Notes under the pieces: generated by a model | What the model was told of the DNA's origin: nothing | What the model saw: only the letters and a program-made list of their open reading frames with translations | Databases searched by the model: none | Source of the DNA: Alphaproteobacteria bacterium | GTDB lineage: Bacteria; Pseudomonadota; Alphaproteobacteria; RF32; CAG-239 | Length of the DNA: 64,000 nucleotides | Reading direction: 5' to 3' | Assembly: GCA_045644765.1 (NCBI GenBank) | Contig: JAZRHM010000001.1 | Span: 58,022 to 122,021 of the forward strand | Program-made: the position numbers and the translations under genes | Part shown: one piece after another, positions 1 through 64,000 of the stretch | Layout of the letters: every line of letters begins with the position of its first letter | Numbering within the stretch: position 1 is the stretch's first letter

Positions 1-1
1 A

Positions 2-1249
2 TATTTAAAAGAACTTAATTTATCAGGCGAAGATGATGCTTGGCTCAAGTCAAACATAAGATTACAAAGGTTTGAAAATCGTAATTATGCATTAATTGAA
101 GCTCTTTACTATAAGCTTATCAGTTATGATTTAAGAGAGCATAACGTTTCAGAATATGCACGTATGAAATATAATAAACCATTGGTTGCCCCGTTGGCAG
201 AATATGAGTTTATAAGTGATGTCGATAAGATAGGTTCATATTGGAAAAACACGTTTAATTGGGCTTCTGTTTACCATGAAGGTAATAATTTATCACATAG
301 ATTTACCATGATAAATTCGTGGAATTTACCATGGATAAGTCCTTTCGGTGAACGATATAAAATTATGGCATCAGTTAAATCAGATGCATATTATGTTGAC
401 GGATATTCCGAAGTTGGCACAAATAGTGATTACTCAGGTGATGTCATAAGAGTTTTTCCTCAATTAGGAATTGAATGGAAACTGCCTTTAGTTAAAGCGA
501 CTGACACTTCAAGACAAATTATAGAACCTATAATTGTTGGTGTATTAGCTCCTAATGGCGGGAATAAAACAAATAAAATTCCTAATGAAGATAGTGAAGA
601 TGTCGATCTTGATGATACCAATATACTTGAGTTGGATCGCTACTCAGGATACGATCGTAATGATAGTGGTAGTCGTATAAGCTATGGTCTGAATTGGAGC
701 TCTTACGGAAACATTATGGGAAGAACTTCTGCTTTTGTTGCTCAAACATACCATTTTAATAAAAACAGCAGTTTTGCAAAAAGTATTGAAAGCGATGGAC
801 ATTTATCAGATTATGTGGGAAGAATTTATGCTGCACCTTCCGATAATTTGGATTTAAATTATCGTTTTCGCTTAGATAAAGATAGCTATAAGTTACAATA
901 TAGTGAGCTTGGTGCTAGAGTTGGAAACGATTTATTGAATATGTATGTTTCGTATATATATTTACAAAAAAATAAAAATGCTACAGAACTGTTTGATAAG
1001 AGAAAAGAGTTGTACACTTCCGTGAAAGCTTCTTTAACGAGAGATTGGTCCGTTAGTATATATAACAGACAAGATTTATCCGGCTCAGGAAAATCGTTGG
1101 AACATGGCGGAAATTTAATATATGAAGATGAATGTTTTAAGTTTATAACTACTATGAAAAAATATAATTCAAACGATCCTAGTTTAGATAACAATTATGA
1201 ATTTAACTTTACCTTTTATCTTAAAACATTAGGTGGCGTCGGAGCATAA
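2..1249 (+). CDS. lptD: LPS-assembly outer membrane protein LptD, C-terminal part (frame open to window edge; 5' end lies outside window)
   Basis: Frame of the 164..1249 ORF has no stop back to position 2. Aromatic-rich beta-strand-like sequence. Immediately followed by surA and rsmA, the conserved lptD-surA-(pdxA)-rsmA order. Confidence 0.6.
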   Translation, partial: YLKELNLSGEDDAWLKSNIRLQRFENRNYALIEALYYKLISYDLREHNVSEYARMKYNKPLVAPLAEYEFISDVDKIGSYWKNTFNWASVYHEGNNLSHRFTMINSWNLPWISPFGERYKIMASVKSDAYYVDGYSEVGTNSDYSGDVIRVFPQLGIEWKLPLVKATDTSRQIIEPIIVGVLAPNGGNKTNKIPNEDSEDVDLDDTNILELDRYSGYDRNDSGSRISYGLNWSSYGNIMGRTSAFVAQTYHFNKNSSFAKSIESDGHLSDYVGRIYAAPSDNLDLNYRFRLDKDSYKLQYSELGARVGNDLLNMYVSYIYLQKNKNATELFDKRKELYTSVKASLTRDWSVSIYNRQDLSGSGKSLEHGGNLIYEDECFKFITTMKKYNSNDPSLDNNYEFNFTFYLKTLGGVGA

Positions 1250-1252
1250 ATT

Positions 1253-2452
1253 ATGGGAGAAAATAAAATGTTAAGCGTTTTCAGTTTGTTTGCGGTTGTT
1301 TTAATATCTGCTTCTTCTTTTGCACAAACATTTGATGCAAATATGGTTGACGCAGCAGCCAGAAAATCAAAATCTGATTCTATCATGTTCAAACAAGACA
1401 GTTATGAAGAAGAGATGCAAAGAAGGGCATATGAAGAAGAGATGCAAAGAAGAGCCTATGAAGAAGAGATGCAAAGAAGAGCTTATGAAGAAGAGATGCG
1501 TCGTCGTGCTGAATATGAAGAAGAGATGAGAAAAAAAGCCTATGAAGAAGAGATGCGTCGTCGAGAAGAGGCTCTAAGGCCTGTCAATTTGTTTGGAAAC
1601 AGTGTTAAAATTTTTGCAGAAGTAAATGGAGAAATTATTACAAGCAGTGATATGCAAGATAGAGTTAACGCTTTTGTCGTTACCACTCAGATACCTGTAA
1701 ATGACCAAACAAAAAACATGATTATAGAAAAAGTTTTACAATCTGCTATTGATGAAAAACTTAAATTACAAGAAGCTCAGAAAAATTCTATAAAAATTTC
1801 GCCTGAAGAATTAGACGTCGGTATGGTAAATTTTGCTAAATCAAATAACATATCTGTTGAACAGCTAAGACAAGTGTTAAAAAAAGCTCAAGTAAACGAA
1901 GACGTATTTCGTTCGCAAATGAAAGCTGAGATGGTTTGGTCTCGTTTAGTTCAGAAAAAAGCTGCTCAAAATGCCATAATATCCAGAAATGAAATTAAAT
2001 CTGCTATGGAAACAATGGAAAAAGATATACAAAAACATAAGTTTTTAGTTTCTGAAATCGTAATTTCGAAAGAAAAAGCAAAAGGTATTGAACAATTAGT
2101 TGAAAATTTACGCCAAGATCCCAGATTTGAATTATATGCGATGCAATTTTCTGAAGGTTTAAGCGCTAAAAATGGTGGTCACATTGGCTGGGTAAATAAA
2201 GGACAACTGACAGAACCGCTTGATAAAGTCCTTCTCAATATGAAAGAAGGAGAAATATCAAATCCAATATTGTTAGGAAAAAATTACTACATATTGAAAT
2301 TAGAAAAGGTTTATGTTCCCGGATCTGATAAAGCGCCTGTTGTAGAGGAGGCACAAGTGCGTAAGATGCTTGAAAATAAAAAAATTGAAGAAATTGCTGA
2401 GAAATACATTCGCGATTTGAGAAATAAGGCTATTATAAATCGTAAGGCATAA
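1253..2452 (+). CDS. surA: Periplasmic chaperone/peptidyl-prolyl isomerase SurA (single C-terminal parvulin domain) with an inserted YEEEMQRRA tandem-repeat segment
   Basis: Signal peptide MLSVFSLFAVVLISASSFA. C-terminal parvulin-like block GGHIGWVNKGQLTEPLDKVLLNMKEGEISNPILLGKNYYILKLEKV. Position between lptD and rsmA. Alternative start at ATG 1268. Confidence 0.75.
   Translation: MGENKMLSVFSLFAVVLISASSFAQTFDANMVDAAARKSKSDSIMFKQDSYEEEMQRRAYEEEMQRRAYEEEMQRRAYEEEMRRRAEYEEEMRKKAYEEEMRRREEALRPVNLFGNSVKIFAEVNGEIITSSDMQDRVNAFVVTTQIPVNDQTKNMIIEKVLQSAIDEKLKLQEAQKNSIKISPEELDVGMVNFAKSNNISVEQLRQVLKKAQVNEDVFRSQMKAEMVWSRLVQKKAAQNAIISRNEIKSAMETMEKDIQKHKFLVSEIVISKEKAKGIEQLVENLRQDPRFELYAMQFSEGLSAKNGGHIGWVNKGQLTEPLDKVLLNMKEGEISNPILLGKNYYILKLEKVYVPGSDKAPVVEEAQVRKMLENKKIEEIAEKYIRDLRNKAIINRKA
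1405..1566 (+). repeat. 27-bp coding tandem repeat (about 7 units, tatgaagaagagatgcaaagaag[ag]gc[ac]) inside surA encoding (Y/A)EEEM(Q/R)RRA
   Basis: Direct reading of DNA and protein: EEEMQRRAY x4, then EEEMRRRAEY, EEEMRKKAY, EEEMRRREEA. Confidence 0.85.
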
Positions 2453-2453
2453 G

Positions 2454-3284
2454 ATGGACTTTAAATTATCACTTAAGAGTACGGTTGAAAAATATGACCT
2501 TATGGCAAAAAAATCGTTAGGTCAGAATTTTTTGTTAAACCAGAATATTCCTGATAAAATTATCAGATGCTCTCTTGAAAAACAAAGTTTAAAAGATTTT
2601 CAAGATAATGATGTTTATGAAATTGGTCCCGGTCCGGGTGGCCTGACAAGAGCCATAATAAGCAACAATCCTAAAAAACTGACGGTTGTTGAAATGGATC
2701 ATCGTTGTATACAAATTATGGAAGAGTTGAAAAATGAGGCAAATGTAAACATGGATATAATCAATGATGATGCATTAAAAACAGATTTTTCAATTCTTGA
2801 AGGTAAAAATAAGCAGATAATCAGCAATTTACCTTATAATATATCAGTTCCCTTGCTTATCGGTTGGCTTAAAAAAATGCAACATTATCAGGGGTTGACT
2901 TTAATGTTTCAAAAAGAAGTTGCAGAGCGTATTTTATCTCCTATAAAAACTAAAAACTATGGCAGAATTTCTGTTTTGGCTCAATTATGCGCAAAAGTTG
3001 AAAAATTGTTTGATATTAGTCCGGAATGTTTTGTACCTGCACCAAAAATTTGGTCAACTGTTTTATTGTTTCAACCCTCAGATGATATCAAAGATGCACA
3101 AATTATGGAAAAAGTTGAACTTCTAACCGAAAAAGCATTCGGACAACGTCGTAAGATGATCAGACAGAGCTTAAAATCTATTGCAAATATTGATAAGGCA
3201 TGTGAAGTTGCCGGAGTTAATATGACAATGAGAGCTGAAGAAATCAGCCCTGAGCAATATTACAAAATCGCAGAAAATATATAA
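2454..3284 (+). CDS. rsmA: 16S rRNA (adenine1518/1519-N6)-dimethyltransferase RsmA/KsgA
   Basis: LGQNFLLNQNIPDKII and SAM-binding EIGPGPGGLT motifs. 276 aa. Directly downstream of surA. Confidence 0.9.
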   Translation: MDFKLSLKSTVEKYDLMAKKSLGQNFLLNQNIPDKIIRCSLEKQSLKDFQDNDVYEIGPGPGGLTRAIISNNPKKLTVVEMDHRCIQIMEELKNEANVNMDIINDDALKTDFSILEGKNKQIISNLPYNISVPLLIGWLKKMQHYQGLTLMFQKEVAERILSPIKTKNYGRISVLAQLCAKVEKLFDISPECFVPAPKIWSTVLLFQPSDDIKDAQIMEKVELLTEKAFGQRRKMIRQSLKSIANIDKACEVAGVNMTMRAEEISPEQYYKIAENI

Positions 3285-3289
3285 AAAAA

Positions 3290-4111
3290 CTATAAACTCA
3301 AACTCTTAAGTAATGCTATTTCTTCTTTCCAACCGTTTAGTTCATTAGGTGTTTCTAAAATAAAGGGCAAGTGTTTTAATTTCGGATGATTGATAATATT
3401 TACAATAGCTTCAAGTCCGATTGTTCCTTTACCGATTTGTTCATGCCTGTCTTTACGAGAGTCAAACGGCATTTTGCTGTCGTTAAGATGAATTGCTTTT
3501 AATTTGTTTAAGCCGATAATATTGTCAAATTGTTCTAAAACAGAATCGAGCTTATTAACAATATCATAGCCGGCAGAATACACATGACATGTATCTAAAC
3601 AAACACCAACTTTTTCTTTTAAGTGAACATTTTCCATAATTTGTTGAAGATCTTCAAAAGTAGAACCTACTTCGCTTCCTTTACCTGACATAGTTTCAAG
3701 TAAAACGGTAGTCGTTTGCGTTGGTGTTAAAATTTTATTTAATAATGCAGATATTTTTTCTATGCCGATTTGCACACCTTGCCCAACGTGACTACCCGGA
3801 TGAAAATTGTAATAATTGTGAGGGATTAGTTCCATACGTTTTAAATCATCAACAAAAACTAATTCGGCAAATTCGGCAGTGTTAGAGTTATCTGAACAAG
3901 GATTAAGAGTGTACGGAGCATGTGCTACAATTTTTTTATCAGGATAGACTTTCAAAAATTCTTTTATATCTTCCAAATCTAAATCTTTTGCTTTAGAGCC
4001 TTGCGGATTGCGTGTAAAAAACTGAAATGTATCAGCATTAATGGAAATGGCATTTTTTGCCATTGATACAAAACCTTTGGAAGAAGAAAGATGACAACCT
4101 AATTTAAGCAT
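3290..4111 (-). CDS. nfo: Endonuclease IV (AP endonuclease family 2)
   Basis: [13 protein letters not shown] start, [40 protein letters not shown] metal-binding motifs. Confidence 0.9.
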
Positions 4112-4239
4112 AAAAACTCCTTTCTGAAATTATATTAACAGTATAATATCATAAAATAAAACATCTATATTTTTTTGCGTTTTATTAAAAAAAGACTTGT
4201 TTTAAAAAAATATTGATGTATAAGCAATGAATAGTATAT

Positions 4240-4316
4240 CGGATTGTAGTTCAGCCTGGTAGAACGCTTCGTTCGGGTCGAAGAGGTCGCTAGTTCGAAT
4301 CTAGTCAATCCGACCA
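4240..4316 (+). tRNA. tRNA-Pro (anticodon CGG)
   Basis: Hand-folded cloverleaf. Acceptor CGGATTG/CAATCCG. D-stem GTTC/GAAC. Anticodon stem CTTCG/CGAAG with loop TTCGGGT. T-loop TTCGAAT. Discriminator A plus encoded CCA. Confidence 0.85.
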
Positions 4317-4326
4317 AATAACAAAA

Positions 4327-4349
4327 GAGCACCCTCGTGGTGCTCTTTT
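4327..4349 (+). terminator. Rho-independent terminator after tRNA-Pro
   Basis: Stem gagcacc/ggtgctc with 5-nt loop followed by TTTT. Confidence 0.6.
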
Positions 4350-4368
4350 GTTATTTGATTTTCGGGCT

Positions 4369-4470
4369 CTAGGTTCGAACTAGCGAGAAAGCTAGTTCGC
4401 ACTTCAAGCGAAAGGCGGACTTTAAGACGCCGGTGCCATAAGGCAGATGTGACGAAGCGGCGAAAATAAT
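4369..4470. repeat. Palindromic repeat element, copy A (RPE/MITE-like, about 100 bp)
   Basis: Head taggttcgaactagcgagaaagctagttcgcacttcaagcgaaaggc contains a perfect hairpin cgaactagc/gctagttcg. Shares head and tail (gaagcg..cgaaaataat) with copy B at 7674..7782. Confidence 0.55.
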
Positions 4471-4484
4471 TCGGTAAAAAATAG

Positions 4485-5384
4485 TTAAGCTTTGAATGTT
4501 TTTAGTAATTTCAAAAAATATGGGGATGGATTATCTTTGTTTAGGGCTAAGCCATAGCCGATGTAGCACAAAGCCATATAATCAAGTTGTTTTAGCTCTA
4601 TTTTTGAAGTTGTCAATTTGTTATATTCCGTCAGCGTATCAATCGCCAATTTGCGGTCAACTTTGTAAAGCGGGAAAAAATCCTGATATTTGGGCATAAT
4701 AACCATGTTTCCAAAGTCAATAATGCCGGCGAGAATATCATCGCTTTCGGGATTGAGTAACAGATTAGAGCCGCTTAAATCGTTGTGGCACAGTGCTTTA
4801 TCGGTATTTGGCAAAGTCGGTTTATTGTAATCTAAATCAATTTTATGTGGCAATAAAGCTTCTCTGACACTGGCATAATCAAAATCTTCTCTTGTGCTAA
4901 CGTCCCAATTATCAATAGCCTCGGTCGGCTCCGGCATATTTAGCTTTTTATAATCAATTTGGTGCATTAAATGAAAAAACATCGCTAAATCTTGCGCCAG
5001 TTTAAGCTGTCGCTCCGGTATAATATTTTGATATAAAACGGCATAGTCGCTTTCCGGACGTCCGTCACAAATTTTACCATATATACGCTTTGAAACAGAA
5101 AACGGATAAGTGCCGTCAATCAGTTCAATTTTGTGGATCTTACCCTCAAAATACGGCATTAAATGCGGATAAATCGTATCAATTATCATTTTTTCGCGTT
5201 GCATCGTCTGCCAAATTATTTCCGCTTTCGGAAAGCGCACAATATAATCGTCGGCATAATATGCAACCGAACGCGAACCGCTTTGTAATCGAGTAATCTC
5301 CTTAATTCCTTTAAAACCGCTATCAGCCAAAATTTTGCGGATTAAATCAAGATTATCAGCCGTCTCTTTCGTTATATATGTCAT
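4485..5384 (-). CDS. Phosphotransferase of the APH/choline-kinase fold (aminoglycoside phosphotransferase-like), substrate unknown
   Basis: YIVRFPK (beta3 lysine), HNDLSGSNLLL (compare APH(3') HGDLGDSNIFV catalytic loop), IIDFGNM (DFG). Confidence 0.6.
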   Translation of the reverse strand: MTYITKETADNLDLIRKILADSGFKGIKEITRLQSGSRSVAYYADDYIVRFPKAEIIWQTMQREKMIIDTIYPHLMPYFEGKIHKIELIDGTYPFSVSKRIYGKICDGRPESDYAVLYQNIIPERQLKLAQDLAMFFHLMHQIDYKKLNMPEPTEAIDNWDVSTREDFDYASVREALLPHKIDLDYNKPTLPNTDKALCHNDLSGSNLLLNPESDDILAGIIDFGNMVIMPKYQDFFPLYKVDRKLAIDTLTEYNKLTTSKIELKQLDYMALCYIGYGLALNKDNPSPYFLKLLKTFKA

Positions 5385-5637
5385 ATTTGTCCTCTTACTT
5401 CACTTGTATAGCTATATCGCTTAAAAAATATAAAAGTCAAGTTTAATTACCACGTGGACAGTGTATTTCATTGAAAAACAATAAAAAAATTATTACCACA
5501 CCTAGTGGGCGGTGAACAAAAGCCAACCTCACCAGTGTGGATGAGAAGGTTCGCCAACGTTAAAATAACACTTTATAAAATAATAAAAAAATTGCCTTAT
5601 CAAAAACAAGGTATTTTTTTTACAATTTAGAGGGTAG

Positions 5638-5735
5638 CAATCCGACCAACACAAGAAAACCACCTGCATGGTGTTTTTTTTGTATTCGAATTTGGTAGCT
5701 AGGACATGAACCTACGAAACATTAATTAATCATTG
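5638..5735. repeat. Degenerate duplicate of the tRNA-Pro 3' end plus downstream terminator and repeat head
   Basis: caatccgaccaa (12 nt identical to tRNA-Pro positions 4305..4316) followed by terminator-like caccTGCATggtgTTTTTTTT and ctaggacatgaacctacgaaac, resembling ctaggttcgaactagcgagaaagc at 4369. Confidence 0.45.
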
Positions 5736-5764
5736 TTGTGATATAAACAGTCATCAGATCACAT

Positions 5765-6703
5765 TCAATCATATAAACGATTCATATTACCTGTTTTGAG
5801 ATAATGTTGCATTGCCATATTTTCATCAATCTTACGTATTACCACACCGGGATTTTTATCAATTTCATCTGTTTTATTAGGCCAGTAATCATAAGGTGTT
5901 TTACTGTTTAAAAAATCACTGGCTCTCTGTGCAGCGGCTTCGATGTCTTTATCATCGTTAACAGTATAAACTCTTAACAAATGAAGAGCTCTTCCGGGAT
6001 AAGTTGTTAAAAAATCCAAATCAAGCTGCTCGGCTTTAGGAAGATCTTTTCGGCAACGAAGCATATAATCTACAAAATACTCTGCAGCATTTTCTACTCG
6101 ACCTTTATTATTATCAAATCCCTCATTATGTAAATTTTTATTTATTAGCAAAACTACTTTGCTTTTGCGTTTCAGGGCTTCAACAATTTCTGTTATGGCA
6201 ACTTTTCTGCCCCCCGTGCATACAAGGACATTAGATGCATTTGCTGTTGCTTCAGCATATGTTTCGGTGTCTTTGAAAACATGGATTGGAGTTTTTACAT
6301 ATTGCCTCATATTGATATCTTTATTAAAACCGTTAAAATCCGTATTTTCCCAGTATCTATCTGTAGTAAAATATGCTACATTTTCTGCGCCTAAGCCACT
6401 AATTTGCGTTGTTATATCATAAATTGATCCGTCTGCCACGGCCGGAGTTGTTATATATCCGGTATTTTTTGATCCTAAGTTTTTATCTAATGATTTAATA
6501 AATTTGGTGGTTACATCTTTATATCCTTCTTGATCAAAAGAATAACCCGATGTAGCAATCCTATATTTTTTATCACCTATGCCGGATTGTAGAATATCTG
6601 TAATGTCAGCTGTGTCATGGTGCACTAATTTGCAATCTTCTTTTGAGAAGTTGCCTAACAAATTAGCTTTCATTTGCTCTATTCTATCTCGGATAGAAAC
6701 CAT
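5765..6703 (-). CDS. Hypothetical protein; possible LOG/SLOG-like Rossmann segment (weak)
   Basis: 312-aa ORF. Segments IATSGYSFDQEG and NVLVCTGGRKVAITEIVEALKRKSKVVLL loosely resemble the Gly-rich loops of LOG/SLOG Rossmann proteins. No confident family assignment. Confidence 0.35.
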   Translation of the reverse strand: MVSIRDRIEQMKANLLGNFSKEDCKLVHHDTADITDILQSGIGDKKYRIATSGYSFDQEGYKDVTTKFIKSLDKNLGSKNTGYITTPAVADGSIYDITTQISGLGAENVAYFTTDRYWENTDFNGFNKDINMRQYVKTPIHVFKDTETYAEATANASNVLVCTGGRKVAITEIVEALKRKSKVVLLINKNLHNEGFDNNKGRVENAAEYFVDYMLRCRKDLPKAEQLDLDFLTTYPGRALHLLRVYTVNDDKDIEAAAQRASDFLNSKTPYDYWPNKTDEIDKNPGVVIRKIDENMAMQHYLKTGNMNRLYD

Positions 6704-6884
6704 ATTATATCCCCATTTATAAATCTTTTACTAAGTATATATCAAAATTTTATTTTTGTCTACATAAAAAATAATTATTAATAATCAGTACATATAATAT
6801 AAAATTATGATGTTGACAGAAAACAAATTACATGTTAGCATTGTGACAAATGATATGCTATTATTTGTCGAAAAGGAGAGAAAA

Positions 6885-7598
6885 ATGACAGCAGCAAGAC
6901 ATATTTCAATTAATGAAGCATTAAAAATGTTTGAAGGTGATGTTATGGAAGCAATTCCGACAGACAGAAAACGTATTGTTATCCCTGCGTTCGGTTTTGC
7001 AGGCGCAGAACCACATGAGCGTTTGGAATGGAGAGCAGATGGGACTTCTTTTATGGAAGATGTTAAAGGTTTAGCCTTTTTGAATCCTAAAGATGCAGCT
7101 GAAGGTCAAACAACACCTAATCAAATTTTGAAACAAAAAGATGGTGTGTTGCTTTGTTATGATGCTCCCGGACGTAAAGAGCAAATTGAAGGATATATAG
7201 CTACGCATCCGAATACATTTGACAATGCTGTTCGTTTGAAGCATTTTATTAATTATTTGACAAACGATGTTCTCAGCCAAGGTGGAGAAAAACCTGACTT
7301 GTGGGATTCTGATACGGCATTTGCTGCCAGTTTACGTGATGCTCCTGCTAAAGAAGATATCAAGCCCGGTATGGTATTCTCAAGTGTTAAGAAAAAAGAA
7401 GTTGTGCAAGCAATCAGAGTGCCGGAAGGTGTAACCTTTACAGGAACAGACGGACAACTTAAAAATGCTAAAAAGGGTGGGGCTTATATCATTAAAGATT
7501 CTGCCGGTATGAGGCTTATTCAGAGTGATGAATTTCCTAAAGCTTATCAGGTAATTAGAATGCCTAAAATGATGACTAAGGAACATGTAAAAGAGTAA
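6885..7598 (+). CDS. Hypothetical protein (no recognisable family); locally higher GC than its surroundings
   Basis: Strong RBS aaggagag 5 nt upstream of ATG 6885 (MTAARHISINEALK...). The track ORF starts at 6807 in the same frame. Divergent from the 5765..6703 gene. Confidence 0.5.
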   Translation: MTAARHISINEALKMFEGDVMEAIPTDRKRIVIPAFGFAGAEPHERLEWRADGTSFMEDVKGLAFLNPKDAAEGQTTPNQILKQKDGVLLCYDAPGRKEQIEGYIATHPNTFDNAVRLKHFINYLTNDVLSQGGEKPDLWDSDTAFAASLRDAPAKEDIKPGMVFSSVKKKEVVQAIRVPEGVTFTGTDGQLKNAKKGGAYIIKDSAGMRLIQSDEFPKAYQVIRMPKMMTKEHVKE

Positions 7599-7628
7599 TT
7601 ACTTATTCTTAAAGTTTAAGACAAAAAA

Positions 7629-7654
7629 CCTTACCGGTGTGGTAAGGTTTTTTT
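7629..7654 (+). terminator. Rho-independent terminator
   Basis: ccttacc-ggtgt-ggtaagg followed by TTTTTTT. Confidence 0.65.
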
Positions 7655-7673
7655 GTGTTGAATGCATTTGCAT

Positions 7674-7782
7674 TAGGTTCGAACTAGCGAAAAAGCTAGT
7701 TTGCACTCCAAACGAAAGGCACACGGAGGTGTGCCGGTCGGCAAAGCCGATGAGCGCCGAGCATGTAGCGAAGCGAAATAAT
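7674..7782. repeat. Palindromic repeat element, copy B
   Basis: taggttcgaactagcgaaaaagctagtttgcactccaaacgaaaggc ... gtagcgaagcgaaataat. About 85% identical to copy A in head and tail, with a different middle. Confidence 0.55.
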
Positions 7783-7958
7783 CTGCTTAATCCGGACTAA
7801 ATTTTACAAAACGCCAAAATCACATTCTTTTATTATCAATTTATTGTTATAATTGCATAATTTATAAAAATCTTTTTCTACTGATTTTTAGATAATTTCC
7901 CTCAAATTATTTGACTTTTACTTAAAAAATTTATATTCAAAAATACAAGGAGTGTAAT

Positions 7959-8465
7959 ATGAAATTAAAGAAAATTAGCACTGAAAAAGATGTGGAAATT
8001 GTTAGAAGTTTTTTCTATGATATATTTTGGGAAGAAGTTGATTACGATTTAATCCATTTCAAAGATTCAATAACCAAAAATCATAATTTTCAGCGTCTGG
8101 AATATTATTTAGGGTATGAAAACAATAATGTTGTTGGCATATCTGGTATATACGCAAATAATGCAAATGAATGTTGGTTAGGGTGGTTTGGTATAATACC
8201 GGAATATCGTCGCAAAGGCTATGCCTCAGCAATGATTAACTTGCAGTTAGAAATGATGAAAAATTACGGATACAAGCTATGTCGTCTTTATACTAATGAA
8301 GTTATCAATAAGGTTGCTGTGCAGTTGTATACAAAAATAGGATTTCAAAAAGATTCTGATTATGAAAATCATATAATAACAATGTTTAAACCACTGAATG
8401 ATGATACATATATTTCAAAGTGGCAAGGGATACCCTTAGGTTTTGTTCCGGAAGTGCCGATATAG
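7959..8465 (+). CDS. GNAT family N-acetyltransferase
   Basis: 168 aa. Acetyl-CoA binding motif RRKGYASAM and YTKIGFQKD. Confidence 0.7.
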   Translation: MKLKKISTEKDVEIVRSFFYDIFWEEVDYDLIHFKDSITKNHNFQRLEYYLGYENNNVVGISGIYANNANECWLGWFGIIPEYRRKGYASAMINLQLEMMKNYGYKLCRLYTNEVINKVAVQLYTKIGFQKDSDYENHIITMFKPLNDDTYISKWQGIPLGFVPEVPI

Positions 8466-8578
8466 TTCACAGATTACAAGATGCCGCTGTTCGACAAGTA
8501 ATATCAGGCAGACGGAAGTATGCCGGTGTCGTAAGGCAGATATAACGAAGCTATAATGAAAATTGTAGCTTTGCTATA
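8464..8578. repeat. Palindromic repeat element, copy C (5'-truncated at the GNAT stop codon) ending in hairpin cgaagctataatgaaaattgtagctttg
   Basis: tagttcacagattacaag...caggcagacggaagtatgccggtgtcgtaaggcagatataacgaagc aligns to the copy A tail gacgccggtgccataaggcagatgtgacgaagc. Confidence 0.45.
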
Positions 8579-8589
8579 GGGAAAAGAAA

Positions 8590-8682
8590 ATGACTAATAT
8601 TAACATGGAAATATCTGTTGCTGATATGAGTTCTAATGTTCAACATATACAAAAAGTAATTAAAGGAAGAAAAAAACATTAG
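8590..8682 (+). pseudogene. Frameshifted 5' fragment duplicating the start of the 10370..10714 gene
   Basis: About 90% nt identity to 10370..10462 (atgactaatattaa[c/a]atggaa...). One-A deletion in the poly-A tract (a7c versus a7cc) gives a stop at 8680. Confidence 0.55.
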
Positions 8683-8802
8683 AAATTGATATATATGGTC
8701 AGAATATTTTGTAGTTTAGTTCTTAATGAAATTTTTAAAATGCTTAAATATTTTTTTACTTTCCAAAGGTTATGTTTTTTTAGCCAACATAAAGGAAGAA
8801 AG

Positions 8803-9579
8803 ATGAGAAAATTCGGATTTAAATTTTTCAGTACTAATTTTCAAACAGCACCGGAAACTATCACAGAGTGTGCGGAGTTTGCGTTATCAAAAGAAGATGT
8901 TTTTATGGAATTTACGGCTGTTACAGTTACAACAAATGAAGAATTTAAGAAAATAAAAGCAGCCATAGGTAATATTGAAGTTCGTATCCATGCTTCATAT
9001 GACGGATTTGATGCCTCAAATAGTGAATTATTTCAACGAAATAAAAAAATTTTAGCATCTGCACAAAAAGCTGCTGATATATTTGATGCCAAAACCATTG
9101 TTGTTCATGCCGGCTATGGGCATAGCAAAAAACATTTAGAAGAAGCTGCCAGACAATTTAAATTGTTTAACGATGAACGTATTGTAGTAGAAAATTTGCC
9201 GTATTATGATAATAACGGCGATGAAATGCTTGGCAATATGGCTGATGAAATTGCTTATATAAGAAATGAGAGTAAATGCGGTTTTTGTTTTGATTTTTCG
9301 CATGCCATATGTTCGGCAGCTGCTCAGAAGTTGGATGTTGATAAATACTTACAAAGCTTATTTTTATTGAAGCCGACAGTTTATCACATGTGTGATGGCA
9401 ACATACCTGAAATGAAAGATTTACATTTGCATTTTGGTGAAGGAAATTATCCGCTTAAACATTATTTAAATAATTACACGGATGAAAATGCTTATATAAC
9501 AATGGAAACAGGAAACGGTTTCGAACAGAGTAATGATTTAAGGATAAAAGATTATAACTATTTGAAAGCAATGTTGTAA
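8803..9579 (+). CDS. Xylose-isomerase-like TIM-barrel (AP endonuclease 2 fold) protein, probably a sugar-phosphate isomerase/epimerase
   Basis: Motifs TIVVHAGYGHS, VVENLP, CFDFSHA, HLHFGEG. Start chosen at ATG 8803 with RBS aaggaag; the track ORF begins at 8686 inside the duplicated fragment. Confidence 0.5.
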   Translation: MRKFGFKFFSTNFQTAPETITECAEFALSKEDVFMEFTAVTVTTNEEFKKIKAAIGNIEVRIHASYDGFDASNSELFQRNKKILASAQKAADIFDAKTIVVHAGYGHSKKHLEEAARQFKLFNDERIVVENLPYYDNNGDEMLGNMADEIAYIRNESKCGFCFDFSHAICSAAAQKLDVDKYLQSLFLLKPTVYHMCDGNIPEMKDLHLHFGEGNYPLKHYLNNYTDENAYITMETGNGFEQSNDLRIKDYNYLKAML

Positions 9580-9718
9580 ATTTAAGCATTTATAATATTT
9601 TGCATACCAGATAGCATAAATTTTGTTTTTTATATAAAATGTCGTTTTGAAAACGACCAATTTGATAAAAATAAATAGTAAAACTTTTTTGTAATATTTT
9701 TTTATAAAGGAATGAGAT

Positions 9719-10312
9719 ATGAAAAAAAGTTTATTATTGGCAAGTGTTGCCTTTTCTATATTTACTACAAATGTTAATGCTATAGAACTAAAACCTTATA
9801 TCGGTTTTGATTATGTATATTCTAATGCTTCAACAAATGATGTGGTGGTCCAAGATGTTTTGGTTGGAAAAGATTTATATGAAAATAACTTTCATTCTTT
9901 AGGTATCAATGTTGGTACTTCTATAAATGATTATTTTGACATTGAAGCTTTTTACCAAAAATCAGCTGATGCTGAAGGGGATGTTGTAGCTTTAGTTGAT
10001 GGCTCAAACGTATATACCGATAAAATAAAAACAAGTTTCTATGCTTATGGTGTTGATGCTATCGGACATTTGCCGTTAAGTGAAAAATTTACTGCGATTG
10101 GTTCTGTCGGTCTAGGTCAATATGAATTTGAAATGAACGGATTTGGAGTAACAGCAAATGAAAATGGTTTAGGTGTTCGTTTAGGAATTGGTGTACAATA
10201 CAAGATTAATGAACATTTTGCTCTTCGAACGATAGCGCGTCAAACTCTGCTGGATATGGATTCTGTTGATAATATGACAGATTTTTCGGTTGGTTTTAGA
10301 TATAGTTTTTAA
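9719..10312 (+). CDS. Small outer-membrane beta-barrel protein (OMP_b-brl/OmpA-like barrel)
   Basis: Signal peptide MKKSLLLASVAFSIFTTNVNA. Alternating hydrophobic strands. C-terminal GFRYSF with terminal Phe. Confidence 0.6.
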   Translation: MKKSLLLASVAFSIFTTNVNAIELKPYIGFDYVYSNASTNDVVVQDVLVGKDLYENNFHSLGINVGTSINDYFDIEAFYQKSADAEGDVVALVDGSNVYTDKIKTSFYAYGVDAIGHLPLSEKFTAIGSVGLGQYEFEMNGFGVTANENGLGVRLGIGVQYKINEHFALRTIARQTLLDMDSVDNMTDFSVGFRYSF

Positions 10313-10324
10313 TAACATTAAAAT

Positions 10325-10361
10325 GCGAAGCTATAATGAAAAATTGTAGCTTCGCTATAGG
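10325..10361. repeat. Repeat tail hairpin, copy D (gcgaagctataatgaaaaattgtagcttcgc)
   Basis: Perfect 9-bp stem. Same element tail as 8546..8578. Directly upstream of the intact copy of the duplicated gene. Confidence 0.5.
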
Positions 10362-10369
10362 AAAAGAAA

Positions 10370-10714
10370 ATGACTAATATTAAAATGGAACTATCTGTTG
10401 CTGATATGAGTGCAAATGTTCATCATATACAAAAGGTAATTAAAGGAAGAAAAAAACCATTAGAAATTGAGATATATGGTCAGAAAGTTTTGTTTGTTTA
10501 TGATAATATTGAAATGCATGTATCTATAAAAGATATTAATACAAGTAATAATATAATACTTGCCAAGTATGTATTAATCAATCCATTATCGCTATTTAGC
10601 TTAATTACAAAATATAAAAAGTATGATTTTTTTAAAATATCATTTGAAGATATAGGTTTAAGGATAATGATAGATAATACTGTTTTTAGCTTTTGTGCTA
10701 AAAAAGTTATGTAA
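10370..10714 (+). CDS. Hypothetical protein (intact paralog of the 8590 fragment)
   Basis: 114-aa ORF, MTNIKMELSVADMSANVHHIQKVIKGRKKPLEIEIYGQK... Confidence 0.5.
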   Translation: MTNIKMELSVADMSANVHHIQKVIKGRKKPLEIEIYGQKVLFVYDNIEMHVSIKDINTSNNIILAKYVLINPLSLFSLITKYKKYDFFKISFEDIGLRIMIDNTVFSFCAKKVM

Positions 10715-10804
10715 AATGTATTGATATAAAAACAATCATACGTTAGCATGTTCAGATAATGTTTAAACAGACCTGTTAGTTATTCAGATAATAAATATGA
10801 GTAG

Positions 10805-11362
10805 GTGTTAAAGGGTTTTCAGATGATTAATTTAATTAGTTTTTTTAAGAAATGCAAAGATGAGAAAAATGACAATATATCTATATTGCACGATTTAGTA
10901 TCCGAAGCAAAAGTGTATGTGAAAAAGAATTTTTGCCCTTGGGAAGATGATGATTATCCTGAGGTAACAGAATTTTATCAAATATCGTACGATGGTATTT
11001 TAGAAGATGAAGATTTAGAGCCAAGCTTTTCACAAATGCTTTTTAAGTTTATAAAACAACGAGGAATATCTGAAACAGATTGTTATAAAAATGCAAATAT
11101 TGATAGAAAATTATTTTCAAAAATAAGAAGCGATGATGAGTATCAGCCTAAAAAAACAACCGTTTTTGCATTTATTATCGGTTTAAAATTAAATTTGGAC
11201 GAAGCCAAAAAATTATTGGAGTGTGCAGGATATTCTTTATCCCACAGTAAAAAACAAGACATAATAATAGAATATGCAATCAAAAAACAAATTTATAATA
11301 TAAACATGGTTAATGAAATTTTATATACTTTAGAATGTCAAACTTTAGGTAGTAAAGAGTAA
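10805..11362 (+). CDS. Hypothetical protein, possible helix-turn-helix segment
   Basis: 185 aa. RGISETDCYKNANIDRKLFSKIRSD loosely fits the XRE-type HTH pattern. Confidence 0.35.
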   Translation: MLKGFQMINLISFFKKCKDEKNDNISILHDLVSEAKVYVKKNFCPWEDDDYPEVTEFYQISYDGILEDEDLEPSFSQMLFKFIKQRGISETDCYKNANIDRKLFSKIRSDDEYQPKKTTVFAFIIGLKLNLDEAKKLLECAGYSLSHSKKQDIIIEYAIKKQIYNINMVNEILYTLECQTLGSKE

Positions 11363-11426
11363 AATTTTCCAATAAGAATAATGTATTATAAAAATTCCCC
11401 ACTGTTCAAAGTGAGGGATTTTTGTT

Positions 11427-12704
11427 TTATAAATCTAAGCTTCTTTTTCTTATTTTTTCAGAAACTCGTTCCATAAAATTATCTAAAGAAACATTGTTTA
11501 TCTGCTGTCCATCTCTTAATCGAACGGAGATATTGTTATTTTCCACTTCTTTATCGCCTACAACAACAATATATGGAATTTTTTTCTTAACAGCATCTCT
11601 AATTTGATAAGAAATCGTATTACCGGAAATATCAGCTTCTGCACGTATATCATTTTCTGACAATTGCTGTTGAATCTGAAGAGCTACACTTTGGTGCCTG
11701 TCAGATATTGGCAAAATTTTAACCTGAACAGGTGATAACCAAACCGGTAATTTACCTTCGCATTGTTCCAGATAAACACCTATAAAGCGTTCGATAGAAC
11801 CTAAAATTGCGCGATGTAACATAATCGGCACATGCTTTTGTCCGTCTTCGCCGATGTAGAACATTCCCCACTTTTCCGGTAAATTTAAATCAAGTTGTAT
11901 CGTCATACATTGCCATTCTTTACCGTTTTTATCGATTGCTTTAACATCTATGGCCGGTCCGTAAAACTTTGCTCCTCCGACATCTATATCATATGGAATG
12001 TTTTTATCTTTTAACACTTGTTCGACCGATTGTTCTGCCATCTGCCAAATCGGTTCATTATCAATATATTTATCTTTTTTATCTTTCAAATCTCTGATAG
12101 AAAAATAAACTTTGAATTTATCATAACCAAAAACTTTATTGACGGCAAAACCGAAATCAAACACTTTTGAAAGCTCTTCCATGAATTGATCTTGGCGACA
12201 GATGATATGAGCATCATCTTGCGTAATTGAGCGAACACGTAACAAACCTTGCAAACCGCCCGATGCTTCATAACGATAAACATTTCCTAATTCGCAATAT
12301 TTAATCGGAAGCTCTTTATACGAATGTATGGAAGAATTATAAATTGCCACATGAAAAGGGCAACTCATCGGTTTAACATAATAAGCGCCCTGCTCTTCTT
12401 TGTCTTTTAACGACATATCCATTGGCGGATACATACAATCGGCAAAATGTTCCAAATGGCCGGATTTTTCCCATAACTGTTTTAATCCGACAACCGGAGA
12501 ATATACATATTTGTATCCTGCTTTTTGATGTTCTTTTTTCCAAAAAGCTTCAATTTCGTTTCGTATAATTGCACCGTTAGGATGCCATAAAGCCAGTCCG
12601 GAACCTATATAATCGTTGAAAGAAAATAAATCTAACTCTTTACCGATACGACGATGGTCGCATTCGGATACACTTTGTTTTTCATCTATATTAATGTTAT
12701 TCAT
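11427..12704 (-). CDS. thrS: Threonyl-tRNA synthetase, catalytic plus anticodon-binding domains only (N-terminal TGS/editing region absent)
   Basis: DHRRIGKELDLF (E. coli ThrRS residue ~243), MSCPFHVAIY, RVRSITQDDAHIIC, HRAILGSIERFIGVYLE. In-frame stop 11 codons upstream of the Met. Only 439 bp of non-coding DNA upstream. Confidence 0.8.
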   Translation of the reverse strand: MNNINIDEKQSVSECDHRRIGKELDLFSFNDYIGSGLALWHPNGAIIRNEIEAFWKKEHQKAGYKYVYSPVVGLKQLWEKSGHLEHFADCMYPPMDMSLKDKEEQGAYYVKPMSCPFHVAIYNSSIHSYKELPIKYCELGNVYRYEASGGLQGLLRVRSITQDDAHIICRQDQFMEELSKVFDFGFAVNKVFGYDKFKVYFSIRDLKDKKDKYIDNEPIWQMAEQSVEQVLKDKNIPYDIDVGGAKFYGPAIDVKAIDKNGKEWQCMTIQLDLNLPEKWGMFYIGEDGQKHVPIMLHRAILGSIERFIGVYLEQCEGKLPVWLSPVQVKILPISDRHQSVALQIQQQLSENDIRAEADISGNTISYQIRDAVKKKIPYIVVVGDKEVENNNISVRLRDGQQINNVSLDNFMERVSEKIRKRSLDL

Positions 12705-12770
12705 CTTTTTAACCTTTACTAAAATTGCTAAACTTTAAATTTCAAATTGCTTGTACGGATTTAAAATCCG

Positions 12771-12806
12771 GAAAAAAATAAACATCACCGCACTTAAGCG
12801 GTGGTG
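12771..12806 (-). terminator. Rho-independent terminator (minus strand)
   Basis: Minus strand reads caccgcttaagtgcggtg followed by atgtttatttttttcc. Confidence 0.45.
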
Positions 12807-13143
12807 GTTGTGGTCAAGGTTAAAAACACACAAAAAGACGCAGAACTTTCATTCAAGTTCTGTTGAAAAGATTGTAAAAAAATGTCTCTTTCGTTTAACA
12901 TGGGTTCATACTTAACATAATTTTGAACTTTTGTCAATTTATTTTTTTAATAAAAACACAATAGTCATCACTCTCTGAGGCATTTATATCAAACGAGTCA
13001 AAGGGGATACAAGATGTGACCTTATATATTTATTTGTTCCACCCACAAAGAAAGGTGATAATCGTTTTATGTCATATAGCTGAACTGCAAAAAACAATGC
13101 CGGAATTTATAACTCCAGCATTGATTGTATTAAATGTTATAGT

Positions 13144-14313
13144 CTAACAAAATTCTTTTAAGCGTTTTACGGCTTCTTTTATGTTTTCTTCCGAACAAGC
13201 ATAGCTTAGTCTGATATAATCAGGTGCACCGAAAGATGCACACGGAATTACGGCCAAAAGCTTTTCTTCCAAAATCTTTTTAGCAAATTCATCTGATGTC
13301 ATGCCTGTTTTTGAAATGTTACACATTACATAAAATGCACCTGCCGGTTCAACAAATGTCAAATTGTTTACATCTTTTAACAATTCGCAAATCAGTTTTT
13401 TGCGTTTGGCAAAAGCTTCAACCATTGTATTAACTTGTTCGTCAGCTTTCCCTTGTAAAGCAACAACGCCCGCATATTGCACAAAAGATGTTGCATTACT
13501 TGTGGAATGGCTTTGCAAAGCACTTATACGTTTGGTAAGCCAAAGAGGAGCTGTTAAATAGCCCAAACGCCAGCCCGTCATGGCATATGCTTTAGAAAAA
13601 CCGTTGACCGTGATGGTAAGCTCTGCAATTTTATCATTAAGGCTTGCGATACTGATATGTTTATCTTCAGGATTATATATCAGCTTTTCATAAATTTCGT
13701 CTGATAAAACCATAATGTTGTTTTTAACGGCAACATCTGCAATCATCTCCAAAGTGTCGCGAGAATATACAGCACCGGTCGGATTGTTTGGAGAATTACA
13801 AATAATCAGCTTTGTCTTAGATGTTACGGCTTTTTCCAAATCTTCTCTAACCGGTTCAAAATTGTTTTCGGCAGCAGTGTTTACCACGACAACTTTGGCT
13901 CCGCTTGCGCTTATCATCTCAGGATAAGAAAGCCAATATGGAGCAAACAAAACAACTTCATCATCTTTTCCGCACAAAGCCGCAATTGCTTGAAATAAAG
14001 CAAATTTAGCTCCGGTTGAAATTACAATGTTAGCAACATCTGTTTTTATGCCGTTACCGGCAAACTTTTTTACAATCTCCTTTTTAAGTTCAGGCAACCC
14101 TGATGCTGCCAAATAGCGAACTTTACCATCGTTGATTGCCTTGATACATTCGTCTTTTATGGCTTTAGGTGTGTCAAAATCGGGTTCACCGGCTGTCATG
14201 GAACAAATATCGGCACCACTTGCTTTTAGTTCTTTAGCTTTAGCCGAAATAGCAAGTGTTGCAGAAGGTTGCATTGCTCCCAACGGACTAAAATTTTCTT
14301 GTAAATTTTGCAT
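13144..14313 (-). CDS. aspC: Aspartate/aromatic aminotransferase (class I PLP enzyme)
   Basis: PLP-lysine motif SKAYAMTGWRLGY. NPTG. 389 aa. Confidence 0.85.
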   Translation of the reverse strand: MQNLQENFSPLGAMQPSATLAISAKAKELKASGADICSMTAGEPDFDTPKAIKDECIKAINDGKVRYLAASGLPELKKEIVKKFAGNGIKTDVANIVISTGAKFALFQAIAALCGKDDEVVLFAPYWLSYPEMISASGAKVVVVNTAAENNFEPVREDLEKAVTSKTKLIICNSPNNPTGAVYSRDTLEMIADVAVKNNIMVLSDEIYEKLIYNPEDKHISIASLNDKIAELTITVNGFSKAYAMTGWRLGYLTAPLWLTKRISALQSHSTSNATSFVQYAGVVALQGKADEQVNTMVEAFAKRKKLICELLKDVNNLTFVEPAGAFYVMCNISKTGMTSDEFAKKILEEKLLAVIPCASFGAPDYIRLSYACSEENIKEAVKRLKEFC

Positions 14314-15144
14314 TTAATTTACTCCCGTTGCATCAACTTTATATGGTCTGCTGGTTGCAGCTTCTGCTTTAGCATCAGGCAAAGCCACACTCAAAACAGA
14401 ACCTTTATTTTTAAGCAAAGCTTCCGATATCACACAAACGCTTGTACCTATACCATAATTTGTGCGTCCCTTTCCGGATATGATGGTCATACCATATTTT
14501 TTAACAACTTCAGCAATTTCTTCTTTATCGGCAGGCGTAAACGGAATGTTTTTTGATGCGCAATAATCTTCAATGGATAAACCTGAAATTTTTACACTAT
14601 CCCAATCTACAACTTGCGAATCTCCATGTTCTCCGATAACAAATCCCTTAATGTTGGCAACCGGTTCATTAAACCTGTCTGATAAAACACTGATAAGTCT
14701 TGATGTATCTAATGCACAACCGCTACCATAAATTCCTTTTACCGGAGCTGTTATCATTTTTGCCAGCTCATTGGTCAAAACATCAACCGGATTAGAAACA
14801 ACCAAAATAAAAGCTTTGGTATCTGTCTGATTTATCTGTTCTGCAATTGATTCCATAATTTTTATGTTTTTATTTAATAAATCAAGTCTGCTTTCGCCCA
14901 CTTTACGTCCCAAACCTGCCGTGATAACAATCAAATCACTATCTTTACAATCGGCATAACTTCCGGCTTTGAGACGTGTTTTGCTTAGACCTTCAAAACC
15001 TTGATTTATATCTGCAACTTCGGCTGCAACCAACTCTGCATTGATATCAATAAGAGCAATTTCATCAGCCACTTCTTTTAACATTAATGCATATGCACTG
15101 GTCGAACCGACAAAACCGGCCCCGATAATCGAAATCTTACTCAT
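14314..15144 (-). CDS. mdh: Malate dehydrogenase, LDH-like type (Arg at the substrate-specificity position)
   Basis: IGAGFVGSTSAYAL NAD fold. ITAGLGRKVGESRLDLL aligns to LDH GANQKPGETRLDL with Q102 replaced by R. VIGEHGDSQV. Confidence 0.7.
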   Translation of the reverse strand: MSKISIIGAGFVGSTSAYALMLKEVADEIALIDINAELVAAEVADINQGFEGLSKTRLKAGSYADCKDSDLIVITAGLGRKVGESRLDLLNKNIKIMESIAEQINQTDTKAFILVVSNPVDVLTNELAKMITAPVKGIYGSGCALDTSRLISVLSDRFNEPVANIKGFVIGEHGDSQVVDWDSVKISGLSIEDYCASKNIPFTPADKEEIAEVVKKYGMTIISGKGRTNYGIGTSVCVISEALLKNKGSVLSVALPDAKAEAATSRPYKVDATGVN

Positions 15145-15159
15145 ACAAAGCTCTCCAAA

Positions 15160-15957
15160 CTAGTCTGATGTCATAACCTTACGACGACCTTTTAATGACT
15201 CATCAATAAATTCAACTTGCTCCATAACCATGGCGTTATCTTTGAATTTTTCATGGGATTGAGCCAAACGAGTTTCAAAATTGTCTGTCTTACCTTTAAA
15301 CAAGAACATAAATGCTCTGGTGATAGATTTAACAACACCTTCTTCAAAACCGCTTCTCTTTAAGCCGATAACATTTAAACCACGCAGTTTACCTCTATCG
15401 CTTGCAACAATACCAAACGGAATAACATCACGGTCAACTGCTGTCATACCTCCGATCATAGCTTTGCGACCGATACGACAAAACTGATGAACTGCGCTGT
15501 TTCCGCCAATGATAGCGCCATCGCCAACACGAACGTGTCCGCCAATTACGGCATTATTGGTCATAATAACGTTGTTACCAACGACACAGTCATGAGCAAC
15601 GTGAGAGTTTACCATGAACATACAATCATCACCGACAACTGTTGTAAACTGTTCTTTAGGTGTGCCGGCATGCATTGTAACATTTTCTCTTATGATGTTA
15701 TTTTTACCGATAATAAGTTTTGCTTCCTCTTTAAATTCATTTCCATGATCTTGAGGTCCTGAACCCAAACAAGCTCCGGGGAAAACTATTGTTCCCTCAC
15801 CGATTGTTGTATCTCCCATAACATTTACACGAGCCAACAATTTAACATTTTCGCCGATTTTTGCACGAGAGCTAACCCAACAGAAAGGTCCGATCTCAGC
15901 AGATTGAGCAATTTGAGCGCCGTCTTCTACAACAGCAGATGGATGAATTTTAGCCAT
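15160..15957 (-). CDS. lpxA: UDP-N-acetylglucosamine O-acyltransferase LpxA
   Basis: Hexapeptide-repeat left-handed beta-helix. HVAHDCVVGNNVIMTNNAVIGGHVRVGDGAIIGG and C-terminal GLNVIGLKRSGF match LpxA. Confidence 0.85.
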   Translation of the reverse strand: MAKIHPSAVVEDGAQIAQSAEIGPFCWVSSRAKIGENVKLLARVNVMGDTTIGEGTIVFPGACLGSGPQDHGNEFKEEAKLIIGKNNIIRENVTMHAGTPKEQFTTVVGDDCMFMVNSHVAHDCVVGNNVIMTNNAVIGGHVRVGDGAIIGGNSAVHQFCRIGRKAMIGGMTAVDRDVIPFGIVASDRGKLRGLNVIGLKRSGFEEGVVKSITRAFMFLFKGKTDNFETRLAQSHEKFKDNAMVMEQVEFIDESLKGRRKVMTSD

Positions 15958-16111
15958 ATTTTTATCCTTTTAATAAAAAATTATTCCAAATAGTAAAGTT
16001 ATCTTACTTAATGCTTTTTTTAATGTCCAAACACGATAAATTACGAATTATTACATTGTAAACATATTTATACCAACTATTTGTAAATAAACACAAAAGC
16101 AGCTAAAAAGA

Positions 16112-16140
16112 CAAAAAAAAACCGGAGAATAAACTCCGGT
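16112..16140 (-). terminator. Rho-independent terminator downstream of tRNA-Leu(CAA)
   Basis: Minus strand: accggag-tttattc-tccggt followed by TTTTTTTTT. Confidence 0.55.
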
Positions 16141-16147
16141 TAAACTT

Positions 16148-16233
16148 TGGTAGGGGTGATGAGACTTGAACTCATACTCGCTGAGCGAACAAGATTTTGA
16201 GTCTAGCGCGTCTACCAATTCCGCCACACCCCC
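16148..16233 (-). tRNA. tRNA-Leu (anticodon CAA), type II with long variable arm
   Basis: Reverse complement GGGGGTGTGGCGGAATTGGTAGACGCGCTAGACTCAAAATCTTG...GAGTTCAAGTCTCATCACCCCTACCA. D-arm identical to E. coli tRNA-Leu. Anticodon loop CTCAAAA. One U-U mismatch in the anticodon stem and a G1-U72 pair. Confidence 0.75.
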
Positions 16234-16370
16234 ATCTGGTTGTTAAGGGATACATATACCATTTATTTTATACAGTCAACACTTTTTTACGTTTTTTTAT
16301 ATTTTTTGTGTTTCTTTTTTGTAAGAAATGATGTATAATTGCGCCAGTTTGTTAAAATCGGGAGCCGATA

Positions 16371-17897
16371 TTGAGTAATTTAGAACAAAAAGCTGCTGTT
16401 TTATATAATGAAAAAAAATATCCTGAAGCTTTGGATATTTATCTGTCGTTGCACCAAAAAAATCCTAAAACCGAAAAATATTCCATTTTTTGCGGAAGTT
16501 GTTTTGATGCTTTGGGAGAATCGGAAAAAGCAATATCATATTATAAAAAAGCAACAAAACTAAATCCGATATCTGAAACATCTCTTATTGCCCTTTCTAA
16601 TATATATTATAACAACTCAGATTATGAAAATGCTGAAAAGTTTGCTAAACGCTTATTAAGAAAAAATCCTAACAATACATCAGCTTTGCTTTGCTTAGGA
16701 AATATTGCTTATTGTCAGTTTTATTTTGAAACAGCATTGCATTATTATGAGTTGGTTTACAAAAACAATCATGCAAGTTATATTGCTGTAATAAACATGG
16801 CAAATACATATTTTGATTTGGGGCGTTATGTTAAAGCCGTAGATTTTGCAAAAAAAGCCTTAAAACTTTATCCTTCAAGTGTTGATGCTTATATAATTCT
16901 CGGAAATTCGTTTATAGAACTTGAAAAACACGAAAAAGCCGAAAAGAACTTGTTAAGAGCTCTTGAGTTTAAAGATGACAACCCTTGGATTTACAATGCA
17001 TTAAGTCGCTTATACCAGAAAACAGAAAAGTGGGCTTCTGCTCTTGAAACAGGGTGGAGTGCTGTAACATGTAACCAAGAAACCCATCAAGACCAGCATA
17101 TAAACTTCGGTTATTTACTGTATGAATGTGTTGATGAAAAAGGAAAAGATCTTGCTGAAGAATATGCTAAGAAATGGCTCGATAAATTTCCTAATGAAAA
17201 AATTGTTTATCATATGGCAATGGCTATCTTAAATGATAGAACAATAAAAACTGCCGATGCTGATTATATTAAAAAAATATTCGATGCTTTTGCCGGCGAC
17301 TTCGACTCGACATTATCCGGACTTGAATATCAAGTACCTGAGCACATCGCTAAATGCGTAAAAGAAAACTTTCATAAACCATTCTATAAACATATAAAAT
17401 ATCTCGATTTAGGATGCGGAACCGGTTTATGTGGTAAAGCCGTAAAATCCGTTATCGGTTGGAGCCATGCGACAGGTATTGATTTATCTGAAAAAATGCT
17501 TTTAGAAGCAAAACATAAATACATATATGATAGACTTGTAATGGATGAAATTGTAAATTTCTTACAAAATGAAGATATAAAATATCATCTGATAACTGCC
17601 GGAGATGTTTTTACATATTTTGGCGATTTACAAAAGCTTATAAAATCCATATCTAAATCTTTAATCGATAACGGACAGGTTATATTTACAATATCAGATA
17701 ATAATATAAATTCTGATGATTATTACCTTACTCCATCCGGACGTTTTATTCATAACAGCGATTATGTATTAAAGCTTTTGAAAAAGTTTGGATTAAATAA
17801 AATAAGCATCGAACGTAAAGCTTTAAGAAATGAAGGTGATAAGGTCATCTACGGATACGTTATTGCTGCAGAAAAACTTATCACTATTGAGAACTAA
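16371..17897 (+). CDS. TPR-repeat protein fused to a C-terminal class I SAM-dependent methyltransferase domain
   Basis: N-terminal 34-residue TPR-like repeats (AISYYKKATKLNP, ALHYYELVY...). C-terminal motif I YLDLGCGTGLCGKAV and ITAGDVF. Confidence 0.65.
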   Translation: MSNLEQKAAVLYNEKKYPEALDIYLSLHQKNPKTEKYSIFCGSCFDALGESEKAISYYKKATKLNPISETSLIALSNIYYNNSDYENAEKFAKRLLRKNPNNTSALLCLGNIAYCQFYFETALHYYELVYKNNHASYIAVINMANTYFDLGRYVKAVDFAKKALKLYPSSVDAYIILGNSFIELEKHEKAEKNLLRALEFKDDNPWIYNALSRLYQKTEKWASALETGWSAVTCNQETHQDQHINFGYLLYECVDEKGKDLAEEYAKKWLDKFPNEKIVYHMAMAILNDRTIKTADADYIKKIFDAFAGDFDSTLSGLEYQVPEHIAKCVKENFHKPFYKHIKYLDLGCGTGLCGKAVKSVIGWSHATGIDLSEKMLLEAKHKYIYDRLVMDEIVNFLQNEDIKYHLITAGDVFTYFGDLQKLIKSISKSLIDNGQVIFTISDNNINSDDYYLTPSGRFIHNSDYVLKLLKKFGLNKISIERKALRNEGDKVIYGYVIAAEKLITIEN

Positions 17898-17901
17898 AAA
17901 A

Positions 17902-17925
17902 ATCTCCGTCTCCGGAGATTTTTTA
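17902..17925. terminator. Bidirectional rho-independent terminator between convergent genes
   Basis: atctccg-tc-tccggagat followed by TTTTT. Confidence 0.6.
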
Positions 17926-17938
17926 TTTCTTAACATAC

Positions 17939-18391
17939 CTATTGTTTTTGGATTATTTCGTGTTTAACTTCATCACCAACTTTAATACCATACTTTTTAA
18001 CATCACCGGCATTTATTTCGACGACTGCTGATAATGGTTCAGTTATTTGAGGTTTAATTAAATTAGTCGATAAAGGTTCAGCATTTTCATGAATCCAAAC
18101 AATTTTACCACTTTGGTTGACAAACAACATATCTAAAGCAACATATGTATCTTTCATCCACATAGCAATACCTTTAGCTCCATTAAGATTAAAAATCATC
18201 CCAGAATCGGTTTTTAACTCTTTACGATCCATCAAACCTTGAGACATTTCTTCCTTTGTAACCGCACTTTCAACCTTATAAACGACAGGACCATTATCCG
18301 TTGCAACAATCAACTCGGATAATTTATCATCTTTTTGCCCACAACTTGTCATCATAAGTGTAATAATGAATATTTTTAAAAGCTTCAACAT
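17939..18391 (-). CDS. DUF192 (COG1430) family lipoprotein
   Basis: Lipobox LMMTSC. LDMLFVNQSGKIVWIHENAEP and AVVEINAGDVKKYGIKVGDEV are typical of DUF192. Confidence 0.6.
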   Translation of the reverse strand: MLKLLKIFIITLMMTSCGQKDDKLSELIVATDNGPVVYKVESAVTKEEMSQGLMDRKELKTDSGMIFNLNGAKGIAMWMKDTYVALDMLFVNQSGKIVWIHENAEPLSTNLIKPQITEPLSAVVEINAGDVKKYGIKVGDEVKHEIIQKQ

Positions 18392-18561
18392 ATCAACACC
18401 CCCCTTAGTTAGTTACGATTTCTACTTTAATATTTTTTTATAAATTTTGCAATATAAATATTGAGTTGATGAATAAAGTTTTATGCTTGTAACTACTTTT
18501 TAAAAGTTGTATTTTACTTGTTATATATGTAATAACCATAAACAGAATAATAGTATAATAA

Positions 18562-20325
18562 ATGGCTGATTATAAAAACAAAAAATCATTAAACGGAAAC
18601 TCATGGGAAGTTTTATCTGCAGATGAAAGGTTAGCCGAAGCTCTGATGCAACAAAAAAATATTCCTTATATTGTTGCAAACATACTTGCTTCCAGAGGCG
18701 TTAACACAGAAAATGCCGATCTGTTTTTGAACCCCAAATTACAAACATTGTTACCTAATCCTTCATGCTTAAAAGATATGGATAAAGCTGCAAAACGTAT
18801 AGCAGAAGCTATCATAAACAAAGAACAAATAGGTATAATTGGCGATTATGACGTAGATGGTGCTACTTCAAGTGCAGTAATGTGTAAATTCTTAAATTTT
18901 TTTGGTATTACCCCATATGTACGCATTCCGGACAGAGAAGAAGGTTATGGCCCCTGCGAAAGTATGTTTACAGACTTTGATAACAATGGCATAAAGTTAG
19001 TTATAACTACTGACTGCGGTACCAGTGCCTTTGAAGTGTTAGATAAAGCAGCATCTGACGGTTTTGATATAGTTGTTTTGGATCATCATGAAGCAGAAAT
19101 TAAATTACCTAAAGTTTTTGCCGTAGTAAATCCCAAAAGGTTAGATGAAAACAATGATTATCCTTATTTAAAATACTTAGCAGCAGTCGGTGTTGTTTTC
19201 ATGACAATAGTTGCCGTTAATCGTGAACTTAAAAATATGGGGCACTATACAAACAACAAAGCTCCGGATCTATTAAATTTTCTCGATTTGGTTGCATTAG
19301 GAACGGTTTGTGACGTTGTTCCTCTTTTAGGACTTAACAGAGCTTATGTAAAGCAAGGGCTTAAAATTATAGCTTTGCGACAAAACTTAGGTATAAGAGC
19401 TTTAAGTGACATTGCCCAAATAGGAGAAAACTTAAGTGCATACCATTTAGGTTTTGTTTTAGGTCCCCGAATTAATGCCGGCGGTAGAGTTGGTGACCCA
19501 TCAATAGGAAATAAACTGCTTTGCACCACAAATGAAATTGAAGCTAAGAATCTGGCTGAGAAATTAAATAATTTCAACATTGAAAGAAAAGAAATAGAAT
19601 CGTATGTTTTGCTGCAAGCTATTGAAGTTTTAGAAGGCACACCTCAAGAATATCCGATAGCTTTTGTTTATGGCTCAGATTGGCATCAAGGTGTTATAGG
19701 CATTGTTGCCGGAAAACTTAAAGAACGATATAATGTCCCTGCATTTGTTATGTCTGTTGAACAAGACGAAGTTAAAGGATCAGCACGTTCAATCGCAGGA
19801 ATTGACTTAGGAGCTTTAATTATTGCAGCAAAAGAAAAAGGCATTTTAACCAAAGGCGGCGGACACACTATGGCTGCCGGATTTTCTTTAAATGAAGATA
19901 AAATAGATGAATTTAAAAAATTTGTCGGAGAATATATAAAATCTAAATTAGGTGAAGAAAAAATAACTCCGATAATAAGCATAGACGGAACAGTTTCATT
20001 ATCCGGAGCCAATGAAAAACTTGCTGAAGCGATTGAGCTGCTTGAACCTTTCGGAGCGTCAAACCCCGAACCTAAAATCATAATTGAAAATGTTTACTTT
20101 ACCAATCAATCTATTATAGGAAGCGGTCATGTAAGATGTTTCTTAACTGATGAGTTCGGTCAAAAATTAAAATCCATTGCTTTTAGAGCGGCAGATACTC
20201 AAGTCGGAAAAGAAATTTTGGCTTCAAAAGGTGAACGCTTTGATGTAGCGGGAACTTTGAGAAAAGATACTTGGCAAGGCAGAACATCTTTACAGTTTAT
20301 CATAGAAGATATCATGAGGGTATAA
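18562..20325 (+). CDS. recJ: Single-stranded-DNA-specific exonuclease RecJ
   Basis: DHH motifs IIGDYDVDGATSSAV and VVLDHHEA. DHHA1 GGGHTMAAG. Confidence 0.9.
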   Translation: MADYKNKKSLNGNSWEVLSADERLAEALMQQKNIPYIVANILASRGVNTENADLFLNPKLQTLLPNPSCLKDMDKAAKRIAEAIINKEQIGIIGDYDVDGATSSAVMCKFLNFFGITPYVRIPDREEGYGPCESMFTDFDNNGIKLVITTDCGTSAFEVLDKAASDGFDIVVLDHHEAEIKLPKVFAVVNPKRLDENNDYPYLKYLAAVGVVFMTIVAVNRELKNMGHYTNNKAPDLLNFLDLVALGTVCDVVPLLGLNRAYVKQGLKIIALRQNLGIRALSDIAQIGENLSAYHLGFVLGPRINAGGRVGDPSIGNKLLCTTNEIEAKNLAEKLNNFNIERKEIESYVLLQAIEVLEGTPQEYPIAFVYGSDWHQGVIGIVAGKLKERYNVPAFVMSVEQDEVKGSARSIAGIDLGALIIAAKEKGILTKGGGHTMAAGFSLNEDKIDEFKKFVGEYIKSKLGEEKITPIISIDGTVSLSGANEKLAEAIELLEPFGASNPEPKIIIENVYFTNQSIIGSGHVRCFLTDEFGQKLKSIAFRAADTQVGKEILASKGERFDVAGTLRKDTWQGRTSLQFIIEDIMRV

Positions 20326-20328
20326 TAA

Positions 20329-21009
20329 ATGAAAAATAAAAGTCATAATACGAAAAATCTCAATAAGCAAAGTCTATCATCTAGATTATTAAGCAAACTA
20401 AAAGCTTATTTATTTACGGGAATACTCGTTACAGCTCCGGTCACCATTACTTTTTATATGGCGTACAAGCTGATTTTATTTATTGATACATCAATTAGTT
20501 CTTTACTTGCTCCAAGTATAAACCTAAAACTATATTTTCCGTTTAACATTCCAGGTATCGGACTAATTGTTTTAATTGGAGCTCTTATTTTAATCGGAAT
20601 GTTTACTACAGGATATTTTGGGCGTTTTTTTGTTCGTCTCGGTGAACTTATTGTTTCAAAAATGCCGTTTATATCCAGTGTATATTCATTGTTAAAACAA
20701 GTTTTTGAAACTTTCTTTTCTGATAAGAAGCAATCTTTTAATCAAGTAGTATTGTTAGAATATCCTCGTAAAGGTCTTTGGATATTAGGTTTTGTAAGTG
20801 CTAAAACCTCAGGAGAAACATCGGAAAAACTTGGGAGCAATATGCTAAACGTATTTATTCCGACAACCCCTAACCCGACATCAGGTTTCTTAATATTCGT
20901 ACCTGAAAAAGATGTTATAAAGATGGATATGACAGTGGAAGAAGGATTAAAATTTGTCGTTTCTTGCGGTATAGTTACACCTGATATGGTAAATAATAAG
21001 AAGAAATAA
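20329..21009 (+). CDS. DUF502 family membrane protein
   Basis: N-terminal TM helices. VVLLEYPRKGLWILGFV and NVFIPTTPNPTSGFLIFVP conserved blocks. Confidence 0.65.
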   Translation: MKNKSHNTKNLNKQSLSSRLLSKLKAYLFTGILVTAPVTITFYMAYKLILFIDTSISSLLAPSINLKLYFPFNIPGIGLIVLIGALILIGMFTTGYFGRFFVRLGELIVSKMPFISSVYSLLKQVFETFFSDKKQSFNQVVLLEYPRKGLWILGFVSAKTSGETSEKLGSNMLNVFIPTTPNPTSGFLIFVPEKDVIKMDMTVEEGLKFVVSCGIVTPDMVNNKKK

Positions 21010-21018
21010 ACTCTGTCC

Positions 21019-21039
21019 TTTTATTGGTGCTCTGAAAAG
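21019..21039. repeat. 21-bp perfect direct repeat of the tRNA-Leu(CAG) 3' end plus 6 flanking nt (ttttattggtgctctgaaaag)
   Basis: Identical to 21195..21215, which spans the 3' end of the tRNA at 21201..21287. Confidence 0.6.
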
Positions 21040-21200
21040 AAACGCTAAGTAAAAAAGCAAGCAACCTTGCTTTTTTATCTGCAAGTTCTTTGTAACATCT
21101 TAATGAGCAAGGGAGTTTTAACGACCACAGCGAATTTAGATGCCTAAGCCATAGTCCTTTTAGGTTACCAAAAAAAATCTCCCCGAAGGGAGTTTTTTAT

Positions 21201-21287
21201 TGGTGCTCTGAAAAGGACTTGAACCTTCACGAGAATTCTCTCACAAGTACCTGAAACTTGCGCGTCTACCAATTCCGCCACCAGAGC
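21201..21287 (-). tRNA. tRNA-Leu (anticodon CAG), type II
   Basis: Reverse complement GCTCTGGTGGCGGAATTGGTAGACGCGCAAGTTTCAGGTACTTGTGAGAGAATTCTCGTGAAGGTTCAAGTCCTTTTCAGAGCACCA. Perfect anticodon stem CAAGT/ACTTG, loop TTCAGGT. Encoded CCA. Confidence 0.8.
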
Positions 21288-21340
21288 ACTAAAACACCTG
21301 TTTAAATAGGCGTTTTTTTAATTACTGTCAATCAATTTTT

Positions 21341-22150
21341 TTAAAAAATTCCATTGGAATACAAAATTAGCACGCCACCCAAAATTACCCTATATATCAC
21401 AAACGGTAAAAAGGTAAATTTTTGAAGCCACTTCATCATAGCAAAAATAACCATCATAGAAAAAATAAACGAAAATCCTATTGCATCAATTACATTTCCA
21501 ATTTCTGTTATATTTGAACTTTTATACAATCTGTACAATTCCAAAGAACCTGCTGCCGCAATTGTTGGAATAGACAGCAGCATTGAAAACTTTGCAGCAT
21601 CGCTTCTGTTTACGCCTAAAAACCTTGCCATCGTTATAGTAACTCCTGAACGACTTGTGCCGGGTATCAAAGCTAAACATTGCGCCAAACCGATAAATAA
21701 AGCATCCTTAAAACTTATATCTGATGTATTTTTAGAGCTTTGTCCTTTTTTATCTGCCACATATAAAATCAGTCCGTAAATCAATATGGTCCAACCTATT
21801 ATCTTAGGATTTCTAAAATATTCCATCCCAAAATTACGTAAACAAAAACCTATAATCAATGCAGGCATAGATGCCAAAACTATTTGATATGCAAGACGAT
21901 TTCCTTGGTTTGAAAAATTAGGTAAACAACATTTAGATAACATCCCTTTGATTATTTCTATAATATCTTTATAAAAATATATCATTACTGCAACAATTGA
22001 TCCTATATGCAAAGCTATATCAACTGCCAAACCTTGATCTTCAAAAGGTGTAAATTCGGCAAACAATATCAAATGTCCGGAAGAGCTAATCGGTAAAAAT
22101 TCGGTAATACCTTGAACAATAGACAACCAAACAGTTTGCAATATAGACAT
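21341..22150 (-). CDS. uppP: Undecaprenyl-diphosphatase UppP/BacA
   Basis: GITEFLPISSSGHLIL motif. 8 TM-like segments. 269 aa. Confidence 0.9.
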   Translation of the reverse strand: MSILQTVWLSIVQGITEFLPISSSGHLILFAEFTPFEDQGLAVDIALHIGSIVAVMIYFYKDIIEIIKGMLSKCCLPNFSNQGNRLAYQIVLASMPALIIGFCLRNFGMEYFRNPKIIGWTILIYGLILYVADKKGQSSKNTSDISFKDALFIGLAQCLALIPGTSRSGVTITMARFLGVNRSDAAKFSMLLSIPTIAAAGSLELYRLYKSSNITEIGNVIDAIGFSFIFSMMVIFAMMKWLQKFTFLPFVIYRVILGGVLILYSNGIF

Positions 22151-22153
22151 TAT

Positions 22154-22999
22154 TTAATCCTTAGCTATGAATACTTTACAATTTTCTTTATTATTTTCTA
22201 ACAATGAATGAGGTCTAAATCTTATATCATTAAGTGTTACTCCCCAGTGTAAATGAGGGCCGGTTGCTCTACCGGTAGCGCCGACAAGTCCTATAACATC
22301 GCCTTTGTTAACATTTTGATCTTCATTGACTAAAACCTTACTAAGATGCGCATAAATCGTCTTTAAGCCTTGTCCATGATCAAGAATTACCATATTTCCG
22401 GAATAAAAATAATTTCCTCCGGCAAGTAAAACCTTTCCATCTCCTGAAGCTCTTATTTTTGTTCCTTCCGGTGCCGCTATATCAACACCGGTATGCGGAC
22501 TTTTAGGAACATCATTAAATATACGTTGATTACCAAAATATCCGCTTATTCTGCCATCAAGCGGTAAGACAAAACCTTTTTTCCAATCTTGCGAATCTGT
22601 ACCACTCTTATTTAGAGCATTTTTCACATCCGTTCTTTCTCTTAAAATTTCACTTTCATCGTTAGCAGAAGGCGTAACCTTGTTTTGCGCTACCCCTTTA
22701 ATGCTTTGAACATTCCAATTATGTTTTTTTACTTTTATATCATATTGCCTAGATATATTATCATTATAAATAACTTCCAAAACCTTATTTGGGTTTTCAT
22801 CACGTGATAATGCAATTAAAAATTCGCCTTCATCATTTACATCATATTCTTTATCAGAAAATTTTATTTTCGTTGCATCTTTAGCTATACCATATAAAAG
22901 TTCACCTTGCTCAATATTACCACAAAGTTTCACTTCTTTGGCAAACGTTTCAAAACAGAATAAAAAGCTACAAATCAAACAAATCAAACTGTTCCGCAT
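22154..22999 (-). CDS. M23 family metallopeptidase (LytM-like)
   Basis: HTGVDIAAPEGTKIRA...GNMVILDHGQGLKTIYAHL...GATGRATGPHLHWGV. Confidence 0.8.
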   Translation of the reverse strand: MRNSLICLICSFLFCFETFAKEVKLCGNIEQGELLYGIAKDATKIKFSDKEYDVNDEGEFLIALSRDENPNKVLEVIYNDNISRQYDIKVKKHNWNVQSIKGVAQNKVTPSANDESEILRERTDVKNALNKSGTDSQDWKKGFVLPLDGRISGYFGNQRIFNDVPKSPHTGVDIAAPEGTKIRASGDGKVLLAGGNYFYSGNMVILDHGQGLKTIYAHLSKVLVNEDQNVNKGDVIGLVGATGRATGPHLHWGVTLNDIRFRPHSLLENNKENCKVFIAKD

Positions 23000-24278
23000 C
23001 TCTATTCTCCACGACCTTTGTTTTTACTATACCATCAACAAAACGTATGTTTAATTCGCCACTTCTTTTTGCATGTGAAGCATCATAAAGCGTTTTAAAA
23101 TGCCTATCTGTTACCCAAGCAAAGCCTCGCTTCAAAACGCTATCAACAGAAACGCCTTCCAGTCTTGAAGCTAAAGAACTCAACATTGTTTTTTGTTTCT
23201 CAACTATATTATTTATCAAATACGGCTTTAATCCGACCAAACCCACGTTTTGCTGTTTTATTCCCATATAATTAGACATTGCCATTTTAATCCGCTCAGA
23301 TATATCATCAATTTTTTGCTGATTTTCCAACACAATTTGTTCCAAATTTGGGATTCCTCTTCCAAGACCTTCAATCTTTTGTTCATATTCCTTAAACATG
23401 CGATACATTGCATTTACATATCTTCCTTGATAAGATGATAAAGCAAACATTAAATCAGATTTAACAGGAACGGCAAATTCGGCTGCACCGGTAGGCGTAG
23501 GGGCTCTGACATCTGCAACATAGTCAATCAACATTGTATCTGTTTCATGTCCGACTGCTGAAATAATCGGTATTTGGCTATTGTATACAGCTCTTATAAC
23601 AATTTCTTCATTGAAAGGCCATAAATCTTCCAAACTTCCACCGCCTCTTGCCACAATCAGGACATCAGGTCTTGGTATATCAGCAACGGGAAGTTTGTTA
23701 AATCCGTCAATAGCTTGTGCAATCTTATCGGCGGCACCCTCACCTTGCACCGGTGTCGGCCAGACAATTATACGTGTAGGGAAACGGTCACTTACGCGAT
23801 GGATAATATCTCTGATAACTGCTCCTGATGCGCTTGTAACCACACCTATGACTTTTGGTAAAAATGGTATTTTTTGTTTGTGTGCTACATCAAACAAACC
23901 TTCTTGCAAAAATTTTTGCTTTCTTTCTTCCAAGAGTTTTAATAAAGCGCCGGTTCCTGCAACTTCTAAACGCTCTATCACAAGTTGGTATGATGATTTT
24001 CCTGCGAAAGTTGTTATTTTTCCGGTTGCAATTACTTCTAAGCCATCTTCTATTTTAACATTAAGAGCTGAAGCTACACCTTTCCAACAAACAGCTGATA
24101 ATACAGCATTAGCATCTTTTAAAGCTAAATACCAATGTCCGGAATCCGCCTTTTTTGCACCAAAAATTTCACCTCTAACCCTAATCTGATTAAAAGTTGT
24201 TTCCACACACTTTTTTATAGCAAAAGAAATTTCGCTTACACTATATTCCGTTAATTGCAACATTTTATCCTCTATCAT
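22968..24278 (-). CDS. xseA: Exodeoxyribonuclease VII large subunit
   Basis: N-terminal OB fold. VIGVVTSASGAVIRDIIHRVSDRFP. 436 aa. C-terminal coiled region. Confidence 0.85.
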   Translation of the reverse strand: MIEDKMLQLTEYSVSEISFAIKKCVETTFNQIRVRGEIFGAKKADSGHWYLALKDANAVLSAVCWKGVASALNVKIEDGLEVIATGKITTFAGKSSYQLVIERLEVAGTGALLKLLEERKQKFLQEGLFDVAHKQKIPFLPKVIGVVTSASGAVIRDIIHRVSDRFPTRIIVWPTPVQGEGAADKIAQAIDGFNKLPVADIPRPDVLIVARGGGSLEDLWPFNEEIVIRAVYNSQIPIISAVGHETDTMLIDYVADVRAPTPTGAAEFAVPVKSDLMFALSSYQGRYVNAMYRMFKEYEQKIEGLGRGIPNLEQIVLENQQKIDDISERIKMAMSNYMGIKQQNVGLVGLKPYLINNIVEKQKTMLSSLASRLEGVSVDSVLKRGFAWVTDRHFKTLYDASHAKRSGELNIRFVDGIVKTKVVENRDAEQFDLFDL

Positions 24279-24403
24279 AATCTACATTCTAAACGTATAT
24301 ATGACAGATGCAATAACTAAAAGTATTTACAAACAAAAAAGATATTGCATTTAGCGTCAAAAAAAATTATTATATGGTAAGTTGATTTTCATAGGAGATT
24401 TTT

Positions 24404-24577
24404 ATGACTAAAATTCCTTTAATAAAACCATTAAGTAAAGCTGCAGTAGGAAAACGTTTAAATGGTATATTCAGTATATTTCAAGCATTGAGTTTTGCTT
24501 TAGCATCTGCTTTTGTCTCTATCGTTTCCAATGCGAAAGAAGGGCTGACTAATCAAAATAATAAAGGTAGGGAATAA
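24404..24577 (+). CDS. Small ORF (57 aa) with RBS, below the ORF-track cutoff; hypothetical
   Basis: ggag 6 nt upstream of ATG 24404. MTKIPLIKPLSKAAVGKRLNGIFSIFQALSFALASAFVSIV... Confidence 0.3.
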   Translation: MTKIPLIKPLSKAAVGKRLNGIFSIFQALSFALASAFVSIVSNAKEGLTNQNNKGRE

Positions 24578-24585
24578 TATATATC

Positions 24586-24999
24586 ATGGAAAAATTTGAG
24601 ATAATTCCTGCAGAGTTTTACTTTGATAAAATTGGTGTTATTGTAAAAGTAGAATTAAATGAAGACCATGTTTTCAGAGGAGAACTGGTATATGATGGGC
24701 GCAATCAAATCATATTTAATCGCAATGATAAGAAATTTTTTCTTCTTACCCAAATAGCTCCTAATATTCGCAAACGCATATTAAAGAGCAAATATGTTAC
24801 AATTGCAGAATATTTCAATGATGAAATCATGCAAGCCTATGATATCAGTGTTCGCTTGATAGATGAAATTCCCGGCGAAGATAACTACATGGAAGAAATG
24901 CAAAAATATATTGAAAATCTTAAATCTGAATTAGGTGATGAAAAGTTTAACGAATTAAAAAGGCAAGCCATACATTCTTTTGATAAACTGATGCAATAG
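24586..24999 (+). CDS. Hypothetical protein (137 aa)
   Basis: ORF only; no family recognised. Confidence 0.45.
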   Translation: MEKFEIIPAEFYFDKIGVIVKVELNEDHVFRGELVYDGRNQIIFNRNDKKFFLLTQIAPNIRKRILKSKYVTIAEYFNDEIMQAYDISVRLIDEIPGEDNYMEEMQKYIENLKSELGDEKFNELKRQAIHSFDKLMQ

Positions 25000-25013
25000 A
25001 AAGCAAAAAATTA

Positions 25014-25193
25014 ATGATGGAATATTTAAAAAGAAAACTTTGTAAACTTAAACCATCTGATTTTGATGAAGTCAGATTTCCACGCTATTATGAAGAAAAC
25101 GGCACATTAATCAAAGAATGCGAAAATGGAGAAGTATGGGAAGTTGCCTTAGATAAAAAACATCATGAAATTTTATTAAAGAGGTTGAAATGA
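25014..25193 (+). CDS. Small ORF (59 aa), candidate antitoxin/partner of the downstream zeta-like kinase
   Basis: MMEYLKRKLCKLKPSDFDEVRFPRYYEENGTLIKECENGEVWEVALDKKHHEILLKRLK. Its TGA stop overlaps the ATG of the next gene (ATGA). Confidence 0.4.
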   Translation: MMEYLKRKLCKLKPSDFDEVRFPRYYEENGTLIKECENGEVWEVALDKKHHEILLKRLK

Positions 25194-25888
25194 GCAAACA
25201 AAATTGGTTGGTCATCATTGCCGGACCAAATGGTGCCGGAAAATCAACTTTTTATCACCAGATTTTACAATCTGATCCTTTATTTAAAAATGCACCTTTT
25301 GTTAATTTAGATAACTATGCCAAAGAAATGGTTGCCCAAAATGGTGGAACTACTGAAGATTACTTTATTCAGGCCGGGCGTAAAGTACGACAAAGTATTG
25401 ACAACTATTTTAAAAAAAAGAAAAGCTTTGTTTATGAAACCACATCTTCCGGTTTATCTCACCTTAAAATAATGGAAAATGCTCGCAATAGAGGCTACAA
25501 AGTAGCAACCATTTTTATCGGACTTTCAAAAGTAGAACTATCACATCTTCGTGTACAACAAAGGGTAAATGAAGGTGGCCATAACGTATCACCGGAAGAT
25601 ATTGAACGCCGTTTTCCAAAAGTAATTAAAAATTTTCCAAACATGTTGGCTCGTAGCGATATTGCAGCCGTTTTTGATAATTCGGGCAGAACCCCTTATA
25701 AATTAATTTTTTTAATGGACAAATACCATTTTCGTGTTTTTTACACATACCCTCGTTGGGTTAAAGAAGCAACCAAGGGAAGAAACACTAGTAAAAACTT
25801 TATTTTTGTTAATACAAATGATATTAAAGAAAACAAAAAAGAGTTTTTTACTAAAATTGCTAAGCAACTATTTTTAAATACAAAGTAA
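25190..25888 (+). CDS. Zeta-toxin/COG4185-family P-loop kinase (UNAG-kinase-like toxin fold)
   Basis: Walker A IIAGPNGAGKST. FVNLDNYAKEM. Signature GGHNVSPEDIERRF (GGHxVPxxxIxxR of the zeta toxin family). Confidence 0.7.
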   Translation: MSKQNWLVIIAGPNGAGKSTFYHQILQSDPLFKNAPFVNLDNYAKEMVAQNGGTTEDYFIQAGRKVRQSIDNYFKKKKSFVYETTSSGLSHLKIMENARNRGYKVATIFIGLSKVELSHLRVQQRVNEGGHNVSPEDIERRFPKVIKNFPNMLARSDIAAVFDNSGRTPYKLIFLMDKYHFRVFYTYPRWVKEATKGRNTSKNFIFVNTNDIKENKKEFFTKIAKQLFLNTK

Positions 25889-25892
25889 AGTG

Positions 25893-27677
25893 TTAGTCTT
25901 TATCACTCTCTTGTATCAACATATCTCTTTCGGCTTTTAAATTAAGATAATGTTGATAATCCTCATCATCAGCCATATTATTTTCAAGCTTTATTTTGTA
26001 TTCGTTGATATCTTTGTTTAATTCTTTTATTTGAACAGCTATCATTAAACAGTCTATTTGGCGTTTGATATCATTAATACGAGGATTTTGAGATTTCAAC
26101 ATACCGATTTCCCATAAGGAACTGAGTTTATCATCAAAGCCGACTAACTTTAATTGTTCCAACAATTCTTTAGATAAAATTTCCGGATTTTCATGAAAAA
26201 TATCAATTACACGTTGCATCATATCATACAAATTAAATTTTGAGATATCAAACATTAAAATTTTTTCTTCAAAATCTCCAACCAATTCGGGGAAAAGTAT
26301 CATACCTGCCAAAATAAAGCGGATATCAATATCTGCTAGCACAGGCTTAATATTATGAACTTTTCTTTTATAATTATGTTGTCTTGCTGTATATGTTTTT
26401 AATGCACCCTTTCCGAAATTTTCATATATGCGTTTTTGCATTTCTTGCACATAATAGTTTCTGACTTTTTCATCACCTATTTTTGCCACCTCTTCCATAA
26501 GCGTTTTTTCAATTAAAGCTTTTTGTTCCGGAGTAGATGATGGTTTATCCTTAACATTTTTATCCCATAAAAGTTGCATCAATGGTGTGGTATGTTGCAT
26601 CAATGACAAAAATTCGTCCTTACCTTTAAGTTTTAAGAACTCATCCGGATCAAGTTTCTCAGGTAAAAACATAAACTTTAATGAGTAACCGGCTTTTAAT
26701 ATGGGTAAAGCCCTTTCAACTGAACGTAGCGCCGCTTTCTGCCCTGCATTATCTCCATCGAAACAAAGAATCGGCTCTGGCACAATTTTCCACGCCAGCT
26801 TGATTTGTTCTTCAGTTAAAGCCGTCCCCATAGGAGCTGCCGCATAACCGAAACCAAATCTATCCAACGCTATAACGTCCATATAACCTTCACATATAAG
26901 AAAATTTCTGGCCTTATATCCTTCGTCTTTAGCATAATTGATATTATAAAGAGTTCTTCTTTTGTTAAAAATAGGTGTTTCAGGAGAATTTAAATATTTC
27001 GGCTGCCCATCACCCATAATACGACCACCAAAAGCCACCACTCTAGACTTACTGTCAAGTATCGGGATTACAACTCTGTCTCTGAAAAAATCATGAGCCA
27101 ATCGATTTTGCGTATCAGAAGTAACTATCAAACCAAGCTCAGACATATCATGTTCGCTTACACCTTTAGATGCAAGATAAGCTTTCAGACCATTATTGTT
27201 CGGGGCATAACCTAAACGAAACTTTTTAATCAATTCATCATCAAGGCCACGCCCGTAAAAATATTCTAAACCATGAGCTCCAACAGGCATATACAGATTT
27301 TTTTCATAATATGCCGTTGCCAGCTCCATAACATCATACAGTGACTGTTGCTTTTCTTGTTCTGCAGTTTTTTCTTTTGAAAACTTTGGCATAGGTAATC
27401 CGGCTTTTCGGGATAATTTTTCCAAAGCATCTACAAACGGAAGATTATTCGCCTCCATTTCAAACTTTACGATATCGCCATGCGCTCCACACCCGAAACA
27501 GTGATAAAAACCTTTAACCTCATTTACGGTAAAAGACGGTGTTTTTTCGTTATGGAAAGGGCAAAGACCTAAATATTCACGACCTTTACGGGTGAGCTTT
27601 ACTTTTTCAGACACGACATCTGCAATAGAAACTCTATCCCTTAGCTCTTCTATAAATTTTTGTAAATTATTTTCCAT
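25893..27677 (-). CDS. dnaG: DNA primase DnaG
   Basis: CHC2 zinc finger CPFHNEKTPSFTVN...CFGCGAHGD. TOPRIM LICEGYMDVIAL. Confidence 0.9.
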   Translation of the reverse strand: MENNLQKFIEELRDRVSIADVVSEKVKLTRKGREYLGLCPFHNEKTPSFTVNEVKGFYHCFGCGAHGDIVKFEMEANNLPFVDALEKLSRKAGLPMPKFSKEKTAEQEKQQSLYDVMELATAYYEKNLYMPVGAHGLEYFYGRGLDDELIKKFRLGYAPNNNGLKAYLASKGVSEHDMSELGLIVTSDTQNRLAHDFFRDRVVIPILDSKSRVVAFGGRIMGDGQPKYLNSPETPIFNKRRTLYNINYAKDEGYKARNFLICEGYMDVIALDRFGFGYAAAPMGTALTEEQIKLAWKIVPEPILCFDGDNAGQKAALRSVERALPILKAGYSLKFMFLPEKLDPDEFLKLKGKDEFLSLMQHTTPLMQLLWDKNVKDKPSSTPEQKALIEKTLMEEVAKIGDEKVRNYYVQEMQKRIYENFGKGALKTYTARQHNYKRKVHNIKPVLADIDIRFILAGMILFPELVGDFEEKILMFDISKFNLYDMMQRVIDIFHENPEILSKELLEQLKLVGFDDKLSSLWEIGMLKSQNPRINDIKRQIDCLMIAVQIKELNKDINEYKIKLENNMADDEDYQHYLNLKAERDMLIQESDKD

Positions 27678-27692
27678 AACGCCAATACTTTT

Positions 27693-28163
27693 TTATGACA
27701 ACAAAGATTTAATCATACCCGATGCTTTACCAAAATCCATCTGTCCTGCATATTCATTTTTTAACGCAGCCATAACTTTTCCCATATCTTTTATAGATTG
27801 AGCACCAAGATTAGCGATTACAGATTTTATAACTTCGTTGACTTCATCATCACTTAATTGTTTTGGTAAAAAACGTTCAATAACTTCAATTTCGGCTTTT
27901 TCTTTTTCGGCCAACTCCGGTCTGTTTCCTTCAATATAAATCCTGACTGATTCGTTCCTTTGTTTAATCATCGTTTGCATCATAGACAAAAGCTCTGTAT
28001 CTTCAGCCTTTTCTTTTCCCTTTCCTCTTGCTTCCACATCTTTTTCTTTTAAGCCGGCAATAATCAAGCGAACAGCACCGACAACAGCCATATTTTTTTC
28101 CTTCATTGCTTCTTTTAAGGCGTTTTGCAAATCTTCTCTTAACATAATTTTCTCCTTATACAA
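27693..28163 (-). CDS. GatB/YqeY domain protein
   Basis: MLREDLQNALKEAMKEKN...RIYIEGNRPELAEKEKAEIEVIERFLP are YqeY family blocks. Sits upstream of dnaG as in Alphaproteobacteria. Confidence 0.8.
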   Translation of the reverse strand: MYKEKIMLREDLQNALKEAMKEKNMAVVGAVRLIIAGLKEKDVEARGKGKEKAEDTELLSMMQTMIKQRNESVRIYIEGNRPELAEKEKAEIEVIERFLPKQLSDDEVNEVIKSVIANLGAQSIKDMGKVMAALKNEYAGQMDFGKASGMIKSLLS

Positions 28164-28165
28164 CT

Positions 28166-28867
28166 TTAATTATCTTTTAATGTAACATGCACAGTCTTTA
28201 CGTATGGAGTAGGATTAGTAATATCAACATTAAACAAAATATTATAACCTGCTTCCAAGCGAGGCAAAGACAACTCTTTTTCTATACTCAACAATAAATT
28301 ACCTTTATTATCAAAGATATCTATTTTAACCGGAGGAAGTTTTATTACGTATTTTCCTTGATTAACAACCATCCCTCTTATTTCAATTCGTGAAATATTA
28401 TTTTCTATATATTCTCTGGTAGTGATATTTTTAATTTCTAAATCTGTTCCATATTGAACAGAAGATACATTAATTTTAGAATATAAATTCTCTGTTTGAG
28501 GTAATAGACGTACAATATCGTATCTAAAGACATAAAGCAACAACAAAAGTATTATTGCTACACACACCATCAAAACAATATTTATAGTATTGTGTTTTTT
28601 GCCGGCATCCTTTTTAGTCAAACACACATCTTCATTGACTGTTGCTTGTTTTATTTCTTCAGCAAACAAATCATCGGTTTCTTTAGAAATCTGCTTAAAC
28701 ATTTTCTGTATATTTTTTGGCGTGGTATTTACTTTCTTCAGAGCATCTTCCGGATATCCGATCCATATTTCAGAACATGCACTACAACGCATTTTTAATC
28801 CCTCATCAGAAATTAAATCATCAGGCAAATCATAAACTGAACGACATTTTGGGCACTTTATTAACAT
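28166..28867 (-). CDS. MJ0042-type zinc-ribbon membrane protein (DUF3426-like C-terminus)
   Basis: MLIKCPKCRSVYDLPDD...MRCSACSEIW zinc ribbon, one TM helix, C-terminal beta-rich domain. Confidence 0.55.
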   Translation of the reverse strand: MLIKCPKCRSVYDLPDDLISDEGLKMRCSACSEIWIGYPEDALKKVNTTPKNIQKMFKQISKETDDLFAEEIKQATVNEDVCLTKKDAGKKHNTINIVLMVCVAIILLLLLYVFRYDIVRLLPQTENLYSKINVSSVQYGTDLEIKNITTREYIENNISRIEIRGMVVNQGKYVIKLPPVKIDIFDNKGNLLLSIEKELSLPRLEAGYNILFNVDITNPTPYVKTVHVTLKDN

Positions 28868-29013
28868 ATTTCCTCTAGCTAAAAATCATCTTACATGCAT
28901 ACTTATTGTGTATTATGCACAAAAAAGCTTAAAATCCAAGAAAAAAGTGTTTTATTAAACATATAATTGTTATATCCTACATGCAATATAGTAAATTTAG
29001 CCTAGGAGGAATA

Positions 29014-29733
29014 ATGCCAATATCGAAAACATCTCAGTCTGATTCCATCATAGACATGACTAATGTTTGTATAAAATACGGGTCTAATCCGGAAGTTTTA
29101 ACTGATGTTAAACTTGAACTTAAAAAAGGCTCTTTTCACTTTTTAACCGGGAAAAGCGGTGCCGGTAAAACATCATTATTAAGCATGATGTATTTAGCCT
29201 TAAAACCAAGTAGCGGGACAGTAAGTATTTTTGGCACAAATATCGGTTTTGCCGACAGAAACACAATGGCAATGTTAAGACGGCGTATAGGTGTGGTTTT
29301 TCAAGATTTTAGACTTTTAGAACATTTATCCGCTTATGACAATGTTGCTATACCATTACGTTTAAGAGGTATGAATGAAAAAGAAATAAGCAAACGTGTA
29401 AAAGAGCTTTTACGCTGGGTTGAATTAGATAAAAGCATGAACAAAATTTGTTCAACACTTTCTGGTGGTGAAAAACAACGCATTGCCATTGCAAGAGCCG
29501 TTATTAATCGCCCCGATATTTTATTGGCAGATGAACCTACCGGAAACGTTGATGATGATATTGCTCAAAAATTAATGAAATTATTTATCGAACTGAATCG
29601 ATTAGGGACAACAGTAGTGATTGCCACACATAGTCAAAAATTGATAAATCAATACAATTATCCCAAAATTCACCTTGAGAATCAATCTCTTAAAATTTTT
29701 CCGGCAATAAGGAGAGTCAGTGATGAAAAATAA
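29014..29733 (+). CDS. ftsE: Cell-division ABC transporter ATP-binding protein FtsE
   Basis: Walker A GKSGAGKTS. ABC signature LSGGEKQRIAIARAV. Walker B ILLADEPTGN. RBS ggagg before ATG 29014 (track ORF starts at 28981). Confidence 0.8.
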   Translation: MPISKTSQSDSIIDMTNVCIKYGSNPEVLTDVKLELKKGSFHFLTGKSGAGKTSLLSMMYLALKPSSGTVSIFGTNIGFADRNTMAMLRRRIGVVFQDFRLLEHLSAYDNVAIPLRLRGMNEKEISKRVKELLRWVELDKSMNKICSTLSGGEKQRIAIARAVINRPDILLADEPTGNVDDDIAQKLMKLFIELNRLGTTVVIATHSQKLINQYNYPKIHLENQSLKIFPAIRRVSDEK

Positions 29734-30619
29734 AATTACCAAACATATTCAATCTGAACTACCGTTAAAAAAAGATGGCGCTAACTTATTTTTGGAAATA
29801 ATGACTACAATTTCCGTGTTTTTATTTACAATTACATTGTCAGGATTTTTTATGGTAAGCTCATTGGTTAACAATTGGGATAAAGGAATCGTCAACGGAT
29901 GGACCATACAAGTAATACCTGATGACACCTTTGAAAAAACGGAACTAAGAGTAAACAAAGTAATTAACTTTTTTGAAAATCATAATGAAATTGAAAAAGT
30001 AAGGCTTGTTAACGACAAACAAATAAATAAACTCATGGCGCCTTGGCTCGGAACTGACATTAACATAAACGATCTTCCAGTACCTAAATTAATTGAAGTT
30101 CGTGCAAAAAAAGGGCATAATACAGATTTTGATAAAATATCCCAAGAACTATCAGAAATAGCTCCGTATACTACGACAAACTCTCATCAATTGTGGCTTA
30201 AAAAATTGATTAATTTTGCACAATCTGTTAAAATTTTAGCATTAAGTGTTTTATTAACTGTATTAACTATCAGTTCTTTTAGTATTTTCTATGCTACAAA
30301 AACAAGTTTGGGAATCCATCAAAATATTATAGAAATTTTACATATTATGGGAGCTACCGATGATTATATCGCCAAACAATATGCTCGTCGTAGCTTTTTC
30401 ATAGGTTTATTTTCGGGAATTATAGGAACACTGCTGGGAGCTGCCGGATTATGGTTTGTATCAAGTTTTGCCACATATCTAAAAGGTGGAATTTTTGATA
30501 AAGCGGCTCTTGACTTATCTGCAATTTTATGTATTAGTTCAACTCCTATGATAACGGCCATAATTTCAATGTGTACAGCTTACATTACAGTAAGAAAAAC
30601 TTTAGGAAAGATAATGTAA
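29720..30619 (+). CDS. ftsX: Cell-division permease FtsX
   Basis: Four TM segments with a periplasmic loop. Directly after and overlapping ftsE. Confidence 0.7.
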   Translation: MMKNKITKHIQSELPLKKDGANLFLEIMTTISVFLFTITLSGFFMVSSLVNNWDKGIVNGWTIQVIPDDTFEKTELRVNKVINFFENHNEIEKVRLVNDKQINKLMAPWLGTDININDLPVPKLIEVRAKKGHNTDFDKISQELSEIAPYTTTNSHQLWLKKLINFAQSVKILALSVLLTVLTISSFSIFYATKTSLGIHQNIIEILHIMGATDDYIAKQYARRSFFIGLFSGIIGTLLGAAGLWFVSSFATYLKGGIFDKAALDLSAILCISSTPMITAIISMCTAYITVRKTLGKIM

Positions 30620-31213
30620 ATGAAACGCTTAAAATTTTTCATATTAATATCTATTTTTTCTGTAATAATGTTTTGGATGGGTGGATTTATAATTTTTGAT
30701 ACTTACATCAAAAAATCACAAAACAACACTGCAAAAACCGACGCTATTGTCGTATTAACCGGTGGGAAAAATCGCATTGCCGAAGCTTTAAGACTTTTCA
30801 ATGAAGACATGGCTGAATTTTTGATTATATCAGGTGTAAATGATAAAGTATCAATTAAAGAGCTGCAAGCTCAAAACAAGACCTTAATTATGAAAAATCA
30901 GGAAAGAATAATTATAGGAAGAGAAGCCGCTAATACCAACCAAAACGCCATTGAGGTCAGCGACGCAATAAGACGAAATAACGTCCGCACAGTTCGCTTG
31001 GTTACATCTTACTATCACATGCCTCGTAGCAAAGAAGAAATTTTAGCTCATAATCCTGATATGGAAATTATTATACATCCTGTATATTCTCAAAATGTTT
31101 CTTCTAAATGGTGGAAAAAATGGAACAGCTTTAAGCTTATTGCTTCTGAATATAACAAATTTGTATTTGTTTATATAAAATATTTTATTATACGATTGAC
31201 TGAAAGGAACTAA
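30620..31213 (+). CDS. DUF218 (YdcF/SanA/ElyC-like) domain protein
   Basis: N-terminal TM segment. AIVVLTGGKNRI...LVTSYYHMPRS. Confidence 0.55.
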   Translation: MKRLKFFILISIFSVIMFWMGGFIIFDTYIKKSQNNTAKTDAIVVLTGGKNRIAEALRLFNEDMAEFLIISGVNDKVSIKELQAQNKTLIMKNQERIIIGREAANTNQNAIEVSDAIRRNNVRTVRLVTSYYHMPRSKEEILAHNPDMEIIIHPVYSQNVSSKWWKKWNSFKLIASEYNKFVFVYIKYFIIRLTERN

Positions 31214-31214
31214 G

Positions 31215-31970
31215 ATGATTTATATTCGTTCATTATTTGCAAATATCTTTTTCTTTGCAACACTGGGTTTAGGATGTTTATTTTGCCCTTTAGTTGCATT
31301 GTTACCCCAAAAATGCACATTGTTTTACTGGGATAAAATTGTAATGCCGTCATGCCTTTTCTTTGTGAAAATTTTTGCCGGACTTAAATTAGAATTTAGA
31401 GGAAAAGAACATATATTAAAAGAACCGGCTTTATATGCTTGCAAACACGAATCTGCTCTTGAAACTTATTCTTTCACACAAGCAGTTCCATGCACAAGCT
31501 ATGTTTTGAAAAAAGAACTTACATATATTCCTCTTTTCGGTTGGGCCCAATATTTTTACGGGATGGTACCTGTTGATCGCAAAGGTGGTGCAACAGCCAT
31601 GAAAAACATGTTAAAAGAGGTTAAAAAACGTGTTAATAACAATCGTCCTGTTATTATTTTCCCCGAAGGCACTCGTTGTAAACCGGGAACTACCAAAGGT
31701 TATAAATCAGGTTTTTTATTTGTAGCAGAAAATTTAAATCTAAAAGTAATTCCTGTTGCCATCAACACAGGCTTGTTTTGGGCTAAAAGCTCATTTTTAA
31801 GATATCCCGGAACAGCTGTTTTTGAGTTTTTAGAGCCTATGGAAATTAATAAAAATACAGATAAAAAAGAATTTATGAAAGAGCTTGAAAAACGTATAGA
31901 AGATAAATGTGCTGAGCTTAACAAAGAAGCTATAGAAAAATATCCTTGGGTCAAGAAAAACTTAGGTTAA
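31215..31970 (+). CDS. plsC: 1-acyl-sn-glycerol-3-phosphate acyltransferase PlsC
   Basis: Acyltransferase motifs CKHESALETY (HX4D-type block), FPEGTRC, PVAINTG. Confidence 0.75.
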   Translation: MIYIRSLFANIFFFATLGLGCLFCPLVALLPQKCTLFYWDKIVMPSCLFFVKIFAGLKLEFRGKEHILKEPALYACKHESALETYSFTQAVPCTSYVLKKELTYIPLFGWAQYFYGMVPVDRKGGATAMKNMLKEVKKRVNNNRPVIIFPEGTRCKPGTTKGYKSGFLFVAENLNLKVIPVAINTGLFWAKSSFLRYPGTAVFEFLEPMEINKNTDKKEFMKELEKRIEDKCAELNKEAIEKYPWVKKNLG

Positions 31971-32102
31971 CAAATTCCCCTTACTTTTTTTTCAATCAGT
32001 AAGGGGAGAACTCTTTAGAAAAATTACAAAGTTACAAAAGTAGTTGATTTAAACGCTAAGTTATAGTATCTATCCTACGAATGATGAGTACAGATAATTA
32101 AA

Positions 32103-33212
32103 ATGACTAATAAACTTGTAAAAATATTGTGCTTTTTTACGCTTTTTTATGCTCAAATATGCACAGCAGAAATCAGGATTGCTATTGTTGTTCCTAAAAC
32201 CGGAGAATACAAGGTTTGGGGCGACGAGATTATATTTGGTGCTCAAACAGCAATAGATGAAATAAATCAAAAAGGTGGTATAAAAGGGAAAAAGTTGGAA
32301 CTCACAAGCATTGATGATACGTGTAGTGAAAACCTTGCGATATCAACTGCGCAAATGTTATCTGTATCTTCTTCAATCAAGCCGTCTCTTGTTATCGGGC
32401 CCTATTGTTCAAACAGTTTCAGTGAAGTAGCAAAAATATATTCAAAAGCAAAAATTTTTCAAATTGTGCCGTCCACCCTTAATTATCATGACACATCATT
32501 AAAATACAAAGGTGTGATGAAATTAGTAAGTTTTAAGGAACAAATGGGAAAAGATTTTTTTGCATTTTATAATACAAAATATGCCGGATTTAAAACTGCT
32601 TTAATATATGACAACAAAACAGATGGAACCAAAGAAGTTATACATGCCATAGTTGATGAGTTTCGCAAACACGGAAAAAATTCTTTGCTAAAACAATATG
32701 ATTTATATAATTATAAAAACTTAGATAGTTTAGCATCAGAAATAGCATCTTCTGAATATAAAATCGTCTATTTAGCTGGATCCCCTAAAAAAAATGCAAA
32801 AATAATTAAAAAAGTCTCTTTAATAAACTCTGATAAAATATTTATCACATCTAAATACACTGCGACAGATACTTTTTTTGAAAACGCATCAGGATATTTA
32901 GATAATGTATATTTTATGGCATTACCATCTTTTGAAAACAGACCTGAGTTTACCGAACATTTAGTAAATTTAAGATTACGAGGTATCGAATTTGACGGCC
33001 TAAACATATATGGCTATGCTGCTGTTAAAATGTGGACAGATCTGGTAAAAGATACAGGATCTTTATCATATGACAAATTGGCAAATTCCATACAAACTAA
33101 AAAAACGAGCAATGTTTGGAAAAACTCTTTCTTTAACAATACAAGTTCAAAAAATCCACTTCATTACATGTTTTATCAATATAAAAACGGAGAATTTATA
33201 CTTAGCGAATAA
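32103..33212 (+). CDS. ABC transporter periplasmic substrate-binding protein, LivK/branched-chain amino acid type
   Basis: Signal peptide. [44 protein letters not shown] is typical of Peripla_BP_6. Confidence 0.65.
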
Positions 33213-33304
33213 GCTATTATGTGCATAATCAAGTTTATGCTTTAATATTTTTTGATTTGAGTCTATATTGCATATCAGTAGATAATTTTTTAAGGAAAAA
33301 TAAA

Positions 33305-33760
33305 ATGGCAGGAAGTATAAATAAAGTTATATTAGTCGGAAATCTTGGAGCAGATCCTCGTATCAGCAACACACAAAATGGCTCAAAAATAGTAAACTTA
33401 AGTATTGCGACAAGTGAAAGTTGGAAAGACAAACTTTCAGGCGAACGTAAAGAACGTACTGAGTGGCATCGTGTTGTTATCTACAATCCACAATTAGCTG
33501 AAACTGCAGAAAGATATTTACATAAAGGTTCAAAAGTTTATATTGAAGGGCAGTTACAAACTCGTAAATGGGAAGATAACAACGGACAAGAAAAATATAC
33601 AACCGAAATTGTGTTACAAAACTTCAATGGTGTCATGGTCATGCTTGATGGTCGCGCCGAAGGTGTTCCGACAGGCGGCAATGAAGTATTTTCCGCTCCT
33701 TCATCAGGTTGGGATAGCGGTTCAAGTGCTTCTGCTATTGATGATGATATCCCGTTTTAG
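33305..33760 (+). CDS. ssb: Single-stranded DNA-binding protein
   Basis: [19 protein letters not shown]...[11 protein letters not shown] fold. Gly/Ser-rich tail ending DDDIPF. RBS aagga. Track ORF 33221 is the same frame with an upstream Met. Confidence 0.9.
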
Positions 33761-33773
33761 TTAATTGTCTTCA

Positions 33774-33805
33774 GGGTGAGAAAAATCTCACCCTTTATTT
33801 TTTTA
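33774..33805 (+). terminator. Rho-independent terminator after ssb
   Basis: gggtgag-aaaaat-ctcaccc followed by TTTATTTTTTT. Confidence 0.65.
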
Positions 33806-33832
33806 TACTTTAATGCATTTTATGATTAAAAC

Positions 33833-33860
33833 TTGCAAAATATGAAAAAACTTTTATAAT
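33833..33860 (+). promoter_or_regulatory. Sigma70-like promoter TTGCAA-N16-TATAAT for pilin-like gene 1
   Basis: ttgcaa at 33833..33838 and tataat at 33855..33860, about 30 nt before GTG 33890. Confidence 0.4.
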
Positions 33861-33889
33861 ATCTTTGTGATATATTTCGGAGGATATAA

Positions 33890-34519
33890 GTGCAGTTGAT
33901 TAAAAACAATCAAACAGGACGTTCAATGATAGAAATGCTTGGAGTTTTAGCCATTGTTGGCGTCTTGAGCGTCGGATCAATTGCCGGTTATTCCAAAGCA
34001 ATGCTGAAATACAAACTAAATAATCATGCTCAAGCGATAAATTCATTACTTAATAATTTACTGCAAATAAAAGATAGCTTACCGACATCCAATGAAACAA
34101 CATTATATTACGCTGACTTACTGAGAAAATTGAACTTATTACCTGATGGCATAACATATGTTTCCTCAACAACAATAAAAGATAAATATTTTAATATAAA
34201 CATGTCACCTTTATATTACACAAACAAAGTTGATGGTTTCGGTGAAATAGAAATTTATTTTGGAGCAAACGCTGATCACTTAGCAGATGTTTGTCGGAAC
34301 ATTATGTTTGCAGCAAAAGAAAATGCGGCTAACATATCTAACGTTCAAGTTTTGCGTAGCGGAGGCACAGCAAACACCACCAGATCCAAAATATACGGCG
34401 ATAAAGATTGCAACGGGAAAGATAAAAAATGCTTATCTTCAATCACTTTACAAGATACGGAAACATTCTGCTTAGGTTGTGTCAATTACACTAATTGCAA
34501 AATAGCAATTATTTGGTAA
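33890..34519 (+). CDS. Type IV pilin-like / pseudopilin-like protein, paralog 1 (GTG start)
   Basis: RBS ggagga. Leader VQLIKNNQTG then RSMIEMLGVLAIVGVLSVGSIAGYSKAM (Glu at +5, about 20 hydrophobic residues; compare G|FTLIELLVVLAIIGIL). Cys-rich C-terminus CNGKDKKC...CLGCVNYTNC. Confidence 0.6.
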   Translation: MQLIKNNQTGRSMIEMLGVLAIVGVLSVGSIAGYSKAMLKYKLNNHAQAINSLLNNLLQIKDSLPTSNETTLYYADLLRKLNLLPDGITYVSSTTIKDKYFNINMSPLYYTNKVDGFGEIEIYFGANADHLADVCRNIMFAAKENAANISNVQVLRSGGTANTTRSKIYGDKDCNGKDKKCLSSITLQDTETFCLGCVNYTNCKIAIIW

Positions 34520-34531
34520 ATACCTCTAAAC

Positions 34532-35440
34532 CTACAAAACATATCCTTTTTCAAAATTAAAACCACGCAAAAGCTCATCAATTGACATAGTTTTTTTACC
34601 TTGTCTCTGTATCTGTTTAACACATAATGATTTATCTGCACAACCTATTATCAAAGATTTCTCACCTTCAATAATTTCGCCTTGTTTGGCTCTAATGTCT
34701 GCAATTGAAACTTCTAAAACTTTAAATCTTTCATTTTTATATTCAAAAAACATTGCCGGGAATGGATTAAACGCCCTAATTTTGCGTTCTAAAACATCTG
34801 CATTTATATTAAAGTTTATTTTACATTCCTCTTTATCTAATTTTGAAGCATATGTAACCAAGCTTTCATCTTGAACTTCAGGTACTATATTATCAAAATT
34901 GATTAAAACATCGCTTATTAAATTTGCACCAATTTCAGCTAACTTATCGTGCAACTGTCCTCCTGTTGTAGAAGCACTTATTTCAACCTCTCCTTTTTTA
35001 TACATAGCACCGGCATCTAACGCTTCAACAACTTGCATAATTGTTACACCACTTTTATCATCGCCAAGCTCTATACTACGTTGAATTGGGGCTGCCCCTC
35101 TCCATCTGGGCAATAAAGACGCATGCACATTGACACATCCCTTCGGAAAAGCTTCGATTATAGCTTTAGGCAAAATCAAACCATAGGCTGCCACAACTGA
35201 AATATCAGCTTCAAGTGCACAAAAATCTTTAACATCAATTTCGTTTTTAAAATTTTTAGGTGTTCTGACTTCAATGCCATGCTTTTCTGCCAGCACGTGT
35301 ATCGGTGTCTTGGTAATTTTATTTCCTCTGCCTGCAACTTTAGGCTCTTTAGTATAAACACAGATAACTTCATGTTCTTTAATAAGCCTTTCTAAAACCG
35401 GAACAGCAAAATCCGGAGTTCCCATAAAAACTATTTTCAT
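34532..35440 (-). CDS. fmt: Methionyl-tRNA formyltransferase
   Basis: MKIVFMGTPDFAVPVLERL, HASLLPRWRGAAPIQRSI. Confidence 0.9.
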   Translation of the reverse strand: MKIVFMGTPDFAVPVLERLIKEHEVICVYTKEPKVAGRGNKITKTPIHVLAEKHGIEVRTPKNFKNEIDVKDFCALEADISVVAAYGLILPKAIIEAFPKGCVNVHASLLPRWRGAAPIQRSIELGDDKSGVTIMQVVEALDAGAMYKKGEVEISASTTGGQLHDKLAEIGANLISDVLINFDNIVPEVQDESLVTYASKLDKEECKINFNINADVLERKIRAFNPFPAMFFEYKNERFKVLEVSIADIRAKQGEIIEGEKSLIIGCADKSLCVKQIQRQGKKTMSIDELLRGFNFEKGYVL

Positions 35441-35485
35441 CTTATATCCTTAAAGTAAAAGCCGCTATAAAAGCGGCTATATTTA

Positions 35486-37369
35486 TTATAAATCAGTTAA
35501 ACCTATAAGCTTATATTTAACTCTGATTTTATAATCATCAGCATAGCTCTTTAGCAAAGCATCTGCAAAATCTTTAACTAAAGATTGATATGCTTTACGT
35601 TTAACAAGATCTTTTTCTTCTGCACTTAATTCAACAGAATTATCATAATCTTCAACTGCAACGGCAACAATATAGTCATCACCATATTGCATTTGACGAG
35701 GTGTATTAAGTGCTTCAACAAACATTGCTCTAACATCTGCATAACTAATATTTGCAAATGTTTCATTTCTGGTTATAGGACGAGATTTATACACTTTAAA
35801 TCCGTATCTTGGAGCTACATCGGATAAATCATCTCCATTTTCCAAATCATGCATAATGTCATTTAATTTTTCTTGAGCTATAGCTGTTTTTTCATTATCT
35901 GACCAAATCTTAACAATTTCATCTTTTACATCTTCAACTGCTTTTGGATGCGCATCATTCACAGTATCAACTCTTATAGTAAACAAACCTTCATCTGTTT
36001 CAATCACCTGACTTGTTTCACCTAAAGCATATGAAAAAGCAGCTTCCACAAAATCAGCACTTTTTACTAAATCTTTAATTTCAGTCACTTCTGATGCAGT
36101 TGAACCATCATCGGCAAAACCAATTACCTGTCTGACATTAAGATCAAGCTCTTTAGCTATTTCTTCCAGTTCAGTTCCGGAAGCTAATTTATCCTCTATG
36201 GAAGATATAACTTCATAACTTTGATCATATAAACGTTCATCTTTCAGAATTTTTTCAATTTCTGCAGAAGCTACTGCATAATCAACCTTAGAGGCTTTTT
36301 GAATATCAGCAACTTTTACTATCTGCCACAAATCTTCTACCTTTATCGGTTTTGTATACTGATTTTTCTTCAATGCAAAAACCTCTGTTGCAAGTTCTGG
36401 TAACAGTTCATCTGATGTTGCATAACCCAAGTTTGTATCCTCTTTTGACTGACCTGCAATATTTTGTGCCACATCATAAAAATCTGCACCTTGTTGTAAT
36501 TCAAAGAATGCCTTGTTAGCTTGCTTTTCATCATCAAATACTATCTGTAAAACTTGGCGTTTTTCTGATGTCTCATAATCTGACTTATTGTCATCATAGT
36601 AAAATTTTATATCCTCCGCACTAACTTTGATATTTTTGTAAATATCTGTCATAGGAATATATAAAACAGAAACATCTCTACGTTCCGGTTCCATGAAATT
36701 AGAAGAAAAATCTTCATAATATTGATTTACTTCTTCATCTGTGATACTTCTGTCAATTACCATATCAGATTTGTTAATATTAACATATTTAAATGTACGA
36801 CGCTTATTATCAACTTTGGTTGTTGCATCCAGTAAAACTTTTGGAACATTAACATTTAAGACCTGAGTATCTACCAACAAACGACGAACCAAATCCCTGC
36901 TGATTGATTTTACATAATCTGCCTCAGATAAACCACTTCTTGATAAAAGCTCCTTAAAAATATCACGATTGAAGTTACCTGTTTCATCTTTAAATGTAGG
37001 ATCATTTACTATGAGGCTGTGGATAAATACAGGACTAAACAAAATACCATACTTATCTGCTGTGCGATCAACAACCGAATCGGCAACTAATTTTTGCGTC
37101 AATCCTGATAAAATAGCCGTTCTCATTTCTTCAGTTATTTCTTGATTTTCACCCAACAATCTGGAAACCATTGCAAGCTCTTTTTGAGCCAAATATGCAA
37201 ATTGAGATCGTGGAATTTCGATATTATCAACCTTGATAACCGTGCGATTATTGTTGGCATTACTCAAATAACTGCTAACACCGAACAATGACATAAAACT
37301 AAGTGCCGTAAGAGATAATATGAGCTTTGCAACCCATCCTTTTTGTGCCTTTGCTAATTTGTTTATCAT
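35486..37369 (-). CDS. ppiD: Membrane-anchored periplasmic chaperone PpiD-like (SurA-N domain plus degenerate parvulin)
   Basis: N-terminal TM anchor KLILSLTALSFMSLFGV. 627 aa. SurA-like N-domain. Sits upstream of tpiA. Confidence 0.6.
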   Translation of the reverse strand: MINKLAKAQKGWVAKLILSLTALSFMSLFGVSSYLSNANNNRTVIKVDNIEIPRSQFAYLAQKELAMVSRLLGENQEITEEMRTAILSGLTQKLVADSVVDRTADKYGILFSPVFIHSLIVNDPTFKDETGNFNRDIFKELLSRSGLSEADYVKSISRDLVRRLLVDTQVLNVNVPKVLLDATTKVDNKRRTFKYVNINKSDMVIDRSITDEEVNQYYEDFSSNFMEPERRDVSVLYIPMTDIYKNIKVSAEDIKFYYDDNKSDYETSEKRQVLQIVFDDEKQANKAFFELQQGADFYDVAQNIAGQSKEDTNLGYATSDELLPELATEVFALKKNQYTKPIKVEDLWQIVKVADIQKASKVDYAVASAEIEKILKDERLYDQSYEVISSIEDKLASGTELEEIAKELDLNVRQVIGFADDGSTASEVTEIKDLVKSADFVEAAFSYALGETSQVIETDEGLFTIRVDTVNDAHPKAVEDVKDEIVKIWSDNEKTAIAQEKLNDIMHDLENGDDLSDVAPRYGFKVYKSRPITRNETFANISYADVRAMFVEALNTPRQMQYGDDYIVAVAVEDYDNSVELSAEEKDLVKRKAYQSLVKDFADALLKSYADDYKIRVKYKLIGLTDL

Positions 37370-37534
37370 TTTTCTTCCCTACTGTTTATAATTTTTTTTG
37401 CTATTATAGTTTAATAATTATTTATTTCAATTACAAAATATTGGTGTTGAAAACTTTTTTATACTGGAAAAAATAAAATCAATATGCTAAAAGATTTGCA
37501 GAAACAATTTAACTTAATATAGGATATTTTTAAT

Positions 37535-38296
37535 ATGGCTCGTAAAATTTTAATTGCCGGCAACTGGAAAATGAATTGCCATTTAGAAGACGGCATTTGC
37601 CTTGCTAAAGAAATTGCAACACAAGTAAAGCAACTTGGTAAAACAGAATGTGAATTTTTGGTTTGTCCTCCTTTTACCTTGCTTACAAGCGTGAAAAAAG
37701 CCTTACGCGGCTCTAAAGTATTTCTCGGAGCACAAGATTGTCACACCGCCGAAAAAGGCGCACACACAGGAGATATCAGTCCATTAATGCTTAAAGACGC
37801 AGGCTGTTCATATGTTTTGGTAGGACATTCAGAAAGAAGAGCCGATCACATGGAAAGTAACGAGCTTATATGCCAAAAAGCTCAAGCATTACATAATGCA
37901 GGCTTAAAAGCCGTTATCTGCATAGGTGAAACATTAAGTGAACGCGAATCGGGAAAGACCATTGATGTTTGCACCAAGCAAATTATGGGATCCGTACCTG
38001 AAAATGCTAACGCTTCCAATACCGTAATTGCTTATGAACCTGTTTGGGCAATCGGCACAGGTAAAACACCTACGGCAGAAGAAGTTCAAGAGACACATGC
38101 AGCCATCAGAAAAGTTGTTGCTAAAAAGTTAGGAAAAAGTGTTGCCAATAAGATGCGTTTGTTGTATGGAGGTTCTGTTAAACCTTCTAATGCTGCAAAT
38201 CTTTTGGCTTTAGAAGATGTAGATGGCGCTTTAATCGGCGGCGCAAGCTTAAAAGCTGCTGATTTTATGGGCATTGCAACAACAGTTTGCAAATAG
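37535..38296 (+). CDS. tpiA: Triosephosphate isomerase
   Basis: ILIAGNWKMN, VGHSERR, AYEPVWAIGTGKT. Confidence 0.92.
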   Translation: MARKILIAGNWKMNCHLEDGICLAKEIATQVKQLGKTECEFLVCPPFTLLTSVKKALRGSKVFLGAQDCHTAEKGAHTGDISPLMLKDAGCSYVLVGHSERRADHMESNELICQKAQALHNAGLKAVICIGETLSERESGKTIDVCTKQIMGSVPENANASNTVIAYEPVWAIGTGKTPTAEEVQETHAAIRKVVAKKLGKSVANKMRLLYGGSVKPSNAANLLALEDVDGALIGGASLKAADFMGIATTVCK

Positions 38297-38319
38297 TAAT
38301 AAAGAAAAGGAAATAAACT

Positions 38320-38661
38320 ATGGGATCAGTATTGTTAGTTATACATTTAATCACAGCAATTTTTTTAGTTGCTATCATTTTAATGCAACGTTCTTCCGGA
38401 GGCGCACTTAATGGTTTAGGTGGCGGATCCGGTGCTAACAGCTTTTTAAGTGCCAGAGGTACAGGTAACTTGTTAACACGCCTTACTGCAATTTTGGCTA
38501 CCGTATTTTTTATAACAAGTATAGCACTTGCTTTATACTATAAAGGAGTTGAACGTAAAAGTTCTTCTATTTTGGATGTAGCTCCTGTTACACAAAGTGC
38601 TCCGGTTGCACCGGCAGCTCCGGTTACTCCCGAAGTTCCACAGGTTCCTGAAGCAAAATAA
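38320..38661 (+). CDS. secG: Preprotein translocase subunit SecG
   Basis: LLVIHLITAIFLVAIILMQRSSGGALNGLGGGSG. 113 aa. tpiA-secG-pyrG order. Confidence 0.85.
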   Translation: MGSVLLVIHLITAIFLVAIILMQRSSGGALNGLGGGSGANSFLSARGTGNLLTRLTAILATVFFITSIALALYYKGVERKSSSILDVAPVTQSAPVAPAAPVTPEVPQVPEAK

Positions 38662-38685
38662 ACAATGATTGACTTTTAAGAACAT

Positions 38686-38716
38686 AGGCACCTTTAAAAG
38701 ATAAGGTGCCTTTTTC
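38686..38716 (+). terminator. Rho-independent terminator after secG
   Basis: aggcacctt-taaaagat-aaggtgcct followed by TTTTT. Confidence 0.6.
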
Positions 38717-38734
38717 ACTTTTAAACAAGAAAAA

Positions 38735-40390
38735 ATGAAAGAAAAAAAGATGACTAATTCAAAAACCAAATTTATATTTATAACCGGCGGAGTTGTTTCT
38801 TCACTAGGAAAAGGACTTGCTTCGGCTTCTTTAGCAGCTGTTTTACAAGGCAGAGGTTTTAAGGTTCGTTTGCGTAAGCTTGATCCATATTTAAATGTAG
38901 ATCCGGGAACTATGAGCCCTTATCAACATGGTGAAGTTTTTGTAACCGATGACGGCACCGAAGCTGATTTAGATTTAGGTCACTATGAACGTTTTTCCGG
39001 TGTCTGCGCCACAAAATTTGACAGTATAACTACCGGAAAAATCTACCAAAGAGTAATCGATAAAGAAAGAAGAGGCGATTATTTAGGTGCAACCATTCAG
39101 GTTATACCTCATGTTACAAACGAAATTAAAGATTTTATTTTGTCTGATTTGGATGATGAAGATTTTGTTTTGTGTGAAATCGGCGGAACTGTCGGAGATA
39201 TTGAAGGTCAGCCATATTTAGAGGCTATACGTCAAGTTGCCTATGATTTAGGTAGGGACCGAGTTATGTTTATTCACCTAACATTGTTACCTTTCATACC
39301 AACAGCCGGTGAACTAAAGACCAAACCGACGCAACATTCTGTTAAAAAATTACAAGAATACGGTATACAACCGGATATGCTTTTATGCCGTTCTCAAATT
39401 AAAATTCCTGAAAATGAAAAAAGAAAATTAGCTCTTTTTTGCAATGTCAGAGAAGAAAATGTAATTGCGGCACTTGATGTAAGTAATATTTATCAAGTCC
39501 CTCTTGCCTACTCTGCAGAAGGCATGGATAGAGCCGTATGTCGTCATTTTGGCATAGATAACGAAACTCCGGCAGATTTAAGCAAATGGCAACAAATTAT
39601 TGAAACAATAAAAAGTCCGGAAGGTGAAGTTTATGTTGGTGTCGTAGGTAAATATACCCAACTTTTGGAAGCTTACAAATCTTTACACGAAGCTATAAAA
39701 CATGGTGCCATTGCCAATAAACATCATGTAAAAATAAAATGGATAGATTCAGCTTCTTTAGAAGACGAATCGTCTATGGAACAATTTAAAAATTTAAATG
39801 CAATTATTGTCCCCGGAGGTTTTGGTAAAAGAGGAACAGCCGGAAAAATAAAAGCTATTAAGTATGCGCGAGAACATAACATTCCGTTCTTAGGAATTTG
39901 CTTAGGTATGCAATTAAGTGTTATTGAGTTCTCTCAAAATATGTGCGGTATAGAAAATGCTAACACCACAGAATTTGAAGATAATTGCACACCGGTTGTT
40001 GACTTGATGACACAATGGGAAAAAGATGGTAGCTTACAAAAACGACAAACAAATGATAACTTAGGCGGAACCATGCGTTTAGGAGCATATCCTTGCCATA
40101 TAAAAGAAGGATCCAAAGCCGCTAAAGTTTACGGTAAAAACGAAATTTTTGAAAGACACAGACATCGTTACGAGGTCAATATATCTTTTGAAGAAACACT
40201 TAGTAAAAATGGTATGATTATAAGCGGAAAATCTCCGGATGGCACTTTACCTGAAATTGTAGAGCTTACAAATCATCCTTGGTTTATTGCTACACAATTT
40301 CATCCGGAATTAAAATCCAGACCATTTGAACCACACCCATTGTTTGTGTCTTTGATAAAGGCCGCAATTGAAAATAGCAGATTGGTCTGA
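38735..40390 (+). CDS. pyrG: CTP synthase
   Basis: [27 protein letters not shown]. Glutamine amidotransferase domain LGICLGMQ. 551 aa. Confidence 0.95.
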
Positions 40391-40396
40391 TGCAAA

Positions 40397-40428
40397 AAGA
40401 GACTTACTTAAAGTAGGTCTCTTTTTTT
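40397..40428 (+). terminator. Rho-independent terminator after pyrG
   Basis: agagac...gtctct stem followed by TTTTTTT. Confidence 0.5.
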
Positions 40429-40519
40429 ACCTTTTCTCCACAATCAACACACTTCATGATTGCAAAAAAAAAAATAAACCTATAATTTGGCTAGAATACC
40501 ATTTTTAGGAGTTTTTTTG

Positions 40520-41140
40520 ATGAAATTATTTAAGAACAATCAATACGGAAGAAGCATGGTTGAGATGTTGGGTGTTTTGGCCATCATCGGTGTTTTATCA
40601 GTTGGCGGTATCGCAGGTTATTCTAAGGCGATGTTTAAATATAAATTTAACAAAACAATGGACATTATTACTCATGTTATCTATCGTATTATGGAATTAG
40701 ATGAATCGGATTTTGGAGGAAGCGGAATATATGAAAATACCGAAATGCACAGATACGGAATTATGCCTGAGTGTGATGTTAGCGAAGTAAGTCCTTATTG
40801 CGAATTACCTTTAGGTAAACTAGGTATGTCTCTAGGAGGATACGGAATTCACGGACTCGGTGGAGGTTTACAGATTGACCTTGATCAAGAACCTCTTGAT
40901 GCTTGTATTGCTTTTTTAACATCAGAAATTTATAAAAACGTACCCAACGACTGGTGGAAACCATTATCTGATGAAGGCACAGGAGGATATCTCGAAGTGT
41001 GCAACGGTAATGGATGTACGGCGGCGATACCAAGGGGAAGCTCAAAAATAAATCTAACAAATACCGAGATTCTAACAGCTTGTACAACATGCCAAACCGG
41101 AGAATGTACTATACATTGGGTTATTAGAGAAAAAGATTAA
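40520..41140 (+). CDS. Type IV pilin-like protein, paralog 2
   Basis: RBS aggag. Leader MKLFKNNQYG then RSMVEMLGVLAIIGVLSVGGIAGYSKAM. C-terminal Cys cluster CNGNGCTAA...CTTCQTGEC. Promoter-like TTGCAA(40460)-N15-TATAAT(40481). Confidence 0.6.
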   Translation: MKLFKNNQYGRSMVEMLGVLAIIGVLSVGGIAGYSKAMFKYKFNKTMDIITHVIYRIMELDESDFGGSGIYENTEMHRYGIMPECDVSEVSPYCELPLGKLGMSLGGYGIHGLGGGLQIDLDQEPLDACIAFLTSEIYKNVPNDWWKPLSDEGTGGYLEVCNGNGCTAAIPRGSSKINLTNTEILTACTTCQTGECTIHWVIREKD

Positions 41141-41146
41141 TTTTAA

Positions 41147-41172
41147 GCCTCTGTAAAGACAGAGGCTTTTAT
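41147..41172. terminator. Bidirectional terminator between pilin-like 2 and uvrD
   Basis: gcctctgt-aaag-acagaggc followed by TTTTAT. Confidence 0.6.
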
Positions 41173-41222
41173 CTATATTTTAAGCTTAAGTATCACATTT
41201 AAAAATTGTAAACAGCAAAAAA

Positions 41223-43496
41223 TTATACACGCCGTAAGAAAGTTCCCATAATTTTCTTACGTCCGGCTTTATCAAAAAACACATCGCATTTTTGCCCATC
41301 AACCGATAAAATCGTGCCATATCCGAAAGATTGATGATAAACCCTTACTCCTTTTAAACCCTTACCTGAAGAACCGTAATATTCTTCCGTCGGCTCATAC
41401 GAATAATCAGATGATGTTGTTTTCTTTTCATAAAAATCAGTTTTATTGTTGTAAGAACCAAAATTTTGATATCCGCCGGTATATTGACGATTAACACTAT
41501 TTATTATTTTAACACAATCTGTCGGAATTTCATTTAAGAATCTGGAAGGTACATTATTTTGCCACTGACCATAAATTCTTCTGTTCATGGCTGTTAAAAT
41601 ATAAAGCTTGTGTTTTGCTCTGGTTATGGCAACATAGGCCAAGCGCCTTTCTTCTTCTAATGCATTGCTTCCACCCTCATCTAAACTTCTTTGATGTGGA
41701 AATAAACCTTCTTCCCACCCCGGTAGAAAGACCACATCAAACTCCAAACCTTTTGCAGAATGAAGCGTAATCAACATAACTTTATTATTATCAATTGCGC
41801 TATCATTTTCCATAACAAGGCTGACATGTTCCAAAAAGTCAAATAATGTCGGATACTTTTCTTTATCACCCAAAACACCGATAAGCTCTTTTAAGTTTTC
41901 AATTCTTCCCGGAGCTTCTACTGATTTATCATTTTTGAGCATATCAAAATAGCCCGAATCGTCTAAGATTTGCGTTGCTAAATCATCAGAGGAAACTATC
42001 TGTGAAATCTTATTCCATTCATCAAAATTGGCTATCAATTCTTGTAAAGACGTCTTAGCCTTACCTGTAATCAGCCCTTGAGCAAGCATTTCTTTGACAG
42101 CAGAAAACATCGATATATGATTATCTCGTGCATATATTTGAAACTTTTCAATACTTTTTGCACCGATTCCTCTTGCCGGTTTATTTATTATGCGTTCAAA
42201 AGCCAAATCATCATCAGGTTGTACCACGACTCTAAAATAAGCCAGTAAATCTCTAATTTCCTGACGTTCATAAAACTTTGGTCCGCCTATAACTTGATAT
42301 GGAATAGCTTCTGCCATAAATTTTTCTTCAAATTCACGTGTCTGAAAAGCAGTACGCACCAAAACAGCCATATTTGAATATTGATATCCGCTAAGTTTTA
42401 AGTTTTCAATTTGGTTTGCAATATATTGAGCTTCTTCCGAACCGTTATATGAACTTACAAGAGAGATTTTTTCATTTTCACAATTCAACGCCGGTGAATT
42501 ATCGGCAACTTTTAACATTTTTCCAAGACGCCCCTGATTGTGACCTATTAAATTTGAAGCTGCTCTTAAGATATTTGCCGTTGAACGATAGTTTCGCTCC
42601 AAACGAATCACTTTTGCATCTTGAAAATCTTTTTCAAAACGCAATATGTTTTCAATTTCGGCACCACGCCAAGAATAAATAGATTGATCGTCATCTCCGA
42701 CACAACATAAATTACGATGCTTTTGAGATAACAATCTCAACAATAAATATTGAATAACATTAGTGTCTTGATACTCGTCAACCATAATATACAAAAACTT
42801 GTTTTGATATTTTTCCAAAATATCCTTATGCTTTTGCAAAATTTGCAATGTATATAAAATTATATCACCAAAATCCACGCAATTAAGTTCGACAAGGCGA
42901 GCTTGATATTTTTTGTAAACGATAGTGCTTAAATTATGTTTATATTCAGGTTTTATTTCTTCTACGGAAATTCCCTTATCTTTTAAACGCTGAATTTTAT
43001 CAACAAAAGCTTGAGGAGGATATTTTTTTTCATCGATACCTTCAGCTTCAATAATCTGCTTGATAAGGCGTTTTTGATCATCTTCGTTCAATATGGTAAA
43101 ATTATTTTTCAAACCAACCAATTCTGCATGATAACGCAAAATTTTAACACATATGCTATGAAATGTTCCGAGCCAAACAGAATCGGCCATAGGTCCTATC
43201 ATATCCATAACTCTTGTTTTCATTTCTCTGGCGGCCCTATTGGTAAAAGTTACAACCAAACAATTGTATGGTTGAGCTTTCATTGTGGCCAATATGTAGG
43301 CCAATCTGGTAGTCAAAACCTTAGTTTTACCGGTTCCCGCCCCTGATAAGACAAGAAGAGGTCCTTGCGTATTCTCCACTGCCAATCGTTGCTCCGGATT
43401 CAGATTATCAAGCCATGAAAAATTTGGCTTGAGAGCACTTATATTATCATAAGTTTGGGGTTGCGGGTTTTCTTCAAAATCAAATATTCCATCCAT
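41223..43496 (-). CDS. uvrD: UvrD/Rep/PcrA family ATP-dependent DNA helicase
   Basis: Motif I LVLSGAGTGKTKVLTTRLAYIL. VDEYQDTN. ITLHSAKGLEFDVVFL. 757 aa. Confidence 0.85.
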   Translation of the reverse strand: MDGIFDFEENPQPQTYDNISALKPNFSWLDNLNPEQRLAVENTQGPLLVLSGAGTGKTKVLTTRLAYILATMKAQPYNCLVVTFTNRAAREMKTRVMDMIGPMADSVWLGTFHSICVKILRYHAELVGLKNNFTILNEDDQKRLIKQIIEAEGIDEKKYPPQAFVDKIQRLKDKGISVEEIKPEYKHNLSTIVYKKYQARLVELNCVDFGDIILYTLQILQKHKDILEKYQNKFLYIMVDEYQDTNVIQYLLLRLLSQKHRNLCCVGDDDQSIYSWRGAEIENILRFEKDFQDAKVIRLERNYRSTANILRAASNLIGHNQGRLGKMLKVADNSPALNCENEKISLVSSYNGSEEAQYIANQIENLKLSGYQYSNMAVLVRTAFQTREFEEKFMAEAIPYQVIGGPKFYERQEIRDLLAYFRVVVQPDDDLAFERIINKPARGIGAKSIEKFQIYARDNHISMFSAVKEMLAQGLITGKAKTSLQELIANFDEWNKISQIVSSDDLATQILDDSGYFDMLKNDKSVEAPGRIENLKELIGVLGDKEKYPTLFDFLEHVSLVMENDSAIDNNKVMLITLHSAKGLEFDVVFLPGWEEGLFPHQRSLDEGGSNALEEERRLAYVAITRAKHKLYILTAMNRRIYGQWQNNVPSRFLNEIPTDCVKIINSVNRQYTGGYQNFGSYNNKTDFYEKKTTSSDYSYEPTEEYYGSSGKGLKGVRVYHQSFGYGTILSVDGQKCDVFFDKAGRKKIMGTFLRRV

Positions 43497-43603
43497 ATTA
43501 TTATACTTCTTGTATTTTACGTTTTAACAATATATATAATAGTATTATCAGAAATGAAAGAGTTTTTAATAAAACTTATAAACAATTAAAAGGAACAGAT
43601 ATT

Positions 43604-44593
43604 ATGTCAGATTTAAGAGAGAAAGTTATTGCCTTAAAAGCACACTTAGAAAGCAAAATATTAGGCCAACAAGATCTAATTCAAAAACTTCTTATCACAC
43701 TTTTAGCCTCAGGACATGCCTTGGTAGAAGGCGCCCCTGGTTTAGCTAAAACCAAAGCTATCAAAACTTTATCTGACAGTATCAGTGCAAAATATAACCG
43801 CATTCAATTTACTCCTGATTTATTACCATCAGATATAACAGGTAGTGAAATTTATCTTTCCGGTACCGGCAAATTTGAGTTCAGAGAAGGCCCTGTTTTT
43901 GCCAATCTGATTCTTGCCGATGAAATCAACCGTGCTCCTGCAAAAGTTCAGTCGGCTTTGCTCGAAGCCATGGCGGAACACCAAGTTAGCGTCGGCGGAA
44001 AAGTTTATCCGTTGCCGAATTTATTTATGGTAATGGCAACACAAAATCCTATTGAACATGAAGGAACATACAATTTGCCGGAAGCGCAACTCGACAGATT
44101 TTTAATGCACATAAAAATTGATCAACCGGATGCCATAACCGAACGTAAAATCTTGGAACTTGTAAGAAAAGAAGATATGGCTTGCGGTGACGATAAACAA
44201 TGTTGGGAAGAATATAGTAAAACTTATGAAAAAATGTCACCGGAAGAAATTTTATCCGCCGGACATGAGGCTCTTAGCGTCCACACATCAGAATCTGTTG
44301 TAAACTATATGATTGAACTGATAATGGCAACAAGAAACCCTTCAAAATATGACAAGAACCTGGATCAAATGGTAAAATTCGGAGCCAGTCCCAGAGCCAC
44401 AATCGCTCTTGATAAATGTTCTAAGATTAATGCTTGGCTTGATAATCGTGATTTTGTTACTCCGGATGATATCAATGCCGTTATATATGATGTTTTACGC
44501 CATCGTATAATTTTGAGTTTTGAAGCAATGGCTGAAGGCATCACTGTTGATGATATTATAAAAGCTTTGTTAAAAGCTGTTCCATTACCTTAA
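43604..44593 (+). CDS. MoxR-like AAA+ ATPase
   Basis: LVEGAPGLAKTKAIKTLS. ILADEINRAPAKVQSALLEAMAEHQVSV. 329 aa. Confidence 0.9.
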   Translation: MSDLREKVIALKAHLESKILGQQDLIQKLLITLLASGHALVEGAPGLAKTKAIKTLSDSISAKYNRIQFTPDLLPSDITGSEIYLSGTGKFEFREGPVFANLILADEINRAPAKVQSALLEAMAEHQVSVGGKVYPLPNLFMVMATQNPIEHEGTYNLPEAQLDRFLMHIKIDQPDAITERKILELVRKEDMACGDDKQCWEEYSKTYEKMSPEEILSAGHEALSVHTSESVVNYMIELIMATRNPSKYDKNLDQMVKFGASPRATIALDKCSKINAWLDNRDFVTPDDINAVIYDVLRHRIILSFEAMAEGITVDDIIKALLKAVPLP

Positions 44594-44607
44594 ATCGGGA
44601 GCATTAG

Positions 44608-45549
44608 GTGGTAGATTTAACTAAAATAAGCCATTTATGGAAAAAACACGAAAAGGCAGATTTGGATGGTCTGGTTCCGAGTTTTAGTGAGCTAACAGAA
44701 ATCAAGCGTTATGTACCTTATTTAAAGAATTTTGAATTTAATCAATCTTCAAACAAATCTGGAGACTTTAAATCTTCTTTTAAGGGACGAGGCATGGAGT
44801 TTGAAGAAGTAAGATCCTATACTTACGGAGATGATGTCAGAGATATAGATTGGCGCGTAACAGCCCGAAAAAATCAGCCTTATACAAAACTTTATACTGA
44901 AGAAAAAGACAGAGAAGTATATATTTGGCTTGATTTGTCTTCTAAAATGCGTTTTGGAACAAAAAATGAGTTAAAATCTGTTACAGCAGCAAAAACCGCT
45001 TCTCTTTTAGGCTGGTTTGCACTAGCGAATCGCGATAGATTAGGTCTCATGATATATGATGGTAATAAAACACATATATTTAAACCTCAAAGAGATTATG
45101 AAAATTTACTCATTTTGTTAAAAAAAATTGAACAGATTTCAAGAAATTGCCTGAACGAAACCCAAGAAAACCAAAACATAATAAAATCTTTACAACTATC
45201 ATCTAAACGAATCGGAAGAAAATCTATAGTATTTGTTATAAGTAGTTTTGATTTTCCGAACGATGATATAAAACGTGAAATATCTGCTCTATCTTTTAAT
45301 AATGATGTTTATTTGCTAAATATTTATGATGCACTGGAAGATATAGCTCCACCTAAAGGAGAATATTTAGCTCAATATCAATCAAAAAACCAACTTTTGA
45401 TTAGTTCCGGAAAAAATTTTGAACAAAATTATCAAGCATATTTTGTAAACAAAAGACAACTTTTAAAAGATTTTTGCATAAAATTTAATTGTAAATATCG
45501 ACAAATAAGAACCGATTTGCCGATTTATAAGCAATTAAGACCCCTTTAG
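44608..45549 (+). CDS. DUF58 domain protein (MoxR partner), GTG start
   Basis: GRGMEFEEVRSYTYGDDVRDIDWRVTARKNQPYTKLYTEEKD is the canonical DUF58 block. Confidence 0.8.
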   Translation: MVDLTKISHLWKKHEKADLDGLVPSFSELTEIKRYVPYLKNFEFNQSSNKSGDFKSSFKGRGMEFEEVRSYTYGDDVRDIDWRVTARKNQPYTKLYTEEKDREVYIWLDLSSKMRFGTKNELKSVTAAKTASLLGWFALANRDRLGLMIYDGNKTHIFKPQRDYENLLILLKKIEQISRNCLNETQENQNIIKSLQLSSKRIGRKSIVFVISSFDFPNDDIKREISALSFNNDVYLLNIYDALEDIAPPKGEYLAQYQSKNQLLISSGKNFEQNYQAYFVNKRQLLKDFCIKFNCKYRQIRTDLPIYKQLRPL

Positions 45550-45635
45550 TGACATTTCAAAACTTGACATAAATAATTTTAGGTGCTATGCTCTGCACAT
45601 TAATTATTTTGAACTTAAACAAAGAAGAGAAAAAC

Positions 45636-46601
45636 ATGGTAAAAATTAACGACAATAACGCTTATAAAAGAGGACAAGAATTATTAGACAGTGGTATGTA
45701 TCCTGAAGCTGTTACCCAATTTGAAACAGTCTTAAAGGAACAACCTGATTCATGGAAAGCTATGAATTCCAAGGGTTTTGCTTTCCAGAAAATGAGTAAA
45801 TATACCGAAGCTGTTGAATGTTTTGATAAAGCTCTACTAATTAATCCTAAATCAGTAGAAGTATTGAATAATAAAGGGGTAACATTAAGTATGCGTGGCC
45901 TTTACAAAGAGGCTGTTGCTTGCTTTGATGCTGCTTTTGCTATTGATCAAACATCTTTAGAAGCTCTTAATGGTAAGGCCATAGCTTTACAGCACTCTTT
46001 TATGTTTAAGGAAGCTTTAGATGTATTAGAACATGCTATGAGTATTGACAACAAACATGCTCAAACATTGTTAAGCATTGCTGTTACATTACAGAAATTG
46101 AAACAATATGATCGTTCTATTGCTTTTTTCAAAAAAGTTTTAGCTTCAGATAAATTTAATGTTAAAGCTTGGAACGGAATCGGTGTTACTTATCAGCTGA
46201 TGGGGGATAATGATTCTGCGTTGAAATGTTTTACAAAAATTTTGAACATCAACAGCAGCGAAATTCAAGCTTGGATTAGTATCGGTTTTGTTTATCAAAA
46301 AATGTTTAAATTTCAAGATGCTTTAAAGTGCTACAAAAAGGCGCAGCTTTTGGTGAATGGCCGCTATCATCATAAAATGTATGATGGTTTAGCATCATGT
46401 TTAACAAAGTTGTCAGAATTTGATCAAGCAATTGAGGTTTACAAACAAATATTCCAACACGAAGAAGGAAAGAAAAAATGGGATGCTCAACGCTCTATTA
46501 AGTTTGTAAACAAGCTTAAACGCAAAAAAGCAATCGGCACTTTACCTGATATTATGCCAGCTGAAGATGTTGATTTTGATATTGATGACAACGAAGAATA
46601 A
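45636..46601 (+). CDS. TPR-repeat protein (third gene of the MoxR-DUF58 cluster)
   Basis: About 8 consecutive 34-residue TPR units (W-LG-Y-A---F--A pattern). C-terminal acidic tail DVDFDIDDNEE. Confidence 0.6.
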   Translation: MVKINDNNAYKRGQELLDSGMYPEAVTQFETVLKEQPDSWKAMNSKGFAFQKMSKYTEAVECFDKALLINPKSVEVLNNKGVTLSMRGLYKEAVACFDAAFAIDQTSLEALNGKAIALQHSFMFKEALDVLEHAMSIDNKHAQTLLSIAVTLQKLKQYDRSIAFFKKVLASDKFNVKAWNGIGVTYQLMGDNDSALKCFTKILNINSSEIQAWISIGFVYQKMFKFQDALKCYKKAQLLVNGRYHHKMYDGLASCLTKLSEFDQAIEVYKQIFQHEEGKKKWDAQRSIKFVNKLKRKKAIGTLPDIMPAEDVDFDIDDNEE

Positions 46602-46612
46602 TAAAAATAAGA

Positions 46613-46640
46613 ACTGTCGCGATTGCGACAGTTTTTGTTT
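46613..46640 (+). terminator. Rho-independent terminator
   Basis: actgtcgc-gatt-gcgacagt followed by TTTTGTTTT. It overlaps the first codons of the track ORF, so the LRR gene is taken to start at 46659. Confidence 0.55.
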
Positions 46641-46658
46641 TATCAACTAGGATATTTT

Positions 46659-64000: not shown

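Follow-up and report, generated by a model that had tools for sequence, protein, structure and literature searches.

A probable islet of inserted DNA behind tRNA-Pro in a low-GC gut bacterium, with an APH-fold kinase gene and repeat units that copy the adjacent tRNA end

Tycheposons of Prochlorococcus are tRNA-proximal islands that arise by repeated integration (bioRxiv 10.1101/2020.12.28.424599). The locus analysed here resembles islands of this type in its intact edge tRNA, scattered partial tRNAs, apparently newer inserts that displace older ones outward, degraded elements and variable cargo. It differs from them in that the window (the whole 64-kb stretch of DNA analysed) has no integrase among its scanned ORFs and no replication module, and in that the commonest insert, which includes a repeat unit termed R, is ~180 nt long, non-coding and built on a conserved folded scaffold. 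The cargo, moreover, lies not in the tRNA but in a secondary copy of its end, where the overlap is 3 nt. Elements with a large serine recombinase (LSR) gene occupy the same tRNA ends in relatives and have junction repeats of only 7-10 nt, whereas no LSR gene is present among the ORFs from 164 to 17897 of the window.

Integron cassettes with their attC sites, CTX-phi and other IMEX are elements that use folded single-strand sites. The R units may be likened to them as short, recombinase-less units in tandem whose inverted copies would fold, when single-stranded, into a target-like duplex; here, however, no IntI or Xer-type site was identified, and the target imitated is the T-arm/acceptor region of a tRNA, which changes with the neighbouring tRNA. 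The IS110 bridge RNA and the omega RNA of TnpB/IscB share with R a conserved scaffold with flanks that match the target and vary by site, but none of those genes lies beside the ~25 distinct R loci, where no protein family recurs, and no Rfam omega-RNA or HEARO model matched R. The head and tail of R are complementary to each other, unlike the guides of a bridge RNA. As a kind of structure, the islet is unremarkable.

The host is a low-GC gut bacterium, in which inserted DNA has accumulated behind tRNA-Pro. The features of this region are collected in Table 1. We consider it likely that the DNA from 4317 to ~8550, and perhaps beyond, is a small genomic islet. The earlier note on this DNA had described tRNA-Pro followed by a second copy of its 3' end, with a hairpin and a repeat head, the two bracketing an APH-fold kinase gene, and this arrangement is confirmed by ARAGORN, Rfam, the exact 12-mer and Pfam. 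The kinase gene is not the sole content of the bracketed 1.3 kb, as had been supposed, since a near-complete repeat unit (4361-4479) and a block of ~220 nt (5420-5637) lie there too, and the series of repeats runs on past the segment described, to 7667-7800 and 8480-8551.

Table 1 Features of the tRNA-Pro region (positions are those of the window)
Feature	Position	Strand	Basis
tRNA-Pro(CGG), intact, CCA encoded	4240-4316	+	ARAGORN; Rfam tRNA, 62.3 bits
Hairpin T1, 19-bp stem beginning in the tRNA CCA, then T-run; first part of repeat unit 1	4315-4357	+	Fold, -28.4 kcal/mol
R1 repeat unit: inverted tRNA T-arm head (4370-4386), loop, direct copy GCTAGTTCG, then scaffold hairpins	4361-4479	+	nhmmer E 1.6e-27
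APH-fold (protein-kinase-like) phosphotransferase, 299 aa, probably acquired cargo	4485-5384	-	Pfam APH PF01636, E 3.8e-12; motifs; GC3; contexts in relatives
Region upstream of the kinase: promoter-like TTGACT-N18-TATAGC and RBS	5385-5473	-	Sequence reading; DNA identity to L098-L100
Conserved non-coding block, ~220 nt; right end of the kinase segment	5420-5637		Identity to L008
12-nt copy of the tRNA 3' end, apparent distal half of a split R tail	5638-5649	+	Exact match; L152 junction
Hairpin T2 with T-run	5651-5683	+	Fold, -12.9 kcal/mol; aligns with T1
R head, degenerate and truncated, CTAGGACATGAACCTACGA	5699-5717	+	Alignment with 4368-4386
ORF, 312 aa, islet-internal, no family match	5765-6703	-	Pfam, NCBIfam, PHROG, PADLOC negative
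ORF, 263 aa, islet-internal, no family match	6807-7598	+	Pfam, NCBIfam, PHROG, PADLOC negative
Hairpin T3 with T-run	7618-7656	+	Fold, -17.9 kcal/mol
R3, complete repeat unit	7667-7800	+	nhmmer E 8.5e-34
GNAT acetyltransferase, probably the ancestral neighbour of the tRNA-Pro/R unit	7959-8465	+	Pfam PF00583; L141 synteny
R4, diverged R-scaffold fragment	8480-8551	+	nhmmer E 0.018

In the 64 kb there are just two exact copies of the 12-mer CAATCCGACCAA, 4306-4317 and 5638-5649, each on the + strand. The first of these, taken as the reference, consists of the acceptor 3' strand, the discriminator, CCA and one further base. With one mismatch allowed there are 4 matches in the 64 kb against 0.21 expected, the two imperfect ones lying within coding sequence. 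The stretches 3' of the two exact copies align with a local score of 24 (shuffled 13.2 ± 2.2; 3 of 1000 shuffles equal this), a likeness that is above chance and modest only. The head of R1, TAGGTTCGAACTAGCGA, at 4370-4386 is the reverse complement of 4287-4303 with 1 mismatch and recurs at 7674-7690. R1 is without a tRNA-like tail and reads ...AATAAT/TCGGTAAAAAATAG, and the tail of R3 (7780-7800) is a degenerate tRNA-Pro copy, AATCTGCTTAATCCGGACTAA. The truncated head at 5699-5717 went undetected by nhmmer.

The catalytic motifs of the kinase, CHNDLSGSN and IIDFGN, were aligned to those of APH(2'')-Ia, 5iqh. The protein shares with APH(2'') the fold family and the HxDxxxxN and DFG motifs, and its best PDB and NCBIfam matches are of that kind, but the NCBIfam match (NF033692) reaches 50 bits where the cut-off is 475, the best PDB match has an E of 1.8e-8 and the gene usually has a second APH/choline-kinase-like gene as its partner. 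The suggestion of an antibiotic kinase is therefore not borne out by these matches, and a role as a putative resistance determinant must be called unproven. The family is common in the lineage (221 matches); look-ups of the exact nfo and kinase proteins of the window gave no match. Relatives of the kinase at 92, 91, 89, 74 and 69% amino acid identity lie in at least five other contexts, and their DNA similarity is limited to the coding sequence and at most 90 nt upstream. The span 4501-5473 has 92.6% DNA identity to L098-L100, and the upstream region evidently moves together with the gene. The GC3 of the gene is 0.377, compared with 0.253 ± 0.036 for 52 window genes (z = +3.5), and its overall GC has z = +1.2. 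The other contexts, its absence from the orthologous locus of the nearest species among the relatives compared and the outlying GC3 all support acquisition, as the earlier note had proposed, so that the gene would be horizontally acquired cargo rather than a native arrangement. No conserved ends of the kinase pair were found in its other contexts, and a discrete mobile unit is therefore not established for the pair.

The non-coding block at 5420-5637 is 84% identical to positions 7361-7599 and 82% identical to positions 8538-8657 of L008, where it is again linked to this tRNA-end copy and lies in front of unrelated small genes. It was considered as a T-box or riboswitch; no Rfam model matched it, and its position upstream of the promoter-like -35 makes a leader RNA improbable. 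The composition of the two islet-internal ORFs is not atypical, and the islet genes gave no match to a PADLOC defence system. The 312-aa protein is identical on the same-species contigs L152 and L153, and the 263-aa ORF is collinear in L126 (98.2%).

All of the comparison sequences are metagenome assemblies, in which repeats may misassemble, and several contigs break in the region. In L008, the nearest species (nfo 84% identical at the amino acid level), nfo and tRNA-Pro are present and the kinase is absent; the locus has four tRNA-end copies, two R units and unrelated small-gene cassettes, joined to the tRNA-end copy through the block just described. R1 is 93% identical to the second of these units, whereas the flanking nfo region is only 78% identical, and near-identical copies of hairpin T1 are found in the same L008 unit and in an insertion in L094. 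This insertion is a 290-nt unit that begins with a T1-like hairpin and ends with a 29-nt tRNA-end copy; L090, with an identical nfo protein, has otherwise the same flanks. The tRNA sites are thus polymorphic (no kinase in L008, an extra APH gene in L152, a difference of one unit between L090 and L094), and the reading of the tRNA-Pro 3' flank as a hotspot of site-specific insertion is supported. Contig L088, 99% identical to the window, stops exactly at 4317, the core end. Of the nfo relatives, P0130 differs in its local gene order (ogt-nfo), and in P0122 the surroundings are unrelated. A true empty site was not among the sequences recovered for the species of the window.

The insertion event was reconstructed from another strain, the window having no recombinase among its scanned ORFs and no intact left junction. 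L152 and L153 are 99.2% identical to window 6731-4552. Beyond the kinase, L152 continues into a second APH/choline-kinase gene, missing in the window, and then an R scaffold that ends ..GCCAATCTAGTCAA, the junction being between the R tail (..AATCTAGTCAA) and the second APH gene. Joined to the right junction of the window, CAATCCGACCAA, this proximal half gives the canonical tail as in L008, with an overlap of 3 nt (CAA). The two junctions show the second 12-mer to be the apparent distal half of an R tail split by the kinase segment; with the proximal half beyond the kinase pair, the target would be the tail of an R unit and not the tRNA. Whereas the rest of L152 is 99% identical to the window, its R copy reaches only ~87% identity with R1 or R4 (87.5% for R4), so that the two strains are separated by more than a single deletion. 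In the distant relative L141 the order is R, a Pro tail and a GNAT gene (71% nucleotide identity), which places R3/GNAT as ancestral and 4317-7660 as inserted. Because R followed by GNAT occurs also in so distant a relative, R3 is probably the oldest boundary.

R is ~130 nt long and consists of a conserved scaffold with covarying hairpins, flanked by inverted and direct copies of the T-arm-to-CCA end of the neighbouring tRNA. In gut and rumen metagenomes it is found 81-95 nt behind at least 17 tRNA types, always bearing copies of the adjacent tRNA, and its tail is an exact 19-nt copy of A58 to A76, including CCA, in 13 of 19 loci. In hairpins P2 and P3, 96.6% of the cells are paired, compared with 86.5% on shuffling and 22-44% with slid partners, and double changes occupy 54 cells against 16.8. 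One G-U pair is invariant, and in alignments judged by eye the P2 loops belong to the GNRA type and some head/tail pairs are G-U wobbles. At tRNA-Glu there are 1, 2 or 3 R units with flanks otherwise identical, and the last tail is often mutated (GGGAGCACCA), which fits a displaced copy no longer functional. The two tRNA-Leu genes of the window are without R. Displaced tails and far-5' head segments decay, and the pairing of the far-5' head with the tail acceptor is only slightly better for cognate pairs (-10.2 kcal/mol) than for non-cognate ones (-7.5 kcal/mol), so that the far-5' inverted segment would be a decaying relic, not a conserved helix. R has no obvious promoter, and a strong terminator-like hairpin precedes each unit.

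R is apparently undescribed, with no Rfam family and no paper found in the literature searched. The covariance models of Rfam 15, run on R and 5420-5637, matched the tRNA only, other matches being at chance level. The R-scaffold pattern had no match in IMG/VR and none by blastn in PLSDB plasmids, and the 25-nt tRNA-end pattern none in IMG/VR or JGI metagenomes. Two matches among phage records come from faecal virome scaffolds that lack annotation and show the ordinary tRNA-hairpin-R architecture, and hence give no evidence of a phage origin. Clustering of 420 ORFs near R gave no family common to different tRNA loci. A hammerhead ribozyme was considered for the scaffold (..CGAAAGGC..GGUC..GAUGAG..) and rejected: there was no Rfam hammerhead match at E <= 5 and the core (CUGANGA / GAAA / UH) is off register, with U4 absent (CGAUGAG) and two extra G before the UC after P2. 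Neither a tmRNA nor a permuted tmRNA was found by ARAGORN.

There is no Phage_integrase or Resolvase match among the ORFs from 164 to 17897 of the window, in agreement with the earlier note, which had seen no integrase, and no IntI-like ORF among the scanned window ORFs. In relatives, LSR elements occupy the interval from the tRNA to the first R unit, both at tRNA-Glu (L114, L137) and at tRNA-Pro (L141), and their junction repeats, of only 7-10 nt, are at the same position as the 12-mer of the window. The LSR gene, with Resolvase, Recombinase and Zn_ribbon_recom domains, is present in L114 and partial in L141 at the equivalent sites, and the L141 fragment is 59% identical to an LSR located 2.6 kb from a kinase relative in L007. 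Sequence comparison of the ends of the kinase segment with those of the L114 or L141 element showed no similarity. The 3-nt overlap (CAA), as rebuilt from L152 and the window, fits a serine recombinase, and also a transposase or an illegitimate join. An LSR acting in trans may have inserted the cargo segment; we offer this tentatively, as a suggestion a little more readily doubted than accepted. The LSR elements do not account for R, since the L114 element is bounded by junctions of its own (ATCACCA), with the tRNA on one side and a hairpin-R unit that was already there on the other.

How then did the arrangement arise? A classic tRNA island, in which one integrase-bearing element entered tRNA-Pro with the 12-mers as attL/attR cores and later lost the integrase, would leave what is seen here: an intact tRNA on one side, the tRNA 3' end directly repeated on the other and a kinase of atypical composition as cargo; tRNA-proximal accretion with partial tRNAs is, moreover, well documented, as in tycheposons. 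The two 12-mers do not, however, form a clean attL/attR pair and so are not the ends of one element, as had been suggested: in L152 the proximal half of the split tail lies beyond the kinase pair, a complete R unit by nhmmer (T1-R1) separates the tRNA from the kinase, and the identity is 12 nt against the 19-29 nt left by integrations of R-type units. We therefore regard a single classic island as improbable. A native kinase of vertical descent, with the second tRNA end and hairpin produced by local tandem duplication and decay, is less probable still and largely refuted. The family is widespread in the lineage and hairpin-plus-R units do form tandem arrays, so that the decayed tandem duplication of the earlier note holds for the terminator-plus-repeat units, but it is not the whole explanation; the kinase is absent at the orthologous L008 locus, its relatives at 89-92% identity are in unrelated contexts, its GC3 is an outlier and the R3/GNAT adjacency in L141 marks the intervening DNA as an insertion. 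That the 12-mer and its neighbouring similarity are coincidental in an AT-rich genome might be argued from the moderate downstream similarity, but chance has next to no probability and is refuted, given the occurrence of the exact 12-mer at only two places and the recurrence in L008 and L152 of the same junction between conserved block and tRNA end.

For R itself two readings stand close together. It may be a new small, protein-less mobile or self-propagating element specific to tRNA gene ends, a folded RNA or single-stranded DNA of ~130 nt. Its scaffold would sit exactly between T-loop 57/58 of the copied tRNA 3' portion, preceded by an inverted copy; both arms would be re-templated at each tRNA as it spreads, in Alphaproteobacteria of gut and rumen, to 17 or more tRNA species, creating secondary sites for cargo such as the kinase pair. 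We propose this as possible, though rather doubtful. Slightly further towards the unlikely is that R is a functional small-RNA gene family, tRNA mimics matured by tRNA-processing enzymes and kept beside the cognate tRNA, among which the kinase merely landed. The covariation of P2 and P3, the invariant G-U, the GNRA-type loops, the head/tail wobbles and the exact A58-A76 tails all speak for RNA function; on the other side are the sporadic occurrence (as at the two tRNA-Leu genes), a polymorphic copy number with one R-like unit present or absent within a species, the decay of displaced tails and far-5' heads, and the terminator-like hairpin in place of an obvious promoter. The two are compatible, as a mobile unit could encode an RNA.

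Thus, the islet probably grew through a series of site-specific insertions, some at the 3' end of tRNA-Pro(CGG) itself and others at the copies of that end which such insertions had left. We infer the following order of events. Inserts of one type would be R units of ~175-190 nt, a hairpin followed by the R repeat and ending in a tRNA copy from A58 to CCA, each of which would push the older tRNA end downstream, where it decays. The other type would be a cargo segment of ~2.1 kb with the APH-family kinase gene pair and an upstream block of ~250 nt, which would have landed within one R tail at ..GTCAA/TCCGACCAA with the 3-nt overlap; the unsplit empty site would read ..AATCTAGTCAATCCGACCAA... 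In the window strain, a later deletion or recombination would have taken out the second kinase gene together with the proximal tail half, fusing the stop codon of the kinase to R1, so that the present left junction would be that of a secondary deletion.

Taken alone, the kinase is an ordinary case of tRNA flanks gathering foreign genes and gives no warrant for a resistance label. R is the more useful result: a conserved, covarying structure, present at many tRNAs, that copies the adjacent tRNA end in both directions. Strains differ in the number of copies, and the copies offer other inserts additional tRNA-end sites. Were R mobile, it would be an element that encodes no protein and has its target-matching arms rewritten wherever it inserts, and would bear on the formation of insertion hotspots and on programmable site recognition. 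If R is instead expressed as RNA, abundant uncultured gut bacteria would have a family of RNAs that mimic tRNA ends.

The final eleven bases of tRNA-Pro(CGG) and the base that follows them, CAATCCGACCAA (4306–4317), recur exactly at 5638–5649. There is no further exact copy in the 64 kb, and both matches with one mismatch fall within coding sequence and look fortuitous. Behind each copy of the 12-mer stands a hairpin with a T-run (T1, −28.4 kcal/mol; T2, −12.9 kcal/mol), and the alignment of the sequences 3′ of the two copies beats 997 of 1000 shuffles. TAGGTTCGAACTAGCGA is found behind T1 and again at 7674; behind T2 just a degenerate version remains. With ARAGORN, Rfam, the exact 12-mer and the catalytic motifs in agreement, the earlier note's description of a tRNA-Pro, a second copy of its 3′ end, the hairpins and a bracketed APH-family gene holds. 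The bracketed segment does not carry the kinase alone, as had been stated, but also a near-complete copy of a repeat unit of ~130 nt, which we call R, and a conserved non-coding block. The repeats that were flagged are likewise present, but their series continues outside the range to which they had been confined.

Features of the tRNA-Pro flank and recombinase elements at comparison loci
Feature	Sequence	Position	Strand	Basis or placement
tRNA-Pro(CGG)	window	4240–4316	+	ARAGORN and Rfam
Hairpin T1	window	4315–4357		
Repeat copy R1	window	4361–4479		
APH-family kinase ORF	window	4485–5384	−	APH family and motifs quoted in the earlier note
Hairpin T2	window	5651–5683		
orf312	window	5765–6703	−	
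orf263	window	6807–7598	+	
Repeat copy R3	window	7667–7800		
GNAT gene	window	7959–8465	+	
Repeat copy R4	window	8480–8551		
Serine recombinase element (tRNA-Glu)	L114	8099–10236		Between tRNA and first hairpin–R unit
Serine recombinase element (tRNA-Glu)	L137			Between tRNA and first hairpin–R unit
Serine recombinase element (tRNA-Pro)	L141	8–688		Between tRNA and first hairpin–R unit

Protein and locus searches place the window among low-GC ‘Alphaproteobacteria’ MAGs from gut and rumen. The nearest species representative, L008, retains the divergent pair of tRNA-Pro and its neighbour nfo (84% identical in amino acids) and has no kinase at this orthologous locus. Along its tRNA strand, the tRNA is followed by a hairpin, the repeat and a 19–20-nt copy of the tRNA end, and then by a second such unit, whose hairpin and repeat match window 4298–4434 at 93% identity, compared with 78% for the flanking nfo region; the likeness of the T1–R1 unit between the two is thus far above that of the flanking DNA. 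Beyond the second unit the opposite strand carries small unrelated genes, every one of them behind a block homologous to window 5420–5664 that joins at ..GGGGTAG/TCAATCCGACCAA, a junction that the window shares. Since the cargo between the tRNA-end copies varies between L008 and the window, the flank of tRNA-Pro is a site where different cargo accumulates. Three paralogous small-gene cassettes occupy L008 6388–9460. In each, a conserved block (D1/D6/D7) lies upstream of one or two small ORFs, and all three share a hairpin terminator (D2); one small ORF has a signal-peptide-like N-terminus, and an 88-nt direct repeat beginning in the tRNA-end copy bounds two of the cassettes.

The origin of the second 12-mer is seen in L152, a contig of the same species that is 99.2% identical to window 6731–4552 and has T2, the 12-mer and the upstream block in common with it. 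(The orf312 protein is identical on two ENA contigs.) Past the kinase, L152 carries a second APH gene of 302 aa and then a repeat scaffold that ends ..GCGGCAAAGCCAATCTAGTCAA, directly followed by GTGGGGAG..; the opposite end of the segment reads ..GAGGGTGG and leads into CAATCCGACCAA. Taking the 2082-nt segment and one CAA out of L152 rebuilds GCCAATCTAGTCAATCCGACCAA, the repeat-unit tail exactly as in L008. As excision restores a tail of the L008 type, the 12-mer at 5638–5649 is the distal half of the tail of a repeat unit, split by the kinase-pair segment. The arrangement had been taken as a sign of integration at the tRNA or of a decayed tandem duplication: the cargo is indeed inserted, but the split tail in L152 speaks against the 12-mer being the far end of an element integrated in the tRNA itself, with the two copies as its ends.

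Neither the second kinase gene nor the proximal half-tail is present in the window strain, where 14 nt connect the kinase stop codon to R1, just past ..AATAAT. The R copy of L152 is only ~87% identical to R1 or R4, so a single simple deletion does not account for the difference between the two strains, to which recombination among R copies likely contributed. The same-species contigs L153 and L126 (98.2% over 6785–9620) agree with the window where they overlap it, and L088 ends exactly at the end of the tRNA core. The contigs end at 4317 (L088), 6731 (L152 and L153) and 6785 (L126), and these ends, one at the tRNA core and the others between orf312 and orf263, suggest strain variation or repeat-induced assembly breaks.

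Further out, R3 ends in a degenerate Pro tail and is followed by the GNAT gene. In L141, a more distant relative, the orthologous GNAT gene (71% nucleotide identity) comes after R and an intact Pro tail, and from this shared order we take R3/GNAT to be the old boundary and 4317 to ~7660 to be inserted. The tRNA-end copies decay away from the tRNA, being exact at 5638, with several changes at 7780–7800 and none recognisable behind R4, a gradient that fits newer inserts displacing older ones outward, as in other described tRNA islands. The islet (~4317–8550) adds a new case to a well-known kind of structure, the tRNA-proximal accretion island.

That the kinase was acquired, as the earlier note proposed, is borne out by its absence from L008, by its third-position GC (GC3 0.377 against 0.253 ± 0.036 for 52 window genes) and by its relatives at 92, 91, 89, 74 and 69% identity, whose contigs place them in five unrelated neighbourhoods. 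The DNA similarity of these relatives to the window ends at the coding sequence, or in L098 ~90 nt upstream, and in most of the other contexts a second APH/choline-kinase-like gene follows. The kinase is therefore cargo. Its APH fold with catalytic motifs is established, and the nearest characterised proteins are APH(2″) enzymes. These matches are weak (E 1e-8 to 1e-13) and far below curated cut-offs, and the suggestion of an antibiotic kinase is not supported; judged by sequence, it is a distant APH-fold protein whose resistance role is putative and not established.

A pattern derived from the scaffold of R located 48 metagenome loci, and blastn added two faecal virome scaffolds. In metagenomes from gut and rumen the family (L104–L151, L008, L009, L017, L024, L056, L154, L155) occurs behind no fewer than 17 different tRNAs: Pro(CGG, GGG), Glu, Lys(CTT, TTT), Gly(GCC, CCC), Met, Arg, His, Asn, three Ser, Trp, Leu and Gln. 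R begins 81–95 nt downstream of the tRNA in the 19 distinct loci with a tRNA called directly upstream of the first unit, and often forms 2–3 tandem units with a period of 175–190 nt. All units follow one plan: a hairpin whose stem often starts in the CCA of the tRNA; an inverted copy of the tRNA 3′ portion (in most loci 9–15 nt are exact, in one locus none); a short loop rich in A and, in direct orientation, the T-stem 5′ strand plus TTCGA; the conserved scaffold ..CAAGCGAAAGGC-hairpin-GCCGGUCGGC-hairpin-GCCGAUGAGCGC-variable hairpin; and a direct copy of the A58-to-CCA part of the tRNA, with 19 nt exact in 13 of the 19 distinct loci. With this plan constant and the arms copied from the tRNA, the scaffold invariably occupies one and the same position in the T-loop, and its arms in every case match the tRNA beside it. 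On the virome scaffolds, labelled ‘Bacteriophage sp.’ from human faeces, a hairpin and an R unit stand behind both tRNA-Gln and tRNA-Met (L154, MT836861.1, 1431–1700; L155, MT837473.1, 6307–6560); these scaffolds look like bacterial chromosomal DNA in virus-like-particle preparations rather than phage genomes.

RNAalifold gives three helices for the scaffold. In an alignment of 25 sequences, 96.6% of cells pair, compared with 86.5% when shuffled and 22–44% with the partners slid, and cells with a double change number 54 against 16.8; the invariance of R is partly imposed by the search pattern, in which the covarying positions were free. An invariant G–U pair, together with GNRA-type loops and G–U wobbles read in the alignments, suggests a fold at the RNA level. 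The far-5′ inverted segment pairs with the tail weakly above background and looks like a relic of the making of the unit. A hammerhead was considered and rejected. R has no match in Rfam and we found no description of it in the literature, an absence that is no proof of novelty.

Units of the R type are gained and lost; the high likeness of T1–R1 between the window and L008, noted above, is one line of evidence for this. L090 and L094 have an identical nfo protein, and L094 carries, exactly behind the tRNA, a 290-nt unit that starts with a T1-like hairpin and ends with a 29-nt tRNA-end copy, past which the sequence is that of L090; the interior is an expanded, divergent relative of R, as it is in L024. 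In a human-gut species the number of 189-nt units at tRNA-Glu is one, two or three, with identical flanks on either side, and the outermost tail often has a substitution.

Other repeats occur in the window. A 27-nt tandem repeat in five copies (1403–1563, one spacing of 30 nt) encodes YEEEMQRR-type repeats in a SurA-like ORF (1253–2452). A ~130-nt duplication (8580–8712 and 10360–10493, 91–94% identical) takes in the first codons of two different ORFs (8686–9579 and 10370–10714) together with the DNA upstream of them. A dispersed family of ~116–119 nt, 65–78% identical, lies at 33909–34024, 40539–40654 and 61157–61272 (direct) and 60599–60727 (inverted), and L013 7571–7688 also matches it.

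No protein family recurs beside R across the loci, and there is no serine recombinase gene among the window ORFs scanned. Elements with DUF2924 and a large serine recombinase (Resolvase, Recombinase, Zn ribbon) use the extreme 3′ ends of tRNA-Glu (L114, L137) and tRNA-Pro (L141); their junction repeats are only 7–10 nt, at the position of the window's 12-mer. The recombinase fragment of L141 is 59% identical to the recombinase of L007, itself 2.6 kb from a kinase relative. This likeness and the use of the same tRNA ends lead us to favour, tentatively and with some doubt, a serine recombinase that may have moved the kinase segment in trans. In L137 the recombinase gene is truncated, with ORFs of 258 and 509 aa where its 3′ part would be. 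L006 and L007 (8015 to about 11700 and 9500) are 99.5% identical until just beyond a kinase–GNAT pair, and their identity resumes at the serine recombinase gene and continues onward; between these stretches one contig carries Kiwa KwaA/KwaB and the other DUF8370/8371 genes, a variable slot adjoining the recombinase. Candidates for the spread of R would be a recombinase acting on a small circle with 19–29 nt of tRNA identity, a folded single-strand site or an RNA-mediated process.

The association of tRNA and kinase that was originally flagged is itself ordinary; R is moderately surprising and merits a dedicated study.

Follow-up and report, generated by a model that had tools for sequence, protein, structure and literature searches.

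What kind of element are the short, hairpin-rich intergenic repeats that lie among the accessory genes of the 64-kb stretch of DNA analysed here (the window)? A preliminary description of the locus had noted that this repeat family coincides with accessory genes, an observation that our analysis supports, and had read it as a dispersed element like the Rickettsia palindromic elements (RPEs) or MITEs. We compared the repeats, here named E1, with related contigs and strains (labelled L001-L134). With a probability of roughly one half, we consider E1 copies to be small, non-coding and non-autonomous structured modules of att type that belong to a tRNA-anchored integration or cassette array. The hosts of E1 are uncultured gut-type Alphaproteobacteria MAGs, in which the repeats would mark the points of insertion and reshuffling of accessory gene blocks.

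Layout of the accessory patch

The patch begins at a tRNA-Pro(CGG) gene (4240-4316, plus strand; ARAGORN; Rfam tRNA, 62 bits), which anchors the array and whose last 28 nt, termed T (GCTAGTTCGAATCTAGTCAATCCGACCA), are the source of copies within the modules. Displaced tRNA 3′ fragments are found inside the patch. Both the tRNA context and these fragments had been overlooked previously. Copy A of E1 lies downstream of the tRNA gene at a distance of 40 nt, and between them terminator a (4317-4355) was read directly in the sequence as a symmetric hairpin of A-tract, stem-loop and T-tract that is bidirectional by shape. Terminator a, the adjoining inverted copy of T (T′) and the head of copy A are 93% identical in L002.

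No tRNA fragment follows copy A. The first cargo gene encodes an APH-family phosphotransferase (299 aa; 4485-5384, minus strand; Pfam PF01636, E=3.8e-12) and is followed by E2 (5424-5637, plus strand), which forms the right end of cargo islands, is non-coding and is conserved across related contigs (79-95% identity in L007, L083 and L134, weaker in L031 and L126). Its features are a covarying hairpin, a sigma70-like promoter (CTTAAA-17-TAATTA) and a threefold direct repeat of GTGGACAGTGTAT / GTGGGCGGTGAAC / AAGGTAT type. The 11-nt displaced tRNA-Pro 3′ fragment CAATCCGACCA (5638-5648, plus strand) is identical to tRNA positions 4306-4316 and, judged by its sequence, represents a putative attR-type scar; the same succession of E2 and tRNA fragment recurs in L007 and L134. 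Behind it lie terminator c (5654-5681, read in the sequence and conserved in L007) and the remnant of another module head, TGGTAGCTAGGACATGAACCTACG (5693-5716, plus strand). By-eye comparison with L087 (1411-1440), where an intact version is present, resolves this remnant into a T′-like stretch and an hp1 5′ arm of 'GTAGG' type. The close relative L007, in which copy B directly adjoins terminator c, has neither this remnant nor the next two cargo genes of the window (312 aa, minus strand, and 263 aa, plus strand; 5765-7598), ORFs for which the Pfam search returned no match. Terminator d (7623-7655, read in the sequence) precedes copy B, and the degenerate tRNA 3′ fragment AATCTGCTTAATCCGGACT (7780-7798, plus strand; compare AATCTAGTCAATCCGACCA), also read in the sequence, lies directly 3′ of it, at a position where L001 and L002 hold intact 19-nt tRNA fragments. 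The patch continues with a GNAT acetyltransferase gene as further cargo (7959-8465, plus strand; Pfam PF00583, E=3.3e-14), copy C, and further genes (8803-10714, plus strand; Pfam and ORFs) that code for a TIM barrel of xylose-isomerase-like type and an OMP beta-barrel, together with a 114-aa ORF.

E1 copies in the window

Four related copies had been proposed, of which A and B are true relatives and C is a head-less copy, while D does not belong to the family. That A and B each follow a terminator was confirmed, with a stem-loop and T-run at ~4317-4355 and 7623-7655, respectively. Copy A (4356-4470, plus strand; covariance-model match 4368-4453, 79.3 bits) is composed of a degenerate T′ (4356-4384; 20/28 matches to the reverse complement of T), hp1 (4376-4384/4391-4399, loop GAGAAA) whose 3′ arm equals T(1-9), a linker, hp2 (4414-4431), hp3 (4434-4445) and a tail with CGAAGC that reaches 4470, 15 nt from the end of the APH gene. 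Copy B (7660-7782, or 7660-7798 at its widest, plus strand; match 7672-7756, 96.5 bits) comprises a degenerate T′ (7660-7688), hp1 (7680-7688/7695-7703), hp2 (7718-7735), hp3 (7738-7750) and a tail with GCGAAGC. The hairpin cgaactagc-N6-gctagttcg, formerly given as perfect in both, is so in A (4376-4399) but includes one G-T pair in B (7680-7703). The two heads share 91% identity over 47 nt, and the head pattern occurs at these two places only, against an expectation of 0 by chance.

Copy C (8486-8578, plus strand; match 8468-8546, 27.9 bits) begins right after the GNAT stop (8465) without the 5′ arm of the head, just as had been described. It lacks T′ and the hp1 5′ arm, retains GCTGTTCGA as a remnant of T(1-9), and continues with hp2 (8507-8524), hp3 (8527-8538) and a tail hairpin (8546-8574); its homologue in L083 has a complete head. 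The proposed copy D amounts to the hairpin GCGAAGCTA-N13-TAGCTTCGC (10326-10356, plus strand) and was rejected as a member of E1 (7.6 bits, E=3.3), having only the tail hairpin in common with copy C. This resemblance exists because both lie within a local duplication of ~170 bp (8546-8712 and 10326-10493), which also includes the first ~30 codons of ORF 10370-10714. An exhaustive covariance-model scan found no further copy in the 64 kb beyond A, B and C, all three of which fall within 4.2 kb at the tRNA-linked patch.

Anatomy, tRNA link and structure conservation

In the related contigs an E1 unit consists, in this order, of a bidirectional terminator, T′, a purine-rich loop, T(1-9), a core of ~75 nt, T(10-28) and a terminator. 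T′ is an inverted copy of the last 28 nt of the tRNA and across arrays has 19-24/28 positions in common with the reverse complement of T. For Pro and Asn, the fragment agrees with T(10-28) at 18-19/19. The split of T is always within the T-loop after TTCG (TTC in L134), and the core, with two covarying and structure-conserved hairpins, sits exactly at the T-loop position. The head of E1 derives from the tRNA's own T-arm and varies with the adjacent tRNA; its hp1 3′ arm agrees with T(1-12) at 9-11/12 positions where the copy is of cognate type. At least 12 independent arrays tie E1 to a tRNA gene 3′ end and to displaced tRNA fragments, with all copies in the orientation of their tRNA and one core shared by seven tRNA types (Pro-CGG, Pro-TGG, Pro-GGG in two hosts, Asn, Phe and Arg). 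L001 and L002 display the order tRNA, terminator, E1, perfect 19-nt tRNA fragment, terminator, E1, fragment. Some modules inside tRNA-Pro arrays have a T type that is not the cognate one (the second copy of L001, L087, and 5693-5716 of the window). In a scan of 185,579 genomes the head motif was found at the tRNA-Pro locus only, in three related MAG species representatives.

Among 25 distinct E1 copies, 89% of cells were paired compared to 26-38% in slid controls, and 11 pairs showed double changes. Complete swaps were seen in hp3 (CGGC/GCCG, AAACC/GGTTT, CGCC/GGCG and GCC/GGC), and the hp2 stem GGCGGGC...GAACGCC carries GGAA, GTAA, GAAA or GCAA loops, all of GNRA type. On the plus strand, hp1 contains 13 G-T against 3 A-C pairs, and folds of the plus strand exceed those of shuffled sequences in stability (z = -2.9 to -3.95). 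The core is kept in hosts ranging from 31% to about 50% GC.

Strain polymorphism and mobility

In close strains the block from the APH to the 263-aa gene has been lost or relocated, with breakpoints inside E1 copies. L088, L082 and L081 lack the block and hold an A/B hybrid element, and in L083-85 it sits between the GNAT and TIM-barrel genes, with C/A and B/C hybrids at its borders. E1 copies have a mosaic make-up and vary much more than their 98%-identical flanks. Between L110 and L114, whose Nfo proteins are identical, the difference is a non-coding module of 274 bp related to E1, which abuts the tRNA 3′ end exactly and has the direct repeat AATCTAGTCAATCCGACCAAATAA at its boundaries; it appears to have inserted cleanly there, although a deletion could also explain the difference. 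The E2 island of L134 (31% GC in a host of ~50% GC, 85% identity to E2 of the window) retains a fragment of Pro-CGG type and is a probable case of horizontal transfer that we count in favour of the att-module reading. No integrase or recombinase gene was found within 6-10 kb of any of the at least 12 arrays examined, and therefore the catalyst is hypothetical. Only in L118/L119 does a large serine recombinase abut a tRNA-Pro of this type, and that element is without E1.

Possible nature of E1

The preliminary reading, a miniature transposon spread genome-wide and clustered here by chance, is largely refuted and in our view highly improbable. It would fit intergenic, multi-copy, hairpin-rich repeats of ~100-140 bp, with T′ and the 3′ fragment as inverted repeats at the unit ends; these supposed terminal repeats, though, vary with the neighbouring tRNA, the copies are confined to tRNA-linked arrays and the head motif to the tRNA-Pro locus of three MAG species, and searches of plasmid collections, phage collections and IMG/VR gave no match. 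Neither target-site duplications nor transposon-type ends nor a transposase were seen, and no copy is inserted in-frame within an ORF as RPEs are. Local duplication, suggested earlier in case further copies were wanting, does not fit copies that are present in many other genomes, always at tRNA genes. That the repeats are decaying scars of old integrations and local duplications, with incidental hairpins and neither function nor mobility, is improbable as well. Such decay would suit D and the tail of C, which stem from local duplication, the erosion of T′ and of many fragments, and the tandem identical copies in L053 and L134 that resemble unequal crossing-over. Neutral scars would not be expected to hold structure while sequence changes, as hp2 and hp3 do through compensatory changes, or to keep one core across such different GC contents and tRNA types.

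Two further readings give the hairpins a single-stranded role. E1 might possibly, though this is unlikely, be a structured non-coding RNA, small or tRNA-like, carried by islands, transcribed either through read-through from the strong promoter of the tRNA or from a promoter that escaped recognition, and then trimmed at a tRNA-like 3′ end (acceptor 3′ strand and ACCA, then the terminator). Compensatory changes together with plus-strand G-U pairs in three helices, the GNRA-type loops, the stable plus-strand folds and the shared orientation with the tRNA would agree with this. Rfam yielded no family match to E1 even at E<=10, strong terminators bracket the units, a conserved E1 promoter is lacking because the upstream T′ region is variable, the 'covariation' of hp1 merely tracks the adjacent tRNA, and the long T′/T helix needed for a tRNA-like acceptor end is not conserved. 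Quite doubtful, too, is a folded single-stranded DNA recombination site as in integron attC or CTX-phage attP(+), in which T′ would pair with T(1-9) and T(10-28) on one strand to rebuild a double-stranded attB mimic, the hairpin-rich core would bulge out at the crossover point in the T-loop, cassettes would be inserted at the tRNA gene by a trans-acting recombinase, and the target would switch by a mere change of T and T′. The unit order with its split exactly in the T-loop, the conservation of structure rather than sequence, the G-T excess in hp1, the single core for seven tRNA types, the cassette-like array with breakpoints within E1, the terminators on both sides and the lack of a promoter-like site upstream of A or B all speak for it, as do the motifs GCGAAGC and GCGAAAG, which presumably recall very stable DNA mini-hairpins. 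Against it, most copies have a degenerate T′(1-19), which in many cases cannot pair with the unit's own fragment (A, B, L019, L030 and L064), the fragment of L053 is itself decayed, no IntI-like or Xer-like gene is nearby, GTTCGAC fails the integron R′ consensus GTTRRRY, and we know of no source of single-stranded DNA for E1.

Under the att-module reading, the tRNA-Pro 3′ end would have been a repeated entry point for mobile DNA, every arriving unit bringing a replacement tRNA 3′ end and its own terminator and shoving the older tRNA fragment and older units downstream. E1 copies would serve as recombination arms and landing sites, and recombination at E1 copies or inside them might add, remove or move the gene blocks that lie between (such as APH, 312-aa, 263-aa and GNAT). 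Movement would be catalysed in trans by a site-specific recombinase whose gene lies elsewhere, homologous recombination between copies would probably help, and the hairpins might serve recombination as folded or architectural DNA. Several points weigh against this. A classical attP has a contiguous tRNA-derived core, and the standard attP model accounts neither for the 75-nt split nor for the inverted copy. Ordinary double-stranded arm sites have no need of a single-stranded function (RNA or ssDNA), to which the free covariation of hp3 and the GNRA-type loops of hp2 point. The strain rearrangements could have come from RecA-type recombination among the repeats alone, the L110/L114 difference could be a deletion, and non-cognate modules are present in the tRNA-Pro array.

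Comparison with known systems

E1 resembles RPEs and bacterial MITEs in size, hairpins and repetition and differs from them in not being dispersed, never lying within an ORF, having tRNA-dependent ends without target-site duplication and, compared to RPEs, in its non-Rickettsia lineage. Integron attC and CTX-phage attP(+) are hairpin sites at cassette boundaries that conserve structure while sequence varies, and in E1, as in these, a double-stranded mimic could form when inverted copies of a target-like site fold. Unlike them, E1 has a tRNA gene as its anchor and no IntI gene, attI, R″/L″-L′/R′ symmetry or GTTRRRY.

Regenerated tRNA genes and displaced fragments mark the ends of islands, older elements being driven inward as newer ones arrive (PMC4383910; 10.1101/2020.12.28.424599; PMC9897764). 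E1 arrays share with Islander-type islands and the Prochlorococcus tycheposons an intact tRNA at one end with displaced direct-repeat 3′ fragments further in, the displacement of older units downstream, degenerate remnants, and accessory or defence-type cargo (PMC4383910; 10.1101/2020.12.28.424599). Unlike these, E1 arrays have no integrase gene in or near them, many units are gene-free and of 180-275 bp, and E1 has an inverted tRNA-end copy and a structured core found with at least seven tRNA types. The class II T-loop tyrosine integrase of mycobacteriophage Ms6 uses a 26-nt attP core and can be retargeted by editing it, because attP/attB identity defines the target (PMC1762012). The tRNA segment is the same in both, from the T-stem 5′ strand to the acceptor 3′ strand (PMC1762012), and T is the segment that such integrases take as att core. 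In E1, unlike the Ms6 core, a stretch of ~75 nt splits this segment within the T-loop, and its reverse complement stands in front of it; closer to Ms6 is only the related 274-bp module of L114, with a contiguous 24-nt core. CIMEs, and the recombinase-less pseudo-SCC cassettes of composite SCC islands that share their traits, are kilobases in size and recognisably ICE- or SCC-derived, whereas E1 is a miniature with a conserved folded core. CIMEs are like E1 in being att-flanked, recombinase-less, arranged in tandem with other elements at the 3′ end of one gene and presumably moved in trans (PMC5704250).

E1 copies within the window

Three copies of E1, a hairpin-rich non-coding module, were found in the accessory patch behind tRNA-Pro(CGG): A (4356-4470), B (7660-7798) and C (8486-8578). 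The common head reported for A and B in the preliminary description was recovered: both copies carry TAGGTTCGAACTAGCGARAAAGCTAGTT, which matches twice in the window against zero matches expected by chance, and they share a 47-nt block at 91% identity. A second matching block, with 76% identity, connects A (4413-4458) and C (8506-8551). It was also right that a stem-loop followed by a T-run lies directly before each of A and B (read in 4000-10800) and that C is head-truncated at the stop of the GNAT acetyltransferase gene, since this copy starts straight after the stop codon and has no 5′ arm of the head hairpin. The proposed fourth copy, D (10326-10356), did not hold up as a family member. It has only the tail hairpin in common with C and scored 7.6 bits (E=3.3) in a covariance model built on the three helices of E1, in which B reached 96.5 bits, A 79.3 bits and C about 28 bits. 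A scan of the 64-kb window with this model and all speed filters off revealed no copy beyond A, B and C (4368-8546). The tail hairpin of D lies inside a local duplication (8546-8712 versus 10326-10493, 90-94% identity) that also copies the first ~30 codons of the ORF at 10370-10714, and a remnant of the duplication at 8590-8682 forms a truncated pseudo-start (MTNINMEISV...KKH*). With Rfam 15 only three tRNAs in the window reached the gathering score, and at E<=10 no family overlapped A, B or C.

Two other repeats were noted in the window. Five to six tandem 27-nt repeats at 1403-1563, within a SurA-like ORF (1253-2452), code for repeated copies of the motif YEEEMQRRA. Repeats of 116-119 nt (33909-34024, 40539-40654, 61157-61272 and, inverted, 60599-60717; 65-78% identity, both orientations) make up a family that is unrelated to E1 and possibly represents paralogous gene segments.

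Anatomy of E1

E1 units are best described with reference to T, the last 28 nt of the adjacent tRNA gene (T-stem 5′ strand, T-loop, T-stem 3′ strand, and acceptor 3′ strand with ACCA), and to T′, its inverted copy. Every unit shows the order terminator, T′, purine-rich loop (GAGAAA, GAAGAA or GAGGAA), T(1-9), core, T(10-28), terminator. T′ agrees with the reverse complement of T at 19-24 of 28 positions, with 16 consecutive perfect matches in L053, a locus behind tRNA-Phe, and T′(1-19) is decayed in most copies. The 3′ arm of the head hairpin (hp1) matches T(1-12) at 9-11 of 12 positions in cognate-type copies, and the downstream fragment matches T(10-28) at 18-19 of 19 positions (Pro-CGG, Pro-TGG, Asn). 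From these matches it follows that the perfect hairpin described previously is the T-stem and half of the T-loop paired with their own inverted copy; the apparent covariation of hp1 merely reflects the neighbouring tRNA. The ~75-nt core is tRNA-independent and consists of ACNACAAGCGAAAGGC, hairpin hp2, GCCGGT, hairpin hp3 and GATGAGCGC...GCGAAGC. Its position is constant, after TTCG of the T-loop (TTC in L134, a locus behind tRNA-Pro(GGG)).

An orphan module head of another tRNA type (TGGTAGCTAGGACATGAACCTACG) is found at 5693-5716 and is of the GTAGG type, as is the intact head in the related locus L087. It lies at the left edge of a ~1.96-kb insertion with two genes, which is missing from L007, a locus 97% identical to the window. 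Downstream of tRNA-Leu(CAG) (21201-21287), a region on the minus strand (21025-21170) follows an E1-like grammar without the E1 core: a terminator, then TGGTAACCTAAAAGGAC..., which is the tRNA-Leu 3′ end in inverted and degenerate form, then roughly 100 nt of different sequence that includes a terminator, and finally a 15-nt direct copy of the 3′ end, CTTTTCAGAGCACCA.

Anchoring at tRNA genes and related arrays

Copy A is located 40 nt downstream of an intact tRNA-Pro(CGG) gene (4240-4316), which stands at the boundary of the patch as a target tRNA of an island would. The last 11 nt of this tRNA are repeated at 5638-5648 with a terminator after them, and the stretch just behind copy B (7780-7798) contains the tRNA 3′ end in a degenerate 19-nt form. 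When one genome per species was scanned (185,579 genomes), the head motif was detected in three human-gut-type 'Alphaproteobacteria bacterium' MAGs, in each of them at the tRNA-Pro locus only; the three loci are L007, L002 and L001. Six of 56 matches in a metagenome pattern scan were real, the other 50 being chance matches in unrelated high-GC contigs. In L002, one of the related loci, the order is tRNA-Pro, terminator, E1, AATCTAGTCAATCCGACCA, terminator, E1, the same 19-nt fragment, terminator, and L001 is organised in the same way. The P0001 contig terminates at the array. Look-ups with a small island-linked protein led to further arrays. Taken with the six real metagenome matches, they show the E1 core also behind tRNA-Pro(TGG), tRNA-Pro(GGG) (two hosts), tRNA-Asn, tRNA-Phe and tRNA-Arg; tRNA genes adjoin E1 in L001, L002, L019, L030, L053, L064, L126 and L134. 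Displaced repeats of the tRNA end, as expected for islands, occur as 18-19/19-nt fragments in L001, L002, L019 and L030, and those in L126 and L134 were found by direct reading.

Tandem units occur in two of these loci. L053 (654-1015) contains two near-identical E1 units head to tail with a period of 177 bp, and L134 (8890-9340) contains three with a period of about 187 bp, where the first fragment alone is perfect and the next two carry one common degenerate version. This suggests a mixture of reintegration and unequal crossing-over. The Nfo protein of the window was not found as a record by look-up. Nfo homologues with 70% identity (P0119, P0061) belong to a clade with tRNA-Pro directly before nfo, and were set aside as there is neither an array nor E1 at these loci.

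Conserved structure of the hairpins

Among 25 distinct copies 89% of cells were paired, compared to 26-38% with slid partners, and both-side changes were seen in 11 pairs (25 copies; 20 in an earlier set), counts that lean towards structure as the alignment was fitted to the model. Direct reading of hp3 gave the stems CGGC/GCCG, AAACC/GGTTT, CGCC/GGCG, GCC/GGC and GTCC/GGAC. In hp2 the outer GGC/GCC pairs are constant, one inner pair alternates between G-C and A-T, and the same stem carries GGAA, GTAA, GAAA or GCAA loops. G-T pairs outnumber A-C pairs in hp1 (13 versus 3), i.e. the plus strand is favoured. Taken together, the pairing counts, the stem swaps in hp3 and hp2 and the G-T bias argue that a single-stranded fold, of either DNA or RNA, is under selection.

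E2 and the cargo islands

A further non-coding element of the window, E2 (5424-5637), is likewise conserved. It comprises a sigma70-like promoter (CTTAAA-17-TAATTA), three direct repeats (GTGGACAGTGTAT / GTGGGCGGTGAAC / AAGGTAT) and a hairpin whose stem covaries between loci. It is followed by the 11-nt tRNA-Pro fragment and then a terminator (5424-5652 overall). In L007, L020, L031, L083, L126 and L134 cargo islands have E2 as their right end, and wherever it recurs a terminator and an E1 head come next. A conserved small ORF of 49-80 aa (MSKETEKLIKIILPDLLNYLEML...; 136 homologue clusters; no Pfam domain) precedes E2 in L007, L020, L031, L126 and L134 and diverges from it at the cargo-island start. 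It lies at 9252-9401 of L080 (= L007 2446-2598) on the minus strand, in L031, and at 6001-6168 of L126 and 6001-6183 of L134. One island with this ORF encodes a MamI-type restriction-modification system; the window has the APH gene in place of the ORF. The L134 island has 31% GC versus about 50% in its host, and its E2 is 85% identical to that of the window and keeps a Pro-CGG-type fragment, which implies horizontal transfer with the junction at CCGACCA.

Strain differences and searches for a recombinase

Evidence for mobility and REARRANGEMENT comes from contigs encoding the GNAT protein and from a module that distinguishes two loci with an identical Nfo protein, L110 and L114. The GNAT protein is encoded on 23 contigs, which were compared with the window and are 98% identical outside the elements. 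In L088, L082 and L081 the tRNA is followed by terminator a, a hybrid with the head of A and the body of B, and then GNAT, without the block that runs from APH to the 263-aa gene. In L083-85 this block is relocated and separates GNAT from the TIM-barrel gene; its flanks are a C-left/A-right and a B-head/C-right hybrid, and L087 has a B-type body under a head of another tRNA type (GTAGG). The hybrids in L081-L088 place the breakpoints inside E1 copies, which are mosaic and far more variable than their surroundings. A simple reciprocal crossover between the window and L083 fails, as the hybrids require more than one exchange. L114 differs from L110 by a 274-bp non-coding module located precisely at the 3′ end of tRNA-Pro and framed by the 24-nt repeat AATCTAGTCAATCCGACCAAATAA. 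It shares its terminator and degenerate T′ with copy A, its core is longer and contains CGAAGC motifs, and its tRNA segment of 24 nt is contiguous; it is a relative of E1 and not E1 itself. Presence/absence polymorphism exactly at att boundaries, a further property of islands, is thus seen both in L114/L110 and for the L081-L088 block.

The integrase or recombinase gene expected inside an island was not found: no integrase, transposase or other recombinase is encoded in the patch of the window, nor in the 6-10 kb around any array. When IMG/VR was scanned with the tRNA fragment and with two core patterns, only chance matches in high-GC contigs came up, and BLASTN of copy B against phage and plasmid collections gave no match. 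The one serine recombinase seen was in a related species (L118/L119, GCA_017464685.1), where a 506-aa large serine recombinase ORF (8281-9866) runs convergently towards tRNA-Pro(CGG), and the last 12 nt of the tRNA lie within the ORF as called. This ORF lies at the edge of a >10-kb element with an N6/N4 methyltransferase and a SNF2 helicase, and no E1 occurs there.

Interpretation

tRNA genes are classic landing sites of genomic islands, and known models require an integrase within the element and a contiguous tRNA-derived att core. Arrays of tRNA-linked islands are already known. We estimate a probability of roughly one half that E1 is a non-autonomous, miniature att-type module of a tRNA-targeted array for integration and cassettes. 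An integrating island restores the tRNA gene that it splits and leaves a displaced fragment, later arrivals pushing earlier ones inward (PMC4383910; 10.1101/2020.12.28.424599; PMC9897764), and this accretion logic explains why tRNA fragments, arrays and accessory cargo occur and why each unit has its own terminators. Segment T is the attP core of T-loop-type integrases, and editing the core of Ms6 retargets it to other tRNA genes (PMC1762012), which provides a rationale for one core family at many tRNAs. Three features stay outside the standard island model: the presence of T′, the interruption of T by the core precisely within the T-loop, and the fact that hp2 and hp3 are conserved at the level of structure.

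All three features would be accounted for together if E1 were a recombination site that folds as a single strand (attC- or CTX-like), with T′ and T rebuilding an attB duplex, a reading we consider unlikely, given the decay of T′(1-19) noted for most copies. The covariation is just as compatible with a structured RNA, which is possible but doubtful, as the units lie between terminators and a promoter scan found no sigma70-like site before A or B. Neutral scars fit poorly and are a very improbable explanation. Even less can be said for the MITE or Rickettsia palindromic element (RPE) family initially proposed, which fits poorly and appears improbable in the extreme: the three copies in 64 kb are tied to a tRNA gene and not dispersed around the chromosome (three model hits at 4368-8546, head motif at the tRNA-Pro locus only), A, B, C and the 25 distinct copies elsewhere are all intergenic with no in-frame insertion in ORFs, and no target-site duplications flank the units.

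As a tentative proposal of low probability, E1 might be the recombination site of an undescribed tRNA-anchored, integron-like cassette system without a local integrase, whose target would be programmed by nucleic acid. One E1 strand would fold, T′ and the split T rebuilding the duplex of the tRNA gene 3′ end, and would keep the conserved hairpin core at the point of crossover. The target would be specified by the sequences of T and T′ and not by a protein, so that the same core could colonise Pro, Asn, Phe and Arg tRNA genes. We found no account in the literature searched of gene-less 180-275-bp units with a conserved folded core, both orientations of a tRNA end, seven tRNA types and no local recombinase.

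The arrays of these uncultured gut-type Alphaproteobacteria depart from the known island models in three respects. Behind their tRNA genes lie stacks of reshuffled gene blocks, with genes for restriction-modification, kinases and acetyltransferases among them, separated by miniature modules that contain no gene and are conserved in structure; every module has the tRNA end in both orientations; and a single core is adapted to seven or more tRNAs. As active recombination sites, the modules would constitute a compact and maybe reprogrammable cassette-exchange system, which could account for differences in accessory genes between strains of a poorly known gut lineage. As RNAs, they would be a new class of structured RNA tied to mobile DNA. 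Either way, E1 modules disrupt the assembly of metagenomes at these loci, and annotation can mistake them for tRNA pseudogenes or MITEs.

Comparison with known element classes

Several further candidates were considered and rejected. No motif of a hammerhead, twister or other ribozyme was seen by eye, and Rfam gave no such match. A miniature IS200/IS605-type element, or a TnpB guide-RNA-like arrangement with the core as ends and the fragment as guide, disagrees with the unconserved 3′ boundary, lacks a transposase and leaves the flanking T′/hp1 unexplained. A casposon-like target duplication does not fit a unit without terminal inverted repeats of its own. If T′ were a retron- or primer-binding-site-like sequence, the predicted cDNA layout would be a reversed core, which is not seen, and a tRNA-like fold of either strand is contradicted by an acceptor-type helix that is unconserved between copies.

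MITEs have the fixed terminal inverted repeats of a parent transposon, whereas the inverted ends of E1 are copies of the adjacent tRNA and differ by tRNA type. The Class II T-loop attP core (Ms6 type) is a contiguous copy of T-stem, T-loop, T-stem and acceptor 3′ strand, whereas that of E1 is interrupted behind TTCG by the ~75-nt core and only the L114 module has it in one piece (24 nt). An integron attC site is an imperfect palindrome (R''-L''...L'-R') with a GTTRRRY core and adjoins intI/attI; E1, in contrast, has three separate hairpins, its GTTCGAC does not fit this core, and the patch of the window contains no integrase.

Follow-up and report, generated by a model that had tools for sequence, protein, structure and literature searches.

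SLOG domains provide the ligand-binding or N-glycosidase core of proteins engaged in cytokinin synthesis, Thoeris immunity and TRPM channel gating, and in ShosTA a DprA-like SLOG protein neutralises its partner toxin. New partner domains of SLOG proteins have tended to uncover new nucleotide-based pathways. The domains themselves work either as nucleotide N-glycosidases or as sensors (PMC9503650).

We analysed a window of 64,000 nucleotides (the whole stretch of DNA under study) from an uncultured gut alphaproteobacterium, in which two divergently transcribed genes, here called A and B, encode a protein with a predicted SLOG fold and a protein made of an undescribed domain, respectively. A preliminary description of the same DNA had singled out the pair as a candidate horizontally acquired module of two orphan genes, possibly with a defence role.

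Layout of the A-B locus and its two proteins

Most landmarks of the preliminary description were recovered (Table 1), namely both ORFs with their lengths, the AT-rich spacer across which they diverge, the strong ribosome-binding site of B, the terminator after B and the flanking repeat copies. The terminator-like hairpin downstream of B was missing from the scan output and was found by direct inspection of the sequence. The two structured repeats share 91% identity over 47 nt (4370-4460 versus 7674-7720), the 3' end of the tRNA-Pro occurs as 12-nt copies at 4306-4317 and 5638-5649, and an Rfam scan of positions 3500-11500 returned only the tRNA-Pro. The longest ORF in the frame of B opens at 6807, and the relatives of B begin at a site that corresponds to residue 6 of the 237-aa protein. 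We favour the start at 6885 because of the AAGGAG upstream, the promoter-like site at 6813-6841, which would fall inside the longer ORF, and the start positions of the relatives.

Table 1. Features of the A-B region, in window coordinates
Feature	Position	Strand	Remarks
tRNA-Pro(CGG)	4240-4316		First in the gene order of the region
Structured repeat copy R1	4370-4460		Between tRNA-Pro and APH gene; folding energy -38.9 kcal/mol
APH-family kinase gene	4485-5384	-	Between R1 and gene A
Weak hairpin CACC / GGTG with flanking A and T runs	5656..5681		Downstream of A, from sequence; may act as a bidirectional terminator
Gene A, 312 aa, SLOG-fold (predicted)	5765..6703	-	ORF
Divergent control region common to A and B	6704..6884		181 bp, 20.4% GC
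Promoter-like site towards A	6762->6734	-	Consensus match only (promoter scan)
Promoter-like site towards B	6813->6841	+	Consensus match only; best + strand site
AAGGAG (putative RBS)	6873-6878	+	6 nt ahead of the ATG at 6885
Gene B, 237 aa	6885..7598	+	ORF; unnamed domain superfamily
Hairpin CCTTACC / GGTAAGG, then T-run	7623..7654	+	Intrinsic-terminator-like, downstream of B; from sequence
Repeat copy R2, left half	7674..7697		Split by GNAT cassette; from alignment to strains L011 and L012, where the repeat is intact
GNAT gene	7959-8465		After second repeat copy in the gene order
Repeat copy R2, right half	8489-8551		Beyond GNAT cassette
Xylose-isomerase-like TIM-barrel gene, then outer-membrane beta-barrel gene			Downstream of GNAT gene
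LpxA-like gene	15160-15957		In window

The preliminary description had called both genes orphans, whereas at 90% identity clustering A has 38 relatives and B has 73, every one of which comes from a gut or rumen metagenome or from an assembly with the label 'Alphaproteobacteria bacterium'. None of these relatives carries a name or a Pfam domain. Its statement that neither protein matches a housekeeping family holds, in that no significant Pfam, NCBIfam or PADLOC match was obtained for either.

The three-layer alpha/beta Rossmannoid fold modelled for A matches solved SLOG structures. The structural comparison scored TM1055 highest (13.5), followed by the N-terminal domain of the TRPM2 chanzyme (13.3, with 219 residues aligned), LOG (13.1), YgdH (13.0), DprA (12.8), the MoCo carrier protein (12.6), ShosA (11.6), YpsA (11.0) and the SLOG domain of ThsA (10.5). 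Furthermore, A bears a glycine-rich/polar loop after strand 1 (signature YRIATSGYS) and a GG...acidic motif after strand 4 (CTGGRKVAxxE), within which G53-Y54-S55 and T163-G164-G165...E172, respectively, are invariant across 26 relatives. These invariant residues occupy the positions of the SLOG ligand-contact loops, whose roles are described elsewhere (PMC9503650).

The sequence signal was fainter. PF18306 (LDcluster4) matched 24 of the 26 relatives and PF18171 (LSDAT_prok) 5 of 26, all under the gathering score and with a best E-value of 8.7e-4; A of the window reached 13.8 bits where the cutoff is 26.3. Searches of Pfam, NCBIfam, PADLOC and PHROG gave no significant family for A, and its profile found only chance matches (Fab light chains) among PDB sequences. 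At sequence level A did not qualify for the LOG family: there was no Pfam LOG match, TIGR00725 gave an E-value of 0.087, the motif reads TGGRKVAITE and not PGGxGTxxE, and its spacing differs. The model thus bears out, at the level of the fold, the SLOG likeness first noticed in the preliminary description, and A is a divergent SLOG protein, for which the sequence evidence is consistent but sub-threshold.

The structure of B was modelled confidently (pLDDT 90.1; 34 sequences) and comprises two beta-rich lobes, one N-terminal and one C-terminal, with a helical hairpin between them. Its family signatures are FxNPKD..Q, DGVLxCYDAPGR, DLWDSDxxFA and GGAYIIKDxxGMRLIQxxxFxKAY, and mean column identity is 56-62% across two B alignments. 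Scans of PHROG and PADLOC and a profile search of PDB sequences returned nothing, the best Foldseek match among viral structures had a meaningless TM-score of 0.27, and the matches in Pfam and NCBIfam were all sub-threshold (MFD_D3 in 10 of 34 relatives, best E-value 9e-4; VapB, E-value 0.11). No nuclease, NADase, pore or protease features were recognisable in B. As modelled, B is a soluble two-lobed alpha/beta protein for which no known fold or family was found.

When the B profile was run against 1.84 billion representative proteins, it recovered only 65 clusters, which fall into three groups: B1-main, the close branch, to which B of the window belongs; B1b, its sister, which shares about 37% identity with it; and B2, a distant branch at about 22%. 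The link between B2 and B1 was strong by hhalign (99.5% probability, E-value 3.9e-22). B2 has at least 264 members in environmental bacteria, including Devosia, Dyadobacter, Kovacikia and Binatia; among the named B2 matches listed, all are annotated as hypothetical except for one JGI 'ZapA' label, and some B2 proteins carry signal peptides or lipoprotein signals.

Linkage and fusion of the two families

A loci from about 12 lineages were subjected to a six-frame search with the A, B1 and B2 profiles. In 4 of these roughly 12 lineages, a gene of the B family was located no more than 3.5 kb from A, and three different arrangements occur: the divergent pair of the window species, found again in L018; a tandem of adjacent genes on the same strand in L016; and a separation of 2.6 kb in L005/L015. 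The A proteins of the linked loci L018, L016 and L005 are 57-62% identical to that of the window (62% in L018), and two B subclades, including the B1-main type of the window, are represented among the linked cases. All three B1b members with genomic context adjoin A. The neighbourhood evidence is therefore one of recurrent adjacency in diverged genomes, though adjacency is absent from most loci: A stands without B in at least seven and B without A in at least four. No B gene was found within 6-10 kb of A in L001, L003, L013, L014, L027, L028 and L029. Other neighbours of A (257 aa in L001, 257 aa in L013 and 322 aa in L003) were not B-like by hhalign, nor was any likeness to B detectable in the 380 aa by which the A homologue of L022 is extended at its C-terminus. 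In L007 and L009, B1-main genes have NrdDG and HydFG genes as neighbours and A does not occur close by, and stand-alone B2 genes of Devosia and Dyadobacter have no SLOG neighbour.

The two families also meet in one polypeptide. P0172, a protein of 600 aa encoded by a continuous 604-codon ORF in locus L026, consists of an A-like domain (residues 103-360; hhalign probability 97.9%, E-value 4.8e-13, 233 columns) followed by a B2 domain (376-599), and its A-like domain bears the same two motifs as A. Two further proteins have a comparable order: in P0157 an ApaH-like metallophosphatase and in P0166 an adenosine deaminase precede a SLOG-like region and a B2 domain. In hmmsearch against the library of 1.84 billion proteins, the B domain was detected with E-values of 7.9e-7 in P0157, 9.7e-6 in P0166 and 2.8e-4 in P0172. 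P0157 and P0166 have homologous middle regions (E-value 3e-13), and both of these contain GG...E motifs; we call them SLOG-like on the basis of these motifs and of sub-threshold Pfam matches, as the A profile gave no significant hhalign match to either protein and searches of PDB sequences with the two segments yielded nothing useful. A B2 domain also occurs within a 2472-aa effector-like protein that carries SpvC-like domains.

The notion of a two-gene module is thereby strengthened by recurrent adjacency in other lineages and by one fused polypeptide, but not in the form of strict co-occurrence: the gene-neighbourhood check that the preliminary description had proposed found the pairing in 4 of about 12 lineages, with most A loci and the sampled close relatives of the window B unpaired.

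Because the adjacency of the families is repeated and their domains are fused in another lineage, we propose that A and B form a native, functionally coupled pair acting on a nucleotide-derived small molecule, a reading to which we give about even weight. In this scheme, A would bind an adenine-nucleotide derivative (AMP-, ADP-ribose- or NAD-like) and might cleave the N-glycosidic bond of its ligand; either a catalyst, as a LOG-like N-glycosidase, or a pure sensor would be conceivable. B would work with A as a physically associated partner subunit or would perform the next step, or output, of the same pathway. Several observations sit uneasily with this proposal. Linkage is partial, with the seven A loci that lack B within 6-10 kb, the two B1-main genes in NrdDG/HydFG surroundings and the stand-alone B2 genes of Devosia and Dyadobacter; the signal peptides and lipoprotein signals of B2 proteins are hard to square with a strictly cytoplasmic nucleotide role; and the B gene of the window may itself be under weakened constraint. 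Between the window and L011, 12 of 15 differences in B are non-synonymous (dN/dS about 1.8, compared to 0.15-0.38 in neighbouring genes), and several window-specific changes depart from the family consensus, among them G50R, which alters a nearly invariant site. Given such small numbers from two strains, B of the window may be either evolving under relaxed constraint or adapting rapidly.

In the main rival reading, A and B have nothing to do with each other: a stand-alone SLOG protein, such as a nucleotide nucleosidase or sensor, would lie next to an independent clade-specific protein, with their adjacency a matter of retained synteny or chance. We consider this unlikely. It draws on the same unpaired loci, since most A genes have no B within 6-10 kb and the sampled close relatives of the window B (L007, L009) occupy unrelated housekeeping contexts without A, as well as on the cluster counts, with roughly two B clusters for every A cluster. 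Against it, the chance of finding B within 3.5 kb of A was roughly estimated at less than 1% per genome, on the assumption of 1-2 B genes in a genome of about 2 Mb, and the pairing was observed in 4 lineages out of about 12, where it takes three arrangements and involves two B subclades; moreover, the two domains are fused in P0172. Were the link merely syntenic, the locus would amount to just two more hypothetical proteins.

Native composition, defence and mobility

Compared with the 52 ORFs of the window (window GC, 33.6%; ORF mean, 34.3%), A has a GC content of 34.4% (z = 0.03) and a GC3 of 24.3% (z = -0.29), while B has 38.8% (z = 1.4) and 25.2% (z = -0.04). The figure of about 40% GC that the preliminary description had given for both genes is thus wrong for A, which is at window level, and misleading for B, whose GC3 is at the mean. 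In B, codon positions 1 and 2 have 53% and 38% GC and the protein is rich in Gly, Ala, Pro and Asp, so that its GC surplus reflects amino-acid content and not foreign origin. No silent-site deviation that would mark a genomic island was found in A or B, and the composition outlier of the region is the neighbouring APH gene (GC3 37.7%, z = +3.28). Furthermore, A lies in a setting of core genes in three other species (L013, L014 and L016), with HflK/HflC, DegP, HolC and an LpxA-like gene, of which the last also has a counterpart in the window; this points to long chromosomal residence. The A-B pair is most probably native to the chromosome, and the horizontal acquisition suggested in the preliminary description finds no support in either its silent sites or its neighbourhood.

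That the pair makes up an undescribed system of anti-phage defence, with the SLOG protein as sensor of a nucleotide signal derived from infection and B as the effector, appears quite improbable to us. Thoeris and related conflict systems do employ SLOG sensors (PMC9503650), and ThsA is among the structural matches of A. Adenosine deaminase and calcineurin-like phosphoesterase domains occur in fusions with the B domain, the A gene of L027 is 5 kb from a BREX locus and a resolvase, a Devosia B2 gene lies among genes for a serine recombinase, a Dcm methylase, Vsr and a HATPase, and the PADLOC candidate PDC-S05 matched A weakly (E-value 0.0079, 13.8 bits). However, this match is not significant in PADLOC-DB 2.0.0, in which B matches nothing, and no signal-generating enzyme (TIR, cyclase or similar) was found nearby. 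The context of the pair in the window consists of core genes and the APH and GNAT genes, outside any defence island, and in three species A is beside HflKC, DegP and HolC. The composition of both genes is native, B shows none of the effector features sought (see above), and a scan of viral contigs for A and for the B family outside the B2 branch found no copy of either. Together with the lack of PADLOC or PHROG matches, these observations speak against the defence role that the preliminary description had raised. Thoeris in particular was rejected as an identification, as A, B and the ORFs of 3000-11000 contain no TIR or SIR2 domain.

We regard it as very improbable that the pair is a recently acquired genomic islet with the palindromic repeats and the duplicated tRNA-Pro end as its limits, as the preliminary description had read it. 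Repeats do lie on both sides, the 12-nt copy of the tRNA-Pro 3' end is present at 5638-5649, and the APH gene is an outlier in GC3. Nevertheless, A and B are at the GC3 mean of window ORFs, and the pair is not itself bounded by the first repeat: the APH gene intervenes, so that the repeats bracket APH-A-B, while the 12-nt repeats enclose only R1 and the APH gene (4318-5637). The strains L011 and L012, which belong to the window species and have about 98% nucleotide identity, were informative in this respect. Both keep the divergent A-B pair, with APH-A-B in place relative to downstream genes, and only the GNAT cassette changes position. This 791-bp cassette (window 7698-8488) sits in the middle of R2 in the window and in R1 in L011, and in L011 and L012 an unbroken R2 separates B from the gene that follows. 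The GNAT gene shows 0 nucleotide differences between two strains, compared to about 0.6-2% in neighbouring genes. The insertion of the cassette inside R1 and R2 implies that the repeats are recombination or insertion sites for another gene and not the ends of an A-B element; they serve a mobile GNAT cassette. In addition, no integrase or transposase was found among the ORFs of 3000-11000, APH-A-B was static in 2 of 2 other strains, and elsewhere, in other species, the synteny of A-family genes with core genes is partly conserved.

A toxin-antitoxin or toxin-immunity pair of the ShosTA type with B as the toxin can hardly be credited, for although a B domain lies inside the 2472-aa effector-like protein, such a pair would require strict co-occurrence whereas A and B are often alone, the genes are divergent and not co-transcribed, and the high conservation of B is more in keeping with a conserved role in the cell than with a toxin engaged in an arms race.

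Significance and comparison with known SLOG systems

In the functionally coupled pair proposed here, two kinds of evidence, gene neighbourhood and domain fusion, connect SLOG with a confidently folded domain that has no structural or family match. The pair would be a first step towards a function for several hundred proteins of an unnamed superfamily, and for conserved genes of the poorly known gut Alphaproteobacteria. A bolder extension, which we put forward tentatively and with rather low confidence, is that B represents a new fold, with no counterpart in PDB, Pfam or PHROG, and forms the output or enzymatic half of an unrecognised class of SLOG-centred nucleotide systems that would range from gut Alphaproteobacteria to environmental bacteria and, in some lineages, be built into effector-like proteins or into large multi-enzyme proteins that contain an ApaH-like phosphatase or an adenosine deaminase. 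If so, the class would define a new pathway of signalling, conflict or host interaction whose substrate or signal is derived from an adenine nucleotide.

Among the nearest counterparts of the pair are the unnamed metagenomic proteins P0157, P0166 and P0172, in which a domain of the same B superfamily follows an A-like or SLOG-like region in one polypeptide. They differ from the window locus in that their B domains are of the B2 type, which is distant from the window B at about 22% identity, and in that the ApaH-like phosphatase and adenosine deaminase are extra enzyme domains that the window pair lacks. Among described families, A is close to the prokaryotic LSDAT/LDcluster4 branch of SLOG (PF18171, PF18306) and to the N-terminal MHR1/2 region of TRPM, with every Pfam match below the gathering score; in contrast to these, A has no transmembrane or other known effector partner, and its partner is an undescribed domain. 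From the LOG and PpnN (YgdH) phosphoribohydrolases, A differs by its lack of a LOG match in Pfam or TIGR, by a motif spacing that is off by one residue and in that no equivalent of the catalytic Arg was found. Unlike Thoeris ThsA, in which a SIR2 or TM effector is joined to a SLOG sensor, and ShosTA, in which ShosA is a DprA-like SLOG protein, A has no SIR2, TIR or phosphoribosyltransferase partner, no PADLOC match and no strict co-occurrence with its partner. The SLOG fold itself is already known; under the best-supported reading, what is new here is a SLOG-centred system with an undescribed partner domain.

A GNAT cassette in the structured repeats

Comparison of the window with two other strains of the same species (L011 and L012) located a 791-bp GNAT acetyltransferase cassette that splits R2, one of the two structured repeat copies, at its middle, directly 3′ of ...GAAAGCT. 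R2 is uninterrupted in both L011 and L012, and the L011 cassette lies inside the other copy, R1, at the position equivalent to that in R2 and on the opposite side of the block formed by the APH gene and the A-B pair (APH-A-B). Sequence identity of the GNAT gene between the strains is 100%, while neighboring genes differ by ~0.6 to 2%. The GNAT unit thus looks like a small gene cassette moving among copies of the structured repeat.

Coordinates of the cassette, genes and repeats (window positions unless a strain is named)
Feature	Position	Strand	Remarks
GNAT cassette	7698-8488		791 bp; interrupts R2
GNAT acetyltransferase gene	7959-8465		within the cassette
Strain segments used for the cassette and repeat comparison	L011 5910-6780; L011 2622-2708; L012 431-517		
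APH-family phosphotransferase gene	4485-5384	-	GC3 37.7%
12-nt direct repeat matching the 3′ end of tRNA-Pro	4306-4317; 5638-5649		CAATCCGACCAA
Second direct repeat	8546-8732; 10326-10515		~190 nt; 89.5% identical

tRNA-Pro, the repeat family and the APH gene

The repeat family may itself be derived from a tRNA. The left arm of the element (4369-4386 and 7674-7690), which includes GGTTCGAA, is the reverse complement of tRNA-Pro positions 4287-4304, with 94% identity over 17 to 18 nt; the matched part corresponds to the T-arm and acceptor region, and this tRNA gene adjoins the repeat. An Rfam search found no family for the element. The 3′ end of tRNA-Pro also recurs as a 12-nt direct repeat flanking the APH gene and R1 on both sides, each of its two copies being followed by a hairpin. 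The APH gene is the sole strong outlier at silent sites near the A-B pair (z = +3.28 for GC3). This arrangement is consistent with an old insertion at the tRNA-Pro gene; no integrase is present. Further downstream, the second direct repeat spans the upstream region and start of both a TIM-barrel gene (8686) and a 114-aa open reading frame (10370).

Homologues of A and divergence of B

Three gut alphaproteobacterial loci around homologues of A, the SLOG-fold protein (L005 4496-12901, L003 4831-5799 and L028 9238-14595), contain many genes without a Pfam match. One unnamed family of 321 to 322 aa adjoins A in L003 and a gene of the B1b subclade of B in L005. Another homologue (L022 9668-11863; 47% identical) carries an unrelated C-terminal extension of ~380 aa, in which no domain was recognized. 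A further one occupies a short contig (L017, JAZSES010000217.1, 2224 bp) binned as Candidatus Limenecus, which belongs to the Melainabacteria rather than the Alphaproteobacteria, reflecting either a mis-binned contig or transfer between gut lineages.

Between strains that are ~98% identical, B (window 6885-7598 versus L011 2784-3497) shows 15 nucleotide differences, 12 of which change the protein, giving a dN/dS of ~1.8 against 0.15 to 0.38 for the genes next to it. These changes are concentrated within residues 5 to 149, and in the window strain G50R replaces a nearly invariant glycine.

Follow-up and report, generated by a model that had tools for sequence, protein, structure and literature searches.

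A threonyl-tRNA synthetase without an editing domain and the threonine-codon leader of its gene in gut alphaproteobacteria of the order Rs-D84

The thrS gene and its product

The 64-kb stretch of DNA that we analysed (the window) corresponds to roughly 7% of a genome smaller than 1 Mb. It carries a thrS gene for a threonyl-tRNA synthetase (ThrRS) that consists of a class II catalytic core and an anticodon-binding domain, and 439 bp (12705..13143) lie between this gene and the aminotransferase gene upstream (Table 1). The initial annotation had described an ORF of 425 aa that begins 11 codons after an in-frame stop, and this is confirmed: the closest in-frame stop lies 11 codons 5' of the ATG, with no other start codon between. 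The start had also been placed directly at DHRRIGKELDLF, at about residue 243 of E. coli ThrRS. The alignment places D16 of the window protein at E. coli residue 243, the second residue of the 242-642 construct 1evk; however, the first 15 residues (MNNINIDEKQSVSEC) stand before DHRRIGKELDLF.

Table 1. Features of the thrS locus, in window coordinates. SD, Shine-Dalgarno.
Feature	Position	Strand	Remark
thrS, 425-aa threonyl-tRNA synthetase	11427..12704	(-)	class II catalytic core and anticodon-binding domain; without TGS, without N2
thrS ribosome-binding region AAGGTTAAAAA, SD core AAGG	12706..12716	(-)	complementary to the leader anti-SD segment
Hairpin C, CGGATTT/AAATCCG, directly 3' of the U-tract	12756..12770	(-)	compensatory changes in 4/5 pairs, 26 loci
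Attenuator terminator, stem CACCGC-TTAAGT-GCGGTG (12803..12786), then ATGTTTATTTTTTT	12772..12806	(-)	stem invariant, 26 loci
Leader ORF, 35 codons and stop, MLNERDIFLQSFQQNLNESSASFCVFLTLTTTTTA, ending ...TLTTTTTA and stop	12794..12901	(-)	conserved frame
Thr codon run ACC TTG ACC ACA ACC ACC ACC	12800..12820	(-)	proposed sensing codons
Anti-SD segment TTTTTAACCTT, overlapping the first Thr codon	12816..12826	(-)	complementary to the thrS SD
Hairpin A (CAGAACTT-GAATGA-AAGTTCTG, 12862..12841) and U-rich tail CGTCTTTTTG	12831..12862	(-)	within the leader ORF
Promoter: -35 TTGACA (12937..12932), 17-nt spacer, -10 TAAGTA (12914..12909)	12909..12937	(-)	
Intrinsic terminator of the upstream aminotransferase gene (13144..14313)	13095..13123	(-)	separates the aminotransferase gene from the thrS unit

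Pfam recognizes tRNA-synt_2b (residues 102-314) and HGTP_anticodon (PF03129, residues 327-416 at the C-terminus, E = 3.8e-23) in the 425-aa protein, and nothing else; there is no match to the N1 TGS domain (PF02824) or to the N2 editing domain (PF07973, tRNA_SAD, with its HxxxH and CxxxH motifs). The whole protein scores 511.3 bits against the NCBIfam model TIGR00418 (thrS), above the curated cutoff of 383.65, and the alignment spans only positions 165-564 of the 565 in the profile. The zinc ligands C115, H166 and H297 align with E. coli C334, H385 and H511, and R144, D164, Y248, Q270 and R306 (the motif 2 and 3 arginines and the Thr-binding Asp, Tyr and Gln) are likewise conserved; all of these occupy invariant columns across 34 homologs. 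ThrRS entries in the PDB match the window protein with E-values down to 1e-107, and the best matches to its AF2 model are ThrRS structures that contain the catalytic domain only (TM 0.80-0.85). The earlier description of the catalytic core motifs and the anticodon-binding domain as intact is thus borne out by Pfam, by TIGR00418 and by the aligned zinc and catalytic residues. Judging from this conservation and from the purifying selection described below, the enzyme should aminoacylate tRNAThr.

One residue in the active site was considered as a clade-specific change, the replacement of K465 (E. coli numbering) by Ala. The same Ala is found in relatives of 596-598 aa; it is therefore a trait of the subfamily and unrelated to the truncation.

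Distribution of the truncated enzyme and searches for the missing domains

The same short thrS gene (420-428 codons) is found in 26 species-level metagenome-assembled genomes (MAGs) from rumen and gut that belong to the order Rs-D84 (Ca. Enterousia and kin), so the truncation is clade-wide, a point that the initial annotation had raised, and an assembly frameshift is therefore excluded. The genomes of Rs-D84/Enterousia members are smaller than 1 Mb and do not encode amino-acid biosynthesis (PMC12306168). The truncated proteins fall into about 26 clusters of 423-433 aa with 66-97% identity, and in a neighbor-joining tree they are monophyletic, forming one clade. Among the 25 complete genes (420-428 codons), dN/dS values of 0.04-0.11 relative to relatives reveal strong purifying selection. 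The nearest relatives of the truncated proteins, at about 60% identity, are proteins of 596-598 aa from Alphaproteobacteria MAGs, in which the editing motifs HSAQH and CAGPH are intact and the TGS domain is already missing. The existence of a sister ThrRS with N2 but without TGS, together with the single truncated clade, suggests that N2 was lost once. Other bacteria, too, have scattered proteins of core-only length, such as one of 413 aa from a Myxococcaceae MAG. Among the best 150 representatives from an exhaustive search, which did not recover the close relatives, about 25 are 405-447 aa long; most of these are singletons and one has a 577-aa cluster mate, so that the numbers are no firm measure of the frequency of core-only ThrRS.

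That N1 and N2 are not encoded in cis, as had been claimed, agrees with the lack of a PF02824 or PF07973 match and of any trace adjoining thrS. In particular, the decayed N-terminal domain that might have been expected in 12705..13143 is not there: when 78 N-terminal domains from full-length relatives were compared by tblastn with the window and with 35 loci, no remnants came up. The strongest matches in the window, weak recurrent ones at 51505..51852, lie inside a purine-nucleoside phosphorylase gene, have E-values of 0.1 or worse, and are attributed to chance.

We also looked for editing activity encoded separately. The 30 window ORFs contain no tRNA_SAD, DTD or YbaK domain and no other aminoacyl-tRNA synthetase (aaRS) according to Pfam and NCBIfam, and no editing factor was found within the 64-kb window or in the ~13 kb around thrS in the 26 relatives. 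When the N2 domain of a sister protein was used as query, the best 120 matches included no stand-alone N2 family attributable to the clade, only fragments and split genes. Five short N2-like matches on long contigs were considered as free-standing editors and rejected. Each adjoins a core ORF, and they are therefore frameshift-split thrS genes of other lineages (L037, L038, L041-L043).

The threonine-codon leader upstream of thrS

The 439 bp upstream of thrS had been described as holding only a terminator and no ORF of 60 aa or more. The region indeed has no ORF of that length, but it contains three terminator-like minus-strand hairpins (the aminotransferase terminator, hairpin A and the attenuator in Table 1), a conserved promoter and a conserved leader ORF of 35 codons, and the terminator, far from being a stray feature, is the attenuator hairpin of this leader. 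We take the region to be a conserved Thr-codon leader-peptide regulatory element, for which the architecture, the conservation, the coding signature and the covariation are shown.

The leader ORF is present in frame in all 27 loci with a truncated thrS (the window and L001-L026), where it comprises 34-38 codons with three to six Thr codons among the last eight. A shorter form of 17-21 codons lies upstream of the sister genes with N2, in L036 and L039. Insertions and deletions within the ORF are all multiples of three, whereas those in the downstream spacer are of any length. ACC makes up 84% of the Thr codons in the leader, compared to 17% in the window genes. The 5' arm of the terminator consists of the final Thr codons of the ORF together with its Ala codon, and the loop contains the leader stop codon, TAA. 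This position of the stop codon is shared by both sister loci and by 26 of the 27 loci with a truncated thrS; in L022 the stop falls within the 3' arm. Hairpin A, which appeared as terminator-like in the scan, has compensatory changes in 5/8 pairs and probably acts as a pause site or as the first site of attenuation.

In the window, 7 nt separate the -10 hexamer from the leader ATG, and 24 of 29 loci have a distance of 6-7 nt; this spacing indicates a leaderless transcript, and the 35-codon ORF is thus probably leaderless. The promoter spacer carries a TG (12917..12916) one base 5' of the -10 hexamer. A strict consensus promoter scan makes no call in the window itself, whose -10 hexamer TAAGTA is weak. 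The 6-bp core of the anti-SD segment pairs with the thrS SD in about 85% of the loci, with modest z-scores against shuffled sequences, and an opening of the SD upon a Thr stall, or a dominant anti-SD:SD pairing, is predicted for only 12 of the 27 loci, i.e., for part of the clade. We found no conserved helix across the loci that would correspond to a classical antiterminator, and 12650..13150 matches neither the T-box (Stem I specifier loop plus T-box antiterminator), by which thrS is usually controlled in Firmicutes, nor any other Rfam family at the gathering score or at E-values up to 10. As far as the terminator, the leader measures only about 110 nt.

The arrangement resembles several known systems in which a short upstream ORF rich in cognate codons is followed by a terminator and/or a structure that sequesters the SD: pheM-pheST and thrL-thrABC of E. 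coli, the trpS, leuS and thrS leaders of Streptomyces, and the leaderless poly-Cys uORFs of mycobacteria. Several known leader-peptide attenuators are leaderless (PMC1262725; PMC8079986; bioRxiv 10.1101/834739). In contrast to these systems, the sensing codons in the window lie at the extreme 3' end of the ORF and themselves form the 5' arm of the terminator, with the stop in the loop; moreover, the element precedes an alphaproteobacterial thrS, and no separate antiterminator is evident. The sole precedent for a thrS leader that we found is that of S. lividans, which is weak, with two Thr codons and no clear terminator. The element described here would be a compact and unusually clear case of amino-acid sensing by a leaderless uORF 5' of an aaRS gene, without a matching Rfam model, and it could aid the annotation of thrS regulation in uncultured Rs-D84 bacteria.

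Origin, fidelity and control of the enzyme

We consider it likely, with a probability of roughly 0.7, that the gene is the housekeeping thrS of an Rs-D84 gut alphaproteobacterium, that a single loss of N2 gave rise to an enzyme similar to deltaN-ThrRS, that the resulting mistranslation is tolerated, and that a Thr-sensing leader controls the gene. The ancestral ThrRS would already have been without TGS (about 596-598 aa, with N2, core and anticodon-binding domain), and the subsequent loss of N2 would have left the promoter, the leader, the ribosome-binding site and the catalytic core in place. The 425-aa enzyme would then be a natural equivalent of E. coli deltaN-ThrRS, activating Thr through its zinc site and charging tRNAThr, with no site in cis for the hydrolysis of Ser-tRNAThr. 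Most likely, a low level of Thr-to-Ser mistranslation would be tolerated, perhaps held down by pre-transfer hydrolysis in the core. Pre-transfer editing by the core, as in yeast mitochondrial ThrRS (PMC4267643), is a third option that was omitted when the loss was first said to imply either relaxed fidelity or trans-editing.

Known enzymes of similar architecture illustrate what the truncation may entail. The E. coli deltaN-ThrRS construct (residues 242-642; 1evk, 1evl, 1fyf, 1kog) has the same domain content and boundary, the same zinc triad and the same class II motifs, and is among the best structural matches to the model of the window protein (TM 0.81/0.85). It differs in being engineered; the window protein is natural, is 38% identical to it, has its own 15-residue N-terminus and belongs to the subfamily with Ala for K465. 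As reportedly found by Dock-Bregeon et al. in 2000, deltaN-ThrRS aminoacylates but is unable to deacylate Ser-tRNAThr. Editing is null in a deltaN mutant of Anabaena T2 (PMC4787780). The mitochondrial MST1 of yeast (3ugq, 3uh0, 4eo4) is likewise a natural minimal ThrRS, with core and anticodon-binding domain, and serves a translation system that is small and reduced. The enzyme is error-prone and keeps pre-transfer editing (PMC4267643). However, MST1 is organellar, encoded by a eukaryote, only 31-32% identical and the product of an independent loss, whereas the window enzyme serves a whole cellular proteome. An editing domain at the N-terminus is described in reviews as a feature of bacterial ThrRSs (PMC4787780, PMC4267643); a natural bacterial ThrRS that is wholly without this domain across a clade runs against this general statement. 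Such a lineage could serve as a natural system in which to study tolerance of Thr-to-Ser mistranslation in a free cell.

An alternative explanation is that a free-standing protein encoded elsewhere in the genome (an N2- or AlaX-like tRNA_SAD protein, a DTD-like protein or an unrelated deacylase) clears Ser-tRNAThr in trans. There are precedents in ThrRS-ed of the Crenarchaeota and apo-T1 of Anabaena (PMC4787780; PMC4267643; PDB 3a31). The catalytic enzyme of the split crenarchaeal ThrRS (ThrRS-cat and ThrRS-ed; 3a31) also has no editing domain in cis; it is, however, archaeal and 29% identical to the window protein, and its genome encodes the separate editor, for which neither the window nor the surroundings of thrS in the 26 relatives offer a counterpart. 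The search with the sister N2 domain likewise produced only fragments and frameshift-split genes among its best 120 matches, and genomes so reduced tend toward the loss of editing, not toward added factors. We regard trans-editing as unlikely and favour relaxed fidelity, which fits the erosion of aaRS editing known in host-restricted bacteria. Such bacteria often lose editing, and errors of the Thr-to-Ser kind are tolerated well (PMC7373986; PMC10057733). The editing-defective aaRSs of Mycoplasma and other host-restricted organisms combine a reduced, host-associated genome with the loss of proofreading, as proposed here. Reviews that cite Li et al. 2011 and Melnikov et al. 2018 (PMC7373986, PMC10057733) describe the ThrRS of Mycoplasma as retaining a degenerate editing domain, whereas here a clean deletion has removed the N-terminal region entirely and has become fixed throughout an order-level alphaproteobacterial lineage. 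With relaxed fidelity, this gut lineage would be a further example of the loss of proofreading seen in host-restricted organisms.

A more far-reaching proposal would be that Thr/Ser fidelity is maintained across the order without a ThrRS editing domain by a mechanism so far unrecognised in bacteria, either a non-homologous free-standing Ser-tRNAThr deacylase or a core with much stronger rejection of Ser or pre-transfer hydrolysis, and that a leaderless Thr-codon attenuator of a new type, whose sensing codons are themselves the terminator arm, adjusts thrS dosage. This combination appears decidedly doubtful.

As regards control, the preferred reading is that the leader sets the expression of thrS through the mostly rare ACC Thr codons at the end of its ORF, which also serve as the 5' terminator arm and lie beside the anti-SD. 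Because no separate antiterminator is evident, we propose an anti-SD:SD helix and direct occlusion by the ribosome itself: at low levels of charged tRNAThr, ribosomes would stall on the Thr codons and cover the terminator arm and the anti-SD, which would allow read-through and translation of thrS; with adequate charging, the hairpin would form and transcription would end. We infer this stalling logic and its sign from the arrangement of the elements. With a ribosome halted at T28, the first Thr codon, the terminator arm would stay uncovered, and the kinetics of attenuation, even their sign, are therefore uncertain. One could also assume that the leader is not sensed by ribosomes, the ACC repeats being structural (as terminator arm and anti-SD) or a binding site for tRNAThr or a protein, and the ORF being incidental. 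In favour of this reading, the GC-rich stem needs ACC ACC GC, any SD of the form AGGU will be complementary to ACCU, and no antiterminator was found. However, the frame from ATG to stop is maintained in 29 loci despite strong sequence divergence, with length changes in threes that do not extend to the spacer; Thr codons outside the stem vary synonymously (ACA/ACC/ACG); the stop codon stays in the loop in all but one of the loci, sister loci included; and the leader ATG is at the predicted transcription start. Nor is there a T-box or other Rfam match. A leader that is not sensed by ribosomes is thus quite improbable.

The truncated gene could also be an auxiliary paralog (e.g., one insensitive to stress or antibiotics), with a full-length, editing housekeeping thrS elsewhere in the genome. 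Duplicated ThrRS genes are known, as T1 and T2 of Anabaena (PMC4787780), and the sporadic core-only-length proteins of other bacteria, such as that of the Myxococcaceae MAG, would be compatible with this idea. We nevertheless hold it to be very unlikely. The genomes are under 1 Mb, the truncated gene is intact in 26 of 26 relatives and under strong purifying selection, and a genome scan, with patterns tuned to the query, detected no second thrS locus in the MAGs of the relatives. Furthermore, the truncated gene has the same Thr-sensing leader as the full-length sister gene, which is the behaviour expected of an orthologous housekeeping gene. Finally, although frameshift-split thrS genes do occur in error-prone assemblies (the five mentioned above), the chance that an assembly frameshift or gene decay hides the N-terminal domains is negligible, given that no frame upstream has coding potential for these domains, that promoter, leader and ribosome-binding site lie immediately 5' of the thrS ATG, and that 26 independent assemblies, with the low dN/dS values given above, have the identical architecture.

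The truncated ThrRS and its clade

The ThrRS encoded in the window departs from the canonical bacterial architecture, in that the TGS (N1) and N2 editing domains were both looked for and are absent. Pfam recognizes only the tRNA-synt_2b class II core (residues 102-314) and the HGTP anticodon-binding domain (327-416), and the NCBIfam model TIGR00418 (thrS) scores 511 bits against a cutoff of 383.65 while being covered at profile positions 165-564 of 565 only. The curated score, zinc site, motifs and anticodon-binding domain place the protein within the ThrRS family. In alignments to solved structures, residues 9-423 pair with E. coli ThrRS 236-637, and residues 16-423 with residues 2-396 of 1evk, an engineered catalytic-domain construct (E. 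coli ThrRS residues 242-642). The initial annotation's match to about E. coli residue 243 is borne out, with D16 at that position by structure alignment; the protein does not start directly at this motif, as had been claimed, as 15 residues of its own (MNNINIDEKQSVSEC) precede it. In the window the ATG is preceded by an in-frame stop 11 codons away, no alternative start (ATG, GTG or TTG) is found between the two, and the Shine-Dalgarno sequence (SD), AAGG, is located 8-12 nt 5' of the ATG.

In the alignment the zinc ligands (E. coli/window: C334/C115, H385/H166, H511/H297) and other catalytic residues (R363/R144, D383/D164, Y462/Y248, Q484/Q270, R520/R306, H309/H83) are kept, and all are invariant across 34 homologs that cover the truncated clade as well as relatives with and without TGS, Clostridia and CPR members among them. 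Judged from these residues, the catalytic machinery is intact. In the AlphaFold model (mean pLDDT 76.7) the motif 2 loops come out weaker owing to a shallow alignment; the model's best superpositions are with catalytic-domain-only ThrRS structures (TM 0.80-0.85 over the whole length). At the position of E. coli K465 (FYGPKIE) the window protein has A251 (FYGPAID), and Ala occupies this position in at least 90% of the 34 aligned sequences. In E. coli ThrRS, K465 is considered catalytically important; the subfamily with Ala may therefore use a different residue.

The truncation is clade-wide and not an artefact. The protein database contains about 26 clusters with 66-97% identity, all of 423-433 aa; relatives at the next level, with identity of about 60% or less, have a length of about 596 aa, with tRNA_SAD (N2) present and TGS absent. 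When one genome of each species was scanned, 26 loci with the short gene (L001-L026) came to light; the MAGs bear the names Alphaproteobacteria bacterium or Candidatus Enterousia sp., and their gut sources are rumen, goat, sheep, yak, human (Hadza) and termite. The 25 complete truncated genes all have 420-428 codons, with dN/dS of 0.04-0.11 relative to the window thrS, and a neighbor-joining tree built on the core region groups their proteins in one clade, from which long proteins are absent. The absence of the N-terminal region noted initially is thus real, and searches with 78 N-terminal domains (tblastn) found no decayed remnant upstream of any truncated gene. Enterousia has been placed in the order Rs-D84, and Rs-D84/Enterousia genomes are <1 Mb and lack amino-acid biosynthesis, the bacteria being probably partner-dependent (PMC12306168).

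The closest N2-bearing proteins, P0122 (598 aa, locus L036) and P0124 (596 aa, L039), both from Alphaproteobacteria MAGs, share 58-61% identity with the window ThrRS over the core and keep the editing motifs HSAQH and CAGPH. Given one truncated clade whose nearest N2-bearing proteins are TGS-less, the simplest history would be a single N2 deletion in an ancestor already without TGS. GC content ranges from 30 to 49% in the truncated clade (49% in L019, a termite-gut MAG, and 30-31% in L017, L018 and L020), yet gene length and leader design are kept, which suggests that the loss event is old.

The leader upstream of thrS

The 439 bp upstream of thrS are a regulatory leader with a promoter, a leader ORF, hairpins and an anti-SD segment (see table). 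The earlier explanation was correct in outline and misread the upstream region as empty.

Features of thrS and its upstream region in the window
Feature	Position	Strand	Remarks
Terminator of upstream aminotransferase gene	13123..13095	-	terminator scan
Promoter -35, TTGACA	12937..12932	-	conserved in related loci
Promoter spacer, 17 nt	TG at 12917..12916	-	TG one base before -10 hexamer
Promoter -10, TAAGTA	12914..12909	-
Leader ORF, 35 codons	12901..12794	-	MLNERDIFLQSFQQNLNESSASFCVFLTLTTTTTA, then stop
Hairpin A	12862..12841	-	inside leader ORF, then U-rich tail; terminator- or pause-like
Anti-SD segment, 11 nt	12826..12816	-	TTTTTAACCTT; overlaps first Thr codon
Attenuator terminator	12806..12772	-	GC-rich stem CACCGC/GCGGTG, then U-rich tract
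Hairpin C	12770..12756	-	3' of U-tract
thrS SD region	12716..12706	-	AAGGTTAAAAA
thrS, 425 aa	11427..12704	-	ORF call

The -10 hexamer is weak in the window, where the promoter fails a strict consensus scan. The distance from the end of the hexamer to the conserved leader ATG is 6-7 nt in 24 of 29 related loci, a spacing which suggests that the transcript probably begins at this ATG and is leaderless. All 27 truncated-thrS loci have an in-frame leader ORF of 34-38 codons ending in T-x-T-x-T-T-T-A-stop or similar, and the Thr-rich end is kept in divergent loci (TKTSTTA-stop in L017, YTSITA-stop in L018). Indels in the ORF are all multiples of three; those in the spacer downstream are of any length. 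ACC makes up 84% of leader Thr codons (111/132), versus 17% of Thr codons in window genes. A window scan for short ORFs in which an amino-acid run leads into a terminator returned the leader ORF alone; the leader region has no Rfam match, T-box and Thr_leader included.

The terminator's 5' arm consists of the leader's final Thr codons together with its Ala codon, and the stop codon falls in the loop; the window has one copy of the motif ACCACCGC-N(3-8)-GCGGTG, with 0 expected. Compensatory changes are found in 5 of 8 pairs of hairpin A and 4 of 5 of hairpin C. Across the proposed structure as a whole, 82% of cells are paired, versus 37-45% with partners slid by 1-3 columns, and the covariation score is 0.176, versus 0.06-0.10 for the slid versions. 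The anti-SD segment and the thrS SD region are perfect complements; pairing of the 6-bp core is kept in about 85% of loci, and L019 shows a compensatory change (TTGACC with GGTCAA). Only 12 of the 27 loci are predicted by thermodynamic modelling to open the SD when the ribosome stalls at Thr, so that anti-SD:SD pairing is a tentative second regulatory layer.

We infer a stalling mechanism in which a 70S ribosome would initiate at the 5' AUG of the leader, with RNA polymerase perhaps paused by hairpin A and its U-rich tail until the ribosome arrives. If charged tRNAThr were limiting, the ribosome would dwell on Thr codons T30-T34, and its footprint would cover the terminator 5' arm and the anti-SD segment, allowing polymerase read-through and leaving the thrS SD free. 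With adequate charging, the ribosome would depart at the stop codon and the terminator would form; in read-through RNAs the anti-SD would pair with the SD. Both the kinetic coupling and the sign of regulation that follows from it are proposed. No antiterminator helix was found in the leader, and were the ribosome to stall only at the first Thr codon, the terminator stem would stay unmasked. Such a leader would work like the pheM-pheST leader-peptide attenuator, the Streptomyces trpS, leuS and thrS leaders (PMC1262725, PMC8079986) and leaderless poly-Cys uORFs (bioRxiv 10.1101/834739); it differs from these in that its proposed sensing codons form the terminator arm.

The N2-bearing sister genes in L036 and L039 have shorter leaders (MRNFIETQINTTTGLTTTTTA and MMKRNFDMIRLTKTTTTA, each followed by a stop) with a hairpin and U-tract and an ATG 6-7 nt after the -10 hexamer. 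Hairpin A is absent from both, and the terminator design is the same. These ORFs (L036:5840-5935, L039:2876-2955; 17-21 codons) end in TTTTTA-stop or TKTTTTA-stop and are probably leaderless. Since the same leader occurs in N2-bearing sisters, the attenuator is older and more widespread than the truncation.

Editing of Ser-tRNAThr

Bacterial ThrRSs are said to carry the N2 editing domain (PMC4787780, PMC4267643). We find no tRNA_SAD-like coding sequence in the 64-kb window (about 7% of such a genome) or the 26 loci, and no editing factor among the 30 window ORFs examined with Pfam or NCBIfam; a database search for free-standing N2 with the sister domain gave only short proteins. Editing was null in a deltaN mutant of cyanobacterial ThrRS (PMC4787780), and yeast mitochondrial ThrRS, naturally without an editing domain, is error-prone and keeps pre-transfer editing (PMC4267643). 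Editing by aminoacyl-tRNA synthetases is commonly lost in host-restricted bacteria (PMC7373986, PMC10057733), and E. coli tolerates Thr-to-Ser errors well (PMC10057733). The negative searches and this literature together favour relaxed Thr/Ser fidelity, to which we give a probability of roughly 0.55; the window enzyme would work like engineered deltaN-ThrRS and yeast mitochondrial MST1. That a trans factor supplies the editing is unlikely. Because no partner gene was found in the window, the 26 loci or the inspected database matches, we do not file this ThrRS as a crenarchaeal-type split system. A second thrS in the genome is highly improbable; judging by the leader that it has in common with the sister genes, the window gene appears to be their ortholog, a housekeeping thrS under Thr regulation. 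Both features, a bacterial ThrRS naturally without an editing domain throughout an order and a proposed, undescribed thrS attenuator, lend themselves to direct tests.

Five of the short N2 matches were inspected on long contigs. None is free-standing, and a core ORF follows directly after each (L037:4001-5721, L038:2241-4053, L041:3001-4740, L042:748-2438, L043:3001-4726); they are frameshift-split thrS genes of other lineages. L037 and L038 show thrS-infC-rpmI-rplT synteny, and rpmI is not called in L042. Neighbouring genes are likewise fragmented in these public assemblies, and the splits look like frameshift errors. Such entries in protein databases could pass for free-standing editing domains or truncated ThrRS. 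ThrRS homologs of core-only length also occur sporadically outside Rs-D84, as in P0288 (413 aa; Myxococcaceae MAG, 217-kb contig); about 25 other database representatives have 405-447 aa, most being singletons or truncated gene calls.

Other genes of the window

Of four ORFs of 114-221 aa without a Pfam match (10370-11362, +, and 60119-61770), two come immediately after the 3' end of thrS, on the other strand. A 232-aa ORF (25190-25888, +) matches Zeta_toxin/AAA_33 (E = 2e-13) and may encode a toxin-antitoxin kinase in a genome of <1 Mb; the neighbouring 137-aa ORF (24586-24999), which has no Pfam match, could be its antitoxin. The 1530-aa ORF at 52710-57302 (+) has a membrane anchor at its N-terminus and a C-terminal part that is long, of low complexity and rich in Lys/Glu; it is unusually large given a genome this small. 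The bifunctional, AdhE-like aldehyde/alcohol dehydrogenase (Aldedh and Fe-ADH) at 57411-60062 (+) is in keeping with reports that Rs-D84 metabolism is purely fermentative.

Follow-up and report, generated by a model that had tools for sequence, protein, structure and literature searches.

The overlapping genes at 25014-25193 and 25190-25888 on the plus strand of the window (the whole 64,000-nt stretch of DNA analyzed here) probably constitute a non-canonical type II toxin-antitoxin pair of the zeta/PezT type, in which a 232-aa short zeta-toxin-like P-loop kinase is the candidate toxin and the 59-aa protein encoded directly ahead of it the candidate antitoxin. Judged by homology, this is one chromosomal instance of a widespread two-gene module, whose small component belongs to a family that lacks a name, a Pfam entry and a solved structure in the resources searched.

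All four open reading frames (ORFs) described in an initial sequence-only reading of this locus are present on the plus strand: a 57-aa ORF (24404-24577), for which the proposed ribosome-binding site is found as AGGAG at 24393-24397, a 137-aa ORF (24586-24999), the 59-aa partner and the kinase. The spacing between the last three genes, previously given as 8 nt or less, needs correction, as 14 nt separate the 137-aa ORF from the partner; 8 nt separate the 57-aa and 137-aa ORFs, and the partner and kinase overlap by 4 nt. At this coupling junction (25180-25193), read directly from the sequence, an AGAGG motif (25180-25184) lies 5 nt ahead of the kinase ATG, and the TGA stop of the partner (25191-25193) falls within an ATGA (25190-25193), thereby overlapping the kinase start. 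In comparisons with the 91%-identical relative L001, made at dS 0.60-0.78, dN/dS was 0.11 for the 57-aa ORF, 0.025 for the 137-aa ORF, 0.12 for the partner and 0.06 for the kinase, with the housekeeping genes dnaG (0.05) and xseA (0.07) serving as references. Because of these low ratios, we consider all four ORFs to be real genes, beyond what chance reading frames would give. The GC content of the pair resembles that of the surrounding genome. Searches of the locus for repeats, Rfam families, tRNAs and flanking direct repeats returned none, and a promoter and terminator scan performed no better there than on shuffled controls.

The zeta-toxin-like character of the kinase was borne out by both profile and structure comparisons. 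Residues 4-165 score 50.6 bits on the Pfam Zeta_toxin family (PF06414), where the cut-off is 22.3 (E 2.1e-13), the next Pfam family trailing by five orders of magnitude. A housekeeping kinase identity, which the sequence-only reading had named among the findings that would refute its proposal, found no footing, with none of the curated housekeeping kinase families reaching its threshold. The best Foldseek matches to the AF2 model (pLDDT 83), in which the protein starts 5 residues before strand 1, are the validated toxin kinases PezT (2p5t), AvrRxo1 (4z8t) and zeta (3q8x/1gvn), at E values of 7e-8 to 8e-7, with polynucleotide kinases close behind. The Walker A motif GPNGAGKST occupies residues 12-20 and the segment GGHNVSPEDIERRF residues 129-142. 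The conserved positions comprise the Walker A K18, D41, E83, R121/R125, G129-G130-H131, R140 and D157, of which K18, D41, E83, R125, H131 and D157 do not vary among 19 diverse homologs, and R140, like K18, D41 and R125, is invariant or nearly so. When aligned to the pRE25 zeta toxin, the residues of the window kinase match K46, D67, E116, R158 and R171, with D41 placed one column off D67. On these profile and residue matches, the protein is a member of the Zeta_toxin superfamily and is predicted to be a short phosphotransferase of the zeta-like type in which no catalytic residue is missing.

The substrate-binding side of the protein is different. In zeta and PezT, UDP-GlcNAc is bound by a GTxR motif (PMC6362051), which is absent from the window kinase; the equivalent segment is E83-T-T-S-S-G88 (ETTSSG), in which E83 and T85 alone have zeta counterparts. 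The combination that defines a UDP-GlcNAc 3'-kinase, namely GTxR together with the binding residues at zeta G117-T121 and E100, is thus missing, and the classical zeta mechanism cannot be assumed for this protein, as its UDP-GlcNAc-binding motif is absent. The segment GGHNVSPEDIERRF, earlier taken for a zeta/UNAG-kinase signature, instead represents the conserved R-x5-H region of the short-kinase subfamily. The kinase also lacks the N-terminal region of zeta and carries a conserved, clade-specific C-terminal tail of ~45 aa. Longer homologs (275-320 aa) were considered as partner-kinase fusions or frameshift products and set aside, their extra length being C-terminal or an unrelated N-terminal extension.

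The 59-aa partner is predicted to have a short helix at its N-terminus (MMEYLKRKL), after which four strands form a beta-meander at residues 24-57 with the core FPRYYEENGTLIKECENGEVWEVALD (AF2 model, pLDDT 74). Its family comprises 61 database clusters of about 58-60 aa, across which E3, Y4, P23, Y25, Y26, G39 and D47 are invariant. The only segment conserved across the whole partner family is a C-terminal beta-module of ~40 residues, encoded directly upstream of the kinase, with the pattern P-x-Y-Y ... G-x-[LV]-I-[KR]-E-x-x-[DN]-G ... V-x-[LF]-D. The protein has no Pfam or NCBIfam match, no HTH, RHH, AbrB or Phd domain, and no PDB or fold match, including when the PDB was searched with the profile of its family. 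The earlier statement that it resembles neither epsilon nor PezA-type antitoxins therefore holds, an hhalign comparison with pRE25 epsilon giving only E 0.83. Weak matches of the partner profile to the large repeat proteins P0207-P0209 reflect beta-hairpin repeats, and these proteins were not retained as relatives. In annotated genomes, the 59-aa gene is usually uncalled or labeled hypothetical. A survey of literature on COG4185 and on Zymomonas, Piscirickettsia and IncP zeta modules recovered no characterization of the partner family.

The view of the 59-aa ORF as a conserved, translationally coupled partner is upheld by its retention immediately ahead of the kinase gene in all relatives examined; the concern that small ORFs here might lack conservation does not apply to it. 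The pair recurs in at least ten different neighborhoods of uncultured human-gut Alphaproteobacteria, the kinases being as little as 38% identical (loci of the window, L001, L081, L003, L006, L009, L071, L072, L074 and L083), and Aureimonas (L076) adds one more locus, where the partner matches the beta-module. The 4-nt stop/start overlap is shared by L001, L003, L006, L072, L081 and L083, while the overlap is 8 nt in L009, and the two genes are separated by 2 nt in L074 and by 17 nt in L071. In L081, the pair occupies the same dnaG-adjacent site, with a DnaG 76% and a kinase 67% identical to those of the window. Elsewhere it changes neighborhood in almost every lineage, and in L006-L008 and L009/L010 it adjoins strain-variable regions or integrase-like genes. 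Of the two proteins, the partner is usually the faster-diverging one (83 vs 91%, 58 vs 71%, 45 vs 56% and 41 vs 53% identity for partner and kinase, respectively), with L072 as an exception in which the partner is the more conserved (56 vs 44%). A relative with xseA-dnaG but lacking the insert was sought among 56 dnaG loci from gut metagenomes; what follows dnaG varies between loci (rpoD in L033, a permease in L015), so that no clean empty site exists.

Several loci depart from the intact two-gene arrangement. Partners occur without a kinase in L089 and L092 and beside a decayed kinase in L077, and all kinases examined that have this partner type keep at least the beta-module in front of them (pZM39, L086). 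These patterns of decay fit toxin-antitoxin logic. Related kinases are also found with other partners, namely ParD_like proteins in L012 and L014 and unrelated small proteins in Acinetobacter and Agrobacterium; by analogy, such exchangeable partner types are typical of toxin-antitoxin families. We also considered a link between the partner and the ParD_like antitoxins, in which the C-terminal segment of the L012-type subtype may resemble the window partner. With an hhalign probability of 39-52% (P 1.5e-4 at 52%) and HMMER E values of about 0.07-0.3, support for this link was marginal, and we keep the resemblance as a tentative lead only.

The conserved unit is restricted to the 59-aa gene and the kinase, and the description of the locus as a four-gene cluster does not survive comparison with its relatives. 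Among the loci compared, the 57-aa gene occurs outside the window only in L001, and the 137-aa gene only in L001 and L067, which belong to the same or a sister species. Both are missing from L081, where the pair holds the same dnaG position, and the 137-aa gene is absent from all other loci. Neither protein has a family match in Pfam, NCBIfam or PADLOC, and the 137-aa protein, which has no assigned function, also has none among the PHROG phage families. A role for the latter as a third component was rejected, its sole relative beyond L001 and L067 being a weakly similar 107-aa protein (E 2e-6) encoded near the pair on the opposite strand in L003; a 137-aa ORF of L071 proved unrelated. No third regulator gene is conserved with the pair in the relatives' loci compared. 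The 57-aa product is possibly a small membrane protein, as suggested by a 19-residue hydrophobic stretch, IFSIFQALSFALASAFVSI, with a mean Kyte-Doolittle value of 1.95. We regard the two upstream genes as unrelated neighbors.

Homologs of both genes occur together on plasmids, where unannotated 76-85-aa proteins are encoded directly upstream of homologous kinases in E. coli, Zymomonas, Burkholderia and Piscirickettsia. The window kinase is 36% identical to these plasmid kinases (E 1e-31 to 1e-33), which are annotated as 'zeta toxin family' or 'AAA family ATPase', with their partners labeled 'hypothetical protein'. The beta-module of the partner aligns with that of the plasmid partners over residues 19-57 (hhalign probability 91.5%, E 8.7e-7), and HMMER recovers the Piscirickettsia (E 2.7e-6) and Zymomonas (E 6.6e-5) partners from a database of ~10,800 ORFs. 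Gene order is the same, and stop and start codons likewise overlap. In E. coli pEC187_3 (NZ_CP061111.1), the pair (WP_000061334.1 and WP_019842075.1) lies between kleE and korA/parA/parB-like genes; further pairs are carried by Zymomonas pZM33, Paraburkholderia pBPHYT01, Burkholderia and Cupriavidus, the Piscirickettsia copy is IS6-flanked, and the partner is present in 63 records of the plasmid collection. The N-terminal half of the plasmid partners is an additional helical segment (MTPEQE..FW..F...D.G.AA), in place of which the window partner has a 20-residue MMEYLKRKL segment, and the plasmid kinases, at 193-196 aa, lack the ~45-aa C-terminal tail. The literature searched contained no characterization of the plasmid pairs. 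By these alignments, both genes are homologous to the plasmid pairs, and the partner family spans gut Alphaproteobacteria to conjugative plasmids. The earlier suggestion of a new variant is thus right insofar as the partner family is unnamed and no study of it was found, but the arrangement is not peculiar to this genome, homologous pairs being common on proteobacterial plasmids.

In the toxin-antitoxin reading, toxicity, neutralization by binding, the binding surface and the substrate are what we infer, and the mechanism we propose would run as follows. The free kinase would halt growth by phosphorylating a small essential metabolite; its substrate may be a nucleotide-sugar or an NAD-like nucleotide, and is probably not UDP-GlcNAc bound in the manner of zeta. 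The 59-aa protein would be made first from the same mRNA, with translation of the kinase coupled to it through the ATGA overlap, and would keep the kinase inactive by binding it, chiefly with its beta-meander. Since the 59-aa protein has no DNA-binding domain, it would not be expected to autoregulate the operon as PezA or ParD-like antitoxins do. In this view the module is old and mobile, with homologous pairs on conjugative and IS-rich plasmids, and in the gut alphaproteobacterial clade purifying selection has maintained it even as its position changed. More speculatively, and on balance doubtfully as a whole, the beta-meander may be a new antitoxin fold acting unlike the helix-insertion block of epsilon, PezA and ng_epsilon1 on a kinase with a substrate other than UDP-GlcNAc, with the pair serving as a domesticated, vertically inherited growth-control switch in a reduced-genome gut clade and as an unrecognized addiction system on enterobacterial IncP-like plasmids.

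The most serious competitor, which we consider unlikely, is a domesticated non-toxic enzyme that phosphorylates a cellular metabolite or macromolecule, with the small protein as its regulatory, specificity or chaperone subunit. Long retention under strong purifying selection at housekeeping-like dN/dS, apparently vertical persistence at the same dnaG-adjacent position in two species differing by 24% in DnaG, native base composition and housekeeping genes as neighbors would all fit such a function, as would the conserved extra C-terminal tail shared by the kinases of the clade. The missing DNA-binding domain of the partner speaks in the same direction and, together with the more conserved partner of L072, counts against a toxin-antitoxin pair. 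However, domestication sits poorly with homologs of both genes on plasmids in stable-inheritance or IS-flanked contexts, with a neighborhood that differs in almost every lineage, with a partner type that is exchangeable among related kinases, with orphan partners and a decayed kinase, and with the lack of a match to any curated housekeeping kinase family.

Many type II toxin-antitoxin pairs act in phage defense (reviewed in PMC10532202), and an anti-phage abortive-infection module, in which the kinase is released upon infection and kills or arrests the cell, would agree with the position of the pair beside strain-variable regions or integrase-like genes in L006-L008 and L009/L010 and with weak similarity of the kinase to mad3 (E 1e-5), its best PADLOC match. 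That match, however, reflects generic P-loop similarity, the small proteins have no PADLOC match, no association with a phage family was found in PHROG, and in both the window and L001 the neighbors are housekeeping genes with no defense genes nearby. We therefore no longer follow the sequence-only reading in treating the locus as a candidate defense module and judge this alternative improbable. Least probable of all is that the kinase is a polynucleotide 5'-kinase for RNA or DNA repair and not a small-molecule kinase, an idea prompted by a profile match to Pnkp1 (4xrp, E 3e-5), a Foldseek match to the Clostridium thermocellum polynucleotide kinase (4gp7, E 6e-7) and a PHROG polynucleotide kinase match (E 0.0085). 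The fold matches extend over no more than the P-loop core common to such kinases, the margin by which Zeta_toxin leads the Pfam families is large, no phosphatase, ligase or Hen1 partner is present, and the partner family and gene arrangement are common to proteins annotated as zeta toxin family.

According to a 2023 survey of PezT/zeta homologs, most lack a recognizable antitoxin and almost none outside Firmicutes have been studied (PMC10532202). The present family would supply one concrete missing partner, a beta-module that accompanies short zeta-like kinases from gut Alphaproteobacteria to the conjugative plasmids of E. coli, Salmonella and Klebsiella. Should the toxin-antitoxin reading be confirmed, the inhibition of zeta-type kinases would gain a new structural solution, such kinases might turn out to act on a new class of substrate, and several dozen clinical and environmental plasmids would carry an unannotated addiction module. 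The consequence for annotation of the 59-aa gene itself is smaller.

Among known systems, PezAT-Mtb of M. tuberculosis (Rv0367c-Rv0366c), itself a non-canonical pair of the zeta type, offers a close parallel on the toxin side. Rv0366c, which is experimentally toxic (PMC6362051), is likewise short and lacks the N-terminal helical region and GTxR motif of zeta. As compared from its published description (PMC6362051), the spacing of its R116/H122 equals that of R125-x5-H131 in the window kinase, and the counterparts of K18, S19 and D41 are also shared. The antitoxin gene lies upstream in both, but Rv0367c is a 129-aa ParD_like RHH protein, whereas the window partner has no RHH or ParD_like (PF11903) match, and PF11903 partners precede only distant relatives of the window kinase (L012, L014).

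Epsilon/zeta (pSM19035, pRE25) and PezAT of S. pneumoniae share with the window the Zeta_toxin family and fold, the catalytic Lys/Asp/Glu/Arg residues, and an antitoxin gene that is immediately upstream and coupled. Unlike them, the window has no three-helix epsilon bundle (PF08998), omega regulator, GTxR motif or N-terminal helical region, and the predicted fold of its partner, a beta-meander of one helix plus four strands, differs from that of epsilon; PezA combines an epsilon-like C-terminal domain with an N-terminal HTH_3 domain, the latter also absent from the window partner. The ng_epsilon1/ng_zeta1 pair of an N. gonorrhoeae conjugative plasmid is a proteobacterial zeta-type system with an antitoxin of ~60 aa unrelated to epsilon (PMC5923241, PMC2848598). 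Yet ng_zeta1 is a topologically rewired protein of 401 aa with an OB domain, and ng_epsilon1 binds as an extended helical peptide; the PDB profile search with the window partner family gave no matches of any kind. AvrRxo1-ORF1 of Xanthomonas, the second-best structural match of the kinase model (4z8t, E 1.5e-7, TM 0.65), is a much larger secreted effector, but it exemplifies a zeta-like kinase that acts on NAD and not on UDP-GlcNAc and that is neutralized by a small partner, Arc1; the comparison with Arc1 is limited to the PDB searches, in which no chain matched the window partner. With regard to type II systems in general, the 59-aa protein matches no DNA-binding domain, which does not exclude the pair from this class because epsilon also lacks one. 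The gene arrangement typical of the class is present, namely two small co-directional genes with the candidate antitoxin first, translationally coupled and retained together in varied genomic and plasmid contexts.

All four co-directional open reading frames that the sequence-only reading placed beside dnaG were found in position on the + strand: a 57-aa ORF (24404-24577), a 137-aa ORF (24586-24999), a 59-aa ORF (25014-25193) and, last, a 232-aa kinase ORF (25190-25888). As had also been noted, the stop of the 59-aa ORF lies inside the ATGA of the kinase start (25190-25193), ahead of which we found AGAGG at 25180-25184; the gaps of 8 nt or less claimed between the last three ORFs do not extend to the 137-aa/59-aa junction, which measures 14 nt. 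The cluster is flanked on one side by xseA and an M23 peptidase gene and on the other by dnaG, a yqeY-like gene and ftsEX, and none of the four genes deviates from the G+C content of the window (33.6%). Its closest relative (L001, a gut MAG, GCA_045613125.1; kinase 91% identical) has all four genes at the corresponding position. At dS 0.60-0.78 between the two, dN/dS was 0.11 for the 57-aa gene, 0.025 for the 137-aa gene (the strongest constraint in the cluster), 0.12 for the 59-aa gene and 0.06 for the kinase, with dnaG at 0.05 and xseA at 0.07; all four genes are therefore under purifying selection. The rest of the window holds three tRNA genes (Pro-CGG, 4240-4316; Leu-CAA, 16148-16233; Leu-CAG, 21201-21287), besides which an Rfam scan of the window brought no family up to its gathering threshold.

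The four genes do not, however, form a single unit as first proposed: just the 59-aa gene and the kinase gene travel together. Contigs with progressively more distant kinase homologs were examined for an upstream ORF and for their surroundings, and directly upstream of each examined kinase lies a 57-61-aa ORF homologous to the 59-aa protein, usually with a 4-nt overlap, once with an 8-nt overlap, and in two cases across gaps of 2 and 17 nt. The surroundings of the pair differ in each relative locus, featuring mscL and dnaG (L081), a tRNA gene and a PHP-domain gene (L003), rsmA and an xerC-like gene (L006), a radical-SAM gene (L009, with a further such setting in L083), an Fe-ADH gene (L071), META-domain and acyl-ACP thioesterase genes (L072), or gcrA (L074). 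The 57-aa and 137-aa genes stand beside the pair in L001 and L067 only, the latter a near-identical contig whose DnaG is identical to that of the window at all 86 matched residues. L081 has the pair at the same site, convergent with dnaG but with mscL ahead of it. Since DnaG and the kinase there are 76% and 67% identical to their window counterparts, the pair is a long-standing resident of this site, and the 57-aa and 137-aa genes upstream of it are a lineage-specific addition. Among 56 dnaG loci on metagenome contigs, many from human-gut assemblies, the pair adjoins dnaG in one (L067); in the remaining loci, rearrangement 3' of dnaG leaves no clean empty site to define.

The 137-aa protein could be assigned to no family; a relative of 107 aa (28% identity over 61 residues, E 2e-6) is encoded near the pair in L003 (4092-4412, minus strand), but divergently from it, with a tRNA gene (4577-4652) in between that the pair directly follows. 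A 19-residue hydrophobic stretch, IFSIFQALSFALASAFVSI, suggests that the 57-aa protein may be a small membrane protein. A variable region is suggested in L006-L008 (6000-7660), where the sequence just 3' of the pair holds, depending on the sample, a gene for 111 or for 198 aa, with an xerC-like recombinase gene after it. In L071 (1004-2772), the pair is preceded by a protein of 452 aa that weakly matches AHH nuclease (E 0.03) and by an unrelated ORF of 137 aa; these two could be a polymorphic toxin/immunity pair.

The zeta-toxin-like identity of the kinase was borne out by Pfam Zeta_toxin (50.6 bits, E 2e-13; cut-off 22.3), and no NCBIfam housekeeping kinase family came near its own cut-off. 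The best solved-structure matches of its AlphaFold model (pLDDT 83 overall, confident for residues 1-185) are PezT, AvrRxo1-ORF1 and zeta (E 7e-8 to 8e-7), with polynucleotide kinases next. Walker A GPNGAGKST and the segment GGHNVSPEDIERRF are both present, and across 19 aligned homologs extending down to about 32% identity the invariant residues are G12-K18, T20, D41, G63, E83, R121, R125, G129-G130-H131, D157 and N164-S165. Profile alignment with pRE25 zeta equates K18 with K46, E83 with E116, R125 with R158 and R140 with R171, and sets D41 one column off D67. Unlike zeta and PezT, whose GTxR motif binds UDP-GlcNAc, the window kinase has ETTSSG at the equivalent segment, and the zeta N-terminal helical region is not present. 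The closest characterized relative in properties is Rv0366c of M. tuberculosis, a short zeta-type kinase of unknown substrate, bacteriostatic on overexpression, which also lacks GTxR and the zeta N-terminal region and shares the R-x5-H spacing (PMC6362051). Given the missing GTxR and these shared features, GGHNVSPEDIERRF, previously read as a UNAG-kinase signature, provides no evidence for UDP-GlcNAc as substrate; it is rather a conserved Arg/His segment of the short-kinase subfamily. The kinase is a Zeta_toxin superfamily member of the short, Rv0366c-like class. In the uncultured human-gut Alphaproteobacteria carrying the pair (the gut clade), kinases end in a conserved tail, YPRW...RKTxK... 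(residues about 188-232; window 25750-25888), of low model confidence; some relatives lengthen it by another 40-90 residues, whereas plasmid kinases (193-196 aa) lack it.

The 59-aa partner belongs to a family of 61 database clusters, with just 32 representatives at 50% identity among 1.84 billion proteins; all members are about 57-72 aa long, and none contains a Pfam domain. The family has no Pfam entry and no solved structure, and our literature searches found no report of it. Invariant or near-invariant are M1, E3, Y4, K6-R7-K8, P23, Y25, Y26, E27, E28, I33, E35, G39, D47 and E52. [quoted passage not shown]

Searching with the kinase by tblastn recovered homologs on 613 plasmid records, and several of the best matches have a small 'hypothetical protein' ahead of the kinase, with overlapping or abutting codons: Paraburkholderia pBPHYT01 (85 aa), Piscirickettsia plasmids (82 aa, the pair lying between IS6 copies), Cupriavidus (131 aa), Burkholderia contaminans (84 aa), Zymomonas pZM33 (78 aa) and E. 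coli pEC187_3 (83 aa). The C-terminal half of these partners, e.g., RPIYYGDDRYSDAVIKEYPDGTKQLVRFDDDDNEIIIEEL, matches window FPRYYEENGTLIKECENGEVWEVALDKKHHEILLKRL; a partner profile built from the gut clade only aligned with them over residues 19-57 (hhalign probability 91.5%, E 8.7e-7) and detected the Piscirickettsia (E 2.7e-6) and Zymomonas (E 6.6e-5) proteins in a database of about 10,800 ORFs. The kinases encoded beside these partners share 36% identity with that of the window (E 1e-31 to 1e-33). A chromosomal Aureimonas kinase has a partner of the same family, and tblastn with the Piscirickettsia partner recovered 63 plasmid records, mostly from Escherichia, Salmonella, Klebsiella, Zymomonas and Burkholderia. 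This homology of both partner and kinase places the two window genes in a single two-gene module, which is old, common on plasmids and unnamed. On pEC187_3 (NZ_CP061111.1, a 41-kb conjugative plasmid), the pair (L088 3001-3842), whose kinase is a 'zeta toxin family protein' of 196 aa, is bordered by kleE on one side and korA/parA/parB-like genes on the other. It may be an addiction module that annotation has missed, and about 27 Escherichia plasmids, besides several from Salmonella and Klebsiella, carry nearly identical pairs. On Phaeobacter pP63_c, an unannotated 62-aa ORF (L093 1016-1204) runs into the start of a zeta toxin family gene (246 aa); it does not clearly resemble the window partner.

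Related kinases also occur with other partners: ParD_like RHH proteins in one Planctomycetota and one Novosphingobium locus and, in Acinetobacter and on an Agrobacterium Ti plasmid, small proteins that are unrelated. Kinase-less partner genes on an 8.8-kb E. coli plasmid (L089 2321-2674, beside a higA-like gene) and a Caballeronia plasmid (L092 1486-1716) look like orphan 'antitoxins'. In a Verrucomicrobia contig (L077 2501-3276), a ParD_like protein with the C-terminal segment PYPHYE..GLLIRI.ADGKRTVGRF precedes a decayed kinase with an intact P-loop, a replaced catalytic Asp and a degenerate frame past about 55 residues. The C-terminal segment of L012-type ParD_like proteins, PYPHYE..GLLVRI.ADGKRTVGRF, resembles the partner motif, just a lead given its marginal statistics. 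Ahead of the intact kinase of Zymomonas pZM39 (L086 1361-2067) stand just the last 42 partner codons, exactly the beta-module. This stretch matches the pZM33 copy perfectly, lacks an obvious start codon and is not annotated as a gene. The partner diverges faster than the kinase in most comparisons, L072 being the exception. Partner exchange, orphan partners, the decayed kinase, the truncated partner and faster partner divergence all fit toxin-antitoxin biology.

The best-supported reading is a type II toxin-antitoxin pair, for which we infer toxicity, binding and substrate. The kinase would be the toxin, and the small protein, translated first from the same message, would bind and neutralize it, most likely via the beta-module, since this is the sole part conserved across the partner family. 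Lineage-specific contacts may come from the N-terminal segment, which varies: it reads MxEYLKRKF in the gut clade, is a longer helical half in the plasmid partners and may be an RHH domain in some phyla. Long vertical retention, selection like that on housekeeping genes and native base composition favor the main rival, a domesticated, non-toxic enzyme-subunit pair, but homologs on plasmids and contexts that shift between relatives argue against it. The defense module raised as a candidate by the sequence-only reading finds little support, as does a polynucleotide kinase, the class ranking next in the structural matches.

As a toxin-antitoxin pair, the two genes were compared with canonical epsilon/zeta, PezAT, the EzeT-type fusion and ng_epsilon1/ng_zeta1; defining features of each were tested and found lacking, which places the pair outside all four. 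A 2023 survey of PezT/zeta homologs found most to be without a known antitoxin and listed unnamed upstream clusters (PMC10532202), with one of which the partner family may coincide. Taken alone, the copy in the window is unremarkable; the novelty lies in recognizing the partner family and how far it extends, from gut Alphaproteobacteria to plasmids of enterobacteria.
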